Virus record (IMG/VR): IMGVR_UViG_3300014874_000001
Location: 1-64,000 of that record
Source: a virus
DNA: 64,000 nucleotides
Reading direction: 5' to 3' (one strand)
Below the pieces are notes generated by a model. That model was not told where the DNA came from. It made no database searches and saw only the letters and a program-made list of their open reading frames with translations. How positions within the stretch are numbered: position 1 is the first letter of the stretch; the number at the start of each line of letters is the position of its first letter. Below, in pieces: positions 1 to 64,000 of this stretch. The translations under genes and the position numbers were made by a program.

Positions 1-1659
1 CCGAGCCTCCTCATCGAAGTCGCGGAATTTGGCCCAGACCGAAGCTGACTCAAACTGTACCTCGATGGCCTCCTTCTTCATATCCATCTCTTTCATCGCC
101 TTCACTTTCTGGATAATCGAGGCTGGGAACACGTCGGTCCGTTCGAGGTTGGCTTTCGGCGCTGCGTCACCCGAGTCGAATAGGATGAACCGATTAAGCA
201 AACCCATCGCAAGGTCGGATACCGTCACCGAATCGATTAGCTGTGCGGGCTGTGCCGCCGCCATGAGCCCAAGCCAGGGCTTCTCCAGTGCGGGTATCTC
301 GGTCTTGCGGCCGGGAAATGCCGGGACGTGCGAGTTCGCCTTACCGTAGAGAGCGAGGAGCCACGTAATGATCTGGTAGTCGAACGATCCGGGGTTCTTC
401 GTGGCCTTAAGCCGTCTCGCGGCCTCGTCCCAGAGCCAGCAAGCCATGCCAGGCGGTTCACCGAGCTTATCGAGCAGGGCGTAGTACGATTGAAAACCCT
501 GGAAAACGGAGCCTTGCAGCTTCACTCGGCTCGCGAACTCGTACACGCTATTCAGGGAGGACTCCTTGCCTCCGGCCGTCGGTGCGAGTAGCATGAAGTA
601 AGGTTGAAGCGGAGTTGCCCAACCCTGTACGACGTACTTATTGCAGGAGGCCAGAGCCGTACACATCAGGCCGACGGAGATATCGAACGACGGCTGCAGG
701 AGGTAGGACCGCTTGCTCGCCCACTTCGCGATCTCGCCTACCATTCCGGGAACGTCGCGCAAAGCCGGATCCAGCTCGGGAATCGTAACCTGGATTTCAC
801 CGTTAAGCAGTTTCGGTGGCGTCTGGTAGGTCTTCGTCGGGGCGAGCCACTCACGTAGCTTCTTCACCGTATCGCCCTTGATCCACTGCGAGAGAGTACG
901 CCAGCCCGCGATTCGGTCTCCCTTCTTGAAGTGCTCGATCGTATTCTTGACCGTGAGTTTTCGATCCCCGGGCTCGTCGTCTGCCTGTCGAATACAAGCG
1001 AGGATTGCCGTCATAAACTCGGTCACGTCCTCCTCGTCCCAGCCGCTCCACATTAGAGCCCCGGTCAGTGAGTGGATAAAGTCGTGACGCCCGCCCGAGT
1101 CGGGGAAGTGTCTTAGGAGCACAGCCGCACCAGCTACTCGATCGACCAGCTTCTCTAGCTGACCTTTGGTAATCGGAGTGAAGGGCATGTCGGTATTGAT
1201 TTCGTAGCGCTCGCGATCGGGATGCATAGAAGGAGGAAGCACCGACTGTGATCCGGTCGAGCGAATCTCGATGATCTTCCCACCCTCTTTAGTCATACGC
1301 GAGAGGGACACCGCACCCTTACACTTGTACAAGTAGTGAGAGCCCGGCCGAGATAGCCGACCGTATACGAACGTTTCAGGTAGGTAGTGCTCGGCGAAGC
1401 GTGAGGCTTCGTCCCAGTCGAGGTCGATATCCACAATCCAGTTAGAGGGCTCGCCCCACAACCCACCGAGGTTGTAGCCCGGCTTAAAGAATCGCGCGAG
1501 GGTCTTGTTGGTCACTCGTAACGAGTTCCAACCCTCTCCACCCGACGGAATCTTCGTACCGGGCCTAAGCGGTACGGGTTGGATCCCCATCTCTAACCAG
1601 GAGCGAGCCGCTCCAACCGTATCAAGTTTCTTTTTTGGTTTAGTTCCGTTAGACTTCAA
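1..1659 (-). CDS. Primase-polymerase (Prim-Pol N-domain) fused to DUF3987/D5-like P-loop helicase; C-terminus lies beyond window edge
   Basis: Continuous open frame on the - strand from TTG 1659 (GGAGAG 5 nt upstream) to position 1. It is absent from the ORF track because no stop lies in the window. N-terminus MKSNGTKPKKKLDTVGAARSWLEMGIQPVPLRPGTKIP...NWIVDIDLD...SVLPPSMHP (prim-pol acidic and sxH motifs); later LLAPTAGGKES Walker-A-like loop. Confidence 0.8.
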   Translation of the reverse strand, partial: MKSNGTKPKKKLDTVGAARSWLEMGIQPVPLRPGTKIPSGGEGWNSLRVTNKTLARFFKPGYNLGGLWGEPSNWIVDIDLDWDEASRFAEHYLPETFVYGRLSRPGSHYLYKCKGAVSLSRMTKEGGKIIEIRSTGSQSVLPPSMHPDRERYEINTDMPFTPITKGQLEKLVDRVAGAAVLLRHFPDSGGRHDFIHSLTGALMWSGWDEEDVTEFMTAILACIRQADDEPGDRKLTVKNTIEHFKKGDRIAGWRTLSQWIKGDTVKKLREWLAPTKTYQTPPKLLNGEIQVTIPELDPALRDVPGMVGEIAKWASKRSYLLQPSFDISVGLMCTALASCNKYVVQGWATPLQPYFMLLAPTAGGKESSLNSVYEFASRVKLQGSVFQGFQSYYALLDKLGEPPGMACWLWDEAARRLKATKNPGSFDYQIITWLLALYGKANSHVPAFPGRKTEIPALEKPWLGLMAAAQPAQLIDSVTVSDLAMGLLNRFILFDSGDAAPKANLERTDVFPASIIQKVKAMKEMDMKKEAIEVQFESASVWAKFRDFDEEAR

Positions 1660-1697
1660 TTCGTCTCTCCGCAGAAGGTTTTGTCGGTATCAGTTAT

Positions 1698-1734
1698 AGA
1701 GACGGTTTGGTTCCCCCAGCCGTCTCTCTTTTTT
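1698..1734 (+). terminator. Terminator-like hairpin in the divergent intergenic region
   Basis: agagacgg (1698-1705) pairs with ccgtctct (1720-1727), 14-nt loop, followed by cttttttg. The T-run is on the + strand only. Confidence 0.4.
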
Positions 1735-1834
1735 GGAAGGGCAGAACATTTCGCACCCTTCATCTTCCCAAGCTCCGCAGCGAAGGCGTATCTTAACCCT
1801 CGCTTAGAACCAAAAAAACTTGCGGAGACACGAA

Positions 1835-2371
1835 ATGCCCCTAGTTATACTGGAAGGAGCCGATGGCTCCGGGAAGAGTACTCTTGCCACTCGACTCCTA
1901 AAGGGTACCGGACACCCTACCATACTCATAAAGAGATCGGGACCGCCCGGCAACGTCGAGACGCTGGTCTTCCAATCGGAGTGGATCGCACAGCAGTCCC
2001 GGCTCGGTCTAAACGTCATCGCCGATCGCCATCCGATTATATCCGAAGCGATCTATGCTCCGGTAGTTCGGAAGGTACCTGGACCGCACTGGGGTCCTGA
2101 GGACGCCTACAAGGCTCTCAAGCATCAGAGAGTTATGCTCGTCTACTGCCGGACCGACGACGTAACCCAGAGGGGGTCGTCCCACGTCGAGGACCAGATG
2201 GAGGGGGTACACGAGTACTACCAGGACCTCGTCAAGGAGTACGACCGCTGGATGGACTATATCCAGGATAAGGGAGTTCTCTTCTACCAATACAACTATT
2301 GGAACGATCCCAAGGCAGAGAACGTCACGGGGGTCATTCGTAACTTCTGGGAGGGAAAATGGACCGTCTAG
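1835..2371 (+). CDS. dNMP (thymidylate-type) kinase
   Basis: ATG 1835 with GGAGA at 1824-1828. MPLVILEGADGSGKSTLATRLL is a Tmk-type P-loop. The TTG 1820 extension was not used. Confidence 0.75.
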   Translation: MPLVILEGADGSGKSTLATRLLKGTGHPTILIKRSGPPGNVETLVFQSEWIAQQSRLGLNVIADRHPIISEAIYAPVVRKVPGPHWGPEDAYKALKHQRVMLVYCRTDDVTQRGSSHVEDQMEGVHEYYQDLVKEYDRWMDYIQDKGVLFYQYNYWNDPKAENVTGVIRNFWEGKWTV

Positions 2372-2955
2372 AGTCAATCTTCGAACACAAACTCATGTCC
2401 TCGGCAAACTTCCGCGCCGTCCAGCGGAAGCACGGCCTCATCCTCTGTCCTGAGAATCTATCCGCCGACTGGAAGACTCGCGAAGGAGCCATGGAACTGC
2501 ACAAGGGAATCCACTGGATCGGCCTGGAACTAGCCGAGTTTCTCAGCGCTCTACCATCCGAGCAGGAAGAGGAGCTAGCCGACGTGCTTCACTTTCTCGT
2601 AGAGTTCTGTATCCTCTGCGGATACGATCACACGGTGATCGACGGCTACGAGGACCGGCTCGATATCGTCTTCAACTCTTCAATCAACGACCCTCTGGTC
2701 TTCGCCGACTGCGATACGAACGCCCGGTTCACGATCGTCTCCGCGCTCTACGTCGCCGACATGATCAAGAACAAACCCTGGAAGCAGACGCTCAAGACCG
2801 AACGTGACGAGGACGACTTCAAGGCGCGGGTCCGCGGCCTCTGGTACTGGTACGGAGCGACTTGTCGGACCTTCGGCATGACCCCGCAGAGCCTCTTCGA
2901 CCAGTTCGTCCGGAAAGAAGAAATCAACTACAACCGAGTAGCGACTGGAGTATGA
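2359..2955 (+). CDS. All-alpha NTP pyrophosphohydrolase (dimeric dUTPase/dCTPase / MazG-like)
   Basis: Acidic helix EEELADVLHFLVEF and a KPWK motif, about 200 aa. GGGAGGG lies upstream of ATG 2359. Confidence 0.6.
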   Translation: MDRLESIFEHKLMSSANFRAVQRKHGLILCPENLSADWKTREGAMELHKGIHWIGLELAEFLSALPSEQEEELADVLHFLVEFCILCGYDHTVIDGYEDRLDIVFNSSINDPLVFADCDTNARFTIVSALYVADMIKNKPWKQTLKTERDEDDFKARVRGLWYWYGATCRTFGMTPQSLFDQFVRKEEINYNRVATGV

Positions 2956-3128
2956 CTCCTGAGAGAAGGGCCAAGCGGAAGGCCGCCGTGGAGAGGTCCG
3001 CCGAAGACAAGCGCATGCTGGACGAAATCGAAGACCTCCTGGAAGAGCGACATTATATCGTCAAGCCAAACGACACGAGATATCTCGAACAGATCATCGC
3101 GATCTTGAACTGGAAACCGACCGAGTAG
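2952..3128 (+). CDS. Hypothetical small protein (58 aa)
   Basis: ATG 2952 overlaps the upstream stop (ATGA), with GGAG 3 nt upstream. In frame with track ORF 2862..3128. Confidence 0.55.
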   Translation: MTPERRAKRKAAVERSAEDKRMLDEIEDLLEERHYIVKPNDTRYLEQIIAILNWKPTE

Positions 3129-3144
3129 TACCGGAGTATGAGTA

Positions 3145-3942
3145 ATGCTGACCCGCCTGATCCGCCACCTAATCCGACTCGAACCCGCATACCGAGGGGG
3201 ACTCTACAAGTTATTCAACGGTCTGACGTGGGAAGAGAAAAGGCTCCCGTCGTTGACCTACGACGACATCGGTTACAAAAACAACAAGGACGGACAGCTC
3301 CGAAAGAACTACATCAACGAGGAGGAGCTGGACCGCGTAGACAGCATCCTGAAGAAGCGTTCTGGAGGGCGTGGACATCACAATACCTCAGTTGCATTGG
3401 CCTTCCGAGGCGAGAAGAAGGCAAGCAAGTCCCAGGGGTGGTGCTTACTTTCGCTCGTCGTAAGCCGGATGAAGAGCCCGGCCCGCGAGATCGTTGAGAT
3501 TCACTACCGCTCGACCGAGGCACTCTTCAAGTTCCACGCCGACCTCGTACTTATGCAGTGGGTCTTCAACCGGCTCTCGCTCGATCCGGACGCCGTGAAG
3601 TTCCGGTTCGCGAATATCCATCTCTCCGGCGTATACCTCCCCGTCCTCTTTCAGTACTGGGACCAGGAGGACTTCATTGACTTCGTCGACAAGAACGACC
3701 GCGACTTTCTCAAGCGAGGACTCCGCTGGTTCCTGCGATCCTGCTATACGAAGGACCAATGGTTTCCCTTCTCGCCCGAGAACGTCATGCATAAGCTTAA
3801 CTGGGAACGGGGCGATCCCAGGACGGCCGTGAAAATACTTGACCCGTTGTTCCGGAAATACGGCTATGATTTGCCGAAGTTACACCACCAAAAAGACTCG
3901 TACGTAACCAGACGCAAGAAAAGCGTCGAGGAGGAAGAATGA
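3145..3942 (+). CDS. Highly divergent thymidylate-synthase-fold protein, function unknown
   Basis: ELDRVDSILKKRSGGRGHHNTSVALAF...QGWCLLSLVV...VEIHYRSTEALFKFHADLVLMQW mirrors the TS core layout (DQ..SRR..W / PCH..QF / RS.D / (N/D)). Cys is retained, with Asp at +33 after a 2-residue insertion. Confidence 0.5.
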   Translation: MLTRLIRHLIRLEPAYRGGLYKLFNGLTWEEKRLPSLTYDDIGYKNNKDGQLRKNYINEEELDRVDSILKKRSGGRGHHNTSVALAFRGEKKASKSQGWCLLSLVVSRMKSPAREIVEIHYRSTEALFKFHADLVLMQWVFNRLSLDPDAVKFRFANIHLSGVYLPVLFQYWDQEDFIDFVDKNDRDFLKRGLRWFLRSCYTKDQWFPFSPENVMHKLNWERGDPRTAVKILDPLFRKYGYDLPKLHHQKDSYVTRRKKSVEEEE

Positions 3943-4298
3943 AGCTCTGCCTAATAGGTTCTACCAAGTTCATGGAACTCTACGTCAAGGCGAACCGCGA
4001 TCTCACTCTTCGAGGACACATCGTCTATACCGTAGCAACCATCTCTACCAAGTCCGCGCTCGCCGATACGGAATCCACGCCGATCACTACCGAGCAGAAG
4101 GATGTCTTGGATCTAGTTCACCTCCGGAAGATCCAGGAGTCGGACGCCTGTGTTCTCGTGACGGACGACACCGGCTACTTCGGCTACTCGACTAACCGTG
4201 AGCTCATCTGGGCACAGATGAACAAGAAACCGATCTACACGATCCACAACATGGACCTCGCTGGGGAGATTGTCGACCCGAAGGAGCTGGCACTATGA
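3939..4298 (+). CDS. Nucleoside 2-deoxyribosyltransferase-like / DUF4406-like protein
   Basis: 119 aa. MKLCLIGS...HLRKIQESDACVLVTDDTGYFGYSTNRELIWAQMNKKPIY fits the NDT/Rcl-like pattern (..sD.vv....G..g.s.G...E...A...gKpi.). ATGA overlap with the upstream gene. Confidence 0.5.
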   Translation: MKLCLIGSTKFMELYVKANRDLTLRGHIVYTVATISTKSALADTESTPITTEQKDVLDLVHLRKIQESDACVLVTDDTGYFGYSTNRELIWAQMNKKPIYTIHNMDLAGEIVDPKELAL

Positions 4299-5278
4299 GA
4301 CCTCTTTGCATATACCACGGGAACTGCGCGGACGGATTCGGAGCGGCTTGGGTTGTCTGGAGATACTACGGTGGTCTAGTAGATCTCTTCCCTGGAGTCT
4401 ATCAGAAGGACCCGCCCGACGTATCGGACCGCCACGTGATCATGGTTGATTTCAGCTACAAGCGCGAGGTCATGCTGGAGATGGCCGAGATGGCAAGAAC
4501 GGTTTTGGTTTTAGACCACCACAAAACAGCTAGAGAAGATCTAAAGCCGGATGGGGGATTGGGAATCCTCGCTGTGGAGCGCGAACGTACCGGACAGCAG
4601 TGGCAGCGCTTCTGCGATAAGGATTGGGACCCCGATCAACGAGGGGTCTTTGTTCTATTCGACATGGATCGATCGGGTGCAGGTATCGCCTGGGACTTCT
4701 TCAACCCCGACGAGAAGCGGCCGACGCTCCTAAATCACATCGAGGATCGAGACCTCTGGAGGTTTAAGCTCAAAGGAACTCGAGAAATCCAGGCCACTCT
4801 CTTCTCGTATCCATACGACATGGAACTCTGGGATCGTCTTATCAATGACGTGAACATGTTCGGGACCGAGGAGATGGTCACCGAAGGTACGGCGATCGAG
4901 CGGAAACATCACAAGGACCTCGATGAGCTTCTCCGTATCTGCACTCGGCCGATGCGATTCAAGATTCCCAACATCATGAACACTCTCGTCGTTCCGGCCG
5001 CGAACCTGCCTTATACGATGGTCTCGGACGCGGGGAACATGCTCTGTCGCCGAACGCTCGACGGACAGCCGACCGATCCAGCGGCCGGTCTGAGTCCCGT
5101 GAAGCATCCGTTCGCCGCCTGCTACTACGACGGCAAGGACGGTAGGAACTTCAGCTTACGGTCCGAGGATGAGGGCGCGGACGTGTCGGCGATCGCGAAA
5201 CTGTATGGCGGAGGCGGACATGCCCACGCGGCCGGTTTCCGCGTGCCGTATGCTCAGCTCGCTCAGTTCGAGCCATGA
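4295..5278 (+). CDS. DHH/DHHA1 family phosphoesterase (NrnB/RecJ-like)
   Basis: IYHGNCADGFGAA (motif I), LVLDHHKT (DHH), DRSGAG, C-terminal GGGGHAHAAGF (DHHA1 GGGH). ATGA overlap. Confidence 0.8.
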   Translation: MRPLCIYHGNCADGFGAAWVVWRYYGGLVDLFPGVYQKDPPDVSDRHVIMVDFSYKREVMLEMAEMARTVLVLDHHKTAREDLKPDGGLGILAVERERTGQQWQRFCDKDWDPDQRGVFVLFDMDRSGAGIAWDFFNPDEKRPTLLNHIEDRDLWRFKLKGTREIQATLFSYPYDMELWDRLINDVNMFGTEEMVTEGTAIERKHHKDLDELLRICTRPMRFKIPNIMNTLVVPAANLPYTMVSDAGNMLCRRTLDGQPTDPAAGLSPVKHPFAACYYDGKDGRNFSLRSEDEGADVSAIAKLYGGGGHAHAAGFRVPYAQLAQFEP

Positions 5279-5457
5279 ATCGCGTAGACATCCTCGCACA
5301 GATTCGACGCTTTCGACTCCGCGCGGAGTCTGTGGCAAGTACAAAGATCAAGATTGAGGGAGTCGGAGTCATGACCGAGGCGGAAGCTATCGCGTGGATC
5401 GAGAGACAGTCTGAAATTCAGTGTCCTACTTGCGGACATCCTTGGGAGAAAGCATGA
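5275..5457 (+). CDS. Hypothetical small protein with CPTCGH motif
   Basis: Track ORF. ATGA overlaps at both ends. Confidence 0.5.
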   Translation: MNRVDILAQIRRFRLRAESVASTKIKIEGVGVMTEAEAIAWIERQSEIQCPTCGHPWEKA

Positions 5458-5849
5458 GGATCGCGATCACCGGCGTACCTCGCGGGGGCAAGACTTATAC
5501 GGCGAAGCTCCTCAGCGCCGTCCTCGGAATCCCCATGAACCATACGGACGACGTAATGCACCTGGAGTGGAGCGAGGGCAGCCGCGTCGTCAGCGAGTGG
5601 TTCGACCGCAACGATCCGTGGATCATCGAAGGCGTCGTCGTGCCTCGTGCGCTTCGGAAATGGAAAGCCCGACTCGAAGCCGAGAATGCCGACGAGTCAC
5701 GTCTCAGTACGCCGCCCTTCGATAAGATCATCGTCGTTCGCTACCCGCGAGACACGCTCAACTCCGGACAGAAGATCATGGGTAAGCAGGTTCTCGGTCT
5801 CATCGATACTTACAGAGACTGGATAGGAGAGAGGTGGATAGAGATATGA
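5454..5849 (+). CDS. Small P-loop kinase/NTPase (131 aa)
   Basis: ATG 5454 (GGGAGA upstream, ATGA overlap). MRIAITGVPRGGKTYTAKLL is a Walker A resembling the N-termini of phage dNMP kinases. Confidence 0.6.
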   Translation: MRIAITGVPRGGKTYTAKLLSAVLGIPMNHTDDVMHLEWSEGSRVVSEWFDRNDPWIIEGVVVPRALRKWKARLEAENADESRLSTPPFDKIIVVRYPRDTLNSGQKIMGKQVLGLIDTYRDWIGERWIEI

Positions 5850-6211
5850 TAATGCTAAACTTCCCGTTGGAGGCACTACAGACAATCGCGGCGGACAAGC
5901 TTCCACGCGTGCGAGTCGCGTTCCCTCAGGGGTCACAGATTCTGCATCTAGGCTCGGGTGGCCCGGAGTTCCCGGTGTGTCTCTCGGTCCTCGCGCCGAT
6001 CCGGCCGAAGAACGCCGATGGCACGATCAAGGAACTACAACCTCACGAGATTGCCGTGATGGAGTTTGCGGTCGTCACGCCGGGCGACGTGGTACCCGAA
6101 GGCTACATCTTCCGCGCTCCGGTTCGGACTCCCCAGGGATTGATCTTCCTGTTCGAGAAGAAGATGACGGGGCCGTCGATCCTCGTTCCACCGGGAGTAG
6201 GACGGGCATGA
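5846..6211 (+). CDS. Hypothetical protein (121 aa)
   Basis: ATG 5846 after GGAGAGAGG, with ATGA overlap to the upstream stop. Confidence 0.55.
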   Translation: MIMLNFPLEALQTIAADKLPRVRVAFPQGSQILHLGSGGPEFPVCLSVLAPIRPKNADGTIKELQPHEIAVMEFAVVTPGDVVPEGYIFRAPVRTPQGLIFLFEKKMTGPSILVPPGVGRA

Positions 6212-7038
6212 GAACCTACGGCAGCTTCGCTACGGCAATTGCGTCGGTTAGTAACCAGATGCGGGACGCTTCGTTCGAGGTCAATGGACTTAAGTGGCAG
6301 TCGATCGACGTATCGACGAAACCTGAGATGAAGATGCGAGAGTGTCTGAACGTCTCGTTCCAGGTCAACACACAGGGGATCGACGCCTGGTCGCACTACC
6401 ATAACGATATCAAGCCGAATTGGCCGTGGGCCGAAGATCATTTCCAGGAGCGAGTCGCGGGCGAGCCTCTGAACCCCGGAGAGCAATGGAAGAACTGGCC
6501 TTGGGCTCTATCGGCCGATAAGTTCCGGACCGAAGGCGAGAAGTTCAGCCATACCTACATGGAACGGTACTGGCCAAAGCTCGCGGGCGACGACGAGCAC
6601 TCGACCAAGGGATTCCTGCGAGGTATTCGATACCCTTACGGAGACCTCAATGATGTCGTCAATCATCTCCTGGGAGATCCACTTACCCGACAAGCGTATC
6701 TCCCTGTCTGGTTCCCGGAGGACACCGGCGTGGTCCATGGCGAGCGCGTTCCGTGTAGCCTGGGCTACCACTGGATTCTCCGTAACGGATATCTCCACAC
6801 CACGTATTACATCCGATCGTGCGACTTCTTCCGACACTTCCGCGACGACCTATACCTATCAATCAGGCTCTCGATCTGGCTCCTCCGACAGCTTCAAGAG
6901 ACAGAACAGGAGTCGGATCACCGTCGCTGGAACGACGTGAAACTCGGCTTCTTCACGTTTCATTGCGTCTCTCTCCATATGTTCATAAATGACTGGAACA
7001 GACTCTATGGCAAAGCGAGTCCTCAAGATTCCCGATGA
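6208..7038 (+). CDS. Thymidylate-synthase-family pyrimidine C5-transferase, dCMP-hydroxymethylase-like (Asp at specificity position)
   Basis: ATG 6208 (ATGA overlap). RQAYLPVWFPED...VPCSLGYHWILRNGYLHTTYYIRSCDFFRHFRDDLYL. Counting from the Cys: R+9, RS+20/21, D+23, FR+28/29, D+31. The track N-terminal extension 5977-6207 was rejected. Confidence 0.75.
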   Translation: MRTYGSFATAIASVSNQMRDASFEVNGLKWQSIDVSTKPEMKMRECLNVSFQVNTQGIDAWSHYHNDIKPNWPWAEDHFQERVAGEPLNPGEQWKNWPWALSADKFRTEGEKFSHTYMERYWPKLAGDDEHSTKGFLRGIRYPYGDLNDVVNHLLGDPLTRQAYLPVWFPEDTGVVHGERVPCSLGYHWILRNGYLHTTYYIRSCDFFRHFRDDLYLSIRLSIWLLRQLQETEQESDHRRWNDVKLGFFTFHCVSLHMFINDWNRLYGKASPQDSR

Positions 7039-7366
7039 CCTCACGTTCCAGCGAATCTACGACCGTGAGCGTAGCGGTCTGCGGTGCGTCGAGTACCAGT
7101 GCGAACGCTATCCGGACCTACGAATCCGGTCGCAGGGTCCGCCCGCCAACTGGTGGGACTGGACGGCCTACTACGTCGTGGATTCCGCGAACAACGTCGA
7201 GGGGTTCAGTAGTCTTCGCCGAGCTTACACGTTTCTGATGTCGAGACCGAGGAGAGTCGTACGTGACAAGAATATCCCGAGACGAGATGCTGATGGACAT
7301 CGCGTGGGTCGTAAGGCTGAGAAGTACGTGCCTCAGGCGTCAGGTCGGGGCCGTCCTTGCCGTTGA
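6989..7366 (+). CDS. Hypothetical protein; the 3' part overlaps the dCMP deaminase start
   Basis: Track ORF. Alternative start ATG 7007 (MAKRVLKIPDD...). The last ~35 codons are Arg-rich and overprint the next gene. Confidence 0.4.
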   Translation: MTGTDSMAKRVLKIPDDLTFQRIYDRERSGLRCVEYQCERYPDLRIRSQGPPANWWDWTAYYVVDSANNVEGFSSLRRAYTFLMSRPRRVVRDKNIPRRDADGHRVGRKAEKYVPQASGRGRPCR

Positions 7367-7778
7367 CGGTCGGGTCCTATCCTCAGGGTACAACGGAGCA
7401 CCCTCAGGCTTACCGCACTGTAATCCTACTACCTGTTCGGCGGATCGGCCCTGCGTCGATACCGTTCACGGAGAAGCCAATGCAATCGCTTTTGCCGCCC
7501 GCTACGGAATCCGAGTCGAAGGAGCCACCCTCTACACAACTGCCAGTCCCTGTAGGGCCTGTGCAATCCTTGCCATCAACGCCGGAATCGTCCGAGTTGT
7601 CTACGATACAGAGTACCGGGACACCAGTCCCATTGCGCTACTCAAACAAGCCGGAGTACGAATCGAACGATGGTCCCTTAATCATTCCCCTCCCGAGGTG
7701 TCGACTCTGCCAACGTCCAGTAGAATCTATCCGAGTGGAACCGGACGTGGGGAAGGGGATGCTGAAGGTAACGGCTAG
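7263..7778 (+). CDS. dCMP deaminase (ComEB/cd type)
   Basis: RISRDEMLMDIAWVVRLRSTC, VHGEANAI (HxE) and SPCRACA (PCxxC) zinc motifs. GTG start follows GAGGAG. Confidence 0.85.
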   Translation: MTRISRDEMLMDIAWVVRLRSTCLRRQVGAVLAVDGRVLSSGYNGAPSGLPHCNPTTCSADRPCVDTVHGEANAIAFAARYGIRVEGATLYTTASPCRACAILAINAGIVRVVYDTEYRDTSPIALLKQAGVRIERWSLNHSPPEVSTLPTSSRIYPSGTGRGEGDAEGNG

Positions 7779-7863
7779 TTGCCATGCTCGACAGGAGACG
7801 GTCTGGGTAGAGTTACAGGACCTCCTAAACTCAATCGCCCTCGAACCTGGAGAAGCGTTCTAG
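7633..7863 (+). CDS. Possible small zinc-ribbon protein overlapping the deaminase 3' end (start uncertain)
   Basis: C-terminal part of track ORF 7357..7863: ...PRCRLCQRPVESIRVEPDVGKGMLKVTASCHARQETVWVELQDLLNSIALEPGEAF. Third-position GC is higher than in the two competing frames by my count. Its TAG overlaps the polymerase GTG (TAGTG). The TTG 7633 start is a guess. Confidence 0.35.
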   Translation: MRYSNKPEYESNDGPLIIPLPRCRLCQRPVESIRVEPDVGKGMLKVTASCHARQETVWVELQDLLNSIALEPGEAF

Positions 7864-10412
7864 TGCCCTCGCTGAATCCCGCCTGTACGAAGTGTCCGCT
7901 ACATAAAACAACGGACGGTACCGTCTGTCTGGCAGGCGAGGGGCCGCGCAACGCGACGGTCATGGTCGTTGGGGAAGCTCCGGGCCGCGAAGAAGAGAGG
8001 ACTGGCCGCCCGTTCATGGGTGCCAGCGGACAGAAACTCAGAGCGGAGTTACGGAAAAATGGATTGGATGGGGATGTTTTTATTACTAACGTGGTACGCT
8101 GCCGTCCTCCTGATAATCGTACACCGGCCGCTGCGGAGATCAAGGCGTGCCGAGAGTACTTGGACTACGAGATCGCGCGCATTAAGCCCGAGATTGTCGT
8201 TTCGCTTGGGGCCACGCCCACGAAAGCGCTCTTCAAAGGGGTCGCAGCGGTAACGAAGCACCACGGCAAGCTAATTCCCCCGGACAAACACCCGTTCACA
8301 GGGTACGTCTCCTACCACCCAGCGGCGATGCTCTACGATCCGGGCAAGGAGGTAGACTTCCAACAAGACATCGCTCGGCTCGCGCGGATCGCCCGGGACG
8401 AACCCCCGCCCGACAATACGCTGAACTGGGCAATTCTCCGTCGAGGGAACCTCCAGAAGTTCCTCCGTGAGTTTCGCGAGGCGCCTGAGTTCTCCTTCGA
8501 CCTGGAAACCTCTGGCCTTTTCATGCACGACGGACAGGGGTGGATTAACTGCGTCGGGATCGGGCTGCAGAACCGCACATGGGTTATTCCACGAATGCGA
8601 CCGGGCTGGTATCCGTCGCGAGCGAACTCGAAAAAGCTCAAGTTCCACCGAGGCTCCCCGTGGTGTCGGGGGAAGTCCTTCGAGTTTCTCATGCGGATGA
8701 TTATCGGCATGGCGATCCGAGGGAACAAAGGCGTTATCGCTCAGAACGGCAAATTCGATAACCTGTGGCTCCAGCGCTACGTCAACCGTCGGTTTAAGAT
8801 TACGTTCGATACGATGCTCGCGAGTCATACGCTCGATGAGAATGAAGAGCATGATCTTAAGTCGATGTCCCGCAAGTATCTCGACGTGCCCGAGTATGAT
8901 CTGACGACGGCCGAGAAGCGCGGCATTGTCGATCCGATGAAGCTGTTCCAGTATAACGCTCGGGACTGCGGCTATACGCTTCGGCTAAAACACGTCTTCC
9001 AGAAGAAGCTGGAGGAAGAGGAGAGCCAGTTCCGGCTGTTCTATGAGCTCGTCATGCCAGCCGTCCGGGCAATGGAGGATATCGAGCTAGAGGGCAAGAC
9101 GATGAACGTCACGGCCCTAGAAGAACTCGGACTCGACCTTCTGTCCCGCGAGATCAAGCTTAAGCATGACCTCAAGGCCCTCGTCGGTGGAAAGGAGGTT
9201 AACTGGAATTCGCCGAAGCAGGTCGGTGCGATTCTCTATGGGGACCTCGGGATCAAGTGCGTAGCGTTTACGGCTAAGGGCGCGCCGTCTACGGGCGAGA
9301 CCGCGATCCTAGACCTCAAGGGTAAGCATCCAATCGTCGACAAACTCATCGAAGTCCGCGAAGTCTCGAAATTCAGGAGTACGTATGTTATCGGATTCCA
9401 GAAACTCATGGTCGAGGACAAGCTCTACATTTCATACAAAATCCACGGAACAGTTACAGGTCGATATGCCTCGCGTATACACTCGATCCCACGCGACGGG
9501 TCCGTTCGGAATCTGGTTATCGCGCCACCGGGCTGGAAATTTTTCCAAGCGGATATCTCTCAAGCCGAACTCCGAATCATAGCCCAGATGTCGGGCGACC
9601 TCGAAATGAGAAAGTGCTTTACCGAGGGAATAGACATCCACTGGCGGACGATGATGTTCGCGATCGCGGCCGGGTATATCTCGGGAGAGTACGCCCAGCG
9701 GGTAATCGACACAGCCGAGAAGACCACCGGAAAGAAAATGCGGATATCGGAAGCGTGCGACGAGCTACTGAAGATAGGCCACGAGGCCGCGATCAAGATT
9801 TGGCCTGGTTGGAAAGAGGCCCGGAAGAAAGCGAAGGCGATCAACTTCGGATACGTCTATGGAATGTACGAGAAGAAGTTCATACTCACCGCGAAAACCA
9901 AATACGGTTGGGAGCCAACATGGGACGAGGCACACGCTTGCAGGGAAGGCTACTTTCAACTCTACAGCGATTTACCCCGCTGGCACGACAAGCAAAAGAA
10001 ACTCGTGAAGCTGAACGGTTTCGTGAGGACCTTCTTTGGCCGTCGCAGACGGCTACCGGGGATCGAATCGAGCGAGAAGGGACTTCGCATGGAAGCCGAG
10101 AGACAGGCGATCAATTCTCCGGTTCAAGGTACGATTGGTGACTGGAAGGCGGCCGTCCTCGTCGAAATCCACGAGACCCTCGATCGCGATAAGCTCAGGC
10201 TAGTCGGAGAACACCACGACGCGCTCCTTGGCCTGATTCGCGACGGCTGCGAAGACGAGATGCTGCCGCAGGTAATCAAGATTATACGCAAGCCTCGGTT
10301 GCTTCAGAAGTTCAAGGTCCGCATGGAGATACCGATGGACGGAGAGATCGAGATAGGTCCGTGGGGCGCCGGGAAAGCATACAAGCTTCCAATTACAAAG
10401 AAAGTCGCGTAG
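7863..10412 (+). CDS. Family-4 uracil-DNA-glycosylase domain fused to 3'-5' exonuclease and family A DNA polymerase
   Basis: UDG4: CTKCPL, GEAPGREEERTGRPFMGASG, VVRCRPPDNRTPAAAEIKAC (4 Fe-S Cys), HHG, YHPAAMLY. Exo: FSFDLETSGL, AQNGKFDNLWL, YNARDCGYT. Pol: FFQADISQAELRI (A), RKKAKAINFGYVYGM (B), GEHHDAL (C). Start set at GTG 7863 because the 7779-7862 extension has low GC3. Confidence 0.9.
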   Translation: MPSLNPACTKCPLHKTTDGTVCLAGEGPRNATVMVVGEAPGREEERTGRPFMGASGQKLRAELRKNGLDGDVFITNVVRCRPPDNRTPAAAEIKACREYLDYEIARIKPEIVVSLGATPTKALFKGVAAVTKHHGKLIPPDKHPFTGYVSYHPAAMLYDPGKEVDFQQDIARLARIARDEPPPDNTLNWAILRRGNLQKFLREFREAPEFSFDLETSGLFMHDGQGWINCVGIGLQNRTWVIPRMRPGWYPSRANSKKLKFHRGSPWCRGKSFEFLMRMIIGMAIRGNKGVIAQNGKFDNLWLQRYVNRRFKITFDTMLASHTLDENEEHDLKSMSRKYLDVPEYDLTTAEKRGIVDPMKLFQYNARDCGYTLRLKHVFQKKLEEEESQFRLFYELVMPAVRAMEDIELEGKTMNVTALEELGLDLLSREIKLKHDLKALVGGKEVNWNSPKQVGAILYGDLGIKCVAFTAKGAPSTGETAILDLKGKHPIVDKLIEVREVSKFRSTYVIGFQKLMVEDKLYISYKIHGTVTGRYASRIHSIPRDGSVRNLVIAPPGWKFFQADISQAELRIIAQMSGDLEMRKCFTEGIDIHWRTMMFAIAAGYISGEYAQRVIDTAEKTTGKKMRISEACDELLKIGHEAAIKIWPGWKEARKKAKAINFGYVYGMYEKKFILTAKTKYGWEPTWDEAHACREGYFQLYSDLPRWHDKQKKLVKLNGFVRTFFGRRRRLPGIESSEKGLRMEAERQAINSPVQGTIGDWKAAVLVEIHETLDRDKLRLVGEHHDALLGLIRDGCEDEMLPQVIKIIRKPRLLQKFKVRMEIPMDGEIEIGPWGAGKAYKLPITKKVA

Positions 10413-10495
10413 ACTTCGCAGATCGGCTTCAAAAGTATCTGTAACTGCTAAACACATTTCGCCGGAAAACAACCCTCGCGGCCGGGAGTAGAAAA

Positions 10496-11506
10496 ATGCC
10501 ACGTGTCTCGTATAGCGAAATTCGCCAAGCCAGGAAGTGCCCCAAGGCTTGGGACTACCGGTATCGACAGAACCTCAAGCGCCGGAAGCCGTCACGGCCT
10601 GCGTTCATCGGTACGATCCTCCACGAGATGATCGACGTGTGGATCAAGGCTCGGATTCTCCCGAATTACATGAACGACCCCTGGAAAATTCTCGCTAAGT
10701 ACCAGAGGGAGTACAAGGAACTGTTCAAGTCCGAGCGGGAGGAGTTCGGCGACGTTCCCCTAGTCGCGGAGAAGCTGTTCGAGAGCTACCTGCGGCGCTG
10801 GAGGAAAGACGGTCTGATCTACGAGTACAGCGAGGCTCCCATTATCACGGACCTCACGAAAGAGATCCGCCTGATCGGTTTCATCGATGCGATCGTCCGC
10901 GATAAGGGCGGCCGCCGGTTCCTTATCGACCACAAATTCAACAGGGTGATTCCGGGGCCTGCGGATCGGTTCTCGGATATCCAGACTCTACTCTACTACT
11001 GGGCCTGGAACCAGACACACAAGAAGGAAGACCAGATCGACGGTATCCTCTGGGACTACGGCCGGATGAAGATGCCCGCCGTCCCCGAGCTGCTTAAGAA
11101 CGGGCAGCTAACGAAGCGGGCGAATATCGACACCGATCAGCACACCTACCTCGAAGCTATCAAGGAGCACGACCTCAACCCAAAACACTATCGTGATATT
11201 CTCGATAAGCTGGAGGGCAAGGAGCGGTCGTTCTTCGAGCGCGTTCCGCTACCGGCCCCGAACAAGAAGATGGTCGAGAGTGTCGTGGAGGACGCCCGGG
11301 CGACGGCCGTGATCCGAAAGTCCCTAGGAGCAATCGCGCCGAGGCACATGTCGGGATTCAACTGCAAGACCTGTGACTTCCGTTCGCTCTGCGAGGCAGA
11401 GGTACGGGGTCTGGACGCGGACTTCGTAAGGAAGCGCGATTATACCATCCAAGAACATCAAGGAGATTGGGGCGATGCCGAAGAAAGTGTTGAAGAAGCG
11501 GCTTAA
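10496..11506 (+). CDS. PD-(D/E)XK nuclease, Cas4/RecB-like with Fe-S cysteines
   Basis: N-terminal ARKCPKAW Cys plus C-terminal FNCKTCDFRSLCEAE. IGFIDAIV...FLIDHKF nuclease core. Confidence 0.75.
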   Translation: MPRVSYSEIRQARKCPKAWDYRYRQNLKRRKPSRPAFIGTILHEMIDVWIKARILPNYMNDPWKILAKYQREYKELFKSEREEFGDVPLVAEKLFESYLRRWRKDGLIYEYSEAPIITDLTKEIRLIGFIDAIVRDKGGRRFLIDHKFNRVIPGPADRFSDIQTLLYYWAWNQTHKKEDQIDGILWDYGRMKMPAVPELLKNGQLTKRANIDTDQHTYLEAIKEHDLNPKHYRDILDKLEGKERSFFERVPLPAPNKKMVESVVEDARATAVIRKSLGAIAPRHMSGFNCKTCDFRSLCEAEVRGLDADFVRKRDYTIQEHQGDWGDAEESVEEAA

Positions 11507-12329
11507 AGACAAGAAGTCTCGCGTGGTCCGGGGGATCAAGTCGATCGGGGAGCTGGCCGAGAATATCGTTGCGCTGTTTTACGGGAAGTCCGGCCGAGGC
11601 AAGACGAAGACGGCGGCGACGTTCCCCGGGCCGATCCTTTTCATAGACATCAACAACGAGAAGGGGCTCAAGACCGTACGGAACGTCAAGAACGTCGAGG
11701 TTGCCAAGGTCAAGTCCTGGGAGGACTTCCTCGATCTCTACTGGCATCTACGAGACGGGCAGAAGTACAAGACGATCGTTCTCGATCAGATCACGGGTCT
11801 CCAGGATCTTTGTATGAAGGCGGTACGCGAGCACTTCCGCATGGATGAGGACGAACCTTTTCAGGGCTTCAAGAAGTGGGGTAAGCTCTCGGGCGATATG
11901 AAGACCTGGCTCCAGTCATATCGTGAGCTCTCCGACCTCTATCACGTCGTCTTTCTAGCCCACGAGCGAGCGTTCGACTCCTCTGAGGGTGAGGAGGGAG
12001 ACCTGGATCCGTCAGTAGGGGCTCGGGTACTCCCCTCCATCGGCGACTTCGTAGCAGGAGCCTGCGATATCATCGGACAGAGCTATATCCGGAAGATCAA
12101 GGAGAAGAGCAAGAAGACCGGAAAGCCACTCATCCATACCGAGTACTGTATGCGTATAGGCCCCCATCCGGTCTACACAACCAAGATTCGACGACCGCCT
12201 GAGTTCGGCCAGCTACCGGAATTCATCGTCGATCCCTCTTACCAGAAACTCGTGGCCATCGAGGCTGGTGAGAATTTCAACCACGTGGTAAAGAAGGAGA
12301 AGAAGCATGGCAAAGTCGAAGCCCGTTAA
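11475..12329 (+). CDS. Sak4-like RecA-fold ATPase (AAA_24)
   Basis: FYGKSGRGKTKTAATFPGPILFIDINNEKG ... YKTIVLDQITGLQDL. Confidence 0.7.
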   Translation: MPKKVLKKRLKDKKSRVVRGIKSIGELAENIVALFYGKSGRGKTKTAATFPGPILFIDINNEKGLKTVRNVKNVEVAKVKSWEDFLDLYWHLRDGQKYKTIVLDQITGLQDLCMKAVREHFRMDEDEPFQGFKKWGKLSGDMKTWLQSYRELSDLYHVVFLAHERAFDSSEGEEGDLDPSVGARVLPSIGDFVAGACDIIGQSYIRKIKEKSKKTGKPLIHTEYCMRIGPHPVYTTKIRRPPEFGQLPEFIVDPSYQKLVAIEAGENFNHVVKKEKKHGKVEAR

Positions 12330-13215
12330 GAAGGGCAAGAAGAAGAAATCAGTCACCGTATCGATGTCCGGCGTCGAGTCCGGCGGCCGTTCAATCGAAG
12401 ACGGATGGGCTCATGGCCGAATCAAGGAGGCCGAGCTGGGAACATCCTCGAACGACAACGAGATGTTCAAACTGAAGTGGGAAGTAACCCGCGGCAAGGA
12501 GAAGGCCACCGTCTTCGACCAGCTCGTGCTCACCCCGAGCGCTCTCTGGAAGACGAAGACTCTGCTCGAAGCCTGCGGCGTCGAAGTCCCCGACGACGAC
12601 ATGGACCTGAACGAGGAGATGTTCGTCGATCTGGAGTGCGATGTCGAAATCCTCAACGAGGAGTACGAGGACAAGATTCGGCCCCGGATCAACGGATTCC
12701 GTCCTGCCGGTGACGAGGAAGACGAGGACGAAGAGGAGGACGATGACGAGGAGGAGGAACGTCCCAAGTCCAAGTCGCGCGGCGACGTGAAGAAGTCCAA
12801 GAAGTCGGATGACGAGGACGATGACGAAGACGAAGAAGACGATGATGAGGAGGACGACGACTCCGACGATGACGATGATGAGGAGGACGACGACGATGAC
12901 GACGAGCCTCCACCCAAGAAAAAGAAGAAGTCCAAACCCATCGAAGACGATGAGGATGAGGATGAGGACGACGAAGACGACGAGGATGACGACGAGGACG
13001 AAGACGAAGATGACGACGAGGAGGAAGAGGCCCCCAAGAAGAAGAGCAAAAAGGCCAAGAAGAAACTCCGCGCCGGGATGAAGGTCAAGTTCAAGGACGA
13101 CAAGGGCAAGGCCAAGTCCGGTGTCATTACGTCAATCGACGACGACACGATCTACGTCGAGGACTCCAAGCAGACCGAATGGGAGCTGGAAGAAAGCGAG
13201 ATCGAGCTAGTCTAG
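12307..13215 (+). CDS. DUF669-like ssDNA-binding protein with ~105-aa Asp/Glu tract and small C-terminal beta domain
   Basis: N-terminus IEDGWAHGRIKEAELGTSSNDNEMFKLKWEVTRGKEKATVFDQLVLTPSALWKTKTLLEACG fits the DUF669 pattern and its usual position after Sak4. Acidic tract, then LRAGMKVKFKDDKGKAKSGVITSIDDDTIYVED. Confidence 0.6.
   Translation: MAKSKPVKKGKKKKSVTVSMSGVESGGRSIEDGWAHGRIKEAELGTSSNDNEMFKLKWEVTRGKEKATVFDQLVLTPSALWKTKTLLEACGVEVPDDDMDLNEEMFVDLECDVEILNEEYEDKIRPRINGFRPAGDEEDEDEEEDDDEEEERPKSKSRGDVKKSKKSDDEDDDEDEEDDDEEDDDSDDDDDEEDDDDDDEPPPKKKKKSKPIEDDEDEDEDDEDDEDDDEDEDEDDDEEEEAPKKKSKKAKKKLRAGMKVKFKDDKGKAKSGVITSIDDDTIYVEDSKQTEWELEESEIELV
12712..13030 (+). repeat. GAN-codon low-complexity tract (poly Asp/Glu with two Lys-rich interruptions)
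   Basis: Direct reading of gac/gag/gaa/gat runs. It generates the antisense poly-Ser shadow ORF 12411..13148. Confidence 0.9.
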
Positions 13216-13219
13216 TCTC

Positions 13220-14596
13220 GTGATCCTGACTGAGTTAAGACCGCATCAAGAGGAGGCCGTCGCCCGCTCGTTGGAGCACGACGGCTTCGCTCTTTTCCCC
13301 GAGCAGAGAACCGGGAAGTGCTTAATTGCGCTCGCGGTAGCCGATGCCCGGAAGCCCGATGTCCTCTTTATCGTCTGTCCGAAGAAGGCCATCAGGGTTT
13401 GGAGACAGCAGCTCGAAGAACATATCAAACCGGACTGGCCTTGCGAAAAGGTTATCATCCACTATGAGGCTCTATGCCGATCCGCAAAGGATCGACGCTG
13501 GTGGCGTAATCGGTTTCGCAAGACCTGGGCGGATAAGAAGATACTCATTATCGTAGACGAGGGACACAGAATCAAGGGTCGGGGGTCGCTCCAATCCTCT
13601 ATGATTCGCTCACTCGGACGGATGTCGAAGTTCCGTCTGCTCCTAACCGGGACGCCCGTCGACAAGGTCCGCGAAGACGCCTGGGCAATTATGGATTTCG
13701 TTGAGCATGGGGCTATGGAAGACTCGTGGGAAGAGTTCTCCGACATGTATCTGAAGTTCGACGTCCAGCAGAACAAGAAGTCCAGACGCTTCTATAAAGT
13801 CATCACAGGGTACCGTAACTCAAAGAGGTTCCGGAGCATCTTCCAGAAGTACAGCTATCGGGTAACTCTACGTGAAGCCCAAAGGAGGTCCGGACGCCGC
13901 CCCTACCTCGCGACGAGGCGCGTTGTTCGGTTCGACCTTAAGCCCGATAGCCGTAGGGTCTACAACGAGCTAGAGCGCGACCTACAGACCGAGGTTCGCA
14001 AGAAGAAGGTGAGCACGCCGCTCGTAATCACGTTGGTCTCGAAGCTCCAACAGCTTACCGGTGGGTACCTGATTCATAAGGAACCCGTATTCGATGAAGA
14101 GGGGATACCCGTCCTCTCCCCTAGGGGAAAGCCGAAAATAATCAAAAGCATCATTCCCATTGGCCGGGAGAAACTGATAGAGTTAGTGAAAGTCGTAAAA
14201 GCGTTTCCGAAGAAAAAGAAGCTAGTTATATGCGTCCAGTACACACACGAGATCGAACGCATCGGCCGTCAGATAGAGAGGCTGGGACGCTCGTGGAAGA
14301 GACTGGCGGGGGGAGAGTACTTCGACGGCAAGTTCGACACCGATACTATCCTGATGCAAATACGGTCTGGAGAGGCGGTGGACCTAGCGGCGGCCAATAC
14401 CTTCCTCATGTATAGTTGGGACTATTCCAATATCAGCCATGAACAGGCGAAGTTTCGAGTTCTGGAATTCGCCAGCCGTAGGGTAAACTACATTTACTTC
14501 ATGGCAAACGAGAGTATCGACGAGCAGATTTACGAGGCAGTCCGAAAGAAGAAGAGCATAGCGCGTCTAGTTATCGACAAGCATCGGCGGAAGTAA
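13220..14596 (+). CDS. SNF2-family helicase
   Basis: LRPHQEEAV, EQRTGKC, IIVDEGHRIKG (DEGH), LLLTGTPV. Confidence 0.8.
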   Translation: MILTELRPHQEEAVARSLEHDGFALFPEQRTGKCLIALAVADARKPDVLFIVCPKKAIRVWRQQLEEHIKPDWPCEKVIIHYEALCRSAKDRRWWRNRFRKTWADKKILIIVDEGHRIKGRGSLQSSMIRSLGRMSKFRLLLTGTPVDKVREDAWAIMDFVEHGAMEDSWEEFSDMYLKFDVQQNKKSRRFYKVITGYRNSKRFRSIFQKYSYRVTLREAQRRSGRRPYLATRRVVRFDLKPDSRRVYNELERDLQTEVRKKKVSTPLVITLVSKLQQLTGGYLIHKEPVFDEEGIPVLSPRGKPKIIKSIIPIGREKLIELVKVVKAFPKKKKLVICVQYTHEIERIGRQIERLGRSWKRLAGGEYFDGKFDTDTILMQIRSGEAVDLAAANTFLMYSWDYSNISHEQAKFRVLEFASRRVNYIYFMANESIDEQIYEAVRKKKSIARLVIDKHRRK

Positions 14597-14597
14597 G

Positions 14598-15050
14598 ATG
14601 AAGATGTCAAAGGTACTCGAAGCAATCCAGAGGGAGCTGAAGAAGCCTCTACCGGAGCCTAGAGTTGTTGTAACCAAGAAGGAGAAAACGAAGATGGCCA
14701 AGAAAGCAAAGAAAGTGGAAGAGGACGACGAGGACACCGGTCGCGACGAGTCCGACGAGGATGAGGGCGACGAGGACGACGAGGAGGAGGAAGCTCCCAA
14801 GGCCAAGAAGGGCAAGAAAGCTGCCAAGGCCGCGAAGGGTGGCAAGTCCGCCAAGAAGTCGAAGTCCAAAAACGGGGACGACGATGGCGGCGTCTCGATC
14901 CAGGACCTGGCCGAAGAGGCCGGGATCAACGCGCAGTCCGCACGCGTGAAGCTCCGCGACGCCGAGTTGGGCAAGCCCGACGGCGGCCGGTGGCGCTGGA
15001 AGGAAGGGTCCAAGGACCTGAAGGCCGCGCGCAAGGCGCTCGGTCTCTGA
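14598..15050 (+). CDS. Charged Lys/Asp/Glu-rich protein with conserved C-terminal ~50-aa module (paralog family member 1)
   Basis: KAKKGKKAAKAAKGGKSAKKSKSK, then VSIQDLAEEAGINAQSARVKLRDAELGKPDGGRWRWKEGSKDLKAARKAL. Compare 53626..53895 and 58546..59046. Confidence 0.7.
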   Translation: MKMSKVLEAIQRELKKPLPEPRVVVTKKEKTKMAKKAKKVEEDDEDTGRDESDEDEGDEDDEEEEAPKAKKGKKAAKAAKGGKSAKKSKSKNGDDDGGVSIQDLAEEAGINAQSARVKLRDAELGKPDGGRWRWKEGSKDLKAARKALGL

Positions 15051-15147
15051 TCGGCCTAGGGCGTGGGACACCGTTCCGAGGCAGACGTTATGAGCCCTGC
15101 CTCCCGCCAGCGAGTACGCCGCGGCGCGCCCTTTCTCTAGGAGAGCA

Positions 15148-15408
15148 ATGATGGCTCGTGGAAAGAATACCAGAAAGAACGACGGCACGCTCACCGTCTA
15201 TCTCAACTCCAAACGCTCAACGACCGACGAGCAAGAAAGACGAGCGGCACGAGACGGCGGCGCCGTACCAAAGGGTCAGCCGCACTACCGAGGCGATCTG
15301 AAGATCGGAACCCAAGAGTTCGAGATTTCACTGTGGGTCAAAACAAAAGTACCCGCCACGGCGGCACCCATGCGTCTCACGGGTGAAGTGACTCTCAAAC
15401 CGGAATGA
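15148..15408 (+). CDS. Hypothetical protein (86 aa)
   Basis: Track ORF. AGGAGA upstream. Confidence 0.55.
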   Translation: MMARGKNTRKNDGTLTVYLNSKRSTTDEQERRAARDGGAVPKGQPHYRGDLKIGTQEFEISLWVKTKVPATAAPMRLTGEVTLKPE

Positions 15409-15803
15409 ACCGCAGGGGCTTTCTCAAGCAAGTCGGAGGTGCCGTCATCGCGACGGCGCTTCCTTTGCCTGTGGTTCCAGAGACCGTTCCGATCGAAGTG
15501 GTCGGGGACTCAATGGCGAAGGCACTCGCCGCCTCGATGCTCCAAACTAAGGAGGTCATCGGTGCTCGCATCATGTCCTCCGCGGAGTTCCGACTGCTTA
15601 TGACCTCAACCTTGAACAAGGTCTTCGACGATATCTATAAGAACTCCGAGTGGGAAAAGGTTTTCGCATGTCAGAAACAAACCTCTGGAAGTGGCTCCAC
15701 CCCTATTGCCCGCAGGGACACTATACCAGGGTTGAGAACGGAGAGACCGGCCCCGGCACTCCCGACGTCAATTATCGAATTGCCAAAGTCGAGGGCTGGC
15801 TAG
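15405..15803 (+). CDS. Hypothetical protein with twin-arginine (Tat)-like signal peptide
   Basis: MNRRGFLKQVGGAVIATALPLP contains RRxFLK plus a hydrophobic stretch. ATGA overlap with the upstream gene. The last ~45 codons overprint the next gene. Confidence 0.5.
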   Translation: MNRRGFLKQVGGAVIATALPLPVVPETVPIEVVGDSMAKALAASMLQTKEVIGARIMSSAEFRLLMTSTLNKVFDDIYKNSEWEKVFACQKQTSGSGSTPIARRDTIPGLRTERPAPALPTSIIELPKSRAG

Positions 15804-16096
15804 AGCTCAAGGACGCTCAGCATCCAAACGCCGAGGTCCCGTTCAAGGACGAACGGACCGGGCTCCACAAAAGTCAAAAGACTTGGATACGAGAGCACGT
15901 CAAGTACGGCGGCCTCGTTCACATCGTCGCGCGTGTCGGCGATCGCATCTACTTCATCCCCGGAAAGTTTGGTGACTCCTTCAACGGAGCACCTCTTCAC
16001 CGACTCAAATTCTTTTCAGTTCTGATCCTAGAACAAAGCGATCCAGGCTACGCCCTGAAGAAACTAAAACAAACCCTGGAAGGAGAGAGACAATGA
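15668..16096 (+). CDS. VRR-NUC / PD-(D/E)XK nuclease (resolvase-like)
   Basis: GPGTPDVNY...GWLELKD...LHKSQKTWIREHVKYGGLVHIV. Confidence 0.7.
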   Translation: MSETNLWKWLHPYCPQGHYTRVENGETGPGTPDVNYRIAKVEGWLELKDAQHPNAEVPFKDERTGLHKSQKTWIREHVKYGGLVHIVARVGDRIYFIPGKFGDSFNGAPLHRLKFFSVLILEQSDPGYALKKLKQTLEGERQ

Positions 16097-16449
16097 GAAT
16101 CTGCACATTTCTAGATCCCCGCCAGAAGGAACGTTGTACCGAGTGCGGAATCACAATCGACCTGTGTCAGTGTCGAGACGTGAATCAGTCCGCCTACGAA
16201 CGAACACAGACACCAGAGGGTGAGTTCCTCCGCGCGATTGAAGCGGAGACCGTTCACTTCGAGAGAACCACGCACCGATTCGAGAGTCTCGTCAAGCTCG
16301 TCGGTGAGCTCGGAGTCAAGCTCGTTAGCAACGCGGACACCGGTTCCCCGGCTCCGTCCGATATCTACCAAACCCTCGCCAAGATCGGTGCCGTGACTGT
16401 GAAACTCGGCTCCGGAGGTACCGACGAGTACCCCTATATCCCTGAATGA
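16093..16449 (+). CDS. Hypothetical protein with N-terminal Cys cluster (CTECG...CQC)
   Basis: Track ORF. ATGA overlap. Confidence 0.55.
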   Translation: MRICTFLDPRQKERCTECGITIDLCQCRDVNQSAYERTQTPEGEFLRAIEAETVHFERTTHRFESLVKLVGELGVKLVSNADTGSPAPSDIYQTLAKIGAVTVKLGSGGTDEYPYIPE

Positions 16450-16454
16450 TGCCG

Positions 16455-16521
16455 TGAATTTAGTGTAATTCGTGTTTTCAGAACGTCGTATAATTCTAAG
16501 TACGGCGCGGATTCCCCGCGC
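16455..16521 (+). promoter_or_regulatory. Candidate promoter: TGAAT-N29-TATAAT followed by a 6-bp GC leader hairpin
   Basis: TGAAT 16455-16459, TATAAT 16489-16494, hairpin gcgcgg/ccgcgc 16505-16521, then AAGGAGA and ATG 16544. Confidence 0.5.
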
Positions 16522-16543
16522 TCGGGGTGAAAGGAGACTTGCA

Positions 16544-16711
16544 ATGTCCAAAGAAGAGAAAGAGGTAGTCAGAAGACTCAAGAAGATGCGGAAGCATACG
16601 GCCGCGCTTCGCGAGCTACCGGCGACGGGGCCAGAGAAAAAGGTCATCGACGAGATCGATGATCGGATTCTCAAGCTCCAAGCTACGAGGGCAGTGGCGG
16701 TGAACGGATGA
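16544..16711 (+). CDS. Hypothetical small protein (55 aa)
   Basis: ATG 16544 after AAGGAGA. In frame with track ORF 16472..16711. Confidence 0.55.
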   Translation: MSKEEKEVVRRLKKMRKHTAALRELPATGPEKKVIDEIDDRILKLQATRAVAVNG

Positions 16712-16727
16712 GAGCCCCGTGGAAAAC

Positions 16728-17267
16728 ATGGGGGTCCGTTTCATTCCTACGGACCGGACGATCCGCCAAGGAGGAGCGGTCGTCTGGAGTGGCAATAAGC
16801 CGTCGCTCTGCTTTCGAGGAGACAAGCTCGCCCACTGCGTCGTAATCCTTGAGACTGAGATCGGAACGATCGACCTACCCCTGGAGGTGGTAGAGAGCTG
16901 TCGTCCGGTATCTCATCCGTTCGGACCGGGCACGCCGTACCCGCCTGAGCAGTTCATAAAACGGATCATGGAGATCGGGAAGCCCCTCTCACTAGAGGCC
17001 CGGTCTTTATTGCAATCCGCGAACGGCAAGAAGAAGCCCCTGCCCCCGAACAAGAAGAAGATCGAGGTCAAGGCTTCGCTGTTCAGTCCACCGAAGGCTC
17101 CTCTTAAGACTGCCGGGGCCGAGCTAATCATTGGATTAGCTGCGGAGTGGAAGCTACCTAGCCCCAAGCTCCGTCGGTTCCTCCGTTCACAGGGTCTCCA
17201 CGCTCCCTACCAGGACGAGAAGGCTCTGCGAAAGGTCCTCAAGAAACTGAAGAAAGGAAAACCATGA
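16728..17267 (+). CDS. Hypothetical protein; the C-terminus weakly resembles the Lys-rich family module
   Basis: Track ORF 16719..17267 (GTG 16719 or ATG 16728). C-terminus AELIIGLAAEWKLPSPKLRRFLRSQGLHAPYQDEKALRKVLKKLKKGKP. Confidence 0.55.
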   Translation: MGVRFIPTDRTIRQGGAVVWSGNKPSLCFRGDKLAHCVVILETEIGTIDLPLEVVESCRPVSHPFGPGTPYPPEQFIKRIMEIGKPLSLEARSLLQSANGKKKPLPPNKKKIEVKASLFSPPKAPLKTAGAELIIGLAAEWKLPSPKLRRFLRSQGLHAPYQDEKALRKVLKKLKKGKP

Positions 17268-17656
17268 GAAAGAGGAGATCGAAACGGGTTGGAAGATGCC
17301 GACTCTGTGGAGACTCGGGCGAGCTTACGCAAGGGCTCGACTCGAAGTGCTACAGTAGCACTCGAAACTGGTCGGCTAACAAGACCGAAGCGGAAAGAGA
17401 TAAGTACCAAGCCAAGCTCCGACTCCGGCTCGTACGGATGAAAGCGCTTGACGATGGTACGGTTAAGTTCAACCACATCGGAGAGACTGCAAATGATAAA
17501 GTTCGTCGCATTCATCGGGGGCATCGACCTGGAGCGAAAGCTCGAACTCCTGCTAGACGCAGCGAAGGTAGCAGGAGTTCCTATGGAGCTGGGCGTCGTA
17601 CCGCTTCCCGTAAAACCCTTACGGCGGAAGTACCCGCGAAAAGGACGATCAACTAA
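17264..17656 (+). CDS. Hypothetical Cys-containing basic protein; the 3' third overprints the next gene
   Basis: MRKRRSKRVGRCRLCGDSGELTQGLDSKCY. The coding-like signal ends near 17493. Confidence 0.45.
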   Translation: MRKRRSKRVGRCRLCGDSGELTQGLDSKCYSSTRNWSANKTEAERDKYQAKLRLRLVRMKALDDGTVKFNHIGETANDKVRRIHRGHRPGAKARTPARRSEGSRSSYGAGRRTASRKTLTAEVPAKRTIN

Positions 17657-17888
17657 GGCTGGAAAGAAGAAGAGGTATCCAGGGAAACTGGCCGTGCGTA
17701 TCGGCCCGGTTCCGGCGAGTGTCCCGCCGAAGACTCTGGAAGTCTATAACGTCCTGAAGAGGGAGTATGGGACACGGGTCTTCGAGAAGAGGCTGGCGAA
17801 AGGAGTAGTCATCGCATCCGGAATGAAGAGCGGGGCGACGGGACATATCACGAGACTCATGGATCATCAGGGACTGGTCCCAGCATAG
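17493..17888 (+). CDS. Hypothetical protein, possible winged-helix C-terminus
   Basis: ATG 17493 after GGAGAG. High GC3. C-terminus ...GATGHITRLMDHQGLV. Confidence 0.55.
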   Translation: MIKFVAFIGGIDLERKLELLLDAAKVAGVPMELGVVPLPVKPLRRKYPRKGRSTKAGKKKRYPGKLAVRIGPVPASVPPKTLEVYNVLKREYGTRVFEKRLAKGVVIASGMKSGATGHITRLMDHQGLVPA

Positions 17889-17914
17889 GGACCGATTGGG
17901 GAGGAAGTGATTGG

Positions 17915-17940
17915 GGCCGGGGAAACCCGGCCTCTTTTTT
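17915..17940 (+). terminator. Rho-independent terminator between the convergent blocks
   Basis: ggccggg (17915-17921), gaaa loop, cccggcc (17926-17932), then tctttttt. Confidence 0.8.
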
Positions 17941-17942
17941 GC

Positions 17943-18437
17943 CTAGAGACCTTGCTCCAGAGATCGGCGAGACGGTTTCTTCTTGGTAGAGACCTGCTTC
18001 CGTAGAGACTCCAACCGGTCCTTAGCCTCGTGGTATACGGTACCCGATAGAGCGAGCTGCGGATTGACGCCGCGTCCGGGCCTAGGGCGCAGGTTGGAGG
18101 GCCTACCCGCTACCCTATCCGGGGTCTTACCCGACAACGCTCCTCCCGGGCGCGTAGGCTTAGCGGCGAGGCCGCTCCCGGCGTAGGTTCCCGCCCCTAG
18201 CGCGCCGACCTTCGCCGTCTTACCTAGGGTGGAGCCCTTCCCGGGTCCGGGTAGAGCCTTCCCCGACAACGTAACCGGAGGACGGGATAGACCGCCCCTA
18301 GAATAGCCTCGATGGCGGGTGTCTGCCCGGTTGAATTCCTTGGCAACCGATAGCGGCGGCCCGTCGATCCGATCAGGCTTCCAGCCGTGTGCGACGGCGG
18401 CCATGAGTCGGGCCTGGGCTTTGGACTTACTCGGCAT
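17943..18437 (-). CDS. DUF3008-like protein (last gene of the late block)
   Basis: MPSKSKAQARLMAAVAHG N-terminus. Gly/Pro/Arg-rich remainder. Confidence 0.55.
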   Translation of the reverse strand: MPSKSKAQARLMAAVAHGWKPDRIDGPPLSVAKEFNRADTRHRGYSRGGLSRPPVTLSGKALPGPGKGSTLGKTAKVGALGAGTYAGSGLAAKPTRPGGALSGKTPDRVAGRPSNLRPRPGRGVNPQLALSGTVYHEAKDRLESLRKQVSTKKKPSRRSLEQGL

Positions 18438-21090
18438 CGTCGTCTCCGTAGTCACCGCGCTTCTCGCGTGACCGATTGATCATCTTCGCGGCGTCGGCGT
18501 TCTCGTCGTCTAGCTTGAGGTCGCGAACCTGATAAGCGTAGGAGTCATTGGCTGGAAAGATAGTATCCTCGATCTCCCGCATTCGATCGCGCTTGGAACG
18601 ACCTTCTTCTGTCTCATGCCAATTCGGATGCTCGACGGTATACTGCTCCAACTCGTGAAACTCGTCGCGAAGCTCGGGCGGCGCATCGATCCAGTTCTGA
18701 ATATGACCGTAAGGGCCATAGATCGATTCCATTCCATCGACGATCGCGTCCCAGGAGCCAATATCGAGTCCAGCTTGCTTGAAGGCTTCGTCTAGCTCTG
18801 GAGGAACTTTCTCGCTCATATAAGCTCGGGCAAATAACTCATCGGCGCGCGGGCCAAGGACATCGAGTAGCTTCTCGAAGCTTTTGGCTTCTTCCTCACC
18901 CTCGCCTTCACGCCAATCGCTACGGGCGTCGCGAATAGCCTCCTCGATCACGCTCCGAGCACCCAGTCGGGGAGGTTCAGCGAAGCTCATATCTCCATGC
19001 TCTGACCATTCTTTTTCATTAGGAAGAAGGCCCTTGGCCCGGGCGAAGTCTTGGAATTTACCCTCTAGATCCATCTCCTCGTTAAGCTTCTCCAGCGAGG
19101 CATCGACTACCTCCGGAGGTGTATTCGGATCGTGATAGCTCGGTCCCTCACTCATCCGACGATACCATCCACGTAGAGCCGCCGCAATCTCCTCACCGCC
19201 CTCAAGCTGGTCGAATCGATCAGCCTCGTGGAGAACGGCATCCTCGTTACTACCCTGAAAGACACTGCCCCAAGCGTCGGTGAGAAATGCCGCGAGCTTC
19301 GCAGGAGACAGCGAGACCTTCTTAATCGGGAACCCATGCTCGGGAACCATGGCTTCATCGAGCTTCGTCAGAGCTTCCAGGTCAGGGCCGAGAAGAGCCA
19401 TCGGGCTGATGTCGACCGGGCTCGCGAGCGAGACCATGCCCTTAAGCACGTCACGTCGAGAGACCGGCGTCTCCAGTAGCGACTCCTGTTCGGCTTTTGC
19501 CTGCTGTGCTCGATACGCCTTATCCACATCGTTGTCCGGCTGCAGGAGCCGGTCTTCAAGCGCCTTGCGAGTCCCGGGCGTAACCGGGTTCAGCGACTCA
19601 ACGAAAGCCTGGACCTTATCCTCCTGCGTCGGAACCAGCTCCTTTCCGGTCCCCTCGACATTCGGATTGTCGGACATGAGCCCTTCGACCATTTTCCGTA
19701 GTTCCATCAGCCCGGTCTTCGGCGGGACCTTACCACCCTTCGCATGCTTGACGGGATCTTCGCGGGGACCGAAGAAAGGTTCGTCGTTTCCCTTCGACAA
19801 CTCAAATTCATCGAACACATCGTCGATAGGCTTCCCGGTTTCCCGGGAGTGCTGTTCGAGACGCTTCATGATATGGTCGAAGACCCAACCCTGCGTGCGT
19901 GTGTCCGGCGCCTTCTTCAGCGTCGAATACAGGTTAATGGCCTCCTGTAAAAGATTCAGTTTAACTTTACCACCTTTCGCCATACCGTTCTCCGTCGCTT
20001 CGCCTTCCGCTATTTTACGACGGAGTTCTTCCAAGCGGGCACGCGCGGCGGAGATTTCTTCAGGGGTATACGAGGATATTTCCAGGTTAGGATCGGGCGC
20101 GGCGACATCACCGTTATCTCGAATCAAGTCTTCGAGCGTGGGCTCGGCGAACTGGTCGGTAAGAGTCCGAAGCGCTCCGCCGAACGCCGTCCCTGACAGG
20201 TAGTTGTACGCCGACGGCTCGATCATCGGACCGAAGAACTCAATACCAGCGCGGGGGATCGCCGACGCGGCTTGCCCGATCCGTCCGAGAACAGGACCGG
20301 CGACGTCACGAGCGTACTTGCCGGCCGCTGCGAACGGAGCCTTCAGCGCCTTGAACGATCCGGCCGGAACCGGCGGCTGCCCGGCCATCGTGCCGCCAGC
20401 TTCAACGAAGTACTCCAGAGGCTCATCGGCCTCGGAGTAACCCAGCCGTCTCTGGAGTTCATCCAGAACCTGCTCGGTTCGGGTGTTGGCGTCCTGAGAC
20501 CACTGCGGTCCACGACCGCCTCCCCATTGAGCGAACCAGTCCGGTAGCGCCAGAGTCTGGTCTACGATTCCAGGCCGGGGTGGCTCGGACTTGTCCTTCG
20601 TCGGATCGTGGAGAAACGGAAGCCGTACCTTTCCTTCATCGTCCACGCCGTACACGTTGGTGGCGGCCGATCCGATAAACCGCTTGGTATCTTCCTTAGC
20701 TGCCGAGCGCGCCGCCTGAATCTTCGGGTCCTCGACATCCCCAGGTAGCATGAACTCGTTCCACCAGTCTGCGAGGTTCCGCAGTCCGGCGAGCCCGGTC
20801 GGCCCTCCATCAGCAGCGCCGCCCTCGGCATAACCGCGCAGTTTACGAAGAGCAGGCTCGTTTTCACGCTCGACTTCCCGCCGAATCCGCGCTTTCAACT
20901 CCTCGACTTCTTCCATCGTCTTTTCATGTTCTCGGACGGCTTTCCTGTGTTCTTCGACCAGATAACCACCTGCGGCGCCAGCCCCCACGGTTCCTGTCCA
21001 CACCACAGCGTCACTCAGCCCATCTATCAGAGCTTCTTTAAGCTTCTGGAGTTTGACTCCAGACTTCGGAACTTTTCCGCCCTTGGCCAT
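18427..21090 (-). CDS. Large internal-virion-type protein (887 aa) with three AKGGKV modules
   Basis: ATG 21090 (MAKGGKVPKSG...) directly after the upstream stop. Coiled-coil and acidic regions. Position at the distal end of the structural operon. Confidence 0.6.
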   Translation of the reverse strand: MAKGGKVPKSGVKLQKLKEALIDGLSDAVVWTGTVGAGAAGGYLVEEHRKAVREHEKTMEEVEELKARIRREVERENEPALRKLRGYAEGGAADGGPTGLAGLRNLADWWNEFMLPGDVEDPKIQAARSAAKEDTKRFIGSAATNVYGVDDEGKVRLPFLHDPTKDKSEPPRPGIVDQTLALPDWFAQWGGGRGPQWSQDANTRTEQVLDELQRRLGYSEADEPLEYFVEAGGTMAGQPPVPAGSFKALKAPFAAAGKYARDVAGPVLGRIGQAASAIPRAGIEFFGPMIEPSAYNYLSGTAFGGALRTLTDQFAEPTLEDLIRDNGDVAAPDPNLEISSYTPEEISAARARLEELRRKIAEGEATENGMAKGGKVKLNLLQEAINLYSTLKKAPDTRTQGWVFDHIMKRLEQHSRETGKPIDDVFDEFELSKGNDEPFFGPREDPVKHAKGGKVPPKTGLMELRKMVEGLMSDNPNVEGTGKELVPTQEDKVQAFVESLNPVTPGTRKALEDRLLQPDNDVDKAYRAQQAKAEQESLLETPVSRRDVLKGMVSLASPVDISPMALLGPDLEALTKLDEAMVPEHGFPIKKVSLSPAKLAAFLTDAWGSVFQGSNEDAVLHEADRFDQLEGGEEIAAALRGWYRRMSEGPSYHDPNTPPEVVDASLEKLNEEMDLEGKFQDFARAKGLLPNEKEWSEHGDMSFAEPPRLGARSVIEEAIRDARSDWREGEGEEEAKSFEKLLDVLGPRADELFARAYMSEKVPPELDEAFKQAGLDIGSWDAIVDGMESIYGPYGHIQNWIDAPPELRDEFHELEQYTVEHPNWHETEEGRSKRDRMREIEDTIFPANDSYAYQVRDLKLDDENADAAKMINRSREKRGDYGDDDAE

Positions 21091-21091
21091 G

Positions 21092-23983
21092 TCACTGGTT
21101 CTCCTCTTCCCGGCCTTCTCGCTGACCGAGCCAGGTTCCGACTGCCGCGCCGATGCCGAGAGCCGCAGCACGCCGTGCGCCCTTCTGTGCTCCGAACTTC
21201 GCGAGCTTTGTCGCGGTACGAGAAAAGGAGTCCATCTCCGCGGGAGTTCCTGACTGGAGTAGTTTCAGAACCTGCTGAGCTTGTTTCTCGCTCATGTTCG
21301 GAAGGTCACGGTAGAGCCGGAGCGCCCAACCCATGGGCGAGATCGCGAACCGGAACCCACCCGCCCGCTTAGCGACATATTCCAGGGGTTCCTGTCGAGC
21401 GCGCTCTCCCTGCATCCGAGCCCGATCCGCGCGACCGAGAAGCTTGTTCCCCGTTCGGAATAGTTCGGCCTCACGTTCGAGCGCGGTCGTGAAGATCTTC
21501 TCCTGCCTCGGGTTGTCGAAGAAAGGCTTGAGCCGACTGAGTACATCCTCCGATCCGATAATCTTTTGCGCGGCGTTGAATCCTGGAGCCGTGGAGCGAC
21601 CCAGCGTCTCGTAAAGGTCCTGGGCAATACCCGTCCTAGCGGCATTCTTCTCGTGAAACGACATGGCCGAGGCCATCTCCTGGAGCTGCTCCGGTCGATA
21701 CTTCATAAAGTTCTTGCCCTTCTTCAACGCATCTTGGATTTCGAGATCGCCCGCATACTGATGACGGGCGGCCTTGTACCCTAGCGGCGCGAGCGAGTCC
21801 AGACGATCGGTATAGGTCTTGCGAAGCTCGCGGAGAACATCCACCATCTCGTTCGGAGCGTCCTCCTTGCTCTTGGCCTCCTCGCGTGAGATTGACCGAT
21901 CGAGCCCGCGACGAACGTAGTCATAGAACTCCAGTGAGGGCTTCCGGACCATTCCCGCGATGTCGGCCTTTCCGATCTTCTTTCCAGGGGTGTTCTGGTA
22001 GATCTGCATCGCGAAGTCGAGAGCCTTCTGTCCCTCGGGCGTCTGGATGATTTCAGTCAGGATGGGGTCCTCCTTGATGCCGGGGTACTTGTCGAAGACC
22101 GGCTGGAAGAGTTGACGACGAGCCTCGTTCGAGACGTTGTCTGTAAACTTCTCTGCTTGGTCGTGGTAGCGATCGGGCTTCATACCGGCGTTGATCCGAT
22201 CGTTCACCCGCTCCCGGCTACCCGAGACCCGATCACGAAGATCCTCTAGCGCCTGTGTTGCGTCCTTCCCACCATACTGGAATCCGCGCTCTGCGAGTAC
22301 CTGGACTCCGGGAGCGTCCACGTCCATAAGCTGCTGCGGAACGCCCGCGCGCCGTCCTCGCTTAACGTCTTCGGCTGCCTCGACCGGATCAATCCCTGCG
22401 CGAGTCATGGCGTCGCTCACTCGACGGTGAGCGGGGTTCTGCGCGACGGCCATACGCCGTGCGAGTCCCGCTAAGACTTCTTCAAGCCCGACTGTCAGCG
22501 CGCCCCCGCCGATGATATGAGGCGCTAGACCAAGGGCTTCCCATAGCTGCTCGATCCCGGTTGCAGCCGTGTTCTCGTCCTCGTCGTATGGCGCTCGGAC
22601 GATGATCTCATTGCTTGCGTCTACCGGCCCTCCAACCCCCGGAGAATCTACCGGCCCTCCCTTCTGGAAGGGGCGAACACGACCCCCCTTGGCCTGGAGC
22701 CGAGGAGTAGGCTGGCCTCGACCCGCCTCGAACTCTGCCTGCTCTTTCATAGCTTGCTCGATCTCGGCCATCTCCGCGTCATCTTTACCATAGATTCTTG
22801 TTCCGGTACCCAGAACCTTACGAGCAGCTGAGGATAGACCTTCGGCATCCTCCGCCGTGACCTCCTGTCCGGCGTTATCGATCTCGTCTGGGAGAACGAA
22901 ATCGTCAGTCTTGTAGGGTGCCGGCGCCTGGAATCCCCAGAGAGTTCCATTCTTGCCGTAATATGCAGCAAGAGCATTCTTACTCGCATAAGCCCGTTCG
23001 AGCTGCTTGATGAAGTAGTCGAGCCGACGAGCGTTCCGCCACTCTTCCAAGTTGGGATTGTAGAGCCGCTGGATCAGCCGCTCGCCTTCCTGTTGCGTGA
23101 ATTGCGAGCCTAGGATCGGACGCAGCGACTCTTGGACCGTCTGTTCGATTAGGTCTCGAACGTCTCCCCCCCTGGGGTTGGTAATGTCCTGGAGCCATCG
23201 ACCGATGAACGGGACGTTCGCGATAGTTCCGGACACCGGACCGGTATACGTATCCCGGCCAGAATGCAAAAGATCGGACGCAAAGTGAAGAACGCCGAGA
23301 CCTTGTGAGGCTTTCCCCTGTCCGTTCTGGATGTAGTCGAGATACTCCTTGGAGTACGCTCGATCGGTCGCCTGAGCAGCCTGTGGAATAATTCCCGCGA
23401 GGGGGCTCTTTCCGAGTGTCGGCTTCCCTAGATTCTTGAGAGCCTCCACTTCCATCCGACCCTGCTGCTGGCGTTCGAGCTGTTCGATCTGGAAGCGCAA
23501 GTTCGTGACGCCTTCGTCTGCTCCCGCCTCGGCTAGATCGAGTTCCGACAGCGCCGAGTCGCGCTCACGGTTGAACTTCCGACGTTCAGCTAGTGGGCCC
23601 CGGATCGCCTGAACGGCGTTCGACAGACTCTCGCCCATCGCCCCGGAGCGTGTGGGTTGACCGAGCGCGGCTGACGCGGCCAAGAGCAAGTCGCCCTTGT
23701 TGAAGTCCTGGGCGAGTAGCGTCTCACGAGCCTTCCGAAGCGCCGCTCGAACTTGCGCGGTCTGTGCCTCCTTGGCCTGAACTGCTTTCGACATCGGGTC
23801 CGGACCCTCGGCCAGGCCCTTGTCCAGGATACGCTTCGAGTAGTCCCGTGACTCCTCTGTGCTCGTCCCGCCGAACATGCTCATCATCATAAGCATACTC
23901 GGATCGAGGCCGCCTATCGCCCCAAGGCCGACATCCTCATCGTCGTCGGTGTTTAGACCGCCTTCCTGAAATCGCTTAACCAT
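21092..23983 (-). CDS. Large internal-virion-type protein (963 aa)
   Basis: Track ORF. N-terminus MVKRFQEGGLNTDD; internal LQAKGGRVRPFQKGGPV. Confidence 0.6.
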   Translation of the reverse strand: MVKRFQEGGLNTDDDEDVGLGAIGGLDPSMLMMMSMFGGTSTEESRDYSKRILDKGLAEGPDPMSKAVQAKEAQTAQVRAALRKARETLLAQDFNKGDLLLAASAALGQPTRSGAMGESLSNAVQAIRGPLAERRKFNRERDSALSELDLAEAGADEGVTNLRFQIEQLERQQQGRMEVEALKNLGKPTLGKSPLAGIIPQAAQATDRAYSKEYLDYIQNGQGKASQGLGVLHFASDLLHSGRDTYTGPVSGTIANVPFIGRWLQDITNPRGGDVRDLIEQTVQESLRPILGSQFTQQEGERLIQRLYNPNLEEWRNARRLDYFIKQLERAYASKNALAAYYGKNGTLWGFQAPAPYKTDDFVLPDEIDNAGQEVTAEDAEGLSSAARKVLGTGTRIYGKDDAEMAEIEQAMKEQAEFEAGRGQPTPRLQAKGGRVRPFQKGGPVDSPGVGGPVDASNEIIVRAPYDEDENTAATGIEQLWEALGLAPHIIGGGALTVGLEEVLAGLARRMAVAQNPAHRRVSDAMTRAGIDPVEAAEDVKRGRRAGVPQQLMDVDAPGVQVLAERGFQYGGKDATQALEDLRDRVSGSRERVNDRINAGMKPDRYHDQAEKFTDNVSNEARRQLFQPVFDKYPGIKEDPILTEIIQTPEGQKALDFAMQIYQNTPGKKIGKADIAGMVRKPSLEFYDYVRRGLDRSISREEAKSKEDAPNEMVDVLRELRKTYTDRLDSLAPLGYKAARHQYAGDLEIQDALKKGKNFMKYRPEQLQEMASAMSFHEKNAARTGIAQDLYETLGRSTAPGFNAAQKIIGSEDVLSRLKPFFDNPRQEKIFTTALEREAELFRTGNKLLGRADRARMQGERARQEPLEYVAKRAGGFRFAISPMGWALRLYRDLPNMSEKQAQQVLKLLQSGTPAEMDSFSRTATKLAKFGAQKGARRAAALGIGAAVGTWLGQREGREEENQ

Positions 23984-25010
23984 GTGCGTACCTCAAGGCG
24001 CCACCGCCTCGGTTGTATTGCCGACGGATACGACCGCCCTTGCGCTTCTTGTCTCCGAAGACTTCCATGATACCACCGACGCCCGAAGCCAACGAACCGA
24101 GCTGCGCGAGTGGCGACGGCTGGAAGATGTCTCCCGGTCCCGTCGAGGTCGTCGTGCCCGTCGTCTCGTGCGGCGTACCCCGGATGATATTCGAGAGCCA
24201 GTCCGCTTGCTGCATCGGGTAGTCTCGTTGGGCTTCGAAGTCCGACTTCGCGAGATCGAGCGAACGCTGAACGTCCTGTTGCTGTTGTGCTCCGATCGCA
24301 TTCTGAGCCTGGGCGTCTCGTAGCTGTGCGCTCTGTAGGTCCGTCGCGAGTGCGCCGCCGAGGGCTCCCTGACCGAGTTGGATCTGTGCAACGTTCGACC
24401 CCAGCTGCCCCATCCGCGAGGCGTCTGCGTTGAAAGCGTTCGCTCCTTGCTGGTACCCCTGCGAGAGCGCGCCGAGCGCCTGCTCGTGTAGACCTTCTGT
24501 GAGGTCCCGAACTCCCTGATCCACCGTTCGTCGCATGTTCGTCGATCGCGGCGAAGCCCCCGCCGCCCCGAACATCTGTTGAACGCCAGGCAGGAACTTC
24601 TCGTTCAGTTGCCTCTGTGCGAGAGTACCCGCTCGATCGATTACGTTCGAGACATACGGGTCCATGTACCGCGAGGCTTGATCGGGATACGTCTGAGCCG
24701 CCTGGTTGAAGTACGGCTGCGCGGTCGTAAGTGCGCCCTGGGCCGCTCCCTGCGCGGCTTGCATTCCAGGTAGATACGAGCCCGAGCTGCCCCGAGTAAT
24801 GTCGAAGGACTTGAGCTGATCCTCGTTCAGACCCGCAAGCCGAGGACCACTATAGGGCTGGTACTCCTCGCCCGCGATCGAATTCGCTCGGCCGATAAGT
24901 CCCTGCGTATAGTCGCTCAGCCACTTCGGCATGTCCGTCGTGGTCGAACCGTAGGTCGTGGTCGAGGGCGGGGGCTTTCCCTCGAACAGGAAATCTAGGA
25001 CGCCACTCAT
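23976..25010 (-). CDS. Gln/Ala-rich virion protein (344 aa)
   Basis: Track ORF. C-terminus KKRKGGRIRRQYNRGGGALRYAHG. Confidence 0.6.
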   Translation of the reverse strand: MSGVLDFLFEGKPPPSTTTYGSTTTDMPKWLSDYTQGLIGRANSIAGEEYQPYSGPRLAGLNEDQLKSFDITRGSSGSYLPGMQAAQGAAQGALTTAQPYFNQAAQTYPDQASRYMDPYVSNVIDRAGTLAQRQLNEKFLPGVQQMFGAAGASPRSTNMRRTVDQGVRDLTEGLHEQALGALSQGYQQGANAFNADASRMGQLGSNVAQIQLGQGALGGALATDLQSAQLRDAQAQNAIGAQQQQDVQRSLDLAKSDFEAQRDYPMQQADWLSNIIRGTPHETTGTTTSTGPGDIFQPSPLAQLGSLASGVGGIMEVFGDKKRKGGRIRRQYNRGGGALRYAHG

Positions 25011-27109
25011 GGTTTGTTACCTCGTTGAGCCGCTATGGCGGCAGCACGTTGTTCCCGAATCGTTGAGAGAATGTCTCGGTCTCTGTCGACTGCCCGTCTC
25101 TCTTGTAGCTGTCCGATTATCGGCGATTGCGGATCGAGTGCCCGAAGATAGGCGATTGCTTGCTCATCCGTAAGAGTCGGGGCGTTGAGGTCCTTCATCT
25201 TCTGCGCCTGAATCTGTTCGGTCATGGTAGGCTCGTGAGCGCCCATGAGTGTATTCAGGATGTGCTTGAGTGAGAAGCTAACCTTCCCGCCCTTCGCATA
25301 TTCCTTCTTCACCAGCTCGACCGAGCCCGGAATAGCACCTTCCATCTGTTGATTCAGGAGCTGGAGTCTCGGTTGATCCCCGACGGTAAGCGCGTCCTCT
25401 AGCTTGTCCGCGAACGTCTTCAGTTCCTTTACCGCGCCGCCATCCTTCTTCTTCAGGGGTTCTTCCAGCGGTAGCTCCGGCTCCATCTTCTTGCGAAGGA
25501 CCTCCAAGAAGCCTCTGATTCTCGCGGCATCAGCTAGGCGATCACCCGTCGTCGGCTCGGGTAGATTGGATGGAAGTCTCGGCTGACGGGGTCGTACGTT
25601 CTGAATCCGACGCAGATCGAAGGTCCGGCCGCCCTTGGCAAACCCGCTCGTAGTACCCTTCGTCGCAAAGTGCTCGACGAACTTATCCATCTCCGCTTGA
25701 GTGACTTGCGGCCCGAGGGCGGCTATCGCAACCTTCGCCATGTCCCGCTTATCCCCCTGCAAATACTCCAGGTAGGCTTTCGCGGCTGACTTGTCGAGTG
25801 AGCGTACGCCCTCTGGGATGATCGACTTAGAGAGTTGGCTAAGCATCTCAGAGACCCGTTGTGGATCTGCGTACTGACCGCCGGCGTTCGGGAGAGGCGC
25901 GGGAAGATTCGAGTTCACGGGAGGAAGTTCCATCACTCCGAGTTGCGGGTTAACAGGACCGCCCGCGTCCAGTTTCAAGAGGCTGGCCGGGTCCGGAGCA
26001 TTCGGGCTGGTCTTACCTTTCGCCAGAGCCCGGCCCTTGTGTTGTCGAATCTGCGAGCGGAGCTTATCGAGCCGATCCGCACCCGCTTCCGAGGAACCGT
26101 CCCCGAGAAGCGCCACAGTCTCTGCGTCCATCACGTACTCGCCTTCGGACAGCAGAGCCTCGATGTCGTCGCTACGTCCCGTGGGACTACGACCGCCCTC
26201 TGCCTTCCCGTACATCGAGATCGGAACGTCGCCGGTCAGCATATGATTCCCGCGACGTGCCCCTGACGGTTCCATGCTCGGAGCCTGATCCATTGAGAGA
26301 GGACCGGAAGGCTGGAAGAAGTTGTGCTCGCCACTCGTCTTGCCATAGCTGGAGTAGTCGCCCTGATACGGTGTCCGCTGTCGAACCAGAGGGGATGTCG
26401 GCGGAAGGCTTACGCCTGGATCGCCCCAGCCTGGGGGAGGACCTTGATCATCCGGTTGTCCTGCTCCCGTGAGCATACCGAGACCGGTAGCACCGACTCC
26501 GACCGCTTTCAGAACGTTTGGGATATTCAGGCTGCCGTCCGGGTTGTGCATCATATTCTGGAAGCCACCTTGGAGCGAATCCCCCATGCGAGCGAAGAAT
26601 CCGGGTGTAGCTCCCGTTTGCGTAAGCGCCCCCACCTCAGGAAATGCCATCAGCTCCGTCGAGTATGGAAGCGCGGCTCCACCTGGTAGCAAGCCTCCGG
26701 TGGCTGGTGCGATTTCCGATAGCGTCTCGGGAGCGTAGGCCGCGAACGAGTCACCCGCCGTAGAAGTCAACGCCCCTTGTCCGGCAGTCTCGGCTCCGGC
26801 GGCCGCGAGCCCGGGAAGATTGGCGAAGATCGATCCGATGCCGGTACCGATGATTCCGGCTCGTACCAAGCCGTTTGCCATCTCGCTGTTCCCGTACTGG
26901 CCTCCCGGGGTAAGCTGCGCAGCCCGCATGTTCAGAAGCTCCTGATAGCGCTGATCCGGAGTCCGCTGTCCCCAGACGCGTTGCATGCCAGGAGACATCC
27001 CCGGAACGGCGGGCGCTCGCTCCGAGTTGTAGTTCTGGTCCGCGAACTGAAGCGCGGCTTCCCAGTCTGCGTCGGAAACCCAATCGGGTCTGGCGGCGGC
27101 GGTCGGCAT
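25007..27109 (-). CDS. Large internal-virion-type protein (700 aa)
   Basis: AGGAGA before ATG 27109. Motifs GFAKGGRTF, EYAKGGKVSF and LSEGEYVMDAETVALLG. Confidence 0.6.
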   Translation of the reverse strand: MPTAAARPDWVSDADWEAALQFADQNYNSERAPAVPGMSPGMQRVWGQRTPDQRYQELLNMRAAQLTPGGQYGNSEMANGLVRAGIIGTGIGSIFANLPGLAAAGAETAGQGALTSTAGDSFAAYAPETLSEIAPATGGLLPGGAALPYSTELMAFPEVGALTQTGATPGFFARMGDSLQGGFQNMMHNPDGSLNIPNVLKAVGVGATGLGMLTGAGQPDDQGPPPGWGDPGVSLPPTSPLVRQRTPYQGDYSSYGKTSGEHNFFQPSGPLSMDQAPSMEPSGARRGNHMLTGDVPISMYGKAEGGRSPTGRSDDIEALLSEGEYVMDAETVALLGDGSSEAGADRLDKLRSQIRQHKGRALAKGKTSPNAPDPASLLKLDAGGPVNPQLGVMELPPVNSNLPAPLPNAGGQYADPQRVSEMLSQLSKSIIPEGVRSLDKSAAKAYLEYLQGDKRDMAKVAIAALGPQVTQAEMDKFVEHFATKGTTSGFAKGGRTFDLRRIQNVRPRQPRLPSNLPEPTTGDRLADAARIRGFLEVLRKKMEPELPLEEPLKKKDGGAVKELKTFADKLEDALTVGDQPRLQLLNQQMEGAIPGSVELVKKEYAKGGKVSFSLKHILNTLMGAHEPTMTEQIQAQKMKDLNAPTLTDEQAIAYLRALDPQSPIIGQLQERRAVDRDRDILSTIREQRAAAIAAQRGNKP

Positions 27110-27118
27110 CTGAATCTC

Positions 27119-27367
27119 CTAGGGACGCGATTGAAGAGGCGAGATAATCTGATTAAACCGGGAAGCCCATTCCTCGAAGTCCTCGAACTGTGTCGGATCG
27201 GGCACGACTATACCACGGCGGAAGAGAGTCTGTCGAGCATACGATCCCCACTCCTTCCATTGGTCTCCACTCTCTATCTTCATCACCCGGAGATAGGCAG
27301 AGAGATTGTCCGCGGTATAGTCTACCCACTCTCTCTTCTCCAGCCCCCGAGGATCGACTAGATTCAC
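27119..27367 (-). CDS. Hypothetical protein (82 aa)
   Basis: GTG 27367 overlaps the upstream TGA (GTGA). Confidence 0.5.
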   Translation of the reverse strand: MNLVDPRGLEKREWVDYTADNLSAYLRVMKIESGDQWKEWGSYARQTLFRRGIVVPDPTQFEDFEEWASRFNQIISPLQSRP

Positions 27368-28881
27368 TGCGTCTTCCTCTCACCAGATTTGTCGACATGC
27401 GCGAGGTCCTTGCCCATCTGGTAGTTCCCCGCAACCGCATTCGACTCGAACTTGACGCTAACCAATCGCGCGGCTCTCTTGAACCGAACGTTCTGGTTCT
27501 CCGCATCGACTCCGGCGGGCGGCTCTTGCTGTTCCGTGATCGTAGCCGTTTCCAAGTCCTGTACGGCGGCGCGAGCGTTCGCCCGACCCTTCAGGGTAAT
27601 GGTTAGGTCTCCCGCCTGGATAAAGTCCGGCTCGACTTCGGCGACTCGGAGCACGCCCTCTTCTGGCTTGTCCGCTCCGATGATCGAAATCTCAGCCGTC
27701 TCGAAGTGCGATGGGATTGGCTCGGTCCCCGCCGAGTTGACCTGGTCGAGTCCGGTCTCGTGCTGCCACAGGGTGAAGCCCGTGTTCCCTTCGTCCACTC
27801 CAGTCATGAATGGCTTGAAGTAAACCTTGGCGTAGAGGCCGTCCGAGCGACCGCTGTTCGGAAGCTCCGTATCATACCAGTAGTTCTCGCGAACGTTGTA
27901 GACGATCGCATGCGTACACTCCGTAGCAGTATCCCGTGGATAGCACCACCATATCTCACCGAAACGAGGAACCTTATACGCGAAGACCTTCTGACGCTGC
28001 TCGAAGTTCAGGCCGTCGAAGAAGTAGTTGAAGTTGTACTGATTCGGTATCTCGCGGATCACGCCGTTATAAGCGAGGAACCGATCGACCCCGGGCCAGT
28101 AGAAGATGCCATCGTACTCGATCACTCCGCGCGATGACAGAATCGAACTCTCACCGATCGTATCGAAGTCCCAGATCGGCGTTCCACCAGCATTCAGTGT
28201 CATGACGAGAAGCGAATCCAGACTCCAGAGGAGCGCAGCCGGGACGCCGCCGCCTCGAACGGCTAGACCCTTGACGATCTTCTGCGGAGTGATGAAGTCC
28301 TCATCCGTTCCATTGTCGAGGTTGTTCGCGGTCGTGTTCCACTGGATGTACCCTCCTGAGCCGAATGCTACCAGGTAGTTTCCGACGGTGATGACTCCGC
28401 CGCTGACCGGGGTGTAGGTAGTATCGATAAGCGCCGTCGCTGCCGTGAGCTCTCCATACCAAACCTCCACCGCTGTGTCCGAGGCGATGTCCATGTTCGG
28501 TGGAACGTTAGCGACGATGACTGTAGACCCGCCGCCGATGTCCACATCGAAGATCGCGTCGAACTGTCCGATGTTGTTCGGATCGGTCGTATAGCCGGCA
28601 GGCGTTCGGTCGTTGAAAGTCGTTTGCGCTCCAGAGTTATTCAGAAGTCTCTGGAGGATTTGCGACTCCGCGGACAGGTGCATGTACTGGAGAGCGTTGA
28701 CCGTGAATGAGTGGATTCCGTAGACTAGCTCGGGCATGTCCTCGATGACGGCGAGATAGCCGAACATTTTTCGGGGCAGCCCACGCTGGAACCGACACCA
28801 CTGAGCATCCAGGTAGAAGTCTCGGTCGAACCGAGTACCGTCCCGCTGGACACCGGGATTTGAGCGAAGAGGGATGATCAT
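27364..28881 (-). CDS. Large tail/virion structural protein (505 aa), tail-tubular-B-like by position
   Basis: Track ORF. Beta-rich, Trp/Tyr-rich repeats. The function is only an inference from gene order. Confidence 0.45.
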   Translation of the reverse strand: MIIPLRSNPGVQRDGTRFDRDFYLDAQWCRFQRGLPRKMFGYLAVIEDMPELVYGIHSFTVNALQYMHLSAESQILQRLLNNSGAQTTFNDRTPAGYTTDPNNIGQFDAIFDVDIGGGSTVIVANVPPNMDIASDTAVEVWYGELTAATALIDTTYTPVSGGVITVGNYLVAFGSGGYIQWNTTANNLDNGTDEDFITPQKIVKGLAVRGGGVPAALLWSLDSLLVMTLNAGGTPIWDFDTIGESSILSSRGVIEYDGIFYWPGVDRFLAYNGVIREIPNQYNFNYFFDGLNFEQRQKVFAYKVPRFGEIWWCYPRDTATECTHAIVYNVRENYWYDTELPNSGRSDGLYAKVYFKPFMTGVDEGNTGFTLWQHETGLDQVNSAGTEPIPSHFETAEISIIGADKPEEGVLRVAEVEPDFIQAGDLTITLKGRANARAAVQDLETATITEQQEPPAGVDAENQNVRFKRAARLVSVKFESNAVAGNYQMGKDLAHVDKSGERKTQ

Positions 28882-30344
28882 CGAATCGCCTTTATCGAGA
28901 AGTACAACTCGTCCATGATACTAGTCGTCAGGTTATTGGGGTCTGACAGGACGAGATACTGACACTTGAAGATGTCGCCCGCCGCGCACGAGACGTACAT
29001 CGTCGGAATGTTGATCTGAGTCGAGCCCGGAATCGCCGGGGGGTCCCAGAGCAGCGTAGCAGTTTGTACCGCTACGCCATTCTTCTGAATCTGAACGGTA
29101 AGGACCCAGTAGTTCTCACCTGCCGTGACGACGCGATGAGTCCCATTAAAGCTGACCTCGACGGCGGTGACTCCAGGAGGAACGATGAAACGTTCGTTGT
29201 TCGTAACGATATCGTGCCAGTCGCCTACGTCGATGATATCGGCATCATCGAAGACGAGGTTGGTTAGTGCGCTTGCCGTCGAAAGGTTCTGGCCATTGTT
29301 TCGACCCGTGCAGAAGAGATTCCCCGCCTGAGCCGAGACGACATCCGCTCCATCGCAGTAGAGAATCCGCTGACAGCCCGGAGGAACGACAACGCCCGTA
29401 CCGGCGGAAGTCTTCACCGTCACGGCGAACTGTCCGGTTGTCGCGTTGTTGATCCAGTATTCTTGGATCGTGGTAGGAACGATGACGTTCCGAGCCCCCG
29501 TGATAGCGCCCGTGAGCTTGTACGCGATCCGATTAAGCTGACTCGGGCCGGTCAGCGTAAAGTCTCCGGCTGCTCCCGCGATGCTGATCGAGGTGTAGTC
29601 GAACGAGTCCGTGGTAACTGTCGATAGACCGATGGTGTAGTAGTTCGTTCCGTCGGTGTAGATGATCGCGGAGCTCAACGGCGCGAGCACCAGCGTTGCG
29701 GACCCGTTGATCGTCCCGGCCGCCGGAGTAATCGTGAGGCTCCCAGTACCATTGTTCCGAACCATGACATTCCAGTCGTCGCCTAGGGTCGCCGGATCGG
29801 GAAGTGTCGCGGCCCCTACTCCTCCAGTCCACTGCTTAACCCGGGCTCGATCCGCAAGGACAATAGCGAGCGTGCCAACCGCCTGTGTATCCGTCCGTAG
29901 CGCGAGGTTCAGAGTCGTCGTGATCGCCTTCAGTCCCGCTCCGGCGAGTGCCGCCGCTGTGGCGGAGGAAGTGCCGGTACCGAACTGGAACGTCTCCCAG
30001 GTTCCGGCGGCGTCCGTATTGTCCGAGAGATAAAATTCCCAGACCTCGCCCGAGGGAACAGTACCAATGACGTTACCGTCGTTGTCGAGAACGGAGAACG
30101 TGAAGGCTCCCTTGTTGTTGATGAGCGTAGCCTGGCCCGGCCCGGCGATCGTTGCATCAGGAAACGTAAGCGTACGTCCGCCAGCATCCGGCGTAATGTC
30201 CATGATATCGGCGAAGACATCTTCACCAGGAAGTGAAACCTCCGTCGCCCACTGCAGCTCGGTGTTCGCGTCGAGAGCAAGCGCGAGGTACGTGAGCTGA
30301 GCCGGGAAGATATTGTCGTTCCCGAAGACTTCTGCGAATGGCAT
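28878..30344 (-). CDS. Tail fibre / receptor-binding protein (488 aa)
   Basis: ATG 30344 just after the upstream TAA. Gly/Thr/Ala-rich shaft. Jelly-roll-like C-terminus ...VQIQKNGVAVQTATLLWD...YVSCAAGDIFKCQYLV. Confidence 0.6.
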   Translation of the reverse strand: MPFAEVFGNDNIFPAQLTYLALALDANTELQWATEVSLPGEDVFADIMDITPDAGGRTLTFPDATIAGPGQATLINNKGAFTFSVLDNDGNVIGTVPSGEVWEFYLSDNTDAAGTWETFQFGTGTSSATAAALAGAGLKAITTTLNLALRTDTQAVGTLAIVLADRARVKQWTGGVGAATLPDPATLGDDWNVMVRNNGTGSLTITPAAGTINGSATLVLAPLSSAIIYTDGTNYYTIGLSTVTTDSFDYTSISIAGAAGDFTLTGPSQLNRIAYKLTGAITGARNVIVPTTIQEYWINNATTGQFAVTVKTSAGTGVVVPPGCQRILYCDGADVVSAQAGNLFCTGRNNGQNLSTASALTNLVFDDADIIDVGDWHDIVTNNERFIVPPGVTAVEVSFNGTHRVVTAGENYWVLTVQIQKNGVAVQTATLLWDPPAIPGSTQINIPTMYVSCAAGDIFKCQYLVLSDPNNLTTSIMDELYFSIKAIR

Positions 30345-30345
30345 G

Positions 30346-30996
30346 TTACACCGTCCTTCGGATGGTCGTACGATCGATGACCCGCTGTAGGTCTTGTGTA
30401 TTGAGAGCCGATAGCTCACCGGCATAGGCATCCTTCCATGCCTGAGTCCAGGGTCCGTCCTTCAGGAACGGTTCGGCCTGTACGAGTGAGCCGTAGAGCA
30501 AAGCCTGAGGTGCGTAGTCCGTAAGCCAGTTCGTCTGGTTCCCCGCATCGAGTAGCGGAGGCTGTTGCCAGTAGTTCCACTCATACGGATACGCGGCAAT
30601 CGGAGTTGGAACGACCAGAATGTGTTGATAGTCGTAGTCGCAATAAAACTCGGGAACGTCCCGCAGCGCCGTATTCGGCCAGTAGGTCCGGCAGTACTCA
30701 TAGGGGCGGGGGAACAGCGGGCGACGCTCCTGGTCCGGCGCCGTGCCGACTCCGAAGTTCATCGAAGCTGTCTGTCTCCAACGATCGGGTTTAGCGTAGA
30801 TGCCAGTGCCCGCAACCATCGTATCTGTGACGGGAAGTAGAAGACCAAGGATCTTCAGCTTCGTCGCGATGTCCCTCTCGGCCAGATTTATCAGGCTGGG
30901 GATTTGCGCGAAGACCGTAGCGTCACTCGCATAGCCCCGCTCCAAGTACGCCTGGAGGTCTGCGAACAGAGACGTATAGGTCATGGACACCGACAT
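30346..30996 (-). CDS. Virion structural protein (216 aa), adaptor-like by position
   Basis: AAGGAGAAGG before ATG 30996. Confidence 0.5.
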   Translation of the reverse strand: MSVSMTYTSLFADLQAYLERGYASDATVFAQIPSLINLAERDIATKLKILGLLLPVTDTMVAGTGIYAKPDRWRQTASMNFGVGTAPDQERRPLFPRPYEYCRTYWPNTALRDVPEFYCDYDYQHILVVPTPIAAYPYEWNYWQQPPLLDAGNQTNWLTDYAPQALLYGSLVQAEPFLKDGPWTQAWKDAYAGELSALNTQDLQRVIDRTTIRRTV

Positions 30997-31007
30997 CTAC
31001 CTTCTCC

Positions 31008-31532
31008 TTACTTGCGCTTGCCTTTCTTGGGCTTCGGCGCGGACTCGGGCTCTGTGTCCTCTTCTTCAGCTTCCTCGCTGTCGAGAGCCGGTTCTTCCGG
31101 CCGATCCAACTGTTCCTCCTGCGCATCGACCGTAGCCTGGTCAAGTGCCGCCAGAGCCTCAGACTCCTTGGGCTCGTCCGACTTGGACTCCTCGACGGCC
31201 TTGTCAACGGCGGTCTCGGCTGCGGCGGGCTTGATCCCCTGCTCCTCCTGGAGATGTGCCTTTGCTACGGCAATTACGTCCAGAGCTGTATTCAGCCGGG
31301 TCGTGAAGGAATCGAAGTCCCGACTCGTCGGCTGGTAACCGGCATCGGCCATCGACTGGATCTGTGCGGTGAACTCCTTCAGAGCGGCCGCTGTCTTCGC
31401 GCCGCCTTGTCCAAGTTCGATGATGTGTCCAATCATAAAGACCGTGTCGATGCTCTTCAGACCGCCGCCCCCGAGCTTCGGATTCGAGACGAGAGTGCGG
31501 AGTGCGCTTAGCGCTGCTAGTATAAGTTCCAT
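31008..31532 (-). CDS. Hypothetical protein with acidic C-terminal tail
   Basis: Track ORF. Confidence 0.5.
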   Translation of the reverse strand: MELILAALSALRTLVSNPKLGGGGLKSIDTVFMIGHIIELGQGGAKTAAALKEFTAQIQSMADAGYQPTSRDFDSFTTRLNTALDVIAVAKAHLQEEQGIKPAAAETAVDKAVEESKSDEPKESEALAALDQATVDAQEEQLDRPEEPALDSEEAEEEDTEPESAPKPKKGKRK

Positions 31533-31936
31533 TATTGTGCTCCTCTGAGAACGGCCTTGAGATCATCAGTCACGGGTCCCACTCGATCGATCCACGAGTT
31601 CAGGTTGTTGAGAGCTGCGAGTAGCCTACCCTCTTGGGTAGCGTCCGCCTGGAACGCGGCTCGTGCATCCTCGACCTCCAGATAGACCTTCAACCCCTCC
31701 CGGGCAAACTTCCCGCCAACCTCACCCGCCGCGATCAACCGAGCCTGTATAGGCGTCGGAAGGGTCTCGGGGCCAACGAGACCGGCGATCTGCTCGACAA
31801 CGATCGAAACCGATCCGTACGCCGCCAGCGCTCGTTGCTGGTTTGTGTCGGCGGCGCGGATCGGGTTGTACTGGGCACACGCCGCAATCAGGACGATTGC
31901 GAGCGCCAACCAGATATCTCTGACTCGTGGAATCAT
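31532..31936 (-). CDS. Lipoprotein (possible o-spanin or surface/exclusion lipoprotein)
   Basis: MIPRVRDIWLALAIVLIAAC has a lipobox LIAAC. Confidence 0.6.
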   Translation of the reverse strand: MIPRVRDIWLALAIVLIAACAQYNPIRAADTNQQRALAAYGSVSIVVEQIAGLVGPETLPTPIQARLIAAGEVGGKFAREGLKVYLEVEDARAAFQADATQEGRLLAALNNLNSWIDRVGPVTDDLKAVLRGAQ

Positions 31937-31960
31937 GTTAGCTCCTTCTGTGGTTGAAAA

Positions 31961-32257
31961 CTAGATACCGCCGGGACCAGTACCGGTACCCGGTGTTGAG
32001 TTGATAGCCGTCTCCATTGCGGCGGCTGTCGTCGCCTTCGCTTGCTCGATCTTCACGGCCGAACTGTTACTGAACCCGGCCGCCGTAATCGCGACGCCGA
32101 GAATCGATCCGACGATACCGATCAGCGTAATCGAACGCATGGACATCACGGCGTCGAGCTGACCTGAGGCCGCCATTGACATAAGCTGCATCAGAACCGC
32201 CGATAGCACGCCCATGATCTTGACCTTGTTATCCCAAACCATTTGCCAGAATGTCAT
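31961..32257 (-). CDS. Holin-like membrane protein
   Basis: 98 aa with 2-3 hydrophobic helices, adjacent to the endolysin. Confidence 0.6.
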   Translation of the reverse strand: MTFWQMVWDNKVKIMGVLSAVLMQLMSMAASGQLDAVMSMRSITLIGIVGSILGVAITAAGFSNSSAVKIEQAKATTAAAMETAINSTPGTGTGPGGI

Positions 32258-32691
32258 ACCGTAACTCCTTGTATGCTATTGACTACTTCTACGTGAGGTG
32301 CGTCGAGGAACGACTCATCTGCGTCGCGCCCTACTGAATGAAAGTCGCCGTCCCAGTCCAGGCCGAACCTAAGTTTGACCCCATGTCGGTAGGCGACGGC
32401 CTGTACCACGCCCATGATACGTCCGAACGCGATGAGATCGTCCCAGTCGATCTTCGTGCCTTCTTGATAGTAGAGCGGCGCGAGGTCAACAGCGAGAGAG
32501 GGGTAGGCGTTGTGTTTTCCGTGCGGCCAGTGGAGCTTGGTAGCTCCTCGGGCAAACGCGGCTTCCTGATCCGTCTGACCTCGGTGACCCTCCAAGACCG
32601 TGAGGGGAATGATAGTCTCCGCTTCAACGACAACCTCCCGCAGATAGCGTTCTACGGTTTCGAGACGACTCGCTGCGACCTTACTGAGCAT
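32254..32691 (-). CDS. Endolysin, peptidase M15 (L-Ala-D-Glu / VanY-like)
   Basis: HRGQTDQEAAF..., HNAYPSLAVDLAP (H..A.D), DWDGD, DAPHVE. Confidence 0.75.
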   Translation of the reverse strand: MLSKVAASRLETVERYLREVVVEAETIIPLTVLEGHRGQTDQEAAFARGATKLHWPHGKHNAYPSLAVDLAPLYYQEGTKIDWDDLIAFGRIMGVVQAVAYRHGVKLRFGLDWDGDFHSVGRDADESFLDAPHVEVVNSIQGVTV

Positions 32692-33061
32692 CGGACTTCG
32701 CTCCGTTCTTCTCAGCCAGGACCTTCAGAACCGCAACCTGGACCTTTACCTCGTTGACCGTGTTGTTGATAGCATGTTCCGTCTTCGATCGACGCTCCTC
32801 GTTCGCGTCCATCTTGTCCATGATCTTCTCGAAGTATGCTCGGTTCTCGACATGCATCATATTGTGTCGCATCTCGATATCCTGCATGGCCGTTTTCAAC
32901 TCGTCTCGGCTAATCATGTTTTTCTCTATGGCATCTATTCGACTTAGGCCCTTATCGAATCGCGCAACGTCTCGCCGTCCGAACCAAAGAACAAGATTCC
33001 AAAGGAAAGTAATAGCCACCAACACCCATGGAACGAGGTTACCAAATTGAAAGTCGTCCAA
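32681..33061 (-). CDS. N-terminally membrane-anchored coiled-coil protein (i-spanin-like); low-GC gene
   Basis: TTG 33061 lies 5 nt after GGAGG and does not overlap the fibre stop. MDDFQFGNLVPWVLVAITFLWNLVLWFG is a TM segment followed by a helical region. I counted 53 G+C in the 120 nt 32821-32940. Confidence 0.5.
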   Translation of the reverse strand: MDDFQFGNLVPWVLVAITFLWNLVLWFGRRDVARFDKGLSRIDAIEKNMISRDELKTAMQDIEMRHNMMHVENRAYFEKIMDKMDANEERRSKTEHAINNTVNEVKVQVAVLKVLAEKNGAKSDAQ

Positions 33062-33072
33062 ATCATCCTCCG

Positions 33073-34812
33073 TTATTCCGGTATAATATAGCTTGCCGAC
33101 CACTCGGCAATGCTCTTCGTGCCCGAGGACGTCCAGCTGGCCGCTGCGTTACAGACCCCGGAAGTTGTGGTGGTGTACGAGATGGTTCCGGCAGTCGAGA
33201 TAATCGCGCACGAGACTCCGAAGGTTCCGTTGTCTTGTCCCTCCAGAGTGTGGTAGATAACCTTCTGTGCCGTCAATGGACGGATCGCCGCTGGAACGTC
33301 TCCCGCGTTCGAGGTAAAGGACGTGGAGTCGCTAGTACATCCCGCGCCGGAAGAGGTGACGTGGATAGTCACCACATTACCGACCTTGAAGTACCTCAGT
33401 ACCGAGGTCGGTGATGTGGTGCAGGCGGTGTCGTAGGTAAGCGTCGCAGTCGTGCTGCTAGGGGTGTTGTCGACTCCGTTCACAGACGTGGCGGTTGAGA
33501 CTAGGGCTGCGCTCGTGACGGTGGTACCCGTTCGGGTATACGTCCAGCCACCACCGAAGGTACTTAGAGCGTCGTCAAGCGCGCGGAGAGTTAGCGTTCC
33601 GTTGTCGTTTCGCCAGTCCCACGTCTTCTCGTCGGCTGCCGCACCTTGGTCGATTATCTGCATGACCGGGAGCTGCGAGCGGAATCGGATCGAAGGAGTC
33701 GAGCTAGAGCCGAGAACATCGAAGACGGCCTGGTTCGAGATAGTCGTCGTGGCCGACAGCACCGAGAGCTTCGCGGGCGACTGGGCGGTGAAGTTGGCGT
33801 CTACCGACGTGGCACCCTGGATCGAGACGCCCGCCGCCGTTCCGAAAGTAATGCCCGAAGCACTCAGCGCGAGAACATTCGATCCGCCCGTCGTGAAGTT
33901 CATGTTGTTGGCACTCGAACGGTAGATGCCCGTATCGAGATCGCCAGCAAACGTATACGCCGGGGTCATCGGAGTATTAGCCGCTACAGCGATGACATGA
34001 CCGGCGACCGTGAGATCGTCCGTCGTCTTGTTGTAGGTAAGGCCAGCATCGCCGCCGAAGGCCGACGAGTCATTGAACTGGACTTGGGTATCGGAGCCCC
34101 CTGGAGGAGAGCTTGCCGCCGCCCAGGTACCGTCACCTCGCCAGAACGTCGAGGCACTCGCCGAGGTCCCGCTATTCAGGTTGGTGACCGGGAGGTTCCC
34201 CGTAACATCGTTCGAGAGGTCCACGGCCGACCATGTGGCATCCCCCTGCCAAAATGTGTTCGCAGTCGCGCCGGTCCCCGAGTTGAGACTCGCGACGCCG
34301 AGATTGCCCGTGACGCCATTAGCTAGGTTAACCTGTGCCCAGGCCGGGTTGTTCGAGGCCCCCGTGTTCGAGAGATACCTCGTTGCATTGGTATCTTTCG
34401 CGAGTGCGGCGAGAGTATTGACTCCCGAACCATAGAGCGTATCGCCCTGAACAACTCCGGGGATTGTGGTACCAACTGCCGAGAACGGTCCGACGGTGCC
34501 TCCGTTGATCCGCGCGAAGAGGCCGCCTGTCGTCGTCCAGAGGTCTCCATTGGTAGGTGAGGAGGGTGCGGTCCCCGGCGGGAGGTTGAATCCGGCCCCT
34601 CCGAGAGCGCTGGCTACCGTCGTAAGCTTCCCGGTAATATCAACGGCGTCATTAAGGTTCAGATTCCCCGTGCCATTGGAGACCGCCCCTCGCAGATCGG
34701 AGGTAGTGTTGACCCGGACCGAGCTGAAGATTGTCGGTGTCTGCGCTTCGAGGATGCCCCCGATAGCAAAGCCAAACGCGACAAGAAGAACCTTCTGAAA
34801 ATTGATCTTCAT
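33073..34812 (-). CDS. Tail fibre paralog A (579 aa) with signal-peptide-like N-terminus
   Basis: ATG 34812 overlaps the upstream TGA (ATGA). [24 protein letters not shown]. Shares [36 protein letters not shown] and [11 protein letters not shown] modules with 37461..39050. Confidence 0.65.
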
Positions 34813-35279
34813 TGCTTTACCCACCTAGAAAGTGTGCCGTCGTAGATGAACAGCGCTCCGCACATCGGAGGAACGATCAGATCACCGTTGATCGCGAATC
34901 GGTTCGCGGCCGTCGAGCCCGCCGCCTCGTTCATGATGGTCAGCGTGTCGACGAGATCACGGTTCTGGATCGAGAGTATCTTTCCGTCTTCACCTCCCGT
35001 CTTACCGTTCAGCTCGGTATCCCCCGTGAGCGTGAGCGCGAGTCTCGCTGCAGCACTGATATCTGTAGCTTCATCGTTGATGGGTCCCGCGCCGAGTGCG
35101 GCGGTCGCGACGCCCGTGAGAAGCAGCTGCCCGGTTATATCTGCTCCCCCTAGAGTGTCGGTCGGGGTCTGGCGAGTTTGCCCGTCCTGTACCAAGGGAA
35201 CGGCTTCGGCTCCGGTCAAGCCCGTAGCATTCGGCAGCTCCGAAATCTTGACGAGAACTCCTCTGAATGTAGATGGCAT
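34809..35279 (-). CDS. Fibre-associated structural protein (156 aa)
   Basis: Track ORF. Confidence 0.5.
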
Positions 35280-35287
35280 CGCTCCTC

Positions 35288-35638
35288 CTAGGGAAGCTCG
35301 ACTTGGGGTTCGCCAAGGCTCAAGCCCTCGACCTCGATGTATTCATCGTCTTCGGTAACGATAACGTCACCGTCCTCAGTAGCCAGAATAAACTTGAGCT
35401 CAGGCTCGGGCGTGTTCTCCAGCGGAGTGTCCGGCCGCGTGAAGGGAAGCGAGATGTTTTCGGTCTGCCGCGCGGGCAAGCGGTAGGGATCGAACTGGTC
35501 CATGTCGGCGAGACAGACGCGCAGGCCTGGAGTGTTCGGGTCGGGATGCAGGTCCTCGATCGAGAACTTCTCGTGGCACCGGTCGCAGATGCCGATGCCG
35601 TAAGTTGTGCGCCCTGTAGGGTCTAGCCACTCGCTCAT
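35288..35638 (-). CDS. Hypothetical protein (116 aa), CxxC ... C
   Basis: Track ORF. Confidence 0.5.
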   Translation of the reverse strand: MSEWLDPTGRTTYGIGICDRCHEKFSIEDLHPDPNTPGLRVCLADMDQFDPYRLPARQTENISLPFTRPDTPLENTPEPELKFILATEDGDVIVTEDDEYIEVEGLSLGEPQVELP

Positions 35639-35641
35639 AGG

Positions 35642-35854
35642 TCACGGAGGGCCGAATCCCGGGCCGTTCCTCTGATTCCAACCCCCGCACCAATCGCCAG
35701 AATCCACGATCGGCCACACGGCCTTCGGCGCGATGGGCTCTGTTCCGGGTGTGATGATGATCGCGGGGATTGGCGCGGCGATCCGGCATTCCAAATGACG
35801 AACGTTCGCGGGCTTGATCCCGTATCGACAGTTAAGACAGCTGTTGTTGCTCAT
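35642..35854 (-). CDS. Small Cys-rich protein (70 aa)
   Basis: Track ORF. CLNCRYG...C...C. Confidence 0.45.
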   Translation of the reverse strand: MSNNSCLNCRYGIKPANVRHLECRIAAPIPAIIITPGTEPIAPKAVWPIVDSGDWCGGWNQRNGPGFGPP

Positions 35855-36897
35855 CTCGTATAGACTCCAATGTTCGGAGTAAGCATCGTTGAACTAGTAT
35901 CGGATTCGCCATCCCACATGTCCTGCCAAGCTTTCTCGGCTAGGATCGGAAGGTTGACGTCGGGCTTCGCCTCCTTGTCCACTAGGGATAGGTCTAGACC
36001 GAGCATGAGCACCAGAGCATGGTAATCCTGCTGTCGGACCTGTATTTCCTGAACCATCGTTCCTACGTCTTCCACCTGGTACTGAAGATAGGCCACTAGG
36101 TTCCAGAACCGCGCGATCTCCCCCGGAGGATTCCAGAGAGTCACGATCTGCTGTACCCGTTGCTTATCGAGCCAGTACTGCGTCGGCTGTCCGAGCTGGA
36201 ACTTGTTCGGTAGAGTCGCGTAGTTGTCGAGATTCAACGGAGCCATATTGATCTCGGCGGGGTTATTCCCGAAGACCAACTCAGCTACGTTGAGAATAGT
36301 GCCGTCCGTGGCTTGGAGCCGAAGGAAGCTCCACTCCTCCATACCTTCAACATCGAACCAGATCCATTCAAGAGCGACGACAGCCTCGGCCGTGGCCGTG
36401 TAGAACGTCTCGAACGTAACGCCGTCGTTCGACCCCTGCATCGTATACGACCAGGTGCCTGAAGCTCCCGGGAGGATACCGAACATCGGAACGAAGGTTT
36501 CGTCGTCCAGCTCCAACTGGATCCAGCCATTAGCGAGCGTAATACAGTCGGTGTCAAAATCCCCGTCGAACGCATTCTCGGCGGTACCGGCGGACGACGA
36601 AGCCGAACCCTCAAGCCGATTCAGACGCCGGAGATTGATCTCCATGATGTCCACTGCGCCGACGGGGAGTGGAACCGACTGTTGAGCGACGTAGAGCGGC
36701 AGGATCGTCTTTTCGATACACCAGAGGGGAATGCCCCGGTTGGCCATCGCTGAAAGACGCATGAACAGCCAGTCGTTGGCGATCTCGATTCGCTCAGCAC
36801 TTATTTCCTGGCGAGCGATCTTGTTGACGCCGTACGCGTTGTCTATGACCTTACGGGTCGTGAACCGGGTAAGACCGACTGTCCCAGACGTAGCCAT
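35851..36897 (-). CDS. Virion structural protein with discoidin/galactose-binding-like insertion
   Basis: AENAFDGDFDTDCITLANGWIQLELD resembles the F5/8-type-C opening motif. The flanks look like an adaptor/tail protein. Confidence 0.5.
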   Translation of the reverse strand: MATSGTVGLTRFTTRKVIDNAYGVNKIARQEISAERIEIANDWLFMRLSAMANRGIPLWCIEKTILPLYVAQQSVPLPVGAVDIMEINLRRLNRLEGSASSSAGTAENAFDGDFDTDCITLANGWIQLELDDETFVPMFGILPGASGTWSYTMQGSNDGVTFETFYTATAEAVVALEWIWFDVEGMEEWSFLRLQATDGTILNVAELVFGNNPAEINMAPLNLDNYATLPNKFQLGQPTQYWLDKQRVQQIVTLWNPPGEIARFWNLVAYLQYQVEDVGTMVQEIQVRQQDYHALVLMLGLDLSLVDKEAKPDVNLPILAEKAWQDMWDGESDTSSTMLTPNIGVYTR

Positions 36898-36966
36898 GTT
36901 CGCTCCTGAAACATTGGTCTACTTGGAACAGCCGACCAGAGAGTTGAAAGTGCCGCCTACTCGAAA

Positions 36967-37461
36967 TTAGCAGCCCTTGAGTCCCTTGTGACCCTTCGGG
37001 GCTGGAGTATTGATATGTTTCTTCATCGTGGAGTCCATCATCTTCCGGTCTTGGGCGACATCACCACCCTTGGCGTAGCCTTTCCGATGGGCAGCCTTCT
37101 CTCCCATCCGATGTTCCTTTCGCTCCATCCGAGCCGACTCCCCGCGTTCATGAGCCGCGGTCTCACCCTTCTCTGGCTTACCCACCTTCCTGACCTTGCC
37201 CCCCTTCTTCAGGCCCAGTTCCTTCTCTGCCTTCTTGCGGGCATCGCCCTTGAGAAATCCAATGGTGGATTCCTTATCGGGCTCCTTGGGCGGGGGTTTC
37301 GGCTCCTCCTTCTTGGGTTCCTTGTCGACTCGGCCACCCTCCTGAAACCGGCGCCGCTCGTGAGGGCGAACCGAAATCCGGGGGCTGTCATGTGCTGAAC
37401 CCGTAAAGCCGAAGCTTGACGGGAACTCGAAGTCTTTGACGTACTTGGGACCGCCGCTCAT
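36967..37461 (-). CDS. Basic Lys/Glu-rich protein with three (E/K)GG(R/K/D)V motifs
   Basis: FQEGGRVDKE, LKKGGKVRKVG, YAKGGDVAQD. Confidence 0.55.
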   Translation of the reverse strand: MSGGPKYVKDFEFPSSFGFTGSAHDSPRISVRPHERRRFQEGGRVDKEPKKEEPKPPPKEPDKESTIGFLKGDARKKAEKELGLKKGGKVRKVGKPEKGETAAHERGESARMERKEHRMGEKAAHRKGYAKGGDVAQDRKMMDSTMKKHINTPAPKGHKGLKGC

Positions 37462-39050
37462 TAGAGTCCTCCCGGTAGCCGACTGGCTATCGTCTGTTTG
37501 GATACGTAGAGATCCACATCGAAATCACGAGCTGTAGTACCCGCCGTTTTCTCGACGCTGATATGGCCGCCCATGTTTGCGGTAGGTATGTTCGTAGAAT
37601 GCGTCGCAACCTGAACTCCGTCGATGTAAAGAGTGACGGTAGCAGTCGTAGCGATAATGGTCATCTGGTACCAGGTTGTGGCGGACGGCCCGGTAGATGC
37701 CGCCGTGCTCGTAGAGCTACCCCCGGACACCGAACTTTTCAGATTCCATCGAACCGCAGAACCGTTCCAGATAACCTGTCCGAGGACGAGGTTGTCAGTG
37801 GTGCTTTGAAGGGCGAGTCTCGCGAGACCGCAGCTCGCGACATACGTCTGAGTCCCGTCCGGAAGCACTGGAATCCAGACTACACAGTCGACACGCGTTT
37901 CGTTCGTCGCGTGTAAGATGTAGTTAGGTGAGCCCGGGTTCGCGTTTAGGCCGTTGGACAGGACCATACCGGCGTTGTCGGTAGTACCCGTTCCCGTATT
38001 GACCCGAACCACTCCGGGATGTCCGGCGAGAATGGTACTGCTCGTGACGAGTTCGATATCGCCGACGCCGCCGACCGCCGGAGTCCAGTTACCAACCGGA
38101 TCGGTCGTCAGAGTGCCGTCCGCGACTCCCTGGATGAAGTAGAAATCATCGACGAACTGTGCAGTCGTCGCGAGCGACGATCCCGCTGCAAATGGTCCGA
38201 CCGTCGCGCCGTTTATGCGAGAGAACATACCGGAGGTCGTCGTCCATACGTCCCCGTTCACGGGAGACGACGGAGCCGATCCGTGCGGAAGGTTCAGACC
38301 GGCGATCGTGGTCGTCGAAGCCGGAGTGAGTACCTGCCCTGTGAACGTCGCAATTCCGTCCTGTCCTAGCGTCAGCCGAAGCGTCGGTGTGAAGGCTCCG
38401 TCCGCCGTCGTGGCAAACTGTATGTTCCCCGGCATGTCGTTCGAGCCGGGGGTGCCGTTGACGTTGAACAGCATGTACCCGCCGAGCTCATAGTCCGTTC
38501 CGTCGTACCCGACCGCCGATAGCGCGAGCAGATTGTCGTTGTTCGCGACGACAGTCGGTGCGGCGTTGGTTCCGCGTGAACGTGCTCCGTAGAAGGCCGG
38601 TCCGTTGGTCGCCGAGTGTGTGTGCGACTCGAAGATCGCCTGCGTGTCGCTGTTGTTCTGGATCTGCGAAGTGATGGTAGATCCATGAACCACCATCACG
38701 TCCGCGACTCCGACGTTCAGCGTCGGACTGACCCACGTCAGCAACGAGCTAGCGCCGAAGGCTCCGGAGTCGTTGAATTGAAGCTGTGTATTCGATCCAG
38801 CCGGAGTCCCGCTGCCTGCGGCCTGGAAGGTCGGCGATAGCGCGGCTCCTCGCGATGTCAGTACGAAGCCGTTGGTACCGGGTCCGGTACCCCCGAACGT
38901 ACCGTTGGCCGCTTTGTACTGCGTAGCGAACGTAGAGCCGCCGGGCGATCCACCGCCATCCGGCCCGGGTCCGTCCTGTGCGCCAGCCCAATAGAGGCCG
39001 CCGAAGAGAAGACCACCGACCAGGGCAGGAAGAACGTAGCGAAATTTCAT
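37461..39050 (-). CDS. Tail fibre paralog B (529 aa) with signal-peptide-like N-terminus and lectin/LamG-like C-terminus
   Basis: ATG 39050 (TAATG overlap). MKFRYVLPALVGGLLFGGLYWAGAQ. LNLPHGSAPSSPVNGDVWTTTSGMFSRINGATVGPF. C-terminus TWYQMTIIATTATVTLYIDGVQV. Confidence 0.65.
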   Translation of the reverse strand: MKFRYVLPALVGGLLFGGLYWAGAQDGPGPDGGGSPGGSTFATQYKAANGTFGGTGPGTNGFVLTSRGAALSPTFQAAGSGTPAGSNTQLQFNDSGAFGASSLLTWVSPTLNVGVADVMVVHGSTITSQIQNNSDTQAIFESHTHSATNGPAFYGARSRGTNAAPTVVANNDNLLALSAVGYDGTDYELGGYMLFNVNGTPGSNDMPGNIQFATTADGAFTPTLRLTLGQDGIATFTGQVLTPASTTTIAGLNLPHGSAPSSPVNGDVWTTTSGMFSRINGATVGPFAAGSSLATTAQFVDDFYFIQGVADGTLTTDPVGNWTPAVGGVGDIELVTSSTILAGHPGVVRVNTGTGTTDNAGMVLSNGLNANPGSPNYILHATNETRVDCVVWIPVLPDGTQTYVASCGLARLALQSTTDNLVLGQVIWNGSAVRWNLKSSVSGGSSTSTAASTGPSATTWYQMTIIATTATVTLYIDGVQVATHSTNIPTANMGGHISVEKTAGTTARDFDVDLYVSKQTIASRLPGGL

Positions 39051-39745
39051 TACTGTATCCCCTGTTGGAGAACCTGTAGCTCGACGTTGCCAACGCCCGA
39101 GTTCGTAACGATACGAACGGCCCTGACGGGCTCGGTGAGGATGCCTTTCGAGTCGGCGGCCTGTGCCGTCATCGTCGAATGGTCCCACCACTTAATCAGG
39201 TCGGGGCGTCCGGCCGAATAACCAGTCATGAACTGCGTCTGATTCGTGTCCATGTTGTACGAGTCGAAGACGTTGTCCCCCGTGAACTGAACCGTATAGT
39301 CGGCCGCACCCGAGCGGATCACGGCATAGAGCGTCACAGAGAGGTCCGTATTCATTTGGTCCAAGGGGATCGGGACCGAAGCCCCCACGCCGTTCGTACC
39401 GACCGAAACGGTCACTCCCGCGCCGCTGGCGGCCGAGGCCGTGATCGAAGTGACTGTCTTGTAGTCGAGGACCGACTGGACCACGACATTGTTTCCACCG
39501 ACGATGGCCTCGGTGATCGCGTGTCCTTGGTCGTCGGTTCCGACGATCGTAAATGTGATAGCCGACAGGTTGTCGCCTGCGCCGGGTGTAAAGATCACCT
39601 TGCGCTGAGCACCCAGCTGAGCGACCCCGGAAACGACGAGCGCCCCGTCGAGTGCCAGCGCGCCGAGCGGAACCTGAGCATCGAGTGAAATGCCGTCCGC
39701 GTCCGCCGCGACGGCCAGCGAGCGCTGTATGTAAATGGGTCGCAT
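39050..39745 (-). CDS. Structural protein (231 aa)
   Basis: ATG 39745 after AGGAGA. The track ORF extension to 40096 was rejected. Confidence 0.5.
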   Translation of the reverse strand: MRPIYIQRSLAVAADADGISLDAQVPLGALALDGALVVSGVAQLGAQRKVIFTPGAGDNLSAITFTIVGTDDQGHAITEAIVGGNNVVVQSVLDYKTVTSITASAASGAGVTVSVGTNGVGASVPIPLDQMNTDLSVTLYAVIRSGAADYTVQFTGDNVFDSYNMDTNQTQFMTGYSAGRPDLIKWWDHSTMTAQAADSKGILTEPVRAVRIVTNSGVGNVELQVLQQGIQ

Positions 39746-39760
39746 TAGTTTCTCCTGAGA

Positions 39761-39786
39761 GGGAGTGGCCCCGAAAGGCCACCCCC
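39761..39786 (-). other. Stable GC hairpin between the beta-helix gene and the next gene
   Basis: gggagtggcc / ggccaccccc (10 bp, 1 mismatch) with a 6-nt loop. No clear U-run. Confidence 0.4.
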
Positions 39787-39804
39787 GTACCGCACAGAGA
39801 CCAG

Positions 39805-40776
39805 TTAGGCTGGATCGGCCTTGGTGAGGATCGTCGCCACGTCGGCGTAGTTCCCCCACCACTCGTCGTTCGCGTTGGCGGCAAAGTACCCACCTGCGTT
39901 CGAGTAGGCTCCTGATAGGAAGTTCAGCGTGACCTTGTTGAGGCCAGTGCCTCCGCGCAAATCGATACCACCCGATGATCCCGCTGCCGTGAACGTCCCG
40001 ATCACGTTCCGCACGATATTGAAGTTTCGCGCGGCCATGGTGATCTGGTTCGTATTCGGCCCGAAGAGATTGTCGTGGATATCCCACTGATTGCACTCGA
40101 TCGCCGCCCGCATCGCGAAGGTCATGTTGTCGAACTGCGAGAAGCCGACTTCCACGTTGTACGGAATCTCCGTGAAGGAGCCCGCGACACCGCCGCGAAT
40201 GCCGACACCTGCGCCGCTGAACCGCATGCCGAGGAACTGCGCGTGAGAAGCGTCCCGTTCCAAGTCACCCGCGCCTGCGTTACGAACGATTTCAACGCAA
40301 GCCGCATTCGTGTCGACCGCAGTGAACAGGAAGTTCGTAAACCTCCAGCCCTGCTGAAGAACGCGAAGGCTCGCCGTTGCCGCCGTCAGACCCGTCGCAG
40401 CCCACTGAGAAGCGGCGTATTGGCCGCCTACCGGGGTCGCGTCCGCATGTCGCGGGCGGTTGCCGAGACCGTTGATCCAGACATCGAAGACGTTGACCGG
40501 GGTCGTGAGTTGCTCGACGAGCTTCCCCCGGAAGTTAACAACGTCACCGGACTTGAGACGAAGGAACGCTGCGCCCATGGTTGACAGCGGGGACTGCGGC
40601 GAGTTGCCGTCGTTCCCATCGCCACCGTAGACCGTATCCACGAACCAGGTATTCCCGATGATGCTCGTAGCACCAAGGTTCAAACCCGGAGCGCTTGCAG
40701 CGACCCTTCCTGCGCCACCCCCGTAGATTGGGATGCCGAACGACGTCACGCCGTTCGGGAAGTTGGTCGTAGTCAT
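39805..40776 (-). CDS. Right-handed beta-helix (pectate-lyase-like) protein
   Basis: ATG 40776 after GGAGAG. Repetitive ...GAGVGIRGG...NVEVGFSQFDNMTFA...NFNIVRNVIG...GIDLRGG turns typical of parallel beta-helix proteins. Confidence 0.55.
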   Translation of the reverse strand: MTTTNFPNGVTSFGIPIYGGGAGRVAASAPGLNLGATSIIGNTWFVDTVYGGDGNDGNSPQSPLSTMGAAFLRLKSGDVVNFRGKLVEQLTTPVNVFDVWINGLGNRPRHADATPVGGQYAASQWAATGLTAATASLRVLQQGWRFTNFLFTAVDTNAACVEIVRNAGAGDLERDASHAQFLGMRFSGAGVGIRGGVAGSFTEIPYNVEVGFSQFDNMTFAMRAAIECNQWDIHDNLFGPNTNQITMAARNFNIVRNVIGTFTAAGSSGGIDLRGGTGLNKVTLNFLSGAYSNAGGYFAANANDEWWGNYADVATILTKADPA

Positions 40777-40792
40777 GATGCTCTCCTGTATG

Positions 40793-40823
40793 TGAAGGAA
40801 ACGGGGAGTGTCAGTCCTCCCCG
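40793..40823 (-). terminator. Rho-independent terminator/attenuator after the major capsid gene
   Basis: On the - strand: cggggag, 8-nt loop, ctccccg, then tttccttc. Confidence 0.65.
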
Positions 40824-40828
40824 AACCC

Positions 40829-41746
40829 TTAGAGACCCGGGGTGCCCCAGTTGTCGCGAGGATCGGTCCAGCCCGGAATGTAACGCTCCGTGCTCTTGTA
40901 GCGCATCGAGTCGGTCTCGAAGTCGCCTTCCATCGCCTTCTGGAGTCCACGGCGCATCATGAGTTGAACGCCGACCTGAACGTTGCTGTTCTGAATCCAC
41001 CACGCCGTTGTCGACGTAATACGACTCAAAGTCGCGACGCCCTTCGCCAACAGATTCATCGAAACGATCGGGTTGATGTCGTTGTTCGCCGCACCCGTTC
41101 GTAGAACCGACTTGACGATCACCTCCGCCTGCATCATGTTGCTGGGAGAAACGATGAACTGCGACGGCTCCAACCGAATCTTCTTGCCGTTGTTATCCAC
41201 GGCCGAGCGGATTTGGATGAGCATCTGTTCGGCCGAGGTCTGACTCAATGCCGCCGCCGTCGTCAACAGGTTCGAGAACGAACCATTGGCGATAGGGTGC
41301 GCGGAGTCGTTCATCGGCTCGCCGTCGCCGCCCGGGAAGGACGTGTTGAACGCGCGGTTGAAGATCTGCGCGACCAACGTCTCCTTCGTCTCGATCATCG
41401 ACTGGGCCAAGTGCGTCGAGTAAATCTTGCCGATGGAGATGTGATCTCCGTCCTCGACCAAGATTCGCGTCAACGCGAAAGCGAGACCGAACACGCGGTA
41501 GATGTAGCGCTGTCGGAACAGCTCTCCACCTTGACCGTACGTGACCGGGTCGCCATCGGGGACCTCGGGGGCTGCGTTGAAGCCGTACAGGACCGGTTCC
41601 TCGTGATAGGAACGCTTGATGCCCTGTCGCTCCTTAGCGACACGCTTCCACTCGTCCTTCCGTTGCTCGTAAATACCGTCGAACACCTCGTTGAGGATGG
41701 GCTCGACTACCGACCGGAAGTCGGTACTGCGCATTGGATTTGCCAT
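40829..41746 (-). CDS. Major capsid protein (HK97-fold type)
   Basis: 305 aa. Lies after the scaffold and decoration-like genes and is followed by a terminator. Composition is typical of HK97-like coat proteins. Confidence 0.75.
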   Translation of the reverse strand: MANPMRSTDFRSVVEPILNEVFDGIYEQRKDEWKRVAKERQGIKRSYHEEPVLYGFNAAPEVPDGDPVTYGQGGELFRQRYIYRVFGLAFALTRILVEDGDHISIGKIYSTHLAQSMIETKETLVAQIFNRAFNTSFPGGDGEPMNDSAHPIANGSFSNLLTTAAALSQTSAEQMLIQIRSAVDNNGKKIRLEPSQFIVSPSNMMQAEVIVKSVLRTGAANNDINPIVSMNLLAKGVATLSRITSTTAWWIQNSNVQVGVQLMMRRGLQKAMEGDFETDSMRYKSTERYIPGWTDPRDNWGTPGL

Positions 41747-41767
41747 GTGTGGTTACCTCCTTCCTGG

Positions 41768-42334
41768 TTAAACCGACGCGATGTCGGCGGTGTACTGGTG
41801 TTGCGAGAACTGGACGAGCACGATCGGGTATGTATCGCCCCAATCGTTGTCGGGTCCCGGATTCAGGCCGATGACGCGGAGTCCCGCGTTGGCCGCTGCC
41901 GAGGCGACATCCAGAGCGACGGACGACAGTCCGGTGACGGAGTTACCCGCGAGGGCCGTCCAGTCGTACTGTTGACCAATTGCGGCGCGCGTGAGCGTCG
42001 CATTCGCTTGGATCTCGTATACCAGGCCGGGTTGATCGATCGTCCAGTATGCCCGCATGTTCGAGGGTGTACCGAGAGTCGTGGAAGCAACCCACCGATT
42101 GACGAGGTGGTGATACCCGAGGGCATCCGTATACTCGACGCCTTGAAAGACGCCGAGCGCCCTATCGCCCGCCGCAGCTGCCACCAGAAATCCGTTCGCG
42201 TCCACCGCGACCGGGCCGTTCTGATAGACTGCTGTTGCGTAGCCTGAATCGATAGCCGCCAGCGGGCCAGGACGGACAATGCCGACCGTGGAAAACACTG
42301 GACGGATACCGAAGGGTGCTGCGACTGAAGACAT
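41768..42334 (-). CDS. Head decoration-like protein
   Basis: 188 aa, beta-rich, immediately upstream of the capsid gene. Function is inferred from position only. Confidence 0.4.
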   Translation of the reverse strand: MSSVAAPFGIRPVFSTVGIVRPGPLAAIDSGYATAVYQNGPVAVDANGFLVAAAAGDRALGVFQGVEYTDALGYHHLVNRWVASTTLGTPSNMRAYWTIDQPGLVYEIQANATLTRAAIGQQYDWTALAGNSVTGLSSVALDVASAAANAGLRVIGLNPGPDNDWGDTYPIVLVQFSQHQYTADIASV

Positions 42335-42366
42335 TCGCCTTACTCCTTGGTGAAGCTAGTACGCCG

Positions 42367-42933
42367 TCACCGCTCCCCGTACATCTTACGAAATTTGGGG
42401 GCGGGACGGTCCGTGACGATGTCTTCCGTACCATCCGCTACGTCGATGCGTATGCGCTTCCGACCACCAGCTCGCCTCGCCATTGCCTCTTTCATTTCGT
42501 CAAGGGCGTTGCTGAGCTTCTGCTCCTCTTCGAGGGGGGCCTGGTGATGGTTGTGCTCCATATACATCTGAAAAAGCCGAAGGGGCAGTTTGAAGGCAAC
42601 CATCTCATTCACCGCGATCAGATTGCCGTAGTCGGCGCTCTTGGTCGAGAGTGACTCGAATCCGGGTGCCTCGGCCGGGCGAATCGGCTCGTAGCCGAGT
42701 CTAACCCGTGATGCGAGGGTGTCGCCGCGATTCTGCGTGGTCAGCCAGATAACATGGTACCCCTTGATGGGCGGTAGGTCCGGAAGAATCGACTGATGCA
42801 TGGACCTGCGAAACTCGTCCAGTCTTTCCTGGTCGTCGAGTACACGACTGTCCGCCGCCCTTGTTCCATCCAGGCTACGATCTCGCCGTACTTTGCTTCC
42901 CAGTCTCGCGTCTTTCAGTAATTTGCGTGCCAT
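42367..42933 (-). CDS. Hypothetical head-module protein
   Basis: Track ORF. Confidence 0.5.
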   Translation of the reverse strand: MARKLLKDARLGSKVRRDRSLDGTRAADSRVLDDQERLDEFRRSMHQSILPDLPPIKGYHVIWLTTQNRGDTLASRVRLGYEPIRPAEAPGFESLSTKSADYGNLIAVNEMVAFKLPLRLFQMYMEHNHHQAPLEEEQKLSNALDEMKEAMARRAGGRKRIRIDVADGTEDIVTDRPAPKFRKMYGER

Positions 42934-42959
42934 TAGAGGCTCCTGCTAAGAAATCGTTG

Positions 42960-44099
42960 TTACTTGTAAAGGTGGGCGTTTTCCCGATCCCACTCGCGAT
43001 AACGCTTCAAGTGCTTCTCGCGTTGTACTGGATCGTCCCACACCCCAGCCTCTTTCAGCGCTTCAATGCGTTCACGGCTGAGGTACACTTCATTTCCTTT
43101 GAGGTCACGACCAGGACCGCCTGTCCTGAATTTCGGACCTCCATTACCCGCGCGGACAGTATGGTCCTTCCGCTTCTTCTTGGGTGGACGACGATCTTCA
43201 TCCTCGTCCTCGTCATCATCGTCGACATCCTCATCCTCCCTGTCGTGGCCATTCTTCGCTTTCTTCTTGGCACGGTGGGGGAGAGCCTTCGCGATGCGCT
43301 TGTTCAGCTCATTCCAGTACTCGTCCGTAGCGGGGTCGAACCCCTCCTGCCAGAGCGAGTCGTCAATCGCGCCCGCGATCTTTGAGTCGTAATCGCCGCG
43401 CCCGAAATCAAACCAGTCGTTGTTTTTAGCGAAGTTCTGGGCCCGAACGACCACTTGCGGGTTCGGAGGTTGACGCTCCTCCTGCTCAGGCTCCTTGGAA
43501 GCTTCCTTATGTACCTCTTCCAGGTCCTTGACTCGATCCCGTAGCTGATCGCGAATCCGCGTCGCTTCGGCCAGTTCGTCGCCCTTCGAGTTGGTGACGG
43601 CCTCGGCCATGACGCTCTCGGCCTTACGGATAAGCGCCTTGTTGTTCGCAATCTCCTTTTCCAGGGTTTGCTTCTCGGTCGAGTCCTGCCGCTTCGCCAG
43701 GTCCTGAACCTGCTTTTCGAGCTTCTCGTTGCGGAGCTGGTAGAAGCGGTTCTCGTTGCGGAGTTTTTGTTCCGCCTCTTTACGCTTCTGTCGCCGGGAC
43801 TTGTGAGTGGCCCGCTCCTGTTTCTTGGCCTCTTCCTCGGCTTCGGTCTCCTCAGAGGCACCTAGACGCTTGTCCTCGGTGTCCTCGTCTTCGTCCTTGT
43901 CCTCCTGTTCCTTGGCAGCGGCCTTCTTGTCTTCGTCATCGTCATCCTCACCCTCAAAAGCTCCCTTCGCTTTCTTAGGCGGTAGATCGTCCTCCCGATC
44001 TTCGCGTTCGCTGGGCGCGTCGACATCCAGGTTCTTCGCATCATCGGTTACGATGACGAGACCTTCGTCCTTGCCGTCTTCTTCTTTATCTTTTGCCAT
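42960..44099 (-). CDS. Scaffolding protein
   Basis: 379 aa, highly charged with a long coiled-coil region (KQVQDLAKRQDSTEKQTLEKEIANNKALIRKAE), between portal and capsid. Confidence 0.65.
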   Translation of the reverse strand: MAKDKEEDGKDEGLVIVTDDAKNLDVDAPSEREDREDDLPPKKAKGAFEGEDDDDEDKKAAAKEQEDKDEDEDTEDKRLGASEETEAEEEAKKQERATHKSRRQKRKEAEQKLRNENRFYQLRNEKLEKQVQDLAKRQDSTEKQTLEKEIANNKALIRKAESVMAEAVTNSKGDELAEATRIRDQLRDRVKDLEEVHKEASKEPEQEERQPPNPQVVVRAQNFAKNNDWFDFGRGDYDSKIAGAIDDSLWQEGFDPATDEYWNELNKRIAKALPHRAKKKAKNGHDREDEDVDDDDEDEDEDRRPPKKKRKDHTVRAGNGGPKFRTGGPGRDLKGNEVYLSRERIEALKEAGVWDDPVQREKHLKRYREWDRENAHLYK

Positions 44100-44122
44100 G
44101 CCTGTTTACCTCGGGTTACACA

Positions 44123-44602
44123 TCACTCAAGATAGGCAACCATCTCTAACGGGTCGCCTTCGATTTCTCCCGCCAAATCCACGTCGCGGAACGTTGCGAA
44201 CAAGGCGGGGTCTGGAGAGTTGGGTACCCTGACATGCCATCGATCGCCGCCGTACATCGGGCAACGAATAAACATGCCGACCTTTACCCAAGCTCCCTCT
44301 TTCCAGGGTTCCAGGGTGTCTCGGTTACAAAATGCCACGGGGCCGATTGCGATGACTTTCGCGACTTGAGTGTTCCACTTCTCAATCTCGCGGGACTCCT
44401 GTGGAAGGAAGAATCCCGTTTTCGTGCGGGTCATCGGCGTCCTGATCTGAACGATGACTCGATCCCCGAAGGGCTTGAGTCCCGCCGGAACGTTGGGGAA
44501 GGCATCGTCAAGCGAGCCATAATCCCAACCCCTAGCGTCGTCCGGAACGCTTTTCAGCTTGGACAGATCCGATGGAAGAACCGCCTTACTAGTTTTCGTC
44601 AT
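44123..44602 (-). CDS. GroES/Cpn10-like co-chaperonin with N-terminal extension
   Basis: LKPFGDRVIVQIRTPMTRTKTGFFLPQES...NTQVAKVIAIGP...WVKVGMFIRCPMYGG...RDVDLAGEIE aligns with GroES (PL.DRVIV...GGI.LP.S...G.V.AVG.G...VKVGD.V.F..Y.G...DILA). Confidence 0.65.
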   Translation of the reverse strand: MTKTSKAVLPSDLSKLKSVPDDARGWDYGSLDDAFPNVPAGLKPFGDRVIVQIRTPMTRTKTGFFLPQESREIEKWNTQVAKVIAIGPVAFCNRDTLEPWKEGAWVKVGMFIRCPMYGGDRWHVRVPNSPDPALFATFRDVDLAGEIEGDPLEMVAYLE

Positions 44603-44777
44603 CGTCCTCTTCCTCAAGCATCTCGGTTAACCATTGCTCTGCGAGACGGATGCCCTTCAAAACGCCGTGGTGCTCGCCGTACTCAAAGGGTGTCTTGTCG
44701 ACGACTCCTTCAGTTAAGGCTTCAACGGCGTACTTCTTGACTTCCTCCTGGAACTTCTGCAATAACTTTTCGAGCAC
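44589..44777 (-). CDS. Hypothetical small acidic-tailed protein (62 aa)
   Basis: GTG 44777 after GGAG. In frame with track ORF 44589..44819. Confidence 0.5.
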   Translation of the reverse strand: MLEKLLQKFQEEVKKYAVEALTEGVVDKTPFEYGEHHGVLKGIRLAEQWLTEMLEEEDDDEN

Positions 44778-44825
44778 GACTCTACTCCGTGCGGGTGCCG
44801 GTGTAAACCGGCTCCCCATAGAGTA

Positions 44826-44948
44826 CTACTTCTTCCCCTTGGGGGCGGGGGCCTTCGTGTTGCCGCTCGGAAGCTTCCCCGCTCCGGGAACCTTCTGTGT
44901 CGGCTTGCCTGTCGTCGCCAATCCAAAGTGCTGTCTGACTGCGCCCAT
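44826..44948 (-). CDS. Possible small basic protein (40 aa)
   Basis: ATG 44948 after GGAG(taagccac). MGAVRQHFGLATTGKPTQKVPGAGKLPSGNTKAPAPKGKK. Below the track cutoff. Confidence 0.35.
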   Translation of the reverse strand: MGAVRQHFGLATTGKPTQKVPGAGKLPSGNTKAPAPKGKK

Positions 44949-45014
44949 GTGGCTTACTCCTTCGTCCGTATTGAGGGGCTCTTGACATAAATAAGTCCAG
45001 TCTTCGTAGCGTTG

Positions 45015-45056
45015 AAGGTTACCAGGTCTGGGTTAACCCAACTGGTGCCTAACCTT
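45015..45056 (-). other. Compound hairpin spanning the portal stop codon
   Basis: aaggtta/taacctt (45015-21 / 45050-56), ccag/ctgg inner stem, central palindrome tgggttaaccca. Confidence 0.4.
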
Positions 45057-47727
45057 TAGGCCGTCCGCCCGAGGGATTTTTATTTGCTCCCGTACCGGAG
45101 GAGACCTTCACTTTCTCCGACGACTGGATTTCGGCCGCTGCGACTCGAAGCGCGGTCAGGTTGTCCTGAGTGTTCCGACGTTCCTCCGAGTTCAGCTCGG
45201 CAGCCGCACGCTCATCCTCTGCCCGTTCCTGCGTAGCGATCTCCTGCAACCGAGCAACTAGCTGCTGAGCCGCGCGTGCATTCTCTTGGGCCTCTTGGAT
45301 AGCCACCGTCCGCTCGCTTGCCGAAAGCTTTGCGAACTCCAGTTGGGCCTGTGCTTGTCGCGACTCGGCCTTGTCCTTGAAGTTCAGAATGTTCGATTCT
45401 TTCGTAATGCCCAGCTTCTCTCGCTCCCGGGCGTCTTTCTGTTGGTCTGCCTTTGTCTTGCGTTCGACCTCGGCTCGCTTGTCCGGATCGCTCGGCAAGG
45501 TTTGCGGCGTGTACTGCGCGATAAGCTGTTGCGCCTGCTGGATGACCTGGGGCAGGACTCCGAAGACCTGCTGTTCCCGCTGTAGGACGCCGTTACTCGC
45601 GGCGGCAAGGACCTGATCCAGCTGTTTCCTGGTCTCGGGGTCGCGCTCCTTCATAACCAGTCCCATCCCGGCCTCGTCCATCTCGAGATGCGCTCGCGTC
45701 AGCATATAGAACTCGTTCGCGTACCAGAGCACGAGATGCTCTTTCAGGTGGCCTAGAGCGGCCGGTAGGAACGAGGGCGCAATAATCGGTAGCTGTCCGA
45801 AGAGAGGCGACGTAATCGCCTGGACGAGGACCGTGATATGCGCCAGGTGGTCCTGCTGGGGGAACGCCGTCACCGGCCGACCGAGGGCCATAGCGACATT
45901 CTCGTTGACTTGGTTCATCTCCTCCGGTTCGGGCTTCGGGATCAGGAACCGTTCTGGGTTCGGTATCTTGGCTCTTTCCAGGAGGAATAGCTCGGTCTCC
46001 CGTACGTCGTAGATTCCAGGAGGTAGCGCGGCCGCGCGATCCGCTATGATCTGCGCCTGCGCAATTCGCTGCACATCGCTAAAGATTTCCGGATCGGCCG
46101 TCGGGATACAGTCCATCGGACCCTCGAAGTCCGCCCGATGCGCCAGAACCTCGCCCATGTCGTCCTTGAGCTCCTCCTCATTGAGATACATCCGATCGAG
46201 CCTATGCAGGATGCGGATGAAGTACGTCATCGAGTGGAAGAGCCGCAAATGGATCGCGGACATGACTTTCATGCCTTCCTCGATCAGCGCGAGCGTCGTG
46301 CCAACCGGGAGGTTCTTGTTGTCTTCCGAGAGCTTGTCGAGAGCGACGTGGATCGCCTGGCGTCCCGCGTCCGTGAGAAAGCCCAATAGCTCAAACAGGG
46401 TCTGCGAGGGTCCTGCGAACGGGATCGGCATCAGGAGCTTGCGGATGTCCGCGTCCCCTGCGACTCCGCCCTTAATCTCGATAACCTGCGTCGCGTTGAC
46501 CGTCTGGTTCTGACCCGAGAAGTTCGCGCCCTTCAGTCGTGCGAGCGTCGGGATGTTCTGAATATGCGCCGAGTCGAGTAGCGCGCGAAGCGCCCCTGTG
46601 GCCGCACCTGCAAGCGAACCGATCGCTTGTCCGAGTCCGATGCCCTGAGCGCCTCTCCACTGGAAGAAGATCCACTCGACCATCCATTGCATTCGATCGT
46701 AGTTTTTGTCGTTCTCTTCCCAGTTCCGGGTAATCGAGACGACCTTGGAACTTGGAAAGTCGATCGAGATGAGATACGGCGCGATGCCGTACTTCGGTTC
46801 CAGATTTTGGTAAACGGAGATTTCGCAGACTTGGCGCAGGCCGTCGGAGTTCAACGGGTCGATCTTCTTGCCCTCGACCTTCTGAGCGGCCTTCTCGGCC
46901 TCGGACTCGTCCGGAGTCAGCGCGGGGATCGATTCGATGTCCCGATACATGCCCTCGCGGATACGTGTATCGAACTCGTCCTGGGTCACTGGCTCCCAGT
47001 AGCACTGACGCTCGGCCGTGTAGTAGTTCGATGCGGCGGCCGGAATGCTGACGTAATCGAGAGGGACGAACGTGGGAACTGGACGGCGCCGACGCTTGGA
47101 GGCATCAGGAATAAGTCGAAGGTACATCGCGCCGCCTAGTGGCAGCTGCGAGAGTAGCTGTTCCATCTCGGAGCGAAGCTCTGGCATCTGGAAAATACAT
47201 TGCCAGTTCATGTAGTTTTTCTTGCGCTCGGCCTTCCGCAGACGCTCGGGCTCGACGTTGTTCCCTGGGACGAACATCTTCACGGGGCCGTTCGGCGGCA
47301 TCAGCTCGCGGATCGCGCGACTGGCGAAGTCGAGGCAGGCTTCCAGAAGCATCGGATGGACTACGCGGCTCGCGCCCTCGAACTGAGCGCCGCCGGGAGC
47401 CTCTTTGCCTAGGCCCGTGCGTTTCGTGGCCTCGGCATATTGCTTGTCGCGTTCCTCGCGGGACTTCTTGTCTCGCTCGACCTGTTCGAGGAGCGTCGTT
47501 GACAGAGTGGAAAGTCGGTTGTCGTCGAAGGTCTCCACGATGTTGTCGTAGAACTCCGCAACCACCTCGGAGTCTTCCTCGGTCTCCTCGCTGGCGATCT
47601 TCGCGATGGCACCGCCTTCATCGTCGAACTCGATGCCCGTATCGACCTCGTCATCGTCATCGATCTGAGCGATGATCCCGCCTCCGGCTGCCTTCCGGAT
47701 CGGGTCTATGAGATTGTTACTTGCCAT
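45049..47727 (-). CDS. Portal protein (892 aa) with long C-terminal coiled-coil
   Basis: Immediately downstream of TerL. The size and the helical, charged C-terminus resemble a barrel. No motif-level proof. Confidence 0.65.
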   Translation of the reverse strand: MASNNLIDPIRKAAGGGIIAQIDDDDEVDTGIEFDDEGGAIAKIASEETEEDSEVVAEFYDNIVETFDDNRLSTLSTTLLEQVERDKKSREERDKQYAEATKRTGLGKEAPGGAQFEGASRVVHPMLLEACLDFASRAIRELMPPNGPVKMFVPGNNVEPERLRKAERKKNYMNWQCIFQMPELRSEMEQLLSQLPLGGAMYLRLIPDASKRRRRPVPTFVPLDYVSIPAAASNYYTAERQCYWEPVTQDEFDTRIREGMYRDIESIPALTPDESEAEKAAQKVEGKKIDPLNSDGLRQVCEISVYQNLEPKYGIAPYLISIDFPSSKVVSITRNWEENDKNYDRMQWMVEWIFFQWRGAQGIGLGQAIGSLAGAATGALRALLDSAHIQNIPTLARLKGANFSGQNQTVNATQVIEIKGGVAGDADIRKLLMPIPFAGPSQTLFELLGFLTDAGRQAIHVALDKLSEDNKNLPVGTTLALIEEGMKVMSAIHLRLFHSMTYFIRILHRLDRMYLNEEELKDDMGEVLAHRADFEGPMDCIPTADPEIFSDVQRIAQAQIIADRAAALPPGIYDVRETELFLLERAKIPNPERFLIPKPEPEEMNQVNENVAMALGRPVTAFPQQDHLAHITVLVQAITSPLFGQLPIIAPSFLPAALGHLKEHLVLWYANEFYMLTRAHLEMDEAGMGLVMKERDPETRKQLDQVLAAASNGVLQREQQVFGVLPQVIQQAQQLIAQYTPQTLPSDPDKRAEVERKTKADQQKDAREREKLGITKESNILNFKDKAESRQAQAQLEFAKLSASERTVAIQEAQENARAAQQLVARLQEIATQERAEDERAAAELNSEERRNTQDNLTALRVAAAEIQSSEKVKVSSGTGANKNPSGGRPKG

Positions 47728-47735
47728 CGTGTCTC

Positions 47736-49406
47736 CTAGCCGTCATATGGATTGACCCGCTGTTTCATTTCCTCGATCTCTTCCCTGGCCTCGCGCCCGT
47801 GACGTGTTTCATCGTCTTCCTCGATCGTCAACGGGCCGATGAATTCATCCATGAATTTGCGGACTGCCTGCGTCGTCGTATCCAGTAGGTCGTCGTGCTT
47901 GACTGAGCCCGGACCGGTGTACGTACACACCTGACTGATTAAAGGCTCGGCCCACTGCTTGAACTCCCCCTTCCGCTTCTCGCTCTCGACCGCCCAGACC
48001 CGACCGTGGGCCCAGAGTGGTGAGACGTAATGCAACCTCGATAGCTTGTCTGCTCGGCGGGGATTATAGCCTTCTGTAAAGATTTCCTCTACCTCTAGCG
48101 CCTGCCGGAGTGATATGCCACTCCCCTTCTCCTCTATGAGGATGAGGTCTATCTTCTTACCCTGAGGTCCCGGTCTCTGGGCTATAGGGACGATCTTCGG
48201 CCGAAGCTTCACTTCATGGTTGGAGGCCCCGTATCGTATCCGCCGCGCCCGTTTTACCTTCTTGATAAGTTGAGGAAGAGTCAACCAATCCTCCCAGGCA
48301 TCCAAGAGCAAGATATGATTTTCGATCTTCTTCTTTCCACTGCGAAAACGAATGGGTCGCTCGAACAAGCCCCACACCGAGCACGCGGTCGGGTCCCTAG
48401 TTTGCTTCTTCTTGTCGAACGTCTTCTCGGTAAATGCAGTATCCAGGGATAGGATAATGAACTGGAACTTCGGAAGCGGACGATCCGCAGGCCAGACCCG
48501 CCACTCGGACCGCTTGACGAAGCCCTCTTCCTCAGGGTCAAGCACCTCGCCGTGTAGCTCCTGCCGACCAACCTTCGTGCCCTCGTACTTCGCAACCGAT
48601 TGGAAAAATAGCTTCGGCAAGTTCTTCTTGTTTTCGTAGGTCGATCCAACGACGTTCACGACCTCCTTGCTCGCCACCAGCTCGCGAATGAACGGACTAG
48701 GCTTCGGCGTGCCGGTAACCAAGAGGCGTGGATGCGGGCCTAGGCGAAGACCGAACATTATGTTGTCCCACGCCTCTTGGGGATATAGCCAGCTCGCTAT
48801 CTCGTCAAGCCAGCCCGCTGCCGCCTGCGGTCCGCGTAACCGCTCGGGCGTATCGCCCGCGAACCCGCGTATTACCGATCCATTCCACAGTGTGATGGAG
48901 GGAAGTGCCAGGTTACTAGCAACGATGAGCTTCGGGGGTATGACAGAATACAACCCCGTAGGACCCTCGAAGCAGACATAACGTACGTCGTCTTTTGTGG
49001 GGGCCACCACGTAGTATTGGGAAGGAAATGCGGCTGCTTCCATCCCGAGCCAATTCGATCCGACCAGAGTTTTGCCCCAGCCTCGACCGGAGCGCGCGAC
49101 CCAGATAGTTTTTTCAAAGGCATCGAACTCCTTTGGGGGTAGCTGTTTTTCTCGGGCCATCGCTCGCCACATCATCCGCCATCGGAGGAATAGCAGCTCC
49201 TCCTCGGTGAATTGCGCGAGCGTATCTTTGTACTGTACTAGCTTCTCGGATACCTCTTCAGGCATTCCGCGCAGAAGCGGGGCATCGTAATTGAGATGAA
49301 CCCGCTGGTAGACATTCGCGAAGTTAACCGTTACTGACCGACCGTCGCTCACTTCGCTCTTTTTCCTTATTGCGTCGCGCCTCGACCTCAACGGGGTCCA
49401 GCTCAA
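47736..49406 (-). CDS. terL: Terminase large subunit (start uncertain)
   Basis: ARSGRGWGKT (Walker A), AAGWLDEIASW (Walker B), ILSLDTAF nuclease Asp. The longest start, 49406, overlaps the upstream gene by 83 nt. Confidence 0.85.
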   Translation of the reverse strand: MSWTPLRSRRDAIRKKSEVSDGRSVTVNFANVYQRVHLNYDAPLLRGMPEEVSEKLVQYKDTLAQFTEEELLFLRWRMMWRAMAREKQLPPKEFDAFEKTIWVARSGRGWGKTLVGSNWLGMEAAAFPSQYYVVAPTKDDVRYVCFEGPTGLYSVIPPKLIVASNLALPSITLWNGSVIRGFAGDTPERLRGPQAAAGWLDEIASWLYPQEAWDNIMFGLRLGPHPRLLVTGTPKPSPFIRELVASKEVVNVVGSTYENKKNLPKLFFQSVAKYEGTKVGRQELHGEVLDPEEEGFVKRSEWRVWPADRPLPKFQFIILSLDTAFTEKTFDKKKQTRDPTACSVWGLFERPIRFRSGKKKIENHILLLDAWEDWLTLPQLIKKVKRARRIRYGASNHEVKLRPKIVPIAQRPGPQGKKIDLILIEEKGSGISLRQALEVEEIFTEGYNPRRADKLSRLHYVSPLWAHGRVWAVESEKRKGEFKQWAEPLISQVCTYTGPGSVKHDDLLDTTTQAVRKFMDEFIGPLTIEEDDETRHGREAREEIEEMKQRVNPYDG

Positions 49407-49560
49407 GAGCCCGTCGAATAGTCATGTGCGAGACGTTGAACTGCTCAGCAAGTTCTTCGACCTTCAAAAACTGGAGACGGGATTGCCGTCTTCGTGCGCA
49501 GACCCTTTGGATGTACTGAACTTCTTCCGCCGTGAGTTTCGGCAGCTTACCTCTCGCCAT
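49324..49560 (-). CDS. HTH DNA-binding protein
   Basis: MARGKLPKLTAEEVQYIQ...ELAEQFNVSHMTIRRAL. Confidence 0.55.
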   Translation of the reverse strand: MARGKLPKLTAEEVQYIQRVCARRRQSRLQFLKVEELAEQFNVSHMTIRRALELDPVEVEARRNKEKERSERRSVSNG

Positions 49561-49769
49561 CACTTAGGCATCTCGTCGTTGAATACGTGTCGCAGCCAGC
49601 AGAGGTCGCCTAGCGACTGCTTCGTCCAGAAGGCCTCCGTGTGTCCGTTCTTGTAGTGAACGACCGCCCCCATATTTTCGATTTCATCGGCCGTCTCCAT
49701 CAATTTCGCAATGAAGACGGCGGGAGTCGTCGCCAACCCCGGAAGCATATCAACCTTCGACCCTTTCAT
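49560..49769 (-). CDS. Hypothetical protein (69 aa)
   Basis: Track ORF. ATGA overlap with the csrA-like stop. Confidence 0.5.
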   Translation of the reverse strand: MKGSKVDMLPGLATTPAVFIAKLMETADEIENMGAVVHYKNGHTEAFWTKQSLGDLCWLRHVFNDEMPK

Positions 49770-49942
49770 CGGGGCTCCCGCGTGATTGTATGTCCCTCGG
49801 GGGCTTCAACACCGAGCTTGACACGCCCCCCTTTCACCTCCAGAATCGTAACGACGATCCGTTCGGTCATCCGGACACCGTCGATCGTGACTTCGGTCTC
49901 GATCACAACGGTCTCGGTGTTCTTACGACTCAGAACCAGCAC
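49766..49942 (-). CDS. csrA: CsrA/RsmA-family RNA-binding protein homologue (58 aa)
   Basis: Not in the ORF track (<60 aa). GTG 49942 lies 1 nt after the upstream TAA. MLVLSRKNTETVVIETEVTIDGVRMTERIVVTILEVKGGRVKLGVEAPEGHTITREPR, compared with the CsrA consensus MLILTRR.GE...I....V.VL.VKG.QV+IG..AP..V.+.REE. Contains a ~12-aa insertion after beta-1. Confidence 0.75.
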   Translation of the reverse strand: MLVLSRKNTETVVIETEVTIDGVRMTERIVVTILEVKGGRVKLGVEAPEGHTITREPR

Positions 49943-49943
49943 G

Positions 49944-50372
49944 TTACAGCCCGAAGAACGTCTTCACGATGGATTGGAACACCAGATCCTTCGCCTGCTG
50001 ATGCGGAGGCAGCTCCTCGTAAGGCACCATGCACGGGTGCGTCTTCGCGACTGGGTCCTTCACCGGCCCGAGCTTCCAACCCTCCGCGATCTTGTAATTC
50101 CACCAAGCCGTATGGTTCTCCGTCGGGCTCTCGTTCGGGTTTTCCAGCATACGCTCGATCCCCGCGATGATAGTGGCCTTATTCGAGTCCCAGTCGAGGG
50201 TATTTTCATGTCGCGCGTCGTTCTGGGCCTTCGTCGCTTCGTGGATCAGCTTCGCGCACATCAGAATCGCGTCCTCCGTAGGTTCCACCAGATCGTACTT
50301 GATCCTCGGCAGCAGCCGCTCGAATCCGTCCGCTTCCGCGCGCTCGATCTCTCTGTCCATCTCGTTTTTCAT
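49944..50372 (-). CDS. RyR-domain protein
   Basis: ATG 50372 after AAGGAG (alternative ATG 50435). ...NHTAWWNYKIAEGWKLGPVKDPVAKTHPCMVPYEELPPHQQAKDLVF matches the RyR-domain pattern (W...K...GW..G......K.HP.LVPY.EL....K..D). Confidence 0.65.
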   Translation of the reverse strand: MKNEMDREIERAEADGFERLLPRIKYDLVEPTEDAILMCAKLIHEATKAQNDARHENTLDWDSNKATIIAGIERMLENPNESPTENHTAWWNYKIAEGWKLGPVKDPVAKTHPCMVPYEELPPHQQAKDLVFQSIVKTFFGL

Positions 50373-50574
50373 TCGAAAATGCTCCTTCACTCGTTGTGTT
50401 GTTTCCCGGCAGACTCTTTCTACGTCGTGTTTCATTGTCCCAAGCCCTCAAGACCATTCGGCAATAGAGGGGGTGGGGCATCAGGACGATGTTCCTCGGA
50501 TAGTACACGCCGTGTGGCGCTACGTTCGTGATCCCCAGCTCCCTCACTACCCCGAAGTTCAGTCTTATGCTCAT
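50206..50574 (-). CDS. Hypothetical ORF; only the first ~46 codons look coding, the rest overprints the RyR gene
   Basis: AAGGAA before ATG 50574. GC3 is about 75% for codons 1-48 by my count. There is no stop until 50206. Confidence 0.35.
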   Translation of the reverse strand: MSIRLNFGVVRELGITNVAPHGVYYPRNIVLMPHPLYCRMVLRAWDNETRRRKSLPGNNTTSEGAFSNEKRDGQRDRARGSGRIRAAAAEDQVRSGGTYGGRDSDVREADPRSDEGPERRAT

Positions 50575-50719
50575 TTATATTGTTCCTTGAGTACGCGAAG
50601 TACCTTCCCCAGTCCCCTCGCTCGACGATCCCGATCAAAATTTCGGCTTGCTCGCGATCGGACAGCTTCAGATAGTCCGCGAGCGAGGGGTGAAGACGGG
50701 CTTGCTCACCTCCGGCCAA
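50432..50719 (-). CDS. Hypothetical ORF; the first ~48 codons look coding
   Basis: TTG 50719. MAGGEQARLHPSLADYLKLSDREQAEILIGIVERGDWGRYF. GC3 drops after position 50574. Confidence 0.35.
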   Translation of the reverse strand: MAGGEQARLHPSLADYLKLSDREQAEILIGIVERGDWGRYFAYSRNNINEHKTELRGSEGAGDHERSATRRVLSEEHRPDAPPPLLPNGLEGLGQ

Positions 50720-50903
50720 TGGGTGTCCTAAACCCGCTCCACATCTCCGGAAAGAACAGGCCGATCAGCCAAAGCGCGACGAACACGACGACGAGGACGT
50801 AAATGATCTTCTTCATCTTCGCGTCGATGAAGTCCACCTGGTTCAGCGCCCACAAGAGGACGCCGATAACCAGTAGGACGCCGATGATGCCTAACAGGCT
50901 CAA
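50706..50903 (-). CDS. Small two-TM membrane protein (65 aa)
   Basis: TTG 50903 overlaps the upstream TGA (TTGA). MSLLGIIGVLLVIGVLLWAL...IIYVLVVVFVALWLIGLFF. Confidence 0.5.
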   Translation of the reverse strand: MSLLGIIGVLLVIGVLLWALNQVDFIDAKMKKIIYVLVVVFVALWLIGLFFPEMWSGFRTPIGRR

Positions 50904-51238
50904 GGTATCACCTGCCCCGACACCCCGAATCCGGCCGAGGAGATCGGACTGAGCGCGATATTGAGCGGCGAGCTCACCGCCTGGAGGTCCGGGCCGCCGA
51001 GCTTGTCGTGTATCGTCGCTCGCCAGATCCAATTGCCCGCTGGGACGTTGTTCACGTCGAGGGACACACTCGTACTCGCGGCTCCGGGCACCAAATCCGG
51101 CCCCAGCGCGCTCCAGGCACTCACTGGCGCACTCGCGAGCTTCTGTTCGATCCCAACCCCGCTGATATCGGTCGGGGGAACCGCCGATCCGTCGTTCCGC
51201 TGGGTCGGAAGCGTAACCGTTACCTTGACCTTAGCCAT
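50900..51238 (-). CDS. FN3/Ig-like beta-sandwich protein, paralog 3 (no signal peptide)
   Basis: GAGGAG before ATG 51238. MAKVKVTVTLPTQRNDGSAVPPTDISGV. Confidence 0.55.
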   Translation of the reverse strand: MAKVKVTVTLPTQRNDGSAVPPTDISGVGIEQKLASAPVSAWSALGPDLVPGAASTSVSLDVNNVPAGNWIWRATIHDKLGGPDLQAVSSPLNIALSPISSAGFGVSGQVIP

Positions 51239-51373
51239 TCGATATCTCCTCTGCTTTGATTGAACCACCCTTCATTGGGCTGACGGGCGTCGGGGGATGG
51301 TCGTGATCCCTATGCCCCAAAATTTTCCTCAAAAAATCGGCCAACCGTCGCAAGAAATCCTTGGCGCTGCTCA
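51231..51373 (-). CDS. Possible small protein (47 aa)
   Basis: GGAAGGAG 7 nt before ATG 51373. MSSAKDFLRRLADFLRKILGHRDHDHPPTPVSPMKGGSIKAEEISNG. Below the track cutoff. Confidence 0.4.
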
Positions 51374-51394
51374 TTTCTTAGCTCCTTCCAGGGT

Positions 51395-51985
51395 TTAGGG
51401 TACCGCACATCGCGCAAAAACTACGTCCGGGCTCACTCCCGGAAGTAACACTAGCCCGGAGGTCCCCAACGGTATCAGGTACATGTCCGCCTGATCATCC
51501 TCCTGGTTCCCCCAGAAGTTGATTTTCTGTGTCCCGTCGCACGGGGTCCCATTCGCCACCGTCCCGACCGCCTGTTTCGTAACTGCGTTGTTGACGGTAC
51601 TCAGGGTATACGCGTTATTGATCGAGGTCGGCCCTGCCACAACGAGCCCGGTGGGTGGAAGGGGATCGGCGGTGATCGTTTTGCTCGCGGGGGTCGCTTT
51701 CGCACTCTCCACTCCGGCGGAGTTAATCGCCGTGACGGAGAAGAACCACGTCCCGCTCGGCAGCTGATCGATCGTCGTCCCACATCCCGCTGAACTCGGA
51801 GTCGTCCTCGTATTCTGCAGCGCCGTAACCGACAGACCCCAGTACCACCTGTACTGAGCGAGGTTCGTCAGGTTCGTCCCGTCCGTGTTCTTGGTCGGCG
51901 CAGTGCATGTCAGAATCGCCGAGTTCTGCTGCGCCTGGGCGCCGAGGGCGATGAGAAGTAAGGCGAGGAAGGCTATCAGTCTCAT
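51395..51985 (-). CDS. Secreted FN3-like protein, paralog 2
   Basis: ATG 51985 (ATGA overlap). MRLIAFLALLLIALGAQAQQ signal peptide. APTKNTDGTNLTNLAQYRWYW ... FSVTAINSAGVES. Confidence 0.6.
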   Translation of the reverse strand: MRLIAFLALLLIALGAQAQQNSAILTCTAPTKNTDGTNLTNLAQYRWYWGLSVTALQNTRTTPSSAGCGTTIDQLPSGTWFFSVTAINSAGVESAKATPASKTITADPLPPTGLVVAGPTSINNAYTLSTVNNAVTKQAVGTVANGTPCDGTQKINFWGNQEDDQADMYLIPLGTSGLVLLPGVSPDVVFARCAVP

Positions 51986-52401
51986 GGGTTTGTCCTCAGG
52001 GTTATGGTCAAGGCTCCCGGACTCTCGGAAACGGTCTGCGGGTTTTCCAGCCCGGACGTGAACGAAAAATCGTTGCTGTGTGAACTCCACTCCTCGGGAT
52101 TCGCCCTCACCGTCGCATAGCAGGTCCAGAACTGCGAGCCCGGAAAATCATAGTCCGCGGTGACCACTGGAGTCAGGAATGGCTCGCGAAGAACGATGTC
52201 GATGTTCGTAGGCCCCGAGCACCAGAAGTCCACGCGGTTGATCTCGGACCTGGGGAGCGCGGAGTTATCCTCGTTCTGTGTCGGCAGTTCGAGAGAGAGG
52301 GTCCAAACCTCCGCCCTAGCATACGGACTCACGGCTATCGCCGCAATCAACAGCGCGATTGCGCCGGTGAGAGAGAGCCAAAATTTCATTCGGTTCGTCA
52401 T
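51982..52401 (-). CDS. Secreted FN3-like protein, paralog 1
   Basis: MTNRMKFWLSLTGAIALLIAAIAVSPYARAE signal peptide. LPTQNEDNSALPRSEINRVDFW. Confidence 0.6.
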   Translation of the reverse strand: MTNRMKFWLSLTGAIALLIAAIAVSPYARAEVWTLSLELPTQNEDNSALPRSEINRVDFWCSGPTNIDIVLREPFLTPVVTADYDFPGSQFWTCYATVRANPEEWSSHSNDFSFTSGLENPQTVSESPGALTITLRTNP

Positions 52402-52419
52402 ACCACCTCCCTCGTGCTG

Positions 52420-52436
52420 CCGAGTAGGATACTCGG
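52420..52436. promoter_or_regulatory. 7-bp inverted repeat (ccgagta gga tactcgg) in the divergent intergenic region
   Basis: Direct reading. Lies 19 nt upstream of the - strand start at 52401. Confidence 0.4.
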
Positions 52437-52462
52437 TTGTCGGTTCGGGGGAAACAGTCGCC

Positions 52463-52522
52463 TGAATATCGTGGAGAAAGAGTGGTGTCGGGTACGATAT
52501 ACTATAGGGACCGGAAGGTCCC
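52463..52522 (+). promoter_or_regulatory. Candidate promoter: TGAAT-N30-TATACT (GATATACTATAGGGA) plus GC leader hairpin
   Basis: TGAAT 52463-52467, TATACT 52498-52503, hairpin gggacc-ggaa-ggtccc 52507-52522, AGGAGA, ATG 52540. Confidence 0.5.
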
Positions 52523-52539
52523 GGTATAGGAGACGTGAA

Positions 52540-52878
52540 ATGGTTAGGAAGGTACAGAAGGGCGATCGACGCGCGGCCCGAGTCCGGCGCATCGCCAAGG
52601 GTGGTTCAGAGTCGCGTCGGAACCTGGAAGGCGCGCTCTACGATCTCTGGATGGATTCCGAGGAACGGCCGGTGAGGCGGAAGGAGACCCGGGAGGTCCG
52701 TGCGTTGGTGTCGAGACACCTCGGGGAGATACGGTTGCGAGCTTTTGATCTAGCCCAGAAGGCTATCGATGCAGGGTTAAAAGCCGATGACCTTGAGGGG
52801 ATGGTAATCCCGGCCACCGAAAAGCTCGGGATCATGTACAAGCAGCTCAAGGTCGCGATGCTAGGAGAGAAGCCGTGA
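52540..52878 (+). CDS. Hypothetical helical basic protein (112 aa), first gene of the inverted island
   Basis: ATG 52540 six nt after AGGAGA. In frame with track ORF 52414..52878. Confidence 0.55.
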   Translation: MVRKVQKGDRRAARVRRIAKGGSESRRNLEGALYDLWMDSEERPVRRKETREVRALVSRHLGEIRLRAFDLAQKAIDAGLKADDLEGMVIPATEKLGIMYKQLKVAMLGEKP

Positions 52879-53081
52879 GCCACGGTAGGCGACTCACCCG
52901 GAAGCAGAAACGTCGTCACGGCGAGGCCGACGGTTCGGAGGAAGAGTGTCCAGGCTGTGGTCGGAGGTATTTCTGCAGCGGCTATGCCAAGCTAACGGCG
53001 GCTCTCCTGCGACAACACCCGACTTGTAGTCGCGAGTGCCACTTGAAGATGAACGGTAACGGAATGGGAGGTGTCCTATGA
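52875..53081 (+). CDS. Small zinc-finger-like protein (68 aa)
   Basis: CPGCGRRYFC...CSRECH. 4-nt start/stop overlap with the upstream gene. Confidence 0.5.
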   Translation: MSHGRRLTRKQKRRHGEADGSEEECPGCGRRYFCSGYAKLTAALLRQHPTCSRECHLKMNGNGMGGVL

Positions 53082-53293
53082 CGAGTCGGATACCTCGGGG
53101 AAAGGGAAACCCGAACCTTGGCCGGAACCCTCCACCGGGCCGCCGGCAGTGGCGACGGAAATCAATCGAACTTAAAATCCAATCGGAGGGCTGGGAAGAT
53201 GAGACCGACCAAAGCCGAGTTTCCAACGACGTTCCGGGGGACTCGGGTGTACGTGAGGATGGAAGCCCTGGTCCGGGTGAACGGGAACGTTGA
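53078..53293 (+). CDS. Doubtful ORF (Arg/Gly/Pro-rich), overlaps the next gene
   Basis: Track ORF, with ATGA overlap to the upstream stop. Composition is poor. Confidence 0.25.
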   Translation: MTSRIPRGKGNPNLGRNPPPGRRQWRRKSIELKIQSEGWEDETDQSRVSNDVPGDSGVREDGSPGPGERER

Positions 53294-53399
53294 TGTGAAG
53301 ATACGTTTCGAGGGGGAGGACGGAAAATCCGTGAAATGGGACCCCTTGCCGACCAAAGCCGAACTTGCCCAGTTGTGCAGAGCCGCTCATATAGTATAG
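53199..53399 (+). CDS. Hypothetical protein (66 aa)
   Basis: ATG 53199. MRPTKAEFPTTFRGTRVYVRMEALVRVNGNVDVKIRFEGEDGKSVKWDPLPTKAELAQL. Confidence 0.5.
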   Translation: MRPTKAEFPTTFRGTRVYVRMEALVRVNGNVDVKIRFEGEDGKSVKWDPLPTKAELAQLCRAAHIV

Positions 53400-53581
53400 G
53401 CGGGTAGGTGCGATTTATAGGTGTCACGCTTGTGTTTTCTACTCATACCGGGCTGCACGGGTCCTGCGCACGACCACCCTAGGTCTTGAGTTGTGGCCAC
53501 GGGGGTGGGGGTAGTTGCAACCTGCAATTATTCCAATCACGGGATCAACCCACGTCCGGGAATCTGCCACACACAGCCACA

Positions 53582-53606
53582 CAAAAAGAAGCGGGCCGAC
53601 GCCCGC
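53582..53606 (-). terminator. Rho-independent terminator after the Lys-rich protein gene
   Basis: - strand: gcgggc gtcg gcccgc, then ttctttttg. Confidence 0.8.
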
Positions 53607-53625
53607 CTCTCGTTAGCCTAGCTAA

Positions 53626-53895
53626 CTAACCCGCGAGGATCGCGCTCACCTCTTTCGCCTCTTTCGCGGTAAGGTCCCAACGCGAGCCCTTCGAGTGAAA
53701 CGAGACCGCGCCCGTTTCCTCGTCGCGGCGCCAAACGCGACGGAGCTTGACCCGCGCGCGCTTCGTCGATTCGGGCGAACCGTCTCCGAAACCGGACTTG
53801 ACGACGATCGTCTTGAGCGGAATCCGCGCGCCCTTCGTTTCGACCTTCGCGACCTTCGCCGCGACCTTCCGACCGACCTTGCCCTTCTTAGCCAT
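53626..53895 (-). CDS. Lys-rich protein with conserved C-terminal module (paralog family member 2)
   Basis: MAKKGKVGRKVAAKVAKVETKG, then IPLKTIVV...RARVKLRRVWRRDEETGAVSFHSKGSRWDLTAKEAKEVSAIL. Confidence 0.7.
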   Translation of the reverse strand: MAKKGKVGRKVAAKVAKVETKGARIPLKTIVVKSGFGDGSPESTKRARVKLRRVWRRDEETGAVSFHSKGSRWDLTAKEAKEVSAILAG

Positions 53896-54074
53896 GCTAC
53901 TTTCTCCGCGGGAGTTCCGCTCCCGGACCGGTTCGGCGAAATCTCGCCGACGGGATAAGTCTACGCCGATCGGAACGGAGAAGTAGCCGACTTAACAATA
54001 ACAAGAACTTTCCGACGAACGGTAGTCGATTTAACTCTGCAGTTATTATCTTCCCGTTCTCGGAACGATCGTTG

Positions 54075-54260
54075 CTAGGTCTTCGCGTGCCGTGCGAGTT
54101 TCGCGTGGAGCAATTCGTACGTCGCGCGATCTCGGCGAGTATCTTCTTGGTCTATAAGCGGCACGAGTTCAACAGATGGCAGGTGCTCAAGCATCGATTC
54201 GATCGCAGCGAGGCACGCTCTCACCTCAATATCCGTTAGATACATGTTACCACGGGCCAT
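54075..54260 (-). CDS. Hypothetical protein (61 aa)
   Basis: Track ORF. Confidence 0.5.
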   Translation of the reverse strand: MARGNMYLTDIEVRACLAAIESMLEHLPSVELVPLIDQEDTRRDRATYELLHAKLARHAKT

Positions 54261-54374
54261 ATCGTTCTCCTATCGCTCGGGGATTCGAGCGTAGGTCTAG
54301 CTTATCCCCTGATTTTTTTATGGGATAGCCTCTGAATGGATATAGTTTCAGCAGATGCCTCCGCTAGCGCGACG

Positions 54375-54944
54375 TCAAGCGTTGTCGGGCTGCGGGCGGA
54401 TCATGTTGAGCAACGAGTTAATGACGTCCAGCTTCGTCTCGTCCTTCACTCCAATCGGCCTGGCACCGGGCGAGCGATCCCCGCCGATCTGAGTCTTATC
54501 ACCCCAATATGATGGAGCACGATTGTTGAGCCAATACTTCTGTGCATTGGTCTCTGCAGGGTAGTACTTCTCGACTTGCACGACCTGCGCTCCTCGCCGA
54601 GTTCGCACGACTTCATCGGATGTCTTGACGTAGCCGATAGCATTGGAGTGCAGAGCTGCTACCACTTGTGCATCAGCTGCCATGCGGCCTTCTTCGATTG
54701 CCTTGGCGAGTTGCGGATAGTACGCCTTCCAGGATGCCAGGAGTTCGGAGCTAACACCCATGACTGCGGCCATCTCGTCGTCAGTTAGACCTCGCATTGC
54801 TATGGCCTTTACGTGATCGATGCGGTCCGGCCAGAAGATGGTTGACTCGACGGCCTCCGGTGTGGTGCGCTTGGGTCTTGTGAACCTTGCTTTGACACCA
54901 GTTGTGCGCCGATGCTTTTTATTACGCTCTGTCTTTCGTGCCAT
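54375..54944 (-). CDS. terS: Terminase small subunit
   Basis: HTH RGLTDDEMAAVMGVSSELLASWKAYYPQLAKAIEEG and the C-terminal NAQKYWLNNRAPSYWGDK motif characteristic of many TerS proteins (..fWLkNR.P..W+dK). Confidence 0.7.
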   Translation of the reverse strand: MARKTERNKKHRRTTGVKARFTRPKRTTPEAVESTIFWPDRIDHVKAIAMRGLTDDEMAAVMGVSSELLASWKAYYPQLAKAIEEGRMAADAQVVAALHSNAIGYVKTSDEVVRTRRGAQVVQVEKYYPAETNAQKYWLNNRAPSYWGDKTQIGGDRSPGARPIGVKDETKLDVINSLLNMIRPQPDNA

Positions 54945-54985
54945 TCAACCGTACTCCCTATCCAAACCAACCAGAAGCTTGGAAC

Positions 54986-55014
54986 ACTATACTACAGAGC
55001 ACCAATCATGTCTA
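54986..55014 (-). promoter_or_regulatory. Sigma70-type promoter for the late/packaging block: TAGACA-17-TATAGT
   Basis: - strand -35 TAGACA (55014-55009), 17-nt spacer, -10 TATAGT (54991-54986). About 40 nt upstream of the TerS ATG. Confidence 0.6.
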
Positions 55015-55304
55015 CCACTGATAGCTCCAACCCCTCCATACCATACCGTAGTACGCCACTCTATCTCGTACCCGACTCTATAGAGTAGTGCTAAATGCCT
55101 GATATGCTGTAACAAAAGTTAACAAACCGCTCGAAACCGCCCTAGGTATATATTAACCCTATGAATTGTATGACTGTAATAAGATCAATTAATATAGTAA
55201 GTAACCCCCTATATACGTCTAACAATAGATATCTAATTAAATAAACCAATCTATTCAGCTATTCCTATTCATTTCAGGAGCTTACCCGTACAAACAACAC
55301 CGAT
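55015..55304. promoter_or_regulatory. AT-rich non-coding control region between divergent promoters (candidate operator/origin region)
   Basis: 33 G+C in the 120 nt 55141-55260 (my count). 12-bp palindrome actctatagagt at 55075-55086. 10-bp palindrome tagatatcta at 55226-55235. No credible ORF. Confidence 0.6.
55251..55270 (+). repeat. Three closely spaced CTATTC direct repeats
   Basis: ctattc at 55251, 55259 and 55265. Confidence 0.7.
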
Positions 55305-55333
55305 TTAACATTCTGTTCTACTTGGTTTATACT
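55305..55333 (+). promoter_or_regulatory. Sigma70-type promoter for the rightward early block: TTAACA-17-TATACT
   Basis: TTAACA 55305-55310, 17-nt spacer, TATACT 55328-55333. AAGGA RBS and ATG 55367 lie downstream. Confidence 0.65.
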
Positions 55334-55366
55334 ACGGTTTAACGTTAATAACTCGAAGGATTCGAC

Positions 55367-55864
55367 ATGATATCGCCCAACGCTATCGACACCCCAGAGA
55401 AACTACTCAGTTTACTAAGGCGTGTCAGAGATCTTGCCGATATCGCCGAAGAGGGCGACCAGAAGTTCGCAGTCCTTGCAGGTCTTACGCCGAAGGACCT
55501 TCTCAGCGAGTTCCTCGGGCACTATCCAGAGATGTGGGTTACGAAGCTGCGCCTAGCGGGTAAGATTTGGGAATCAGAAACGTACCTCAAGCCCAATCCT
55601 CGAATACGCACGCGGGCTCTACCGACCCGCTACGACATCGACAAACCGCATGTATCCGGAATCAGGCGCTTCGTATCCACGTACAAGATACGCGGCAAGG
55701 ATAAGCTTTTGCTTTGGTACGCAGTAGCCAACAAAGACATGTCAGGGTCGCTAGGCGAAGCAGCGGGCCTATCCACCATACTGGACTTCTTCCGCAATAA
55801 GAACGTACAACGCATTTGGAAGCGGTTACACCCTACCTGGAGATTGCCGGAGGACGCGAAGTAA
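55367..55864 (+). CDS. Hypothetical early protein (165 aa)
   Basis: Track ORF. AAGGA 6 nt upstream. Confidence 0.6.
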   Translation: MISPNAIDTPEKLLSLLRRVRDLADIAEEGDQKFAVLAGLTPKDLLSEFLGHYPEMWVTKLRLAGKIWESETYLKPNPRIRTRALPTRYDIDKPHVSGIRRFVSTYKIRGKDKLLLWYAVANKDMSGSLGEAAGLSTILDFFRNKNVQRIWKRLHPTWRLPEDAK

Positions 55865-56088
55865 TGGCTAGGAAACTTACACCCCACGAAGCGCAGTACA
55901 AGCGCGACCAGGCCGCCCTCTACAAGATCGTGGATGAGCAGGTAGAGACACTATATAAGGCTCACGTGCTACGCATGGGCCTAGAGCCTGATCCGATCAA
56001 ACGCGCGGCCCTAGTCGACAAGATATACCTCAGGGTTTGCAAGACCATCGGCGTAACGCCCAGGGAGAAAGACCTTGAAAGCCGGTAA
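55864..56088 (+). CDS. Hypothetical protein (74 aa)
   Basis: ATG 55864 (TAATG overlap). In frame with track ORF 55816..56088. Confidence 0.55.
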   Translation: MARKLTPHEAQYKRDQAALYKIVDEQVETLYKAHVLRMGLEPDPIKRAALVDKIYLRVCKTIGVTPREKDLESR

Positions 56089-56218
56089 GCCGCACATCTA
56101 TTTCAGGCGGGGCTATTGGCGCGTGTCGCCTATGGGCCGACCGTACTACCTCCAACACAAAGGCTGGATACCCGCGCACAGATTCGTCCACCGACTAAAC
56201 GAGAGGAGAAAGACATGA
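56075..56218 (+). CDS. Possible small basic protein (47 aa)
   Basis: TTG 56075 after GGGAGA. MKAGKPHIYFRRGYWRVSPMGRPYYLQHKGWIPAHRFVHRLNERRKT. Its stop overlaps the next ATG (ATGA). Below the track cutoff. Confidence 0.45.
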   Translation: MKAGKPHIYFRRGYWRVSPMGRPYYLQHKGWIPAHRFVHRLNERRKT

Positions 56219-56439
56219 CGGTATGTAACATCGCACACGTAGTATTCGACGACAGCTACGGTCTTTACCAATTCAAAATTGGAGGGCGGGGAGGGATCGA
56301 GCTAGTAACGGCGACCGGAGACGTTATCCGCATCGGCCCGAAGCATCCACAATACTCCAAGCTCAAGGCGCTATTCGACCACATGCGCAAAGAGCTAGGA
56401 GAGTTCATGGATACCCAGAGCTTCTGTAAGCATAAATGA
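56215..56439 (+). CDS. Hypothetical protein (74 aa)
   Basis: ATG 56215 after GAGAGGAGAA. Confidence 0.55.
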   Translation: MTVCNIAHVVFDDSYGLYQFKIGGRGGIELVTATGDVIRIGPKHPQYSKLKALFDHMRKELGEFMDTQSFCKHK

Positions 56440-56448
56440 GAGGAAACC

Positions 56449-56583
56449 ATGACCATCACATTACTACTCATTATCGCAGCGGAACTCGTCGTCCTCATCC
56501 TGGAACAGAGGGCGCAGTCCACTCAGCTAGACCAGATCAAGAGCGTCCTAGTCGACAGCAACCACATACAGAAGGGGGACTAA
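56449..56583 (+). CDS. Possible small membrane protein (44 aa)
   Basis: ATG 56449 after GAGAGG. MTITLLLIIAAELVVLILEQ... Its TAA overlaps the next ATG (TAATG). Below the track cutoff. Confidence 0.45.
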   Translation: MTITLLLIIAAELVVLILEQRAQSTQLDQIKSVLVDSNHIQKGD

Positions 56584-56762
56584 TGCCTAAAGACCCGAAA
56601 CAGGTCGCGAGTGGGAAGCGCGCGAATGCCCGGCGTGTGGAGAACGATCTGAACTATATCAAGCTACGCGATATCCAGGAGCAGATAACCCTATACAGAG
56701 AGGGGGACAGCCCGTACGGCTGCCTCAACGAGATCGAGAAGATACTCAAAGGAGAACCGTAA
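56583..56762 (+). CDS. Hypothetical protein (59 aa)
   Basis: ATG 56583 after AAGGGGGA. In frame with track ORF 56436..56762. Confidence 0.5.
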   Translation: MPKDPKQVASGKRANARRVENDLNYIKLRDIQEQITLYREGDSPYGCLNEIEKILKGEP

Positions 56763-56980
56763 TGGAAGCGATCGATATAGACTTCAACCGCTGGTGGAAT
56801 CAGGCTCAGCCTATCGCCGCGATCATTAAGGAAACGGGTACGCACATCTTTCGCGAGGAGGAGGCCAAAGCGATCAAGGCGCAGATAAAGCACGCATTCA
56901 CCCACGGATACGCGCGTGGGGTAGCGGCCGAAGCCGCGAAGCCTCTACCCGACCATCCCGAGCTAGGGCCAGTAAGATGA
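56762..56980 (+). CDS. Hypothetical protein (72 aa)
   Basis: Track ORF. TAATG overlap. Confidence 0.55.
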   Translation: MEAIDIDFNRWWNQAQPIAAIIKETGTHIFREEEAKAIKAQIKHAFTHGYARGVAAEAAKPLPDHPELGPVR

Positions 56981-57177
56981 GACAGTGGAGGCTCGTTCGG
57001 CAGTACTACGAGACTCTCTACTGGGATGTGCCAGTTCCTCATAACCACTATATCCTTCAGTATAGAGAGGACGAGGGAGTGTGGGAGACCGTTCCAATTG
57101 TCCGGTTCGACGACCTAAGCGAGCAGGAACAAACCGCTCTCCAGAGACAGTTGGAGGAACTATGTTCGGGTCAATAG
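56977..57177 (+). CDS. Hypothetical protein (66 aa)
   Basis: Track ORF. ATGA overlap. Confidence 0.55.
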   Translation: MRQWRLVRQYYETLYWDVPVPHNHYILQYREDEGVWETVPIVRFDDLSEQEQTALQRQLEELCSGQ

Positions 57178-57365
57178 GGGAGGAGCCTCAGAAGCTCTCA
57201 GACGTCCTGGAGGACATCGGTGTTAGGCTCATGCAGGCCGTACCGAAGCAGGCGGGATTGACGCTGAACTTCTACCAACTGCTAATGGATACGTCCGGCC
57301 GCCTGGCCGCGTGCGTAGTCGAAGCGCGACTCATGGAGGGTAGGCTCGATGCCTCGAAAGAGTAA
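57162..57365 (+). CDS. Hypothetical protein (67 aa)
   Basis: ATG 57162 after GGAGGA. In frame with track ORF 57081..57365. Confidence 0.5.
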   Translation: MFGSIGEEPQKLSDVLEDIGVRLMQAVPKQAGLTLNFYQLLMDTSGRLAACVVEARLMEGRLDASKE

Positions 57366-57606
57366 GAAGCTATTTAGTGATAGCGCGTTCAACGCGTATC
57401 TCGAAGACCAGCGGCTATTCCAGAACGCGACGCACGCGAATCTGCTCAGACTTGCGCGCGCATTCCTGGACATGGAGCTAGGCGATCTAGTCAAGATACA
57501 CAAGAGCAAAGCCGCTGAGCTAGGAGCGACCGCACCGAGCGTCGTATTCATACGAGCGATTATCATAGCGCGCATGGCCGCGAGCATGAAGGGTGAGAAG
57601 CTATGA
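57349..57606 (+). CDS. Hypothetical protein (85 aa)
   Basis: Track ORF. Confidence 0.55.
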   Translation: MPRKSKKLFSDSAFNAYLEDQRLFQNATHANLLRLARAFLDMELGDLVKIHKSKAAELGATAPSVVFIRAIIIARMAASMKGEKL

Positions 57607-57872
57607 GACTATGGGCATTATTCGCACTATTTCCCCCCTCGGCCTACGCCGAGCGGCCTACCGTCGAGCCGTATGTCGACTATGCGCACCTTAGCTCCAT
57701 CCAGCTGCACGGGGACGCTAGCGCGGACTCGATAAAAGTTGGATTTACTATAGCCAAGGGGAAATGGGAGATCGACATAGCGCAGGGCGTCAAGGTTATG
57801 AACGGCACGCGCAATCCAACCGAGAGCGCCACAGCCGTGAATATACGGGTGTATCCATGGCGAAGAAAGTAA
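57603..57872 (+). CDS. Small secreted protein (signal peptide)
   Basis: MRLWALFALFPPSAYAE. ATGA overlap. Confidence 0.55.
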   Translation: MRLWALFALFPPSAYAERPTVEPYVDYAHLSSIQLHGDASADSIKVGFTIAKGKWEIDIAQGVKVMNGTRNPTESATAVNIRVYPWRRK

Positions 57873-58027
57873 TCAGGTACGATACGGTGAGCAAGAGAGA
57901 CAGCATCGTCTGCTACCTGCGCTGTAGCTGCGGGATAGCTTATCAGGTGGTTCTACGTCGAGGCGGACCGATCGTCAAGATCGGCTGCCGATGCGGACAC
58001 GTTAGTTGGGCTAGGAGGAAGAGATGA
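57857..58027 (+). CDS. Small zinc-ribbon protein (56 aa)
   Basis: ATG 57857. CYLRCSCG...GCRCGH. In frame with track ORF 57764..58027. Confidence 0.5.
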   Translation: MAKKVIRYDTVSKRDSIVCYLRCSCGIAYQVVLRRGGPIVKIGCRCGHVSWARRKR

Positions 58028-58188
58028 AACGATACGATATGGTACAAGCTTCAACTCTCCTTAGGTTGATAGAGGCCGTCAACGACTTTCTGGAGGATCG
58101 TCCGGACTGGATCCCGCAGGGAGCGGTTGTACGCGTGGACGACGTTTACTACCAGGCACTGTTCCGACCGATAGGAGAGAAGCTATGA
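58024..58188 (+). CDS. Possible small protein (54 aa)
   Basis: ATG 58024 after AGGAGGAAGAG, with ATGA overlaps at both ends. MKRYDMVQASTLLRLIEAVNDFLEDRPDWIPQGAVVRVDDVYYQALFRPIGEKL. Below the track cutoff. Confidence 0.55.
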   Translation: MKRYDMVQASTLLRLIEAVNDFLEDRPDWIPQGAVVRVDDVYYQALFRPIGEKL

Positions 58189-58472
58189 AACCGGATCTAT
58201 CTAAGGTACGCGAGCTCACGCCTGCCGAGATCGCGGAACGCAGGCACATGCGCGATAATCGGATTCCGATACCGAAGCGTAAGAAGAGGAAGAAGCGCAA
58301 GATCAGGATAGAGCAGGGGCGCAGGACGGTGGTTGCTACCGTCTCTATTACTCCGGAGCTAAAGATACGGGCTCAACGGGACTTAGGGGAGGGGAGCTTT
58401 ACAAAAGCCGTCATTTCGAGTCTACTTCAGGCGCTTCTAGAGTTCGATGAATCCAAGGCGAAGAATCGCTGA
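58185..58472 (+). CDS. Basic protein with ribbon-helix-helix-like C-terminus
   Basis: KRKKRKKRKIRIEQGRR, then TVVATVSITPELKIRAQRDLGEGSFTKAVISSLLQAL. Confidence 0.5.
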   Translation: MKPDLSKVRELTPAEIAERRHMRDNRIPIPKRKKRKKRKIRIEQGRRTVVATVSITPELKIRAQRDLGEGSFTKAVISSLLQALLEFDESKAKNR

Positions 58473-58514
58473 ATTCTCTGAAGTAACTGCTGCGACAGAT
58501 CGCTTATACTATAC
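58470..58514 (+). promoter_or_regulatory. Candidate promoter: TGAAT-N30-TATACT(ATA)
   Basis: TGAAT 58470-58474 (overlaps the upstream stop), TATACT 58505-58510, GGAGGA RBS, ATG 58546. Confidence 0.5.
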
Positions 58515-58545
58515 CTGACGGCGTTTAGACTAACCGGAGGATGAG

Positions 58546-59046
58546 ATGGAAGTGAATACAAGAATAAGACCCAAGGGTGATGGATCACTCGGATGGGCGT
58601 ACCGGCCTGACGACGTCACGGTAGCCGCTCTGACGCGGGGTAGGGCCAAGCTCAAGAAGAGTAACTTCACTCTGGGCATGGGCCGACCGCATATGGGTGG
58701 TAGTGGTAATCTGAAGGACGCGCTAGAGGCTGCAAGAAGCAAGCCCACGCGCAAGAGGAGAAAGAAAGTGGTAAAGCGAGTGTCGAAGAAGAAGAAGACG
58801 GTATCGGCCAAGAGGACGGTGGCGGCGCAGCCCGCGTCCAAGAAACGAACCGTCGAGTCCAAGGGCAGCGGGAAGATGATCCCGTTGAAGACGATCTGTG
58901 CGCAGCTGGAACTCGATCCGAAGGCGACTCGCGTGAAGCTTCGCCGGATGATCGGAAACGGCGAGATCAAGTGGCACGATCACAGCGCCCGCTGGGAGTT
59001 TACCCCGGCCAGGGCGAAGGAGGTCCGCGCGCTACTCAGCGAATAG
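58546..59046 (+). CDS. Lys/Arg-rich protein with conserved C-terminal module (paralog family member 3)
   Basis: KPTRKRRKKVVKRVSKKKKTVSAKR..., then MIPLKTICAQLELDPKATRVKLRRMIGNGEIKWHDHSARWEFTPARAKEVRALL. Confidence 0.7.
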   Translation: MEVNTRIRPKGDGSLGWAYRPDDVTVAALTRGRAKLKKSNFTLGMGRPHMGGSGNLKDALEAARSKPTRKRRKKVVKRVSKKKKTVSAKRTVAAQPASKKRTVESKGSGKMIPLKTICAQLELDPKATRVKLRRMIGNGEIKWHDHSARWEFTPARAKEVRALLSE

Positions 59047-59081
59047 GCATTAGCCCTGGGAGGACCTAGTGACGGAATCTC

Positions 59082-59119
59082 GGGCGTCTCGGCCTACGCG
59101 GGACGCCCTTTTTCTTTTC
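59082..59119 (+). terminator. Rho-independent terminator
   Basis: gggcgtc (59082-59088) pairs with gacgccc (59102-59108), then ctttttctttt. Confidence 0.75.
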
Positions 59120-59149
59120 ACCCACGTCGAATCCATCACCTTCAACCGG

Positions 59150-59180
59150 GATATACTATAGACGCGGCTACGCGGCCGCG
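59150..59180 (+). promoter_or_regulatory. GATATACTATAG box plus GC leader hairpin (no TGAAT element)
   Basis: 12-mer identical to 52496-52507. Hairpin cgcggc/gccgcg at 59163-59180. AAGGAGA RBS and ATG 59202. Confidence 0.45.
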
Positions 59181-59201
59181 CGGTAATGAAAGGAGACTAA
59201 G

Positions 59202-59507
59202 ATGGCACAGAAGATACAAGCCTTCAATACAGGAAGGCTCTACCAGGCCCACGGCCAGCAGATCGCGTACGTCACGCTTTCGACCGGGCACGTTTACATG
59301 GGGGATATCTCACGAGGGATCGACTACATCCTCGCGATCAAGGAGACTCCCGACACCGGGCCGATCACAAAGTACGACGTTATGCACGCCTACGACCGGA
59401 ACCAGACGGTGAAGGAGTTCAACCGAGCGGAGTATGAAGAAGCTCGGACCTGGGACAAGGCTCTCGGTGAAGCTGCGGTGGAGGCGACAACGTCATGGCT
59501 TATGTAG
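59202..59507 (+). CDS. Hypothetical protein (101 aa)
   Basis: Track ORF. AAGGAGA upstream. Confidence 0.6.
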   Translation: MAQKIQAFNTGRLYQAHGQQIAYVTLSTGHVYMGDISRGIDYILAIKETPDTGPITKYDVMHAYDRNQTVKEFNRAEYEEARTWDKALGEAAVEATTSWLM

Positions 59508-59692
59508 CCTCGATAACCTGCCCACCGCTTCCGATGAAGCTCGCGGGATACAAGCTCCACTATCGTCAGAACGAGGACGGCTCGTGGTATGTCTGGGCTA
59601 CGCACAAGGGCGTACTTCAGAGCGAGAGCGTCATGAACACGGCCGAAGCCTGGTACTCTTGGTGCTGGTTGTCGGCGAAGGGTTGGCGATGA
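59495..59692 (+). CDS. Hypothetical Trp-rich protein (65 aa)
   Basis: Track ORF. Confidence 0.5.
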   Translation: MAYVASITCPPLPMKLAGYKLHYRQNEDGSWYVWATHKGVLQSESVMNTAEAWYSWCWLSAKGWR

Positions 59693-59715
59693 AGAAATAG
59701 CGGGGAGAAGGGTCA

Positions 59716-59817
59716 ATGAAGAAGATCGGGAATGAGGACAAGAGTCGCGTCGGCGCCTGGCTCTTACTTGCTGCGGGCGTGATCGAGTTGATCATCCTGA
59801 TTTGGATATTTCGATAA
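59716..59817 (+). CDS. Possible 33-aa membrane peptide
   Basis: ATG 59716 after GGGGAGAAGGG. MKKIGNEDKSRVGAWLLLAAGVIELIILIWIFR. Confidence 0.35.
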   Translation: MKKIGNEDKSRVGAWLLLAAGVIELIILIWIFR

Positions 59818-59828
59818 GGAGAACAACA

Positions 59829-60020
59829 ATGAGTACTATATGGGTTTTAGTTCTGGTCTCTCTGGGAGGCGATTCCGCCGTTCGCATTGGCGGATACTCA
59901 ACCGAGGAAGCCTGCGTAGTCCAGGGAAAGGTTGCGATCGAACATATCAAACAGTCGGGGATTAACTTCTACACCAACTGGCGCTCGATCTGCGTACCGG
60001 TCGAGAACGTAACGCCGTGA
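59829..60020 (+). CDS. Small secreted/membrane protein (63 aa)
   Basis: ATG 59829 after AAGGAGA. MSTIWVLVLVSLGGDSA. Confidence 0.55.
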   Translation: MSTIWVLVLVSLGGDSAVRIGGYSTEEACVVQGKVAIEHIKQSGINFYTNWRSICVPVENVTP

Positions 60021-60229
60021 AATGCTTAGAGTGCGACGAGCGTGCGGCTAAGACGCAGCTGCGGGTCGATCCCCGCGATCCTCCGTTGGATACCAAGCCC
60101 TGTCTGTGTGTACCGTGCTATATCGCCGCGCTTGAATACATGGTCGAGGAGTTGATACAGTACGCAAAGGAACTTCAGTACATGGCCGATACTGAGAAGA
60201 AAGCTCAGAGGAAAGGGGTGAAGAGATGA
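60017..60229 (+). CDS. Small Cys-rich protein (70 aa)
   Basis: MKCLECDE...CLCVPC. Confidence 0.55.
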   Translation: MKCLECDERAAKTQLRVDPRDPPLDTKPCLCVPCYIAALEYMVEELIQYAKELQYMADTEKKAQRKGVKR

Positions 60230-60525
60230 AGGTATGGATCGTGATCTATCGCGCGGGCGCGGCCGACCGCGACGAAGGCGGGGTGGACGACGACGTGTTC
60301 GTCGTTGCCTACAAGAACATAAACAAGGCTCAGCTCGAATGCCGTGGCCACCTGAAGGAAATATACCAGGAGAGTCGCGACGGCGATGGAGACGAGCTAT
60401 CCACCGACGAGATCGAGTGGGCTGAAGTAACGGATAACAAGAACCGGGGACTTCGCAAGTTCTATGGCAGACCGAAAGCCGACGTAGAAGGCTGGTTCGA
60501 TCTGCTTCAAGTGGAAGTAGTGTAA
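60226..60525 (+). CDS. Hypothetical acidic protein (99 aa)
   Basis: Track ORF. ATGA overlap. Confidence 0.55.
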   Translation: MKVWIVIYRAGAADRDEGGVDDDVFVVAYKNINKAQLECRGHLKEIYQESRDGDGDELSTDEIEWAEVTDNKNRGLRKFYGRPKADVEGWFDLLQVEVV

Positions 60526-60532
60526 GAGCAAC

Positions 60533-60632
60533 GGGGATGGCGCTTGCCGACTACACGTTTCGGTTTGGCTCTCGTTCTGAGCTTGGCCGCACAGAACACC
60601 CGAGAGTCAATCGGTCGGCAGGCGACATCCCC
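60533..60632 (+). other. ~100-nt imperfect stem-loop (candidate RNase III site / structured leader / small RNA)
   Basis: Outer stem 60533-60551 pairs with 60614-60632 (19 positions, 1 mismatch, 1 G-U). Inner stems 60567-60574/60601-60608 and 60575-60579/60592-60596, with a 4-nt bulge. No U-run. The RBS AGGAGA follows directly. Confidence 0.55.
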
Positions 60633-60650
60633 ACCTAATCAGGAGATAGC

Positions 60651-60914
60651 ATGACCTCACTCGTCATAGCCCGAGCGCAGCTCAGAGAGATCAAGAAGAT
60701 TCTCAAGAACCGAGAGGAGCTGCTGACGTTCGATCGGATGGGAGCGCCTACGCTGCACCAACTAAGCGTCGGCGAGGTGGAACAGATCATGTTTCACCTC
60801 GAGGCCCTGGGGAAGGCACTTGGTACCGCGCCGATCGGGAATGCGAGGGGAGCGACGCTCAAGAAGAGTATCAGCCACACGATTCTCAATCAGCAACACA
60901 GGAGAAAGCAATGA
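60651..60914 (+). CDS. Hypothetical protein (87 aa)
   Basis: Track ORF. AGGAGA upstream. Confidence 0.6.
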   Translation: MTSLVIARAQLREIKKILKNREELLTFDRMGAPTLHQLSVGEVEQIMFHLEALGKALGTAPIGNARGATLKKSISHTILNQQHRRKQ

Positions 60915-61375
60915 CACCAGCACATCAGTGGTTAGCGATCGCGTTCTTTGTCGGAGTCGGCCTCATTCTCGGAGCGCTGGTCTTATGGAAGCGTACGATC
61001 TGGGCAAAGAAGAAGGACCTCAGTGGAGGGTTCCTGACCGAGCGGGAGTTGAACTCACGAATGGGACCGCCCCCCGATCTGCGTGAGAGGATGGGTCCTT
61101 CACCCGAGCTACTGCATGAGCGCTGGGAGGACTTCGAGCGCGCGAAGCGAACGCCGCGACGCGGACCGCTCGCTGTCGATCTAGCGCAAGAGCAGAAGCG
61201 CAGAGAGCGTGATCCACTCGACGAGAAGGGCTTCTATGGTCCCGGGGGACTCATGGGAGTCGGCGCGCTCGGGTCAATCGCGAACGAGCACGTGCATCAC
61301 TCGCCACCGGACTGCTCACCCTCCGACTCGGGATCGAGCGATAGCGGGAGCTGCGATTCGGGCGGTGGAGAATGA
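60911..61375 (+). CDS. Membrane-anchored protein with Ser/Asp/Gly-rich C-terminus
   Basis: WLAIAFFVGVGLILGALVLW TM segment. ATGA overlap. Confidence 0.55.
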   Translation: MTPAHQWLAIAFFVGVGLILGALVLWKRTIWAKKKDLSGGFLTERELNSRMGPPPDLRERMGPSPELLHERWEDFERAKRTPRRGPLAVDLAQEQKRRERDPLDEKGFYGPGGLMGVGALGSIANEHVHHSPPDCSPSDSGSSDSGSCDSGGGE

Positions 61376-62157
61376 AGACCGAAGTACTCGACCACGGCTA
61401 CATCCGTCTGGTATCGTATACGCAGCCAGTACCGGACGGGCTTGATAAGCATGGATGGGCCATGAGAGATCGGAGCTGGACGGGCGATCTGGAGATCGTA
61501 CGGGCTGCGCGCGTCTCGTACAACGCCGACTGGAGAAAGAACGACCTCAACCTCGGCCAGTCTTCCGACGAGAAGCTGATCGATTTCCTCTGGAGAAACA
61601 AGCATACCAGTCCGTTCGAGGCGATGACGTTCTCGTTCGAGGTGCAAGCTCCGATCTTCGTCTTTCGCCAGTGGCATCGGCATAGGACGCAGAGCTACAA
61701 CGAGGTCTCGGCTCGTTACACTGAGCTGCCCGAGCTGTTCTATGTTCCGGACGCAGACCAGGTACGGGCTCAATCGAAGTCGAACAAGCAGGGCCGAGAC
61801 GAGGAGCTGGACGGGAGGTCGGTGACTCTCTTTCGCCAACAGCTGACGGAGGAGTCGTCCTCGCAGTTTAACTCGTACCAGTTCTGGCTCGCCCAAGGCG
61901 TAGCAAGGGAGCTGGCGCGGCTCTACCTACCGGTGAACACGTACAGCCGGATGTACGCAAGCGCAAATCTCCTTAACTGGTTTCGGTTCCTAACCCTCCG
62001 CGCGGACCTACATGCCCAGTACGAGATCCGGGTCTACGCCGAGGCGATGGTCGCGATGCTAGCGAGCGTCTGTCCGATCGCGGTCACGGCCTTCCTCCGA
62101 TACAGATTCGACGTGACCGACGTAGACGCCGAGCGGGAGCGGAATACCGGGCTCTGA
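61372..62157 (+). CDS. thyX: Flavin-dependent thymidylate synthase ThyX
   Basis: FRQWHRHRTQSYNEVSARY (RHRxxSxxxxSxR ThyX motif), 261 aa. Confidence 0.9.
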   Translation: MKTEVLDHGYIRLVSYTQPVPDGLDKHGWAMRDRSWTGDLEIVRAARVSYNADWRKNDLNLGQSSDEKLIDFLWRNKHTSPFEAMTFSFEVQAPIFVFRQWHRHRTQSYNEVSARYTELPELFYVPDADQVRAQSKSNKQGRDEELDGRSVTLFRQQLTEESSSQFNSYQFWLAQGVARELARLYLPVNTYSRMYASANLLNWFRFLTLRADLHAQYEIRVYAEAMVAMLASVCPIAVTAFLRYRFDVTDVDAERERNTGL

Positions 62158-62226
62158 ATTCTGTCGAATTCACCACTTCACGGTCGGGCGCCGCGTCCGA
62201 GGCGAGACCTCTCGCGTCCGGACCCG

Positions 62227-62292
62227 TGAATAAGTACGAACCCAAAAACAGCAGCGACGGTATAATAAGAGGAACGGAGGATCGCCCCTCCG
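62227..62292 (+). promoter_or_regulatory. Candidate promoter: TGAAT-N29-TATAAT plus GC leader hairpin
   Basis: TGAAT 62227-62231, TATAAT 62261-62266, hairpin cggagg/cctccg 62275-62292, AAGGAGA, ATG 62320. Confidence 0.5.
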
Positions 62293-62319
62293 GTGAGATG
62301 GTAAACTAAGGAGACTGAG

Positions 62320-62529
62320 ATGGATAAGGTAGCAACTAGGTTACGGATGAGGGTATCGCAGACAGGACCAGACGGCCAGTTACATACAACCCCGGCCTTC
62401 CCGGTCCAAGCCGAAGCGACGATCGGTGACTTCATGGACATCGAGAAAAAGCTGAACAAGATCGCCGCCGATGGGACGACGTTCTCGCTAACCAGCTTCT
62501 GGGCTGAAGAGGAGAAGGTCGATGACTAA
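62320..62529 (+). CDS. Hypothetical protein (69 aa)
   Basis: Track ORF. Confidence 0.55.
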   Translation: MDKVATRLRMRVSQTGPDGQLHTTPAFPVQAEATIGDFMDIEKKLNKIAADGTTFSLTSFWAEEEKVDD

Positions 62530-62761
62530 GCGCAAGCTCGATCCGACGAGGATCGTCAAAACTGTTCAGCTCACCGAACAAGAGCAGCAAGCACTAGTCG
62601 GGCTCGTCACACAGATGCAGGAGCAAGCGGCGGCTCGGCCAGGAGGAACGGGAGAGCTGATCTTCTGGCAGGAGCTGTCCGATAAGATCATGTCCGAGGA
62701 GGAGGCAGCCGCCTTTCTCCAGCGGCTTGGATTCGAAATCGTGGAGAAGGCCGATGGCTAA
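62522..62761 (+). CDS. Hypothetical protein (79 aa)
   Basis: Track ORF. Confidence 0.55.
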   Translation: MTKRKLDPTRIVKTVQLTEQEQQALVGLVTQMQEQAAARPGGTGELIFWQELSDKIMSEEEAAAFLQRLGFEIVEKADG

Positions 62762-62969
62762 GAGCGAACATCGGACCAAGACGTACTTGGTAATCGATCT
62801 CAAGAACTGGGCTGCGAGCCTAGGTGAGCACGGGATCGGCTCGATCGACCCCGAGGTAGTCAAGGTTGAGTACTTCCGCGAGTCAAGCCTCGGCTGTACG
62901 CTCAAGGTAACGGATGCAACGGAGGGCACGCCCCGCTACTACGAGATACGAGTAAGGGAGCACACATGA
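62754..62969 (+). CDS. Hypothetical protein (71 aa)
   Basis: ATG 62754 after GGAGAAGG. In frame with track ORF 62727..62969. Confidence 0.5.
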   Translation: MAKSEHRTKTYLVIDLKNWAASLGEHGIGSIDPEVVKVEYFRESSLGCTLKVTDATEGTPRYYEIRVREHT

Positions 62970-63238
62970 CACCGCGAATCGGAAACGTTCTGCCAAACGG
63001 GGCGATCGTGATAGAGATCAAGGGCCGGGTCATCCTCGCTAAGAACAACTGCGGGACACGCGACGAGTACGTGACCTGGCGTTGGAACGGGACGGACCCA
63101 CAGTCTACGGTCTTCGGGCGCTACCGCGAGAAGCTCAGTGAGGCCGCAATCGACTTCGAGGAGCGCGTGCAGGCAGATCGGCCGCCGCTCGACGAGATGG
63201 ACGTCGAGAGGATCAGCGACAAGTGGAGGACGCGATGA
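62966..63238 (+). CDS. Hypothetical protein (90 aa)
   Basis: Track ORF. ATGA overlap. Confidence 0.55.
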   Translation: MTPRIGNVLPNGAIVIEIKGRVILAKNNCGTRDEYVTWRWNGTDPQSTVFGRYREKLSEAAIDFEERVQADRPPLDEMDVERISDKWRTR

Positions 63239-63456
63239 AAGTACATGAGCTACTGAATCTCCTCCTCCATCAGTCGGGGGATGCGGAGGTTCGGATCGGA
63301 GACACCCTGGAGGATGGCCCATACTCTCACGCGCGGGTCGCCTCGATCTCTCGGGGAGGGTCCGGAGATATCATCCTCTGCGGGAGTGACGACGAAGCCT
63401 GGATGAACGAGGATTCCCAATCCGTACTGGAGGTTCTATGGCCAGTAGAAAAGTGA
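63235..63456 (+). CDS. Hypothetical protein (73 aa)
   Basis: ATG 63235 (ATGA overlap, GGAGGA upstream). Confidence 0.55.
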   Translation: MKVHELLNLLLHQSGDAEVRIGDTLEDGPYSHARVASISRGGSGDIILCGSDDEAWMNEDSQSVLEVLWPVEK

Positions 63457-63785
63457 AAAAGGGCAGGCCGATCGTTCTCAAGAAGAAGAGGGTAAGTAAG
63501 CTGCCCGGTCCGATGGAACTCTTCCGGATTCTTCTCACGCCCGACCTGACTACTCGGATTGAGATACGCGCGATCCCCTCGCTGGATCCCGGAGCGATCG
63601 GGTGTATTCTCGCGGATATCACGGCCAACTTCGCGAGGCTCTACCACGAGTCGCTCGGGTGCACTGAGGAGGAGGCACAGAACCGAATCATCGAACTTTT
63701 CACAGCCGAGGTCGCGCATCCGACGGTCGAACATATTCACAGCTATGAGTACGAACAAGACAAAGGAGCAAAGCTCGATGGCTAA
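63438..63785 (+). CDS. Hypothetical protein (115 aa), basic N-terminus
   Basis: Track ORF. Confidence 0.55.
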   Translation: MASRKVKKGRPIVLKKKRVSKLPGPMELFRILLTPDLTTRIEIRAIPSLDPGAIGCILADITANFARLYHESLGCTEEEAQNRIIELFTAEVAHPTVEHIHSYEYEQDKGAKLDG

Positions 63786-63942
63786 GAAGGTCAAAAAGAT
63801 CGGGGCTCCGCCGCCGTACTACCCGAACCTAGTCGCCGACTGGCTGTACAAGGTCGATCCCATGACCCTGAAGGATGAGGCGCGATCGAACCTAATCAAC
63901 GCCTGCGGGTTCTTCGTTGCTCGCGTGGAGAAGCGGCGGTGA
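63778..63942 (+). CDS. Hypothetical protein (54 aa)
   Basis: ATG 63778 after AAGGAG. In frame with track ORF 63559..63942. Confidence 0.5.
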   Translation: MAKKVKKIGAPPPYYPNLVADWLYKVDPMTLKDEARSNLINACGFFVARVEKRR

Positions 63943-64000
63943 CCGCCCGCCGCATCATCAGGCTTAAGGCGCGTCCGCTACTGCGGGCGTTGAAGACCCT
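63939..64000 (+). CDS. Start of a further ORF running off the right edge
   Basis: GTG 63939 overlaps the upstream TGA (GTGA). MTARRIIRLKARPLLRALKT... Confidence 0.3.
   Translation, partial: MTARRIIRLKARPLLRALKT

Follow-up and report, generated by a model that had tools for sequence, protein, structure and literature searches.

The window, a stretch of 64,000 nucleotides, belongs to a complete, 67 kb metagenomic phage genome (IMG/VR record IMGVR_UViG_3300014874_000001). Close to its left end lies a block of pyrimidine-related genes. The block is no operon of its own: it occupies the initial 6 kb of a rightward unit that spans 16 kb and has one strong terminator (17913-17934). ATGA is found at 2952, 3939, 4295, 5275, 5454, 5846 and 6208, and at each of the seven sites TGA is the stop of the preceding ORF and ATG the start of the following one. 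All seven overlaps proposed in an earlier, sequence-only reading were thus located. Its description of the block as a translationally coupled operon was overstated, since the overlap habit is genome-wide (the + strand has 32 candidate ATGA junctions, the − strand 17) and the coupling is therefore not peculiar to the pyrimidine genes. The seemingly ORF-free region 1-1659 corresponds, on the public contig, to the 3′ portion of a minus-strand Prim-Pol gene truncated at the window edge.

Every enzyme family named in the sequence-only reading was recovered by profile or structure tests, and these searches did not place the thymidylate-synthase (TS)-fold proteins and the NTP pyrophosphohydrolase in unrelated families. 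All genes described in the following are on the + strand. The Tmk-like (d)NMP kinase (g1; 1835..2371, 178 aa) was matched by phrog_761 "thymidylate kinase" (6e-17), and a DRH motif and the P-loop GADGSGKST can be read in its translation; the Tmk models of Pfam and NCBIfam matched the P-loop alone, with scores far under the cut-offs. The protein resembles thymidylate kinase and not the T4 gp1-type dNMP kinase, which speaks against the pathway preferred below. The all-alpha NTP pyrophosphohydrolase (g2; dimeric dUTPase/MazG-like; 2359..2955, 198 aa) was identified with Pfam PF08761 (dUTPase_2; 8e-5, 23.4 bits, cut-off 22.9), phrog_12184 (5e-16) and phrog_173 (1e-6); pairwise similarity to T4 gp56 was absent, and a PDB sequence search gave zero matches. 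The DHH/DHHA1 phosphoesterase (g6; NrnA/RecJ-like; 4295..5278, 327 aa) was assigned by phrog_4771 (1e-98) and by LDHH and GGGGH motifs, with Pfam DHH and DHHA1 matches under the gathering scores; homologues occur in 117 phage records from many unrelated groups. The small P-loop NTPase/kinase-like protein (g8; 5454..5849, 131 aa) gave weak matches in the P-loop region only (AAA_18, 5e-4, below cut-off; phrog_10255 "kinase", 0.009; NCBIfam "putative kinase", 0.005).

Four small genes were left without a functional assignment. The first (g3; 2952..3128, 58 aa), which shares an ATGA overlap with g2 and is called on the public contig, matched no significant family in Pfam or PHROGs. The second (g7; 5275..5457, 60 aa) has ATGA overlaps on both sides, a CxxC at the C-terminus and one weak zinc-ribbon match (0.016), and its position is conserved in the relatives L015 and L016. 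The third (g9; 5846..6211, 121 aa) gave zero matches in Pfam, PHROGs, NCBIfam, the PDB and phage records; the same two relatives carry a 121-aa gene at the equivalent position. The fourth (g11; 7007..7366, 119 aa) is called on the public contig and replaces an ORF at 7035 as the gene downstream of g10; family searches were empty, and it is unlike the small proteins at the same position in P744, JacoRen57 and L003.

The dCMP/dCTP-type zinc deaminase (g12; 7263..7778, with GTG at 7263 or ATG at 7287 as start) was overlooked by the gene caller of the public contig; it was matched by PF00383 (3e-20, 72 bits), phrog_174 (5e-50) and ComEB (6e-30), and carries HGE and PCRAC zinc motifs. It is followed by a fusion (g13; 7779..10412) of a family-4-like UDG (PF03167, 2e-32; GEAPG and HPAA motifs), a 3′-5′ exonuclease (PF01612, 5e-14) and a family A DNA polymerase (PolA; PF00476, 3e-64), the start of which is likely to be 7863, as called on the public contig. 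A flavin-dependent thymidylate synthase, ThyX (61372..62157, 261 aa), was identified by phrog_85 (2.7e-57), by PF02511 on the identical gene of the public contig and by an RHRTQS motif. No glycosyltransferase, DNA methyltransferase or DHFR was found in this phage, in agreement with the earlier remark that no glycosyltransferase was visible.

TS-fold protein B (g10; 6208..7038, 276 aa), a cytosine-type thymidylate-synthase homologue, was matched by phrog_160 (1e-24) and remained below the cut-offs of PF00303 (19.8 bits, cut-off 24.3) and of NCBIfam ThyA. Its best PDB sequence match was the CMP 5-hydroxymethylase MilA (4e-5), and its best ThyA match there was the L. casei N229D mutant. In the 128 members of its clade C183, R203, S204, D206, D214, R180 and H257 are invariant; equivalents of the catalytic Cys, Arg166, Ser167 and Asp169 are retained, D214 occupies the position of Asn177 of E. 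coli ThyA (Ec N177) and R180 that of Ec L143. All 128 members have Asp at Ec N177 and Ser or Thr at Ec H147. The tail past the equivalent of Ec H207 comprises 19 residues (10-37 in ten clade members inspected); T4 dCMP hydroxymethylase has 30 residues there, ThyA and the Xp12 methylase 57-63.

TS-fold protein A (g4; 3145..3942, 265 aa) was matched by no Pfam or NCBIfam model, and its fold was assigned from structure only. The AF2 model (pLDDT 91.4) confidently predicts a TS fold: the best Foldseek matches were T4 dCMP hydroxymethylase (6l18/6a9a/1b5d; E 7e-6, TM 0.42-0.45), followed by the dCMP hydroxylase of phage HY126 (9iqu) and then by ThyA. The C-terminal half of the model is distinct and all-helical. 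The family comprises 364 representative clusters (E<=1e-3); C100, R122, D133, K48 and Y56 never vary among 142 representatives, 140 of which also have E125. By hhalign, C100, YRSTE and D133 correspond to C183, IRSCD and D214 of TS-fold protein B. Between the genes of the two TS-fold proteins lies that of a nucleoside 2-deoxyribosyltransferase (NDT)/dNMP N-glycosidase-fold protein (g5; 3939..4298, 119 aa), likewise assigned by structure (pLDDT 83.8), with matches to NDT 6evs (7e-5), T. brucei NDT, the CMP N-glycosidase BcmB (4jen, 1e-3) and DNPH1 (8rpt, 2e-3); its invariant residues include G7, S8, D58, H61, S84, T85, R87 and E88.

The order kinase, NTP pyrophosphohydrolase, TS-fold A, TS-fold B, deaminase and PolA is kept in Yersinia phage P744 and in MW202455, and Clostridium phage E1 retains the core of both TS-fold genes and PolA. 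Phages of Proteobacteria and of Clostridium carry the pair, as do metagenomic contigs, and its two genes are directly adjacent in Serratia, Pseudomonas and Brevundimonas phages; in all contexts examined TS-fold protein A is accompanied by TS-fold protein B, the two genes being adjacent or one to five genes apart in the same replication gene cluster, always with a kinase and PolA. Phages of Mycobacterium, Gordonia and Streptomyces show the same order, with a protein of only weak similarity at the position of TS-fold A, and the pair is probably present in actinophages as well. In the window, P744, Dre3, Zuko, L007, L008, L015 and L016 a deaminase gene adjoins the TS homologue or lies close to it, and none lies beside the pair in L003 and L017. 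The NDT-fold gene is placed between both TS-fold genes in L007, L008 and L015 and is not present in most pair carriers (P744, Serbin, PMBT14, MW202455, Clostridium E1). The papers on the module-carrying isolates P744 and Serbin do not report DNA modification.

In both TS-fold proteins the catalytic Cys and Arg are retained, Asp stands in place of Asn177 of E. coli ThyA, and position 147 holds a residue other than His; judged by these residues, both carry the dCMP signature. Established mutagenesis has it that replacing Asn177 by Asp switches ThyA to dCMP (Liu and Santi 1992; Hardy and Nalivaika 1992; as cited in PMC8670742), and positions 177 and 147 were the best separators of cytosine-modified from unmodified MetaGPA contigs (PMC8670742). 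The earlier assignment to dCMP is thereby strengthened, and the alternative of a 5-hydroxymethyl-dU route is disfavoured, as far as a direct path from dUMP is concerned, by the same Asp. ThyX is encoded separately, and within the module in MW202455 and L008, so that g10 is unnecessary for dTMP. A dCMP deaminase at most 3 kb from a TS homologue, in the vicinity of PRA-PH and PolA, was reported for 104 of 149 modified and 17 of 277 unmodified contigs; 85% of the former group were of the Asp type, and five of seven deaminase-linked TS homologues tested made 5-methyl-dCMP (bioRxiv 10.1101/2024.12.05.627091). This neighbourhood is similar to the present block; a shared clade with g10 could not be shown. 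Phage AXL3 has an analogous set of genes (Asp-type TS, NTP pyrophosphohydrolase, deaminase, ThyX); of 37 restriction enzymes only 2 cut its DNA, and the sites of both consist of A and T alone (PMC7504290). At the Ec L143 position, Arg in g10 and Gln in g4 differ from the Asp or Glu of characterised hydroxymethylases (PMC13326640), a point against the pathway preferred below.

Palindromes of 6 bp are depleted in the genome (O/E 0.70, mean z −1.30); 25% of them, compared with 1% of other 6-mers, have O/E<0.5, and none of 20,000 resamplings was as low. The avoided palindromes contain C (observed and expected counts: CTCGAG 3 and 41, CCGCGG 10 and 31, GACGTC 11 and 30, GCCGGC 5 and 20), and the depletion is common to the relatives L003, L007 and L008. 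In this respect the phage is like lambda (O/E 0.65) and unlike T4 (0.94), AXL3 (0.92) and Xp12 (0.87); in Xp12 the four sites named are near expectation. Since 82-90% of type II enzymes are blocked by 5hmC or 5mC in DNA (PMC7653180), selection against their sites should be weak in a fully substituted genome; with site avoidance as in phages with ordinary DNA, full replacement of cytosine is unproven. The proposal of 5-hydroxymethyl- or 5-methylcytosine in the virion is thus partly supported: it agrees with the dCMP signature of the enzymes, the lambda-like avoidance speaks in part against it, and a thymidylate bypass by way of 5-methyl-dCMP would draw on the same genes.

A 5-modified deoxycytidine nucleotide is the most likely product of the block, and we see about an even chance that the block is a pre-replicative 5-hydroxymethyl- or 5-methyl-dC pathway following T4/Xp12 logic. 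In such a pathway g2 would hydrolyse dCTP and/or dUTP to the monophosphate, and g10 would transfer a one-carbon unit from methylene-tetrahydrofolate to C5 of dCMP, with g4 as a second cytosine-type protein acting jointly or sequentially. The Tmk-like kinase and host NDP kinase would raise the product to the triphosphate for incorporation by the phage PolA, and dTMP would be supplied separately by the deaminase and ThyX. The DHH phosphoesterase could provide (d)NMPs from oligonucleotides as feed, and the NDT-fold protein might, as a dNMP N-glycosidase, clear unwanted by-products, for example 5-hm-dUMP, a task that DNPH1 performs in human cells. We lean slightly towards hydroxymethyl as the C5 group, since the long C-terminal segment of ThyA and the Xp12 enzyme, on which hydride transfer by ThyA depends, is missing from g10. 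C may be only partly replaced in virion DNA.

The main rival, possible and yet on the whole doubtful, is a thymidylate bypass with canonical DNA: g2 would convert dCTP to dCMP, the Asp-type TS would methylate it to 5-methyl-dCMP, g12 would deaminate this to dTMP (or act at the triphosphate level) and g1 would phosphorylate the product, so that cytosine from host DNA would feed thymidylate beside a slow ThyX, with little or no 5-methyl-dC entering DNA. Every conserved core gene, the Tmk-like kinase included, would have a role, a deaminase adjoins the TS homologue or lies close to it in the genomes listed above, and unprotected DNA fits the palindrome avoidance. Precedents are that Xp12 thymidine stems from 5-methyl-dC nucleotides, that mSCD-B5, a deaminase from MetaGPA, turns 5mdCTP into dTTP and that 5mdCMP was made by the five homologues mentioned above; however, in Xp12 and PaMx74, the two known systems that have this chemistry and a reported DNA composition, 5mC replaces C (bioRxiv 10.1101/2024.12.05.627091). 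ThyX would make such a bypass redundant, g10 is without the C-terminal segment used in ThyA-type reductive methylation, the DHFR for dihydrofolate recycling was not found, the pair lacks a neighbouring deaminase in L003 and L017, and the second TS-fold protein and the NDT-fold protein are left without a role. A new cytosine derivative made by both TS-fold enzymes, perhaps poorly protective against type II enzymes, is an explanation that we consider unlikely: g10 would give 5-hydroxymethyl-dCMP, from which g4, by the same Cys-at-C6 chemistry, would re-form the exocyclic methylene and trap a further nucleophile on it, unless g4 does a different C5 reaction or forms an obligate heterodimer with g10. 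Strong purifying selection maintains a complete catalytic signature in both proteins, the pair stays in one replication cluster in all contexts examined, and g4 has its distinct helical half and no Pfam or NCBIfam model. Conservation is nevertheless the sole basis; a second-step TS-fold enzyme has no biochemical precedent, downstream transferase genes were not recognised, and no fusion protein was found among the 150 best representatives.

With the DNA unmodified, which would also fit the palindrome avoidance, the block could release free bases or sanitise the nucleotide pool after the pattern of MilA/MilB or BcmA/BcmB, with the TS homologue hydroxymethylating (d)CMP and the NDT-fold N-glycosidase freeing 5-hydroxymethylcytosine, or it could just degrade host nucleotides. 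The MilA match of g10, the BcmB and DNPH1 matches of g5 and the place of g5 between the TS-fold genes in several relatives point this way; yet most pair carriers are without g5, identity to MilA and BcmB is low, the pair is constantly with kinase and PolA in the replication module, and no phage use for free 5-hydroxymethylcytosine is known, which makes the explanation improbable. Ordinary nucleotide metabolism, with g10 as a phage thymidylate synthase on dUMP and g4 as its degenerate paralogue, is more improbable still. GenBank labels the homologues "thymidylate synthase", beside "thymidylate kinase", "dUTPase" and "dCMP deaminase", and the Serbin announcement reads the genes likewise; but the Asp invariant in 128 clade members, the exchange that switches ThyA to dCMP, the N229D mutant as closest PDB ThyA, the scores under both ThyA cut-offs, the short C-terminus and the additional ThyX all argue against it.

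The new lead from this locus is TS-fold protein A, which represents a family without a Pfam or NCBIfam match and is the constant companion of TS-fold protein B in the contexts examined.

The second of the two thymidylate synthase (TS)-fold proteins in the rightward block, g10 (6208–7038, + strand), matched the PHROG thymidylate synthase family (1e-24) and fell short of a canonical ThyA on every count, with 19.8 bits for PF00303 (cut-off 24.3), 13 bits for NCBIfam ThyA (cut-off 327) and an Asp at position 177 in E. coli numbering (Ec). Residues were placed by HMMER alignment to L. casei TS and MilA and by a MAFFT alignment that took in E. coli ThyA, T4 gp42 and the Xp12 enzyme; PDB entries confirmed the reference sequences. 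C183 (in VPC183S) is the catalytic Cys (Ec C146), R203-S204-C205-D206 is the RSxD motif (Ec R166-S167-C168-D169), and D214, S184 and R180 stand for Ec Asn177, His147 and Leu143, respectively. In the 128 members of the g10 clade, which include proteins of Yersinia, Mycobacterium, Gordonia, Streptomyces and Clostridium phages, these residues are invariant (D214 in 128/128), except that position 184 is always Ser or Thr. Replacing Asn177 by Asp is known to shift the specificity from dUMP to dCMP (PMC8670742, PMC13326640), and in MetaGPA no positions told cytosine-modified contigs apart better than 177 and 147 (PMC8670742). The top ThyA match of g10 in the PDB was the N229D mutant of the L. casei enzyme (1njc), and its best PDB sequence match was the CMP 5-hydroxymethylase MilA.

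The first TS-fold protein, g4 (3145–3942, + strand), had no Pfam, NCBIfam or PDB sequence match. Like g5, it was placed solely by a predicted structure built from a family alignment (pLDDT 91), for which Foldseek returned T4 dCMP hydroxymethylase (gp42), then the HY126 dCMP hydroxylase AfhB (9iqu, 9iqc) and then many ThyA structures, all with a probability of 1.0 and E values of 7e-6 to 1e-3, at TM scores of only 0.40–0.45. The g4 family comprises 364 representative clusters; K48, Y56, C100, R122 and D133 are invariant in 142 representatives, and E125 is kept in 140 of these. By hhalign, C100, R122-S-T-E125 and D133 align with the Cys, the RSCD motif and Asp214 of g10, at weak significance (E 0.0036, probability 9%). 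Since this residue alignment agrees with the fold match and the Cys, Arg, acidic and Asp positions are conserved, g4 appears in the predicted model to be a second TS-fold enzyme of the cytosine type, competent for catalysis and with a differing, all-helical C-terminal half.

As to the product, g10 has only 19 residues after the equivalent of Ec H207, and nine other clade members inspected have 10–37; the T4 hydroxymethylase has 30, E. coli ThyA 57, and ThyA and the Xp12 enzyme together span 57–63. The C-terminus of ThyA is reportedly needed for hydride transfer (C-terminal deletion work by Carreras, Climie and Santi), and the short tail of g10 therefore makes us lean slightly towards a hydroxymethyl rather than a methyl product. 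In hydroxymethylases the Ec L143 position is acidic (Asp or Glu) and has been proposed to admit water (PMC13326640); it is occupied by the invariant Arg180 in g10 and by Gln97 in g4, against Asp in T4 and MilA. The rule is not clean, since the Xp12 methylase carries Asn at this position, and it does not decide the product. A 5-hydroxy-dCMP synthase was rejected: the flavin-type enzymes of this kind carry D169N (PMC13326640), and this change is absent from both proteins, D206 of g10 being invariant and the corresponding residue of g4 being Glu125. The sequence-only reading had offered 5-hydroxymethyl-dU as its alternative; a direct route from dUMP to this base was dismissed because both TS-fold proteins carry the invariant Asp and the genome encodes ThyX (61372–62157).

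The neighbouring genes are those of a nucleotide pathway. The first, g1 (1835–2371, + strand), belongs to the PHROG thymidylate-kinase family (6e-17). The product of g2 (2359–2955, + strand) is placed marginally by PF08761 (dUTPase_2; 23.4 bits, cut-off 22.9) among the all-alpha NTP pyrophosphohydrolases/dimeric dUTPases and matches the nucleotide pyrophosphohydrolase family phrog_12184 (5e-16); its relatives match PRA-PH, MazG or dUTPase_2, and it has no pairwise similarity to T4 gp56. Searches of the PDB with g2, g4, g5 and g9, as single sequences or as family profiles, gave nothing usable. The predicted structure of g5 (3939–4298, + strand; pLDDT 84; no Pfam, NCBIfam or PDB sequence match) has the nucleoside 2-deoxyribosyltransferase (NDT) fold and matches these transferases, the CMP N-glycosidase BcmB and DNPH1 (TMq 0.53–0.61, E 7e-5 to 1e-2); E88 is invariant and lies within a conserved motif. 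A DHH/DHHA1 phosphoesterase is encoded by g6 (4295–5278, + strand; phrog_4771, 1e-98), which carries the DHH motif (LDHH) and the DHHA1 GGGH motif (GGGGH), its Pfam domains scoring below gathering; with homologues in 117 unrelated phage records, it looks, from these matches, like a general salvage accessory. Only a P-loop match was obtained for g8 (5454–5849, + strand) and no match in phage records for g9, and g11 shows no similarity to its small positional counterparts in P744, JacoRen57 and L003. A clear dCMP-family deaminase is encoded by g12 (7263–7778, + strand; PF00383, 72.4 bits, cut-off 25), with the zinc motifs VHGE and PCRAC in its translation. It is followed by g13, which joins a uracil-DNA glycosylase (UDG) domain, an exonuclease and PolA. 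The fused UDG domain (7779–8400) is family-4-like and keeps the GEAPG and HPAA motifs and the N-terminal cysteines; to judge from these motifs it may be active, which would argue against dU-containing DNA. Every family call made from the raw sequence was thus borne out at the family or fold level, by profiles or, for g4 and g5, by predicted structures.

The gene caller of the public contig skipped the g12 ORF and called an overlapping ORF in an alternative frame instead (7480–7863, 127 aa, no family match), which ends in a plausible CxxC-containing peptide. The g12 and PolA ORFs lie in the same frame and are split by one TAG (7776–7778); the last 30 residues of g12 are without homology, and the deaminases of relatives have 139–144 aa and abut PolA.

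Genes resembling g4 and g10 occurred together in every context examined. In the close relatives L015 and L016 the block is intact, down to its NDT-fold, DHH, 60-aa, P-loop and 121-aa genes, and the pair is also present in the more distant contigs L003, L007, L008, L017 and L018, in Yersinia phage P744, in the Manatee Spring phage MW202455, in Serratia, Pseudomonas, Stutzerimonas and Brevundimonas phages and in Clostridium perfringens phages (hhalign probability 98.5%). In L018 (5721–6194) the two are parted by inserted genes, one HNH_3 homing-endonuclease-like, one encoding 160 aa and one encoding DnaJ, so the pair tolerates separation. Several relatives carry the NDT-fold gene between their TS-fold genes; most cultured carriers lack it. 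In the actinophages JacoRen57 (Mycobacterium), Dre3 (Gordonia) and Zuko (Streptomyces) the order is thymidylate kinase, dUTPase/MazG, a hypothetical protein of 296–353 aa, TS, (deaminase) and PolA; similarity of the hypothetical protein to g4 is only weak (probability 30–68%), with the Cys-containing motif retained. Carriers annotate the pair as plain "thymidylate synthase" and "hypothetical protein". Many SEA-PHAGES actinophages give the former name to an Asp-type, C-terminally short TS homologue preceded by an unannotated 296–353-aa protein, and both annotations may be misleading there. No account was found, in the literature that could be searched, of three features: the g10 clade as a TS branch of its own, Asp-type throughout, short at the C-terminus and without a characterised member; the constant association of this clade with a second TS-fold family unmatched in Pfam and NCBIfam; and an optional NDT-fold partner of the pair. 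The pathway logic itself is already known from T4, Xp12 and the MetaGPA contigs.

The window covers 64,000 bp of a circular phage genome that is complete at about 66,945 bp. An identical assembly, the 67,086-bp MEGAHIT k141 contig ena:ERZ27267751:k141_392578, has a 141-bp terminal overlap, and the offsets of ThyX and g4 on this contig differ by 66,945 bp, that is, by 67,086 minus the overlap. The 2.9 kb outside the window encode five small proteins without a Pfam match and the 5′ end of a Prim-Pol gene (PF09250, 701 aa, − strand); the 3′ part of this gene, cut at the window start, fills the seemingly ORF-free left end (1–1659). Prim-Pol is divergent from g1, the rightward genes starting at 1835, and the 175-bp intergenic region (1660–1834) probably holds the promoters of both sides. 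From 1835 the rightward unit contains no convincing terminator before 17913, where a strong intrinsic-terminator-like hairpin (17913–17934, + strand; 9-bp stem with 8 G–C pairs, then TTTTTT) marks the spot at which the rightward replication unit and the leftward structural unit converge. A translationally coupled operon ending at 7778 had been proposed. Its seven ATGA overlaps (2952, 3939, 4295, 5275, 5454, 5846 and 6208) are all real, but such junctions between long ORFs occur throughout the genome (32 candidates on the + strand, 17 on the − strand), and the boundary at 7778 was rejected on the absence of a terminator before 17913. The ATGA overlap is a general compaction habit of this genome; only the six consecutive junctions from 3939 to 6208 are notable.

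A DNA-level search of phage records returned no match to the window, and Rfam and tRNA scans of the whole window returned nothing. The structural region (18427–52090, − strand) has almost no large ORF with a Pfam match, and eight ORFs of 344–963 aa have none at all; a large terminase (47736–49406, − strand), an SU10-type adaptor (30346–30996, − strand), a weakly matching Mu gpT-like capsid protein (40829–41746, − strand) and lectin-like domains are the sole matches, and the virion module is very distant from those of described phages. In the replication unit, a 302-aa protein (12307–13215, + strand; phrog_3724), the C-terminal two thirds of which consist almost wholly of Asp/Glu runs broken by Lys stretches, occupies the position of DUF669 in relatives; the replication module of phage AXL3 also encodes a Glu-rich protein.

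The enzymatic logic of T4 (gp56/gp42/gp1/cd/td), to which the block had been likened, holds at the level of enzyme class for each step: NTP pyrophosphatase, Asp-type TS homologue, monophosphate kinase, dCMP deaminase and separate thymidylate synthase. T4 gp42 shares with g10 the Asp at Ec N177 and the short C-terminus, but identity between the two is 17% and gp42 has Asp145 where g10 has Arg180. The kinase here is Tmk-like rather than gp1-like, the thymidylate synthase is ThyX, the glucosyltransferases of T4 are missing, and two cytosine-type TS-fold proteins stand in place of one. The 5-methylcytosine pathway of Xanthomonas phage Xp12 and Pseudomonas phage PaMx74 and the MetaGPA neighbourhood share with this block an Asp-type TS homologue that adjoins a dCMP-family deaminase, with an NTP-PPase and PolA within a few kb. 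The Xp12 enzyme itself has about 20% identity to g10 (the tblastn match spans only 33% of g10), keeps a long ThyA-like C-terminus and adjoins DHFR, neither of which applies to g10; no g4-like protein was found by tblastn in Xp12 or any Xanthomonas phage. In MetaGPA, a dCMP deaminase lay within 3 kb of the TS homologue in 104/149 cytosine-modified and 17/277 unmodified contigs, the other commonest neighbours being PRA-PH, DNA_pol_A and DNA_pol_A_exo1; 85% of those homologues were Asp-type, five of seven enzymes tested made 5-methyl-dCMP, and one deaminase turned 5mdCTP into dTTP (bioRxiv 10.1101/2024.12.05.627091). The neighbourhood found here is the MetaGPA neighbourhood, and by our own arithmetic on these figures roughly nine in ten contigs with an Asp-type TS adjoining a deaminase would be modified. 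The motifs of the g10 and g4 clades were sought in the MetaGPA papers and supplements, and none was found.

The Stenotrophomonas siphophage AXL3 (MT536174) has a replication module with dCMP deaminase, Asp-type TS homologue, NTP-PPase, Cas4-like nuclease, PolA, ThyX, DnaJ and primase. Of 37 restriction enzymes tested, 35, each with G/C in its recognition sequence, failed to cut its DNA, and the two that cut have A/T-only sites (PMC7504290). The AXL3 TS homologue is Xp12-like and lies outside the g10 clade (26% identity over 113 residues), and AXL3 has a SAM-type methyltransferase gene, whereas no DNA methyltransferase was detected here. Its gp29, encoded upstream of the TS homologue, was tested as a g4 homologue and rejected as not g4-like. 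The flavin-dependent 5-hydroxy-dCMP synthases of RB69, DLP3, RL38JI and HY126 (AfhB) likewise have the TS fold and N177D and act pre-replicatively on dCMP (PMC13326640); their diagnostic D169N is absent from g10 and g4, and the present genome showed no arabinosyl- or glycosyltransferases and no NDP-sugar genes. About 55 ORFs, including most of the small ones, were scanned against Pfam and the precomputed Pfam hits of the contig were consulted, and no glycosyltransferase (as the sequence-only reading had remarked), DNA methyltransferase, DHFR, TET/JBP or carbamoyltransferase was found; there is thus no sign in this set of post-replicative hypermodification. Neither the P744 nor the Serbin paper contains restriction or modification data, and a literature search for modified DNA in actinophages that carry the module found nothing.

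The one line of evidence from the phage's own DNA is palindrome avoidance, measured against a maximal-order Markov model. For 6-bp palindromes in the window, observed/expected (O/E) was 0.70 (mean z −1.30); a quarter of them, against 1% of non-palindromic 6-mers, fell below half of expectation, and no resampling out of 20,000 reached so low a value. Avoidance was strongest for CTCGAG (3 observed/41 expected), AGGCCT (2/15), TTCGAA (4/29), GCCGGC (5/20), GGATCC (6/22), CCGCGG (10/31), GAGCTC (12/32) and GACGTC (11/30), and 4-bp palindromes were not avoided. The relatives L003, L007 and L008 are equally depleted (O/E 0.59–0.77). Among the few controls, lambda gave 0.65, T4 0.94 (not significant), Xp12 0.87 and AXL3 0.92, and the CpG-containing sites avoided here (CTCGAG, CCGCGG, GACGTC and GCCGGC) are near expectation in Xp12. 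This lambda-like avoidance implies long-term exposure to type II six-cutter restriction systems. DNA with 5hmC resists 82% of type II enzymes and DNA with 5mC 90% (PMC7653180), so a fully substituted lineage should escape such selection and show little avoidance of C-containing 6-bp palindromes. The opposite is seen, and the test, indirect and with few controls, points away from complete protective replacement.

Weighed together, the enzymes and the published association speak for a pre-replicative pathway to C5-modified dC, possibly with partial replacement, a reading to which we give an even chance. The proposal of 5hmC or 5mC in virion DNA keeps the support of the enzyme signatures and of the MetaGPA association, while the palindromes speak against its complete form. 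The main rival, a bypass in which dCMP is converted via 5-methyl-dCMP into dTMP and the DNA stays mostly canonical, is favoured or at least allowed by the palindrome avoidance, the Tmk-like kinase and the adjacent deaminase; we rate it about half as likely.

The remaining probability is shared by a new derivative made by the two enzymes, a base-releasing route of the MilA/MilB type and ordinary TS function. Of these, a conserved two-component system, in which the TS-fold proteins, as an obligate heterodimer or as sequential enzymes, make a cytosine derivative other than 5mC, 5hmC and 5hoC in phages of Proteobacteria, Clostridium and probably Actinobacteria (Mapvirus mycobacteriophages and many Gordonia phages), is a speculative and rather unlikely proposal. 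For a base-releasing route, MilA/MilB (mildiomycin) and BcmA/BcmB (bacimethrin) offer the precedent of a TS-fold cytosine-nucleotide hydroxymethylase beside an NDT-fold N-glycosidase, as here. Those pathways serve bacterial antibiotic synthesis, take ribonucleotides as substrates and release the free base, whereas the present genes lie in a phage replication module with kinase and polymerase, and g5 is optional among carriers. The NDT fold of g5 is also that of human DNPH1 (5-hydroxymethyl-dUMP N-hydrolase). The acidic residue in the conserved ST.RE motif of g5 may correspond to the DNPH1 nucleophile Glu104; the hhalign comparison of the families was not significant (E 0.19), and residue equivalence is not claimed. 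A DNPH1-like sanitising role would fit a pathway in which the deaminase can convert 5hm-dCMP into 5hm-dUMP.

The enzyme signature and the palindrome avoidance are in conflict, and this conflict is directly testable on existing isolates. Should the bypass with canonical DNA apply, an Asp-type TS with an adjoining deaminase would be an unreliable marker of DNA modification in metagenome mining. If, on the other hand, the module modifies cytosine, many cultured phages with "thymidylate synthase" annotations, among them phages of Yersinia, Serratia, Pseudomonas, Clostridium perfringens, Gordonia, Mycobacterium and Streptomyces, would have non-canonical DNA, which would bear on their sequencing and cloning, on evasion of restriction and CRISPR, and on their therapeutic use. 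The second TS-fold family, represented by g4, would be a new nucleotide-chemistry enzyme, and interest would grow if the pair makes a new base or acts as a heterodimer.

Follow-up and report, generated by a model that had tools for sequence, protein, structure and literature searches.

A widespread phage branch of the thymidylate synthase superfamily, predicted to lack the folate site, in a putative cytosine-replacement and replication cassette

What could a second protein of the thymidylate synthase (TS) fold do in a phage which already encodes one TS homologue of recognisable sequence and, in addition, a flavin-dependent ThyX? The question is raised by a 265-aa reading frame in a 64,000-nucleotide stretch of viral DNA (positions 1 to 64,000 of the IMG/VR record IMGVR_UViG_3300014874_000001; this whole stretch is called the window), whose product, here referred to as the diverged protein, a preliminary description had regarded as a strongly diverged TS-fold protein. 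The two genes named beside it there, a second TS-fold gene (6208-7038, hereafter TS2) and ThyX (61372-62157), are both present in the window. As the phage possesses ThyX, it has its own dTMP route apart from both TS-fold genes. Most of the pyrimidine modifications known from phages (5hmC, 5mC, 5hmU and, recently, 5hoC) begin with a TS-fold enzyme. Judging from sequence comparison and a structural model, the diverged protein appears to represent a widespread branch of the TS superfamily without a folate site, in which a cytosine-type core for covalent catalysis seems to be intact, and which sits in a conserved cassette of probable cytosine-replacement and replication genes.

The locus and its conserved gene cassette

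The genes and signals relevant to the following discussion are:

1820..2371, plus strand: dNMP (thymidylate-type) kinase (phrog_761, 1e-17; conserved cassette)
2359..2955, plus strand: all-alpha NTP pyrophosphohydrolase, dUTPase_2/MazG-like (PF08761, 8e-5; phrog_12184, 5e-16)
3133..3136, plus strand: GGAG Shine-Dalgarno sequence of the diverged gene, read from the sequence, 8 nt before the ATG
3145..3942, plus strand: the diverged protein, 265 aa, predicted TS fold (ORF call, AlphaFold2 model, Foldseek, invariant residues)
3939..4298, plus strand: orf119, predicted nucleoside 2-deoxyribosyltransferase/DNPH1 (Rcl) fold, likely a dNMP N-glycosidase (AlphaFold2, Foldseek, synteny)
4295..5278, plus strand: DHH/DHHA1 phosphoesterase, inserted between the diverged gene and TS2 in this phage (phrog_4771, 1e-98; weak Pfam DHH/DHHA1)
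5421..5849, plus strand: small P-loop kinase-like protein (AAA_18, 6.6e-4, weak)
6208..7038, plus strand: TS2, TS homologue of the folate type with Asp in place of N177, predicted to be specific for dCMP (PF00303, 4.7e-4; phrog_160, 1e-24)
7263..7778, plus strand: dCMP/dCTP-type zinc deaminase (PF00383, 3e-20; phrog_174, 5e-50)
7779..10412, plus strand: family-A DNA polymerase (PolA) with N-terminal UDG and 3'-5' exonuclease (Pfam UDG 2e-32, exonuclease 5e-14, DNA_pol_A 2.5e-64)
10496-11506, plus strand: Cas4-like PD-(D/E)XK nuclease (Pfam, synteny)
11475-12329, plus strand: Sak4-like AAA_24 protein, end of the conserved cassette (Pfam, synteny)
61372..62157, plus strand: ThyX, flavin-dependent thymidylate synthase (Pfam Thy1, 2.4e-49)

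The TGA of the diverged gene overlaps the ATG of orf119 in an ATGA stop/start arrangement. Promoter-like sites were not found between 1 and 12.5 kb, and terminator-like sites in the same region showed no excess over shuffled sequence; the diverged gene therefore lies inside a long plus-strand operon. Scans for tRNAs and Rfam families gave no matches.

Starting from the diverged protein, 20 related loci were collected (4 GenBank phages and 16 IMG/VR contigs), and all of them display one gene order: dNMP kinase, (all-alpha NTP pyrophosphatase), diverged protein, (orf119), TS2, dCMP deaminase, PolA, Cas4-like protein, Sak4-like protein. The preliminary description considered two TS-fold proteins plus ThyX in one phage to be unusual, a view which does not hold within this lineage, where the pair is the rule: TS2 accompanies the diverged gene in 20/20 of these loci and in 26/26 GenBank phages, and ThyX joins the pair also in MW202455. 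Approached from the other side, 60 of 76 informative IMG/VR loci found via TS2 carry the diverged gene, usually directly upstream and with overlapping ends, while the remaining 16 contain TS2 without it. In the samples examined, the diverged gene was never seen without TS2. The association extends to the polymerase, as 58 loci hold both the diverged gene and this PolA lineage, none PolA only and 16 neither (like those for TS2, these are raw counts, in which kinship is ignored); the two loci with the diverged gene and without a PolA match (L026, L064) end within ~1 kb after TS2. The best GenBank phage matches of the window PolA are likewise the phages bearing the diverged gene. The family spans phages of Serratia, Pseudomonas, Yersinia, Clostridium perfringens and Brevundimonas and, distantly, actinophages.

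TS2 itself has MilA, a CMP hydroxymethylase, as its closest solved relative (PDB 5b6d, 3.6e-5). According to a residue table, it keeps W80, W83, Y94, R126, P145-C146, R166, S167, C168 and D169 (E. coli ThyA numbering), carries the substitutions N177D, L143R, H147T/S and R127Q, and ends ~45 residues before the C-terminus of ThyA. Specificity for dCMP over dUMP is established to depend on an Asp at position 177 (PMC13326640; PMC8670742). TS2 may be either a methylase or a hydroxymethylase; if its product were 5-methyl-dCMP, little C5 chemistry would be left for a second enzyme.

Fold, invariant residues and the folate site

Searched against Pfam and NCBIfam, the diverged protein gave nothing meaningful, and neither phmmer nor two profile searches produced a match in the PDB; in PHROGs it hits phrog_34294 alone, which is listed as 'unknown function'. 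It has 54 close relatives in a set of 5.8 billion proteins, and a profile search of 1.84 billion representatives (E<=1e-3) yielded a family of 366 cluster representatives at 50% identity; a search for contigs encoding the window protein gave no match. The conservation counts given below refer to 137 diverse representatives which are 20-42% identical to the window protein. In agreement with the earlier statement that the protein cannot be placed in any named family, 0/137 match PF00303 even at E<=1. No protein matches both the profile of this family and that of the TS2 family, and an hhalign comparison of the two profiles reached E=0.018 over 36 columns. On these grounds the diverged protein appears to stand outside the Pfam-defined folate-dependent TS family (PF00303) as well as outside the TS2-type clade. 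Two GenBank records name homologues 'pyrimidine hmase synthase', a label similar to TS_Pyrimidine_HMase, the name of a CDD superfamily; in all other records they are hypothetical proteins. We found no publication describing this family, and in literature searches on phages carrying it (Serbin, PMBT14, P744, Muddy, actinophages) no report of DNA modification or of the protein came up.

Structure prediction was more telling than sequence search. An AlphaFold2 model computed from 37 sequences reached pLDDT 91.5 and pTM 0.86, and Foldseek retrieved 86 PDB matches at E<=1e-3; the 50 listed, with probability 1.00, were without exception TS, T4 dCMP hydroxymethylase or the dCMP hydroxylase AfhB. The best of them was T4 dCMP hydroxymethylase 6l18 (E=2e-6, TM ~0.42), similarity to TS-type structures being modest overall (TM 0.40-0.44, rmsd ~7 A), and the highest target-normalised TM was 0.50, obtained with AfhB 9iqu, itself one of the top matches. 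Against BFVD, uncharacterised phage proteins ranked first (PMBT14, TM 0.78), followed by TS and dCMP hydroxymethylase proteins. Listed PDB matches confined to this fold, together with low TM values, argue for a genuine, yet strongly remodelled, predicted TS fold, as the preliminary description had supposed. In the secondary structure of the model, a helical domain (approximately residues 162-238) replaces the canonical TS C-terminus.

The motifs on which the first assignment was built, ELDRVDSILKK-RSGGRGHH-NTSVALAF, QGWC(100)LLSLVV, YR(122)STE(125) and HAD(133), are all present, and the reported distance of +33 from Cys to Asp is correct (C100 to D133; +31 from C146 to N177 in E. coli ThyA). 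That the pattern goes beyond chance is seen across the family. Five residues are invariant in 137/137 members, K48, Y56, C100, R122 and D133, and no others; Y121, E125, K129, F130 and A132 are retained by 90% of the members or more, K129 by 125/137. The distance from R122 to D133 is 11 in every member, the same as between R166 and N177 of ThyA, and C100 and R122 most often lie 20 or 21 residues apart (38 members each; 20 in ThyA). The family thus retains the invariant Cys, a Y-R-(S/T)-T-E turn corresponding to R166-S167-x-D169 (RSTE in place of RS.D) and an Asp at the spacing of N177, just as had been read from the single sequence; a fold foreign to TS or a lost Cys, either of which would have spoken against the assignment, was not encountered.

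Hhalign comparisons of the family with TS never reached significance (E 0.018-0.11) and were used for the register only. In every run, YRSTE...D133 fell on QRSCD...N177 in the same register, and with relaxed settings C100 also aligned with C146 and the helix 59-73 with helix G. As the sequence link is weak and the TM modest, residue equivalences have to rest on spacing and on the order of secondary structure elements; from these and the hhalign register we infer C100 to correspond to C146, R122 to R166 and D133 to N177D. Y56 lies directly before the helix-G equivalent, where Y94 is situated in TS, and would be its probable counterpart.

The preliminary description further held that most of the N-terminal folate/dimer region is missing. 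This is only partly correct: the folate-binding segment is gone, while the N-terminal helix and the β-hairpin of the central sheet are kept. According to secondary structure order and hhalign, residues 32-58 (~27 aa) replace ThyA 38-110, the stretch between the first β-hairpin and the helix-G equivalent which in ThyA carries helix B with E58 as well as W80/W83, so that E58, W80 and W83 have no counterpart in the diverged protein. Judged by the model, it would be devoid of all folate-binding elements, that is helix B with E58, the W80/W83 loop and the C-terminal lid. The position equivalent to D169 is occupied by Glu in 135/137 members (E125) and by Asp in 2/137, and in actinophages by Tyr. With the folate segment deleted and Glu or Tyr in place of D169, its C5 chemistry should not be a classical methylene-tetrahydrofolate transfer. 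The D169N signature of 5-hydroxy-dCMP synthases is absent from the family, whereas the N177D part is present.

The phosphate clamp of TS (R21, R126', R127', R166) may be affected as well. Only one of the four arginines, the R166 equivalent, is invariant in the family; R21 and K22 of the diverged protein are mostly R/K (101 and 121 of 137, respectively), a conserved Arg pair before the T-S-V strand does not exist, and H207/Y209 are not conserved. For these reasons the ligand may not be a 5'-monophosphate.

The comparison can be extended to actinophages. Genes of the TS2 type were found in 115 GenBank phages, among them 68 of Gordonia, the Mycobacterium phages Muddy and FF47, and phages of Streptomyces and Microbacterium. 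Six actinophages were inspected, and in each of them a 'hypothetical protein' of 291-353 aa lies between the pyrophosphatase and TS2 (gp47 in the case of Muddy). These slot proteins are distant homologues of the family of the diverged protein (hhalign probability 95.3%, E=2.3e-8, 213 columns). Y56, C100, R122 and D133 are retained in them, as is the distance of +11, while K48 is changed to R, E125 to Y and K129 to L. The minimal set therefore consists of Tyr, Cys, Arg and Asp, which would serve covalent catalysis in the TS mechanism, whereas the part concerned with folate is missing.

Proposed reaction and competing readings

We consider the diverged protein to be an active, folate-independent offshoot of TS and dCMP hydroxymethylase, attacking C6 of a cytosine deoxynucleotide and probably acting after TS2, and assign this reading a probability of roughly 50%. 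As to substrate and reaction, we infer the following course. Arg122 (R166), the R21/K22 pair and other conserved lysines would hold the phosphate of a cytosine deoxynucleotide, Asp133 (N177D) would read and protonate the N3/N4 face of the cytosine, the thiolate of Cys100 (C146) would add to C6, and Tyr56, the proposed Y94 equivalent, might handle the C5 proton. To bind a cytosine nucleotide, attach a thiolate to C6 and shift the C5 proton, an enzyme would need just the residues conserved here. The substrate would be the 5-substituted dCMP produced by TS2, as the diverged protein is never found without TS2, while TS2 does occur alone, which places it downstream of, or makes it dependent on, the latter. 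With no folate site at hand, its reaction cannot be one-carbon transfer of the classical kind; for example, Cys-assisted loss of the 5-hydroxymethyl oxygen could generate an exocyclic methylene, which another nucleophile would capture. Alternatively, nucleotides of the same pool might undergo a C5/C4 reaction which needs no cofactor. Cofactor-free addition or removal of an aldehyde at C5 and deamination assisted by a C6 adduct are conceivable as well, and some cofactor other than folate might be employed, much as flavin is by the 5hodCMP synthases. In each case, the step would precede entry of the base into phage DNA via the dNMP kinase and the UDG-PolA of the cassette.

Only tentatively do we go one step further and suggest that the family catalyses a reaction new to the TS fold, one that would be folate-independent and Cys-dependent, directed at a cytosine deoxynucleotide or at cytosine in DNA, and carried out together with a MilA-like dCMP C5-transferase.

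As enzymes of the TS fold obligately dimerise and share their active sites between subunits, it has to be asked whether the diverged protein might be an accessory subunit of TS2, forming a TS-like heterodimer or another complex which alters the product or activity of TS2, without turnover of its own. The two genes are adjacent, often with overlapping stop and start, the diverged protein never occurs without TS2, and TS2 has lost R127 and stops ~45 residues short of the ThyA C-terminus, all of which would fit. However, TS2 stands alone in 16/76 loci with its conserved motifs unchanged, and an obligate heterodimer must be down-weighted for this reason. Furthermore, the genes are ~4 kb apart in two loci, and four genes separate them in the window; among 323 family proteins no fusion of the two was found, the long ones being N- or C-extended versions of the diverged protein or intein-containing TS2. 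The invariant Cys, in conjunction with the Arg/Asp pair, also argues for a working active site of its own, and we regard a mere subunit role as unlikely.

The apparent loss of the folate site and of most phosphate-binding arginines, along with the tight link to the replication module, would also fit a non-catalytic nucleotide binder, one which senses the nucleotide pool, regulates the deaminase or kinase allosterically or serves as scaffold for a replisome-coupled complex synthesising dNTPs, for which the dNTP synthetase complex of T4 provides a precedent. An acidic C-terminal tail was considered as a possible replisome tether and rejected: it occurs in 31/137 members only, and in the window its GAGGAGGAAG codons coincide with the Shine-Dalgarno sequence of the next gene. 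The 'regulatory pseudo-enzyme', one of the options named in the preliminary description, is disfavoured by the residues which never vary, as these are exactly the catalytic ones; the nucleophilic Cys and the Arg/Asp pair persist down to ~20% identity and into actinophages, rendering a purely binding function rather improbable.

A third possibility concerns the level at which cytosine would be modified. The diverged protein might act on cytosine in DNA or another polynucleotide, as a TS-fold analogue of the C5-cytosine DNA methyltransferases that treats residual unmodified C after replication. In four loci without the diverged gene but with the order PPase/kinase-X-TS2-deaminase, X is a C5-cytosine DNA methylase (PF00145), and no such methylase was seen in loci bearing the diverged gene or in the window; with three of the four clamp arginines, H207/Y209 and the folate lid apparently lost, the pocket would be more open, and the co-occurrence with the polymerase lineage is perfect. 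These methyltransferases share with the proposed chemistry the Cys attack on C6, an acidic residue at N3/N4 and a nearby Arg, yet they have an unrelated fold, depend on SAM and act on DNA, making the comparison one of analogy. Against a role on DNA, the slot of the diverged gene also accepts unrelated nucleotide-metabolism genes, the methylase is limited to four loci, no methyl-donor site is evident in the diverged protein, and its neighbours (kinase, pyrophosphatase, deaminase, DNPH1-like protein) all act on free nucleotides. Besides, we know of no TS-fold enzyme which acts on DNA. We judge activity at this level to be quite improbable.

That the protein is, after all, a classical folate-dependent dCMP hydroxymethylase or methylase with unrecognised folate binding, leaving another role to TS2, would agree with T4 dCMP hydroxymethylase as best structural match, with the Asp at the 177 position and with the two homologues annotated as 'pyrimidine hmase synthase', but is very unlikely given the absent equivalents of E58, W80 and W83, a D169 equivalent which is not conserved across the family, the lack of any PF00303 signal and the presence of an obvious folate enzyme next to it, TS2 with W80, W83, Y94 and D169.

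Comparison with known systems

The proposed active, folate-independent enzyme can be compared with several phage proteins. T4 gp42, the dCMP hydroxymethylase (1b5d, 6a9a, 6l18), shares with it the order of fold elements, the Cys nucleophile, the R-S-x-acid turn and an Asp 11 residues after the Arg, and belongs to a cytosine-replacement pathway, as would be assumed for the cassette discussed here. The match between the two nevertheless reaches only TM ~0.42 with 10-12% identity, and the diverged protein differs in lacking the E60/W82-type folate segment and the R123'/R124' pair, in possessing a different helical C-terminal domain and in escaping detection by PF00303. That TS-fold phage enzymes can abandon folate in favour of other chemistry is known from the 5-hydroxy-dCMP synthases (AfhB of phage HY126, 9iqu/9iqc; RB69 gp48; DLP3 gp80), which resemble the diverged protein in this respect (PMC13326640). 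In contrast to it, they are of ordinary length, recognisable by sequence and marked by D169N, whereas the diverged protein has Glu (Tyr in actinophages) and offers no evidence for a flavin.

Cassettes of a TS carrying N177D, a deaminase and PolA have been tied to full replacement of cytosine (bioRxiv 10.1101/2024.12.05.627091; PMC8670742), and their deaminases can be selective for 5mdCTP (bioRxiv 10.1101/2024.12.05.627091). The Xp12 cassette (TS N177D, 5mdCTP deaminase and PolA) is similar to that of the window in placing an Asp177 TS beside a deaminase and a family-A polymerase (bioRxiv 10.1101/2024.12.05.627091). The verified 5mdCMP synthase of Xp12, however, is a full-length relative of canonical TS (1e-8 against the TS2 profile). 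The Xp12-type 5mC system was considered as the same system and rejected: its TS belongs to a different clade, and no homologue of the diverged protein is encoded in the first 50 kb of Xp12, where the nucleotide cluster of this phage lies.

A clade with a covalent-catalysis core, but without the folate site, which is kept across a whole lineage of replication modules, suggests either new C5/C6 chemistry or a so far overlooked step of cytosine replacement. Should this be true, a widespread lineage of cultured phages, distantly including the therapeutic phage Muddy, would carry a further cytosine modification or nucleotide-pool reaction, of relevance for evasion of restriction and CRISPR, for sequencing artefacts and for enzyme tools in base-resolution epigenetics. 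Some carriers of the family are easy to grow, and diverged members occur in agents of phage therapy, Muddy for instance, so that these assumptions are directly testable.

A last parallel exists outside phages, in the mildiomycin pathway, where MilA acts as CMP 5-hydroxymethylase and MilB as hmCMP N-glycosidase. TS2 is most similar to MilA, and orf119, with its predicted MilB/DNPH1-type fold (AlphaFold2 pLDDT 84.7; Foldseek 6evs 5.7e-5, DNPH1 8rpt 1.2e-3), often lies beside it (between the diverged gene and TS2 in 11/20 related loci), resulting in the same pairing of folds. The pathway differs in using ribonucleotides for antibiotic biosynthesis and in having no counterpart of the diverged protein. 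A possible task of orf119 would be the removal of an undesired nucleotide, for example 5hmdUMP, the known substrate of DNPH1.

Genes in the slot of the TS-fold protein or ahead of TS2

All four loci which lack the diverged TS-fold protein (265 aa in this phage) while keeping the order pyrophosphatase/kinase-X-TS2-deaminase, where TS2 denotes the folate-type thymidylate synthase (TS) homologue, carry a C5-cytosine DNA methylase (PF00145) as X. No methylase related to these slot enzymes was found in the loci bearing the TS-fold protein or in the window. L065 encodes an N6/N4 methylase as well. In three contexts lacking the TS-fold protein, an IMPDH/GMP-reductase-like (FMN_dh-like) gene precedes TS2, and for the TS2 clade this is a partnership unlike that with the TS-fold protein.

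Genes found in loci lacking the TS-fold protein
L035:5345-6703, C5-cytosine DNA methylase (PF00145) in the slot
L036:3964-6123, C5-cytosine DNA methylase (PF00145) in the slot
L046:5893-7011, C5-cytosine DNA methylase (PF00145) in the slot
L065:4915-6135, C5-cytosine DNA methylase (PF00145) in the slot
L072:915-1985, IMPDH/GMP-reductase-like gene before TS2
L091:5797-6951, IMPDH/GMP-reductase-like gene before TS2
L100:5874-6956, IMPDH/GMP-reductase-like gene before TS2

The interval up to TS2 and the neighbouring polymerase

The codons GAG GAG GAA GAA at the 3' end of the TS-fold gene (window 3925-3942) encode its acidic C-terminus and at the same time form the Shine-Dalgarno sequence of the overlapping downstream gene; this dual use may be a partial reason for the recurrent E/D-rich tails among close homologues. 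The interval between the TS-fold gene and TS2 holds orf119 in 11 of 20 loci, with G7, S8, Y30, D58 and E88 invariant. Its pairing with a MilA-like TS2 parallels the MilA/MilB pair (hydroxymethylase and N-glycosidase), and orf119 may hydrolyse an unwanted dNMP. In this phage, and likewise in the two loci most closely related to it (L005, L006), the interval holds additional genes, namely those for the DHH phosphoesterase, the small P-loop kinase and the 125-aa ORF; it appears to be a hotspot for the insertion of nucleotide-metabolism genes. Among the sampled loci, the lineage of UDG-fused family-A polymerases matches the presence of the TS-fold protein perfectly.

Features of the window
3939-4298, + strand, orf119, nucleoside 2-deoxyribosyltransferase/DNPH1 (Rcl) fold
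4295-6211, + strand, DHH phosphoesterase, small P-loop kinase and a 125-aa ORF of no assigned family
7779-10412, + strand, family-A DNA polymerase with fused N-terminal UDG-superfamily domain

At the left end (window 1-1800, ~1.8 kb), neither a convincing long ORF on either strand nor tRNA or Rfam matches were found, and a gene crossing the window edge is possible.

Possible selfish elements

The cassette appears to be targeted by selfish elements. The TS2 homologue P0246 (397 aa) is interrupted by an insertion of ~130 aa, which looks like a candidate homing endonuclease or intein, and the Dcm-like slot methylase of L036 contains intein/Hint and DUF559 endonuclease domains.

Homologues in actinophages

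Distant homologues of the TS-fold protein, in which the core residues Tyr, Cys, Arg and Asp are retained, are encoded in actinophages as 'hypothetical proteins' immediately 5' of an annotated thymidylate synthase.

Distant homologues in actinophages
L021:6123-7016, Mycobacterium phage Muddy gp47
L022:5994-6911, Gordonia phage Emalyn gp47
L102-L105, actinophage loci

Muddy gp45, likewise annotated as hypothetical, is a dCMP-deaminase-family protein. In Microbacterium phage Huwbert, gp67 and gp68 (L103:3444-5089) lie side by side, both annotated as thymidylate synthase, and gp65 is an additional protein resembling the TS-fold protein.

Follow-up and report, generated by a model that had tools for sequence, protein, structure and literature searches.

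Among the described thymidylate synthase (TS) relatives that act on cytosine nucleotides, phage T4 gp42 (PDB 1B5E, 6A9A) combines the TS fold and its Cys nucleophile with an Arg at Cys+9, an R-S-x-D motif and an F-R-x-D motif whose Asp, at Cys+31, reads cytosine. The T4-type dCMP hydroxymethylase signature consists of an Asp or Glu at Cys−3, essential in T4 (Asp145; the D145N mutant has no activity), and a Ser/Thr-x-Tyr pair (Ser94, Tyr96) whose equivalence is structural, and the T4 enzyme is tail-less, with Arg177 contacting the folate glutamate tail (PMC6400193). The 5-methyl-dCMP synthase of Xanthomonas phage Xp12 and its relatives (Achromobacter 83-24, Pamexvirus) have Asp where E. coli ThyA has Asn177, with a deaminase gene immediately downstream and a PRA-PH-type pyrophosphatase nearby, in phages whose dC is completely replaced. 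Xp12 TS itself is canonical and ThyA-like, with a DLFVGLPYD motif and a long C-terminal tail ending PEVIE; DHFR adjoins its TS and deaminase genes, and there is no partner gene. The CMP 5-hydroxymethylase MilA (PDB 5B6D), from a bacterial antibiotic pathway, has the specificity-position Asp, an Arg at Asp169+3 and an Asp at Cys−3, and in MilA/BcmA-type enzymes Ala replaces Ser167 and Lys replaces Arg126′, the Ser and Arg denoting deoxyribose rather than ribose preference (PMC5175136). The flavin-dependent 5-hydroxy-dCMP synthases (RB69 gp48, DLP3 gp80, HY126 AfhB; PDB 9IQC, 9IQU) act on dCMP with a tail-less TS fold, have Phe for Tyr209 and Glu at position 143, and are diagnosed by Asn at the position of Asp169 (PMC13326640).

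The viral DNA analysed here (64,000 nucleotides, hereafter the window) encodes a TS-like protein that shares with T4 gp42 the TS fold, the Cys nucleophile, the Arg at Cys+9, the R-S-x-D and F-R-x-D motifs, the equivalent of Arg177 and the tail-less C-terminus; in both phages the enzyme is accompanied by a dNMP kinase, a dCMP deaminase and a pyrophosphatase of dCTPase type. With the Xp12 group it shares the Asp, the adjacent deaminase, the pyrophosphatase and, as judged from its genes, a likely context of dC replacement; with MilA, the specificity Asp and the Arg at Asp169+3; and with the flavin-dependent enzymes, the tail-less fold and the Phe.

The TS-like gene and its cassette

The TS-like reading frame (Table 1) opens with an ATG at 6208 that overlaps the stop of the preceding gene as ATGA and has GGGAG ~11 nt upstream, and its homologues begin MR(T/I)..F. 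A longer reading from GTG-5977 overlaps the upstream gene. The protein matched phrog_160 (E = 1.2e-24); its PF00303 score of 19.8 bits lay below the gathering cut-off of 24.3 and the NCBIfam TS match was also sub-threshold, a PF00303 match being precomputed for many of its close homologues, and the methanogen-type TS model TIGR03283 matched weakly. An AF2 model (pTM 0.80; weak over residues 90–145 and 172–177, with low-confidence folate-side loops) was compared to the PDB with Foldseek; the best 50 matches listed were all TS-family, led by MilA (4e-10) and then HY126 (5e-9), and MilA was also the best PDB match by sequence (E = 2e-6). The match to the TS fold is not due to chance, and the family membership asserted in an earlier note on this DNA is upheld. 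Pairwise BLASTP against T4 gp42 gave no meaningful alignment and profile comparison gave E of about 1e-2 to 6e-4, the likeness being detectable by profile methods only.

The family comprises >3,300 homologues, and conservation was assessed in 116 close homologues and in 87 diverse members that included Muddy and a Clostridium phage. P182-C183, R203-S204-C205-D206 and H257, the counterparts of the catalytic Pro-Cys, R166-S167-x-D169 and His207 of the TS superfamily, were invariant, or nearly so, across the 87. These sequences indicate that the protein belongs to a distinct, large and uncharacterised phage clade of the TS fold.

Table 1 Genes of the predicted cassette, ThyX and two codons of the TS-like gene
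Feature	Position in window	Strand	Remarks
P-loop dNMP (thymidylate-kinase-like) kinase	1820..2371	+	predicted to phosphorylate modified dCMP
All-alpha NTP pyrophosphohydrolase (dUTPase_2 / MazG / PRA-PH type)	2359..2955	+	candidate dCTPase/dUTPase
Cryptic TS-fold partner (by model)	3145..3942	+	265 aa; conserved Cys100, Arg122-(Ser/Thr), Glu125, Asp133
DHH/DHHA1 phosphoesterase	4295..5278	+	cassette insert, accessory
TS-fold, cytosine-type C5-modifying enzyme (predicted)	6208..7038	+	276 aa; homology, fold and residues; Cys183, Arg180 (Cys−3), His115-Thr-Tyr117, Arg161-Gln162, Arg203-Ser204-Cys-Asp206, His210, Arg212, Asp214, His257-x-Phe259
Catalytic Cys183 codon	6754..6756	+	equivalent to E. 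coli Cys146
Asp214 codon, base-specificity residue	6847..6849	+	equivalent to E. coli Asn177, T4 Asp179
dCMP deaminase	7263..7778	+	HxE, PCxxC zinc motifs
Family-4 UDG domain, 3'-5' exonuclease and family A DNA polymerase, one fused protein (UDG-PolA)	7779..10412	+	
ThyX flavin-dependent thymidylate synthase	61372..62157	+	RHRxxS motif; phrog_85 E = 2.7e-57

The cassette consists of the dNMP kinase, the NTP pyrophosphatase, a second TS-fold gene (the partner), the TS-like gene, the dCMP deaminase and UDG-PolA, the start of which is possibly at 7863 according to a public gene call; ThyX lies elsewhere. Across 80 IMG/VR loci the deaminase was found in 54, PolA in 52, the partner in 49 and the kinase in 44, and the cassette also occurs in Yersinia P744, Brevundimonas Polewnik, Muddy and Clostridium P21. 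The phosphoesterase was regarded as accessory because only 7 of the 80 loci carry it. ThyX, correctly reported in the earlier note as a separate gene, is also present in MW202777, where it adjoins the TS-like gene, so that dTMP should not depend on the TS-like enzyme. By analogy the cassette resembles a dC-replacement pathway, its kinase, pyrophosphatase and deaminase being of the kinds with which T4 and Xp12 replace dC. Restriction-resistant metavirome fractions with modified cytosine show an enrichment of neighbourhoods of TS(Asp177), deaminase, PRA-PH and PolA genes (bioRxiv 10.1101/2024.12.05.627091). Unlike T4, the cassette includes a second TS-fold gene, and a Pfam scan of ~30 ORFs, which small or divergent genes could escape, detected no glucosyltransferase, other glycosyltransferase or other hydroxymethyl-tailoring gene. 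Phage-encoded DHFR, which recycles dihydrofolate, is a frequent though not a defining companion of ThyA/Xp12-type reductive C5-methylases; a jackhmmer search seeded with Xp12 DHFR and E. coli FolA, which small or very divergent genes could likewise escape, brought up no homologue of DHFR, either in the window or within 8 kb on each side at the 80 related loci.

Asp214 and the predicted reading of cytosine

Counted directly from Cys183, R192 lies at +9, R203-S204 at +20/+21, D206 at +23, F211-R212 at +28/+29 and D214 at +31, reproducing the C-x8-R-x10-RS-x-D-x4-FR-x-D spacing, with Asp 31 residues after the catalytic Cys, that had been read from the sequence before. hhalign aligned RSCDFFRHFRDD to RSNDVVFGFRND without gaps, hence D214 corresponds to T4 D179 as previously suggested, and also placed D214 on the Asp of Xp12 TS. 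HMMER placed it on the MilA Asp and on position 229 of L. casei TS (N229D mutant, PDB 1NJC), and these four independent alignments agreed on the Asn177 position. The T4 gp42 segment quoted in the earlier note was exact, and the full gp42 sequence used here was identical to PDB 1B49 at 246/246 residues. The gapless alignment to T4 described in that note does not reach the residues typical of T4 hydroxymethylation, Cys−3 being Arg and not Asp.

Asp214 was invariant in both homologue sets (116/116 close, 87/87 diverse). Ser204 was kept in 85/87 members and Arg161 in 87/87, the deoxyribose-type residues at the positions where MilA has Ala and Lys. According to the literature, N177D and N229D mutations turn genuine TS enzymes to dCMP, and the nearest solved structures to the TS-like protein, the CMP hydroxymethylase MilA and the HY126 dCMP hydroxylase, are cytosine-specific. 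The predicted substrate is very probably dCMP; this specificity, already proposed from the Asp, gains support from its invariance, from Ser204 and Arg161, from MilA and HY126 as nearest structures and from the dC-replacement-type neighbours. A substrate other than dCMP seems highly unlikely. Because the Asn-to-Asp specificity rule is well known, Asp214 by itself is not novel, and both the rule and this type of gene neighbourhood are already in use in the literature. Less ordinary are a set of residues that fits no product signature and a linked cryptic TS-fold partner.

Product signatures and proposed chemistry

The hydroxymethylase residue at Cys−3 was replaced by Arg180 in 87/87 members; Asp at this position was found in T4, MilA, a ViI-like TS homologue (presumed, from the example of phage ViI, to be a dUMP hydroxymethylase) and a homologue from Agathobaculum. 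Glu179 at Cys−4 was considered as a substitute for T4 Asp145 and ruled out, the position being variable (E, G or K). In S114-H115-T116-Y117, a low-confidence region of the model, Tyr−2 is an invariant His in contrast to T4 Ser94, with hydroxyl residues at Tyr−1 and Tyr−3, and the Arg-Arg pair and Tyr218 of T4 are replaced by Arg-Gln and Phe. His210, also invariant, occupies the Gly173 position; Leu143 and Gly173, two of the 12 ThyA residues ≤6 Å from C5, have become invariant Arg and His in the clade.

The protein ends ~17 residues past His257-x-Phe, and in a MAFFT alignment the C-terminal tail, which closes off the folate site in reductive methylases, was present in Xp12, Achromobacter 83-24 and E. 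coli ThyA but in no member of the clade. The folate-contact motif D-[VL]-F-[LV]-G-L-P-[FY] is absent, the protein reading D-F-F-R-H-F-R-D instead. R212 aligned with T4 R177 in hhalign and is Arg in 71/87 members. Assignment as a flavin-dependent 5-hydroxy-dCMP synthase was rejected because the Asp169 equivalent, D206, is invariant, and a CMP-specific, MilA/BcmA-type enzyme because S204 and R161 are kept.

Judged from these residues, none of the published product signatures describes the clade, and the possible products are therefore spread over a hydroxymethyl group, which we favour tentatively, and a methyl group or some other substituent, each of which is doubtful. The earlier note was right to leave the choice between methyl and hydroxymethyl open. 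A simple rule (acidic residue at 143 for hydroxymethyl, otherwise methyl) would name the enzyme a 5-methyl-dCMP synthase. The literature searched on cultured relatives (PMBT14, Muddy, actinobacteriophages and siphoviruses with the cassette) contained no report of a modified base.

We consider it somewhat probable that the enzyme acts on dCMP, not dUMP, and forms a one-carbon adduct without hydride transfer, yielding 5-hydroxymethyl-dCMP or a related product. Substrate, product and flux, as modelled on the observed fold, residues, conservation and gene linkage, would be as follows. Cys183 would attack the cytosine ring at C6, Asp214 would read and protonate N3/N4, and C5 would attack the one-carbon unit of methylene-tetrahydrofolate, the presumed cofactor. 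Asp206 and Arg212 may contact the folate, the latter replacing the missing C-terminal tail as does Arg177 of T4 gp42. Resolution of the methylene intermediate to 5-hydroxymethyl-dCMP or a close adduct would proceed without hydride transfer, since the enzyme lacks a C-terminal lid and the canonical DxFxGxPF folate motif and has no DHFR associated with it, in a putative catalytic arrangement of Arg180, His115 and His210 unlike Asp145/Ser94 of T4. In the pathway, the NTP pyrophosphatase would convert dCTP to dCMP, both supplying dCMP and excluding dCTP; the TS-like enzyme, possibly with the adjacent partner, would modify the dCMP; the kinase would re-phosphorylate it; and UDG-PolA would incorporate the modified dCTP, with dTMP presumably made separately by the deaminase and ThyX. 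Replacement of cytosine in phage DNA by a modified base is most likely the role of the enzyme.

Alternative products and the second TS-fold gene

The TS-like enzyme could instead be a 5-methyl-dCMP synthase that reached the Xp12 function in a different TS lineage, in which case the phage would either swap C for 5mC or pass 5-methyl-dC nucleotides through the deaminase to thymidylate. We regard this as unlikely, even though 5mdCMP products are predicted from Asp177 without an acidic Cys−3, Xp12 TS likewise has no Leu at Cys−3 (it has Asn) and the kinase resembles thymidylate kinase. The deaminase lies directly downstream in 54/80 loci, as in Xp12; such close linkage is the pattern of 5mC phages, and 5/7 deaminase-linked metavirome TS homologues assayed made 5mdCMP (bioRxiv 10.1101/2024.12.05.627091). 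However, the tail and the D-[LV]-F-[LV]-G-L-P-[FY] motif, both present in Xp12 and Achromobacter TS, are missing, the DHFR that adjoins the TS gene of Xp12 is absent from the window and the 80 loci, and Xp12 TS is 27% identical over ~90 residues only, a third of the TS-like protein. A 5mC-to-T route would also be redundant because the phage carries ThyX, and its deaminase is nearer to what we take to be T4 cd than to the Xp12 deaminase.

The earlier note overlooked the cryptic second TS-fold gene of the cassette. Every top Foldseek match of the partner model belonged to the TS family, with T4 dCH the best, and an iterated HMM also exposed the relationship. Sequence-level homology was weak: phmmer and hmmsearch against the PDB and Pfam on 29 members gave no match, and hhalign against the TS-like profile was not significant. 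On its model, the partner appears to be a second TS-fold protein. Its family spans 367 representative clusters and keeps the Cys in 56/57 members, the Arg in 57/57, the Glu in 55/57 and the Asp in 56/57. The gene immediately precedes the TS-like gene in 49/80 viral loci and also in cultured phages, Mycobacterium phage Muddy among them; the two abut or overlap in 28/49 loci, and the pairing extends over phages of proteobacteria, actinophages and one Clostridium phage.

These features, together with an Arg-Arg pair in the partner where the TS-like enzyme has invariant Arg-Gln, and with the invariant Arg and His at ThyA Leu143 and Gly173, would suit a joint action of the two proteins, as a heterodimer or in consecutive steps, to give a dCMP that carries at C5 a group other than that of 5mC or of plain 5hmC; a different co-substrate or nucleophile would then be bound by Arg180 and His210, close to C5. 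However, 25 loci in large low-GC phages have the TS-like gene without a partner within 8 kb, so the enzyme can probably act alone, and Arg-Gln also occurs in single-gene homologues with the hydroxymethylase-type Asp at Cys−3. We give joint action a low probability and, equally, see little likelihood that two divergent TS-fold proteins in a widespread cassette make C5-modified deoxycytidylate by a mechanism unlike both T4 and ThyA/Xp12. If they did, the product could be a cytosine modification so far undescribed in DNA.

An ordinary thymidylate synthase converting dUMP to dTMP in a cassette that merely turns dCTP into dTTP is barely credible: the GenBank label of Muddy gp46, Serbin, PMBT14 and others, the complete annotated route (dUTPase, deaminase, thymidylate synthase, thymidylate kinase) and the weak TIGR03283 match speak for it, and the Asp in place of Asn177 in 87/87 members, the reported dCMP activity of the N177D and N229D enzymes, the co-occurring ThyX, the sub-threshold Pfam score and the absence of the tail needed for dTMP formation speak against it.

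Base replacement protects phage DNA from restriction and from some CRISPR systems and is a source of biotechnology enzymes. As far as its sequences indicate, the clade violates the residue rules that now predict methyl, hydroxymethyl and hydroxy products, and this, together with the second cryptic TS-fold gene, makes it well suited to testing how the TS fold controls its product, and a possible source of a new modification. The label 'thymidylate synthase' is attached to its members in Muddy, in phages of Gordonia, Serratia, Pseudomonas and Brevundimonas, and in hundreds of genomes from metagenomes. Should its product be 5hmC or 5mC, the DNA of a large, so far mis-annotated group of siphoviruses would be non-canonical, which would bear on phage therapy (Muddy being a therapeutic mycobacteriophage), on host-range prediction and on sequencing.

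Substrate and family of the TS-like protein

The TS-like protein starts at the same Met as its homologues; its ATG shares bases with the stop codon of the preceding ORF (ATGA), and GGGAG lies ~11 nt 5′ of it. Counting directly from Cys183 (in VPCSLGY) placed R at +9, R-S at +20/+21, D at +23, F-R at +28/+29, and D214 at +31, exactly the spacing given in the earlier note. The segment of T4 dCMP hydroxymethylase (gp42) cited in the note was also correct, the full gp42 sequence used being identical to PDB 1B49 at 246/246 residues, and profile alignment bore out the claimed gapless match, with RSCDFFRHFRDD of the TS-like protein falling on RSNDVVFGFRND of gp42. D214 thus occupied the position of the gp42 Asp, and it aligned with the MilA Asp and residue 229 of the L. 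casei TS N229D mutant in HMMER, as well as with the Asp of the Xp12 enzyme in hhalign. The separate ThyX on which the note had relied was present.

The Pfam TS model scored the protein below threshold (19.8 versus 24.3 bits), and PHROG 160 (“thymidylate synthase”) matched at E = 1.2e-24. The closest solved relatives were the CMP hydroxymethylase MilA (E = 2e-6) and the flavin-dependent dCMP hydroxylase HY126, which also headed the structural comparison of the AlphaFold model (mean pLDDT 78, pTM 0.80; weak at residues 90–145 and 172–177) with the PDB, where the best 50 matches listed were all TS-family. Homologues numbered 3,308 in the protein database, and relatives in Brevundimonas, Pseudomonas, Serratia, Yersinia, Streptomyces, Microbacterium, Gordonia, and Mycobacterium (Muddy gp46) phages are annotated as thymidylate synthase. 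Among 116 close and 87 diverse clade members, Glu81, His115, Tyr117, Arg161-Gln162, Arg180, Cys183, Arg203, Ser204, Asp206, His210, Asp214, and His257 were invariant or nearly so.

In the literature, replacement of Asn177 (E. coli ThyA numbering) by Asp denotes a cytosine substrate, and the Ser and Arg equivalent to Ser204 and Arg161 distinguish deoxyribo- from ribo-specific enzymes (PMC5175136). Because the fold, the nearest relatives, the conserved residues, and the deoxyribo-type Ser204/Arg161 agree, the dCMP-specific C5 transferase proposed in the note is supported as strongly as sequence and structure prediction allow.

Gene neighborhood

The TS-like gene lies in a nucleotide-metabolism block.

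Features of the TS-like cassette and the ThyX gene, with window coordinates
Feature	Position	Strand	Comment
Thymidylate-kinase-like dNMP kinase	1820-2371	+	nucleotide-metabolism block
All-alpha NTP pyrophosphatase	2359-2955	+	nucleotide-metabolism block
Partner	3145-3942	+	265 aa; cryptic TS-fold protein
DHH/DHHA1 phosphoesterase	4295-5278	+	nucleotide-metabolism block
Small P-loop protein	5421-5849	+	nucleotide-metabolism block
TS-like gene	6208-7038	+	276-aa ORF
dCMP deaminase	7263-7778	+	Pfam 3e-20; PHROG 5e-50; HxE and PCxxC motifs
UDG-exonuclease-PolA fusion	7779-10412	+	one protein: family-4 UDG domain, 3′-5′ exonuclease, family A polymerase
ThyX	61372-62157	+	elsewhere in the window

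Among 80 IMG/VR loci with the TS-like gene, the downstream deaminase was found in 54, PolA in 52, and the kinase in 44. The cassette gene order recurs in Yersinia phage P744, Brevundimonas phage Polewnik, a Manatee Spring virus, a gut-metagenome contig, Clostridium phage P21, and Muddy, and related loci share the order of deaminase followed by UDG-PolA fusion. The phosphoesterase and the P-loop protein intervene between the two TS-fold genes only here and in the nearest relatives of this phage (7/80 and 2/80 loci, respectively). Muddy (L008) carries the whole cassette, including gp47 and gp45; the latter (6789-7331) has a hypothetical-protein annotation and is a dCMP deaminase with 45% identity to the window's enzyme. 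Public ENA/Logan gene calls for the contig omit the window's deaminase, calling instead other-frame ORFs at 7007-7366 and 7480-7863 that have no family matches, and start PolA at 7863. Elsewhere in the window (~18000-52000), the coding strand and the GC/AT skew switch at ~18 kb, and long minus-strand ORFs (≤963 aa) at ~21-52 kb look like a structural/packaging module.

A 2024 preprint (bioRxiv 10.1101/2024.12.05.627091) reports this neighborhood (TS with Asp177, deaminase, PRA-PH, PolA, and exonuclease) and its strong enrichment among contigs of virome DNA that resists restriction and has modified cytosine, which provides indirect experimental support for cytosine modification by phages with such a neighborhood. 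Serratia phage Serbin (NC_074756) has proteins in common with phages of the 9g group, whose members carry a queuosine-synthesis gene cluster (PMC6509536). Serbin has the TS cassette and no such cluster, and may have swapped one DNA-modification module for another.

A second TS-fold protein

The partner matched no Pfam family and no PDB sequence, and fell only in a PHROG of unknown function; its P744 homologue is labeled “pyrimidine hmase synthase”. A confident AlphaFold model (pLDDT 90.4) built from a 29-homologue alignment returned only TS-family proteins among its top 50 PDB matches, with T4 dCMP hydroxymethylase the best (E = 2e-6); in a viral structure library it matched uncharacterised PMBT14 and other proteins, followed by TS and gp42. 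Conserved across the family are Cys (56/57), Arg (57/57), Glu (55/57), and, eight positions past this Glu, an Asp (56/57), in register with ThyA Cys146, Arg166, Asp169, and Asn177. An iterated HMM of the family weakly reached the Xp12 TS core (E = 0.004). An exhaustive profile search yielded 367 representative clusters.

In 49 of the 80 loci the partner gene lay upstream of its TS-like counterpart, abutting or overlapping it in 28 of these 49, and it also occurs in P744, Polewnik, MW202777, Clostridium P21, and Muddy. In MW202777 (L004) it is an unannotated ORF at 5893-6906 upstream of a “pyrimidine hmase” gene (HMM E = 3.5e-25), and in Muddy the hypothetical gp47 (5123-6016) is a divergent member (iterated HMM E = 2e-9). 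At the position of the invariant Arg-Gln of the TS-like protein, the partner retains Arg-Arg. The Arg-Gln pair is also present in single-gene homologues with a hydroxymethylase-type Asp at Cys-3 (three residues before the catalytic Cys).

The two proteins may act as a heterodimer, sequentially, or independently. The TS-like enzyme is probably competent alone, since 25 loci (L037, L040, L043, L045, L048, L052, L087, and 18 other IMG/VR loci) carry it with no partner within 8 kb. These loci make up a second genomic setting of the TS-like family, in large low-GC phages (contigs up to 250 kb) with a UvsX-like recombinase, a gp41-like helicase, and a GMP-reductase/IMPDH-like gene; deaminase and PolA are likewise absent within 8 kb.

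Reaction product and significance

As judged from its residues, the TS-like clade fits none of the published product signatures cleanly. Hydroxymethylation is associated with Asp/Glu at Cys-3, Ser-x-Tyr, and the absence of a C-terminal tail, and T4 D145N is dead (PMC6400193); the clade has Arg at Cys-3 in 87/87 members (the adjacent Cys-4 is unconserved) and, by sequence, His rather than Ser at Tyr-2. The Asp169 equivalent, replaced by Asn in flavin-dependent 5-hydroxylation (PMC13326640), is retained. As in T4 and MilA, Asp occupies Cys-3 in the Agathobaculum homologue and in the ViI-like TS homologue, which, going by phage ViI, is a putative dUMP hydroxymethylase. The gene of Agathobaculum phage AB434P2 (L092, 1282-1944), annotated “deoxyuridylate hydroxymethyltransferase”, has Asp at both the Asn177 position (GFPYD) and Cys-3, a signature of dCMP rather than dUMP hydroxymethylases, and is therefore probably mis-annotated.

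In contrast to the E. coli ThyA, Xp12, and Achromobacter 83-24 enzymes, which retain both D-[LV]-F-[LV]-G-L-P-[FY] and an extended C-terminal tail, the clade reads D-F-F-R-H-F-R-D and ends soon past His257-x-Phe. DHFR adjoins the TS and deaminase genes in Xp12, whereas none was found in the window or within 8 kb either side in the related loci (0/80). Arg212 matched T4 Arg177 in the profile alignment, the residue by which the T4 enzyme, itself tail-less, binds the glutamate tail of folate (PMC6400193). Because the clade lacks the reductive-methylase motif, the tail, and DHFR, and shares this Arg, a non-reductive outcome (hydroxymethyl or a related adduct) is on balance favored. By a small margin it ranks above 5-methyl-dCMP, the product of five of the seven TS homologues assayed in the virome study (bioRxiv 10.1101/2024.12.05.627091). 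Non-reductive catalysis would use a residue set different from that of T4, namely Arg180, His115, and His210.

The cytosine-reading Asp is textbook knowledge, and such systems are known from T4 and Xp12 and have been used in metavirome screens. The Asp alone is therefore insufficient as a point of interest, which resides in an abundant clade outside the published product signatures, in its coupled cryptic partner, and in cultured members, a therapeutic phage among them, whose DNA has apparently not been examined within the searchable literature and which carry a plain thymidylate synthase annotation.
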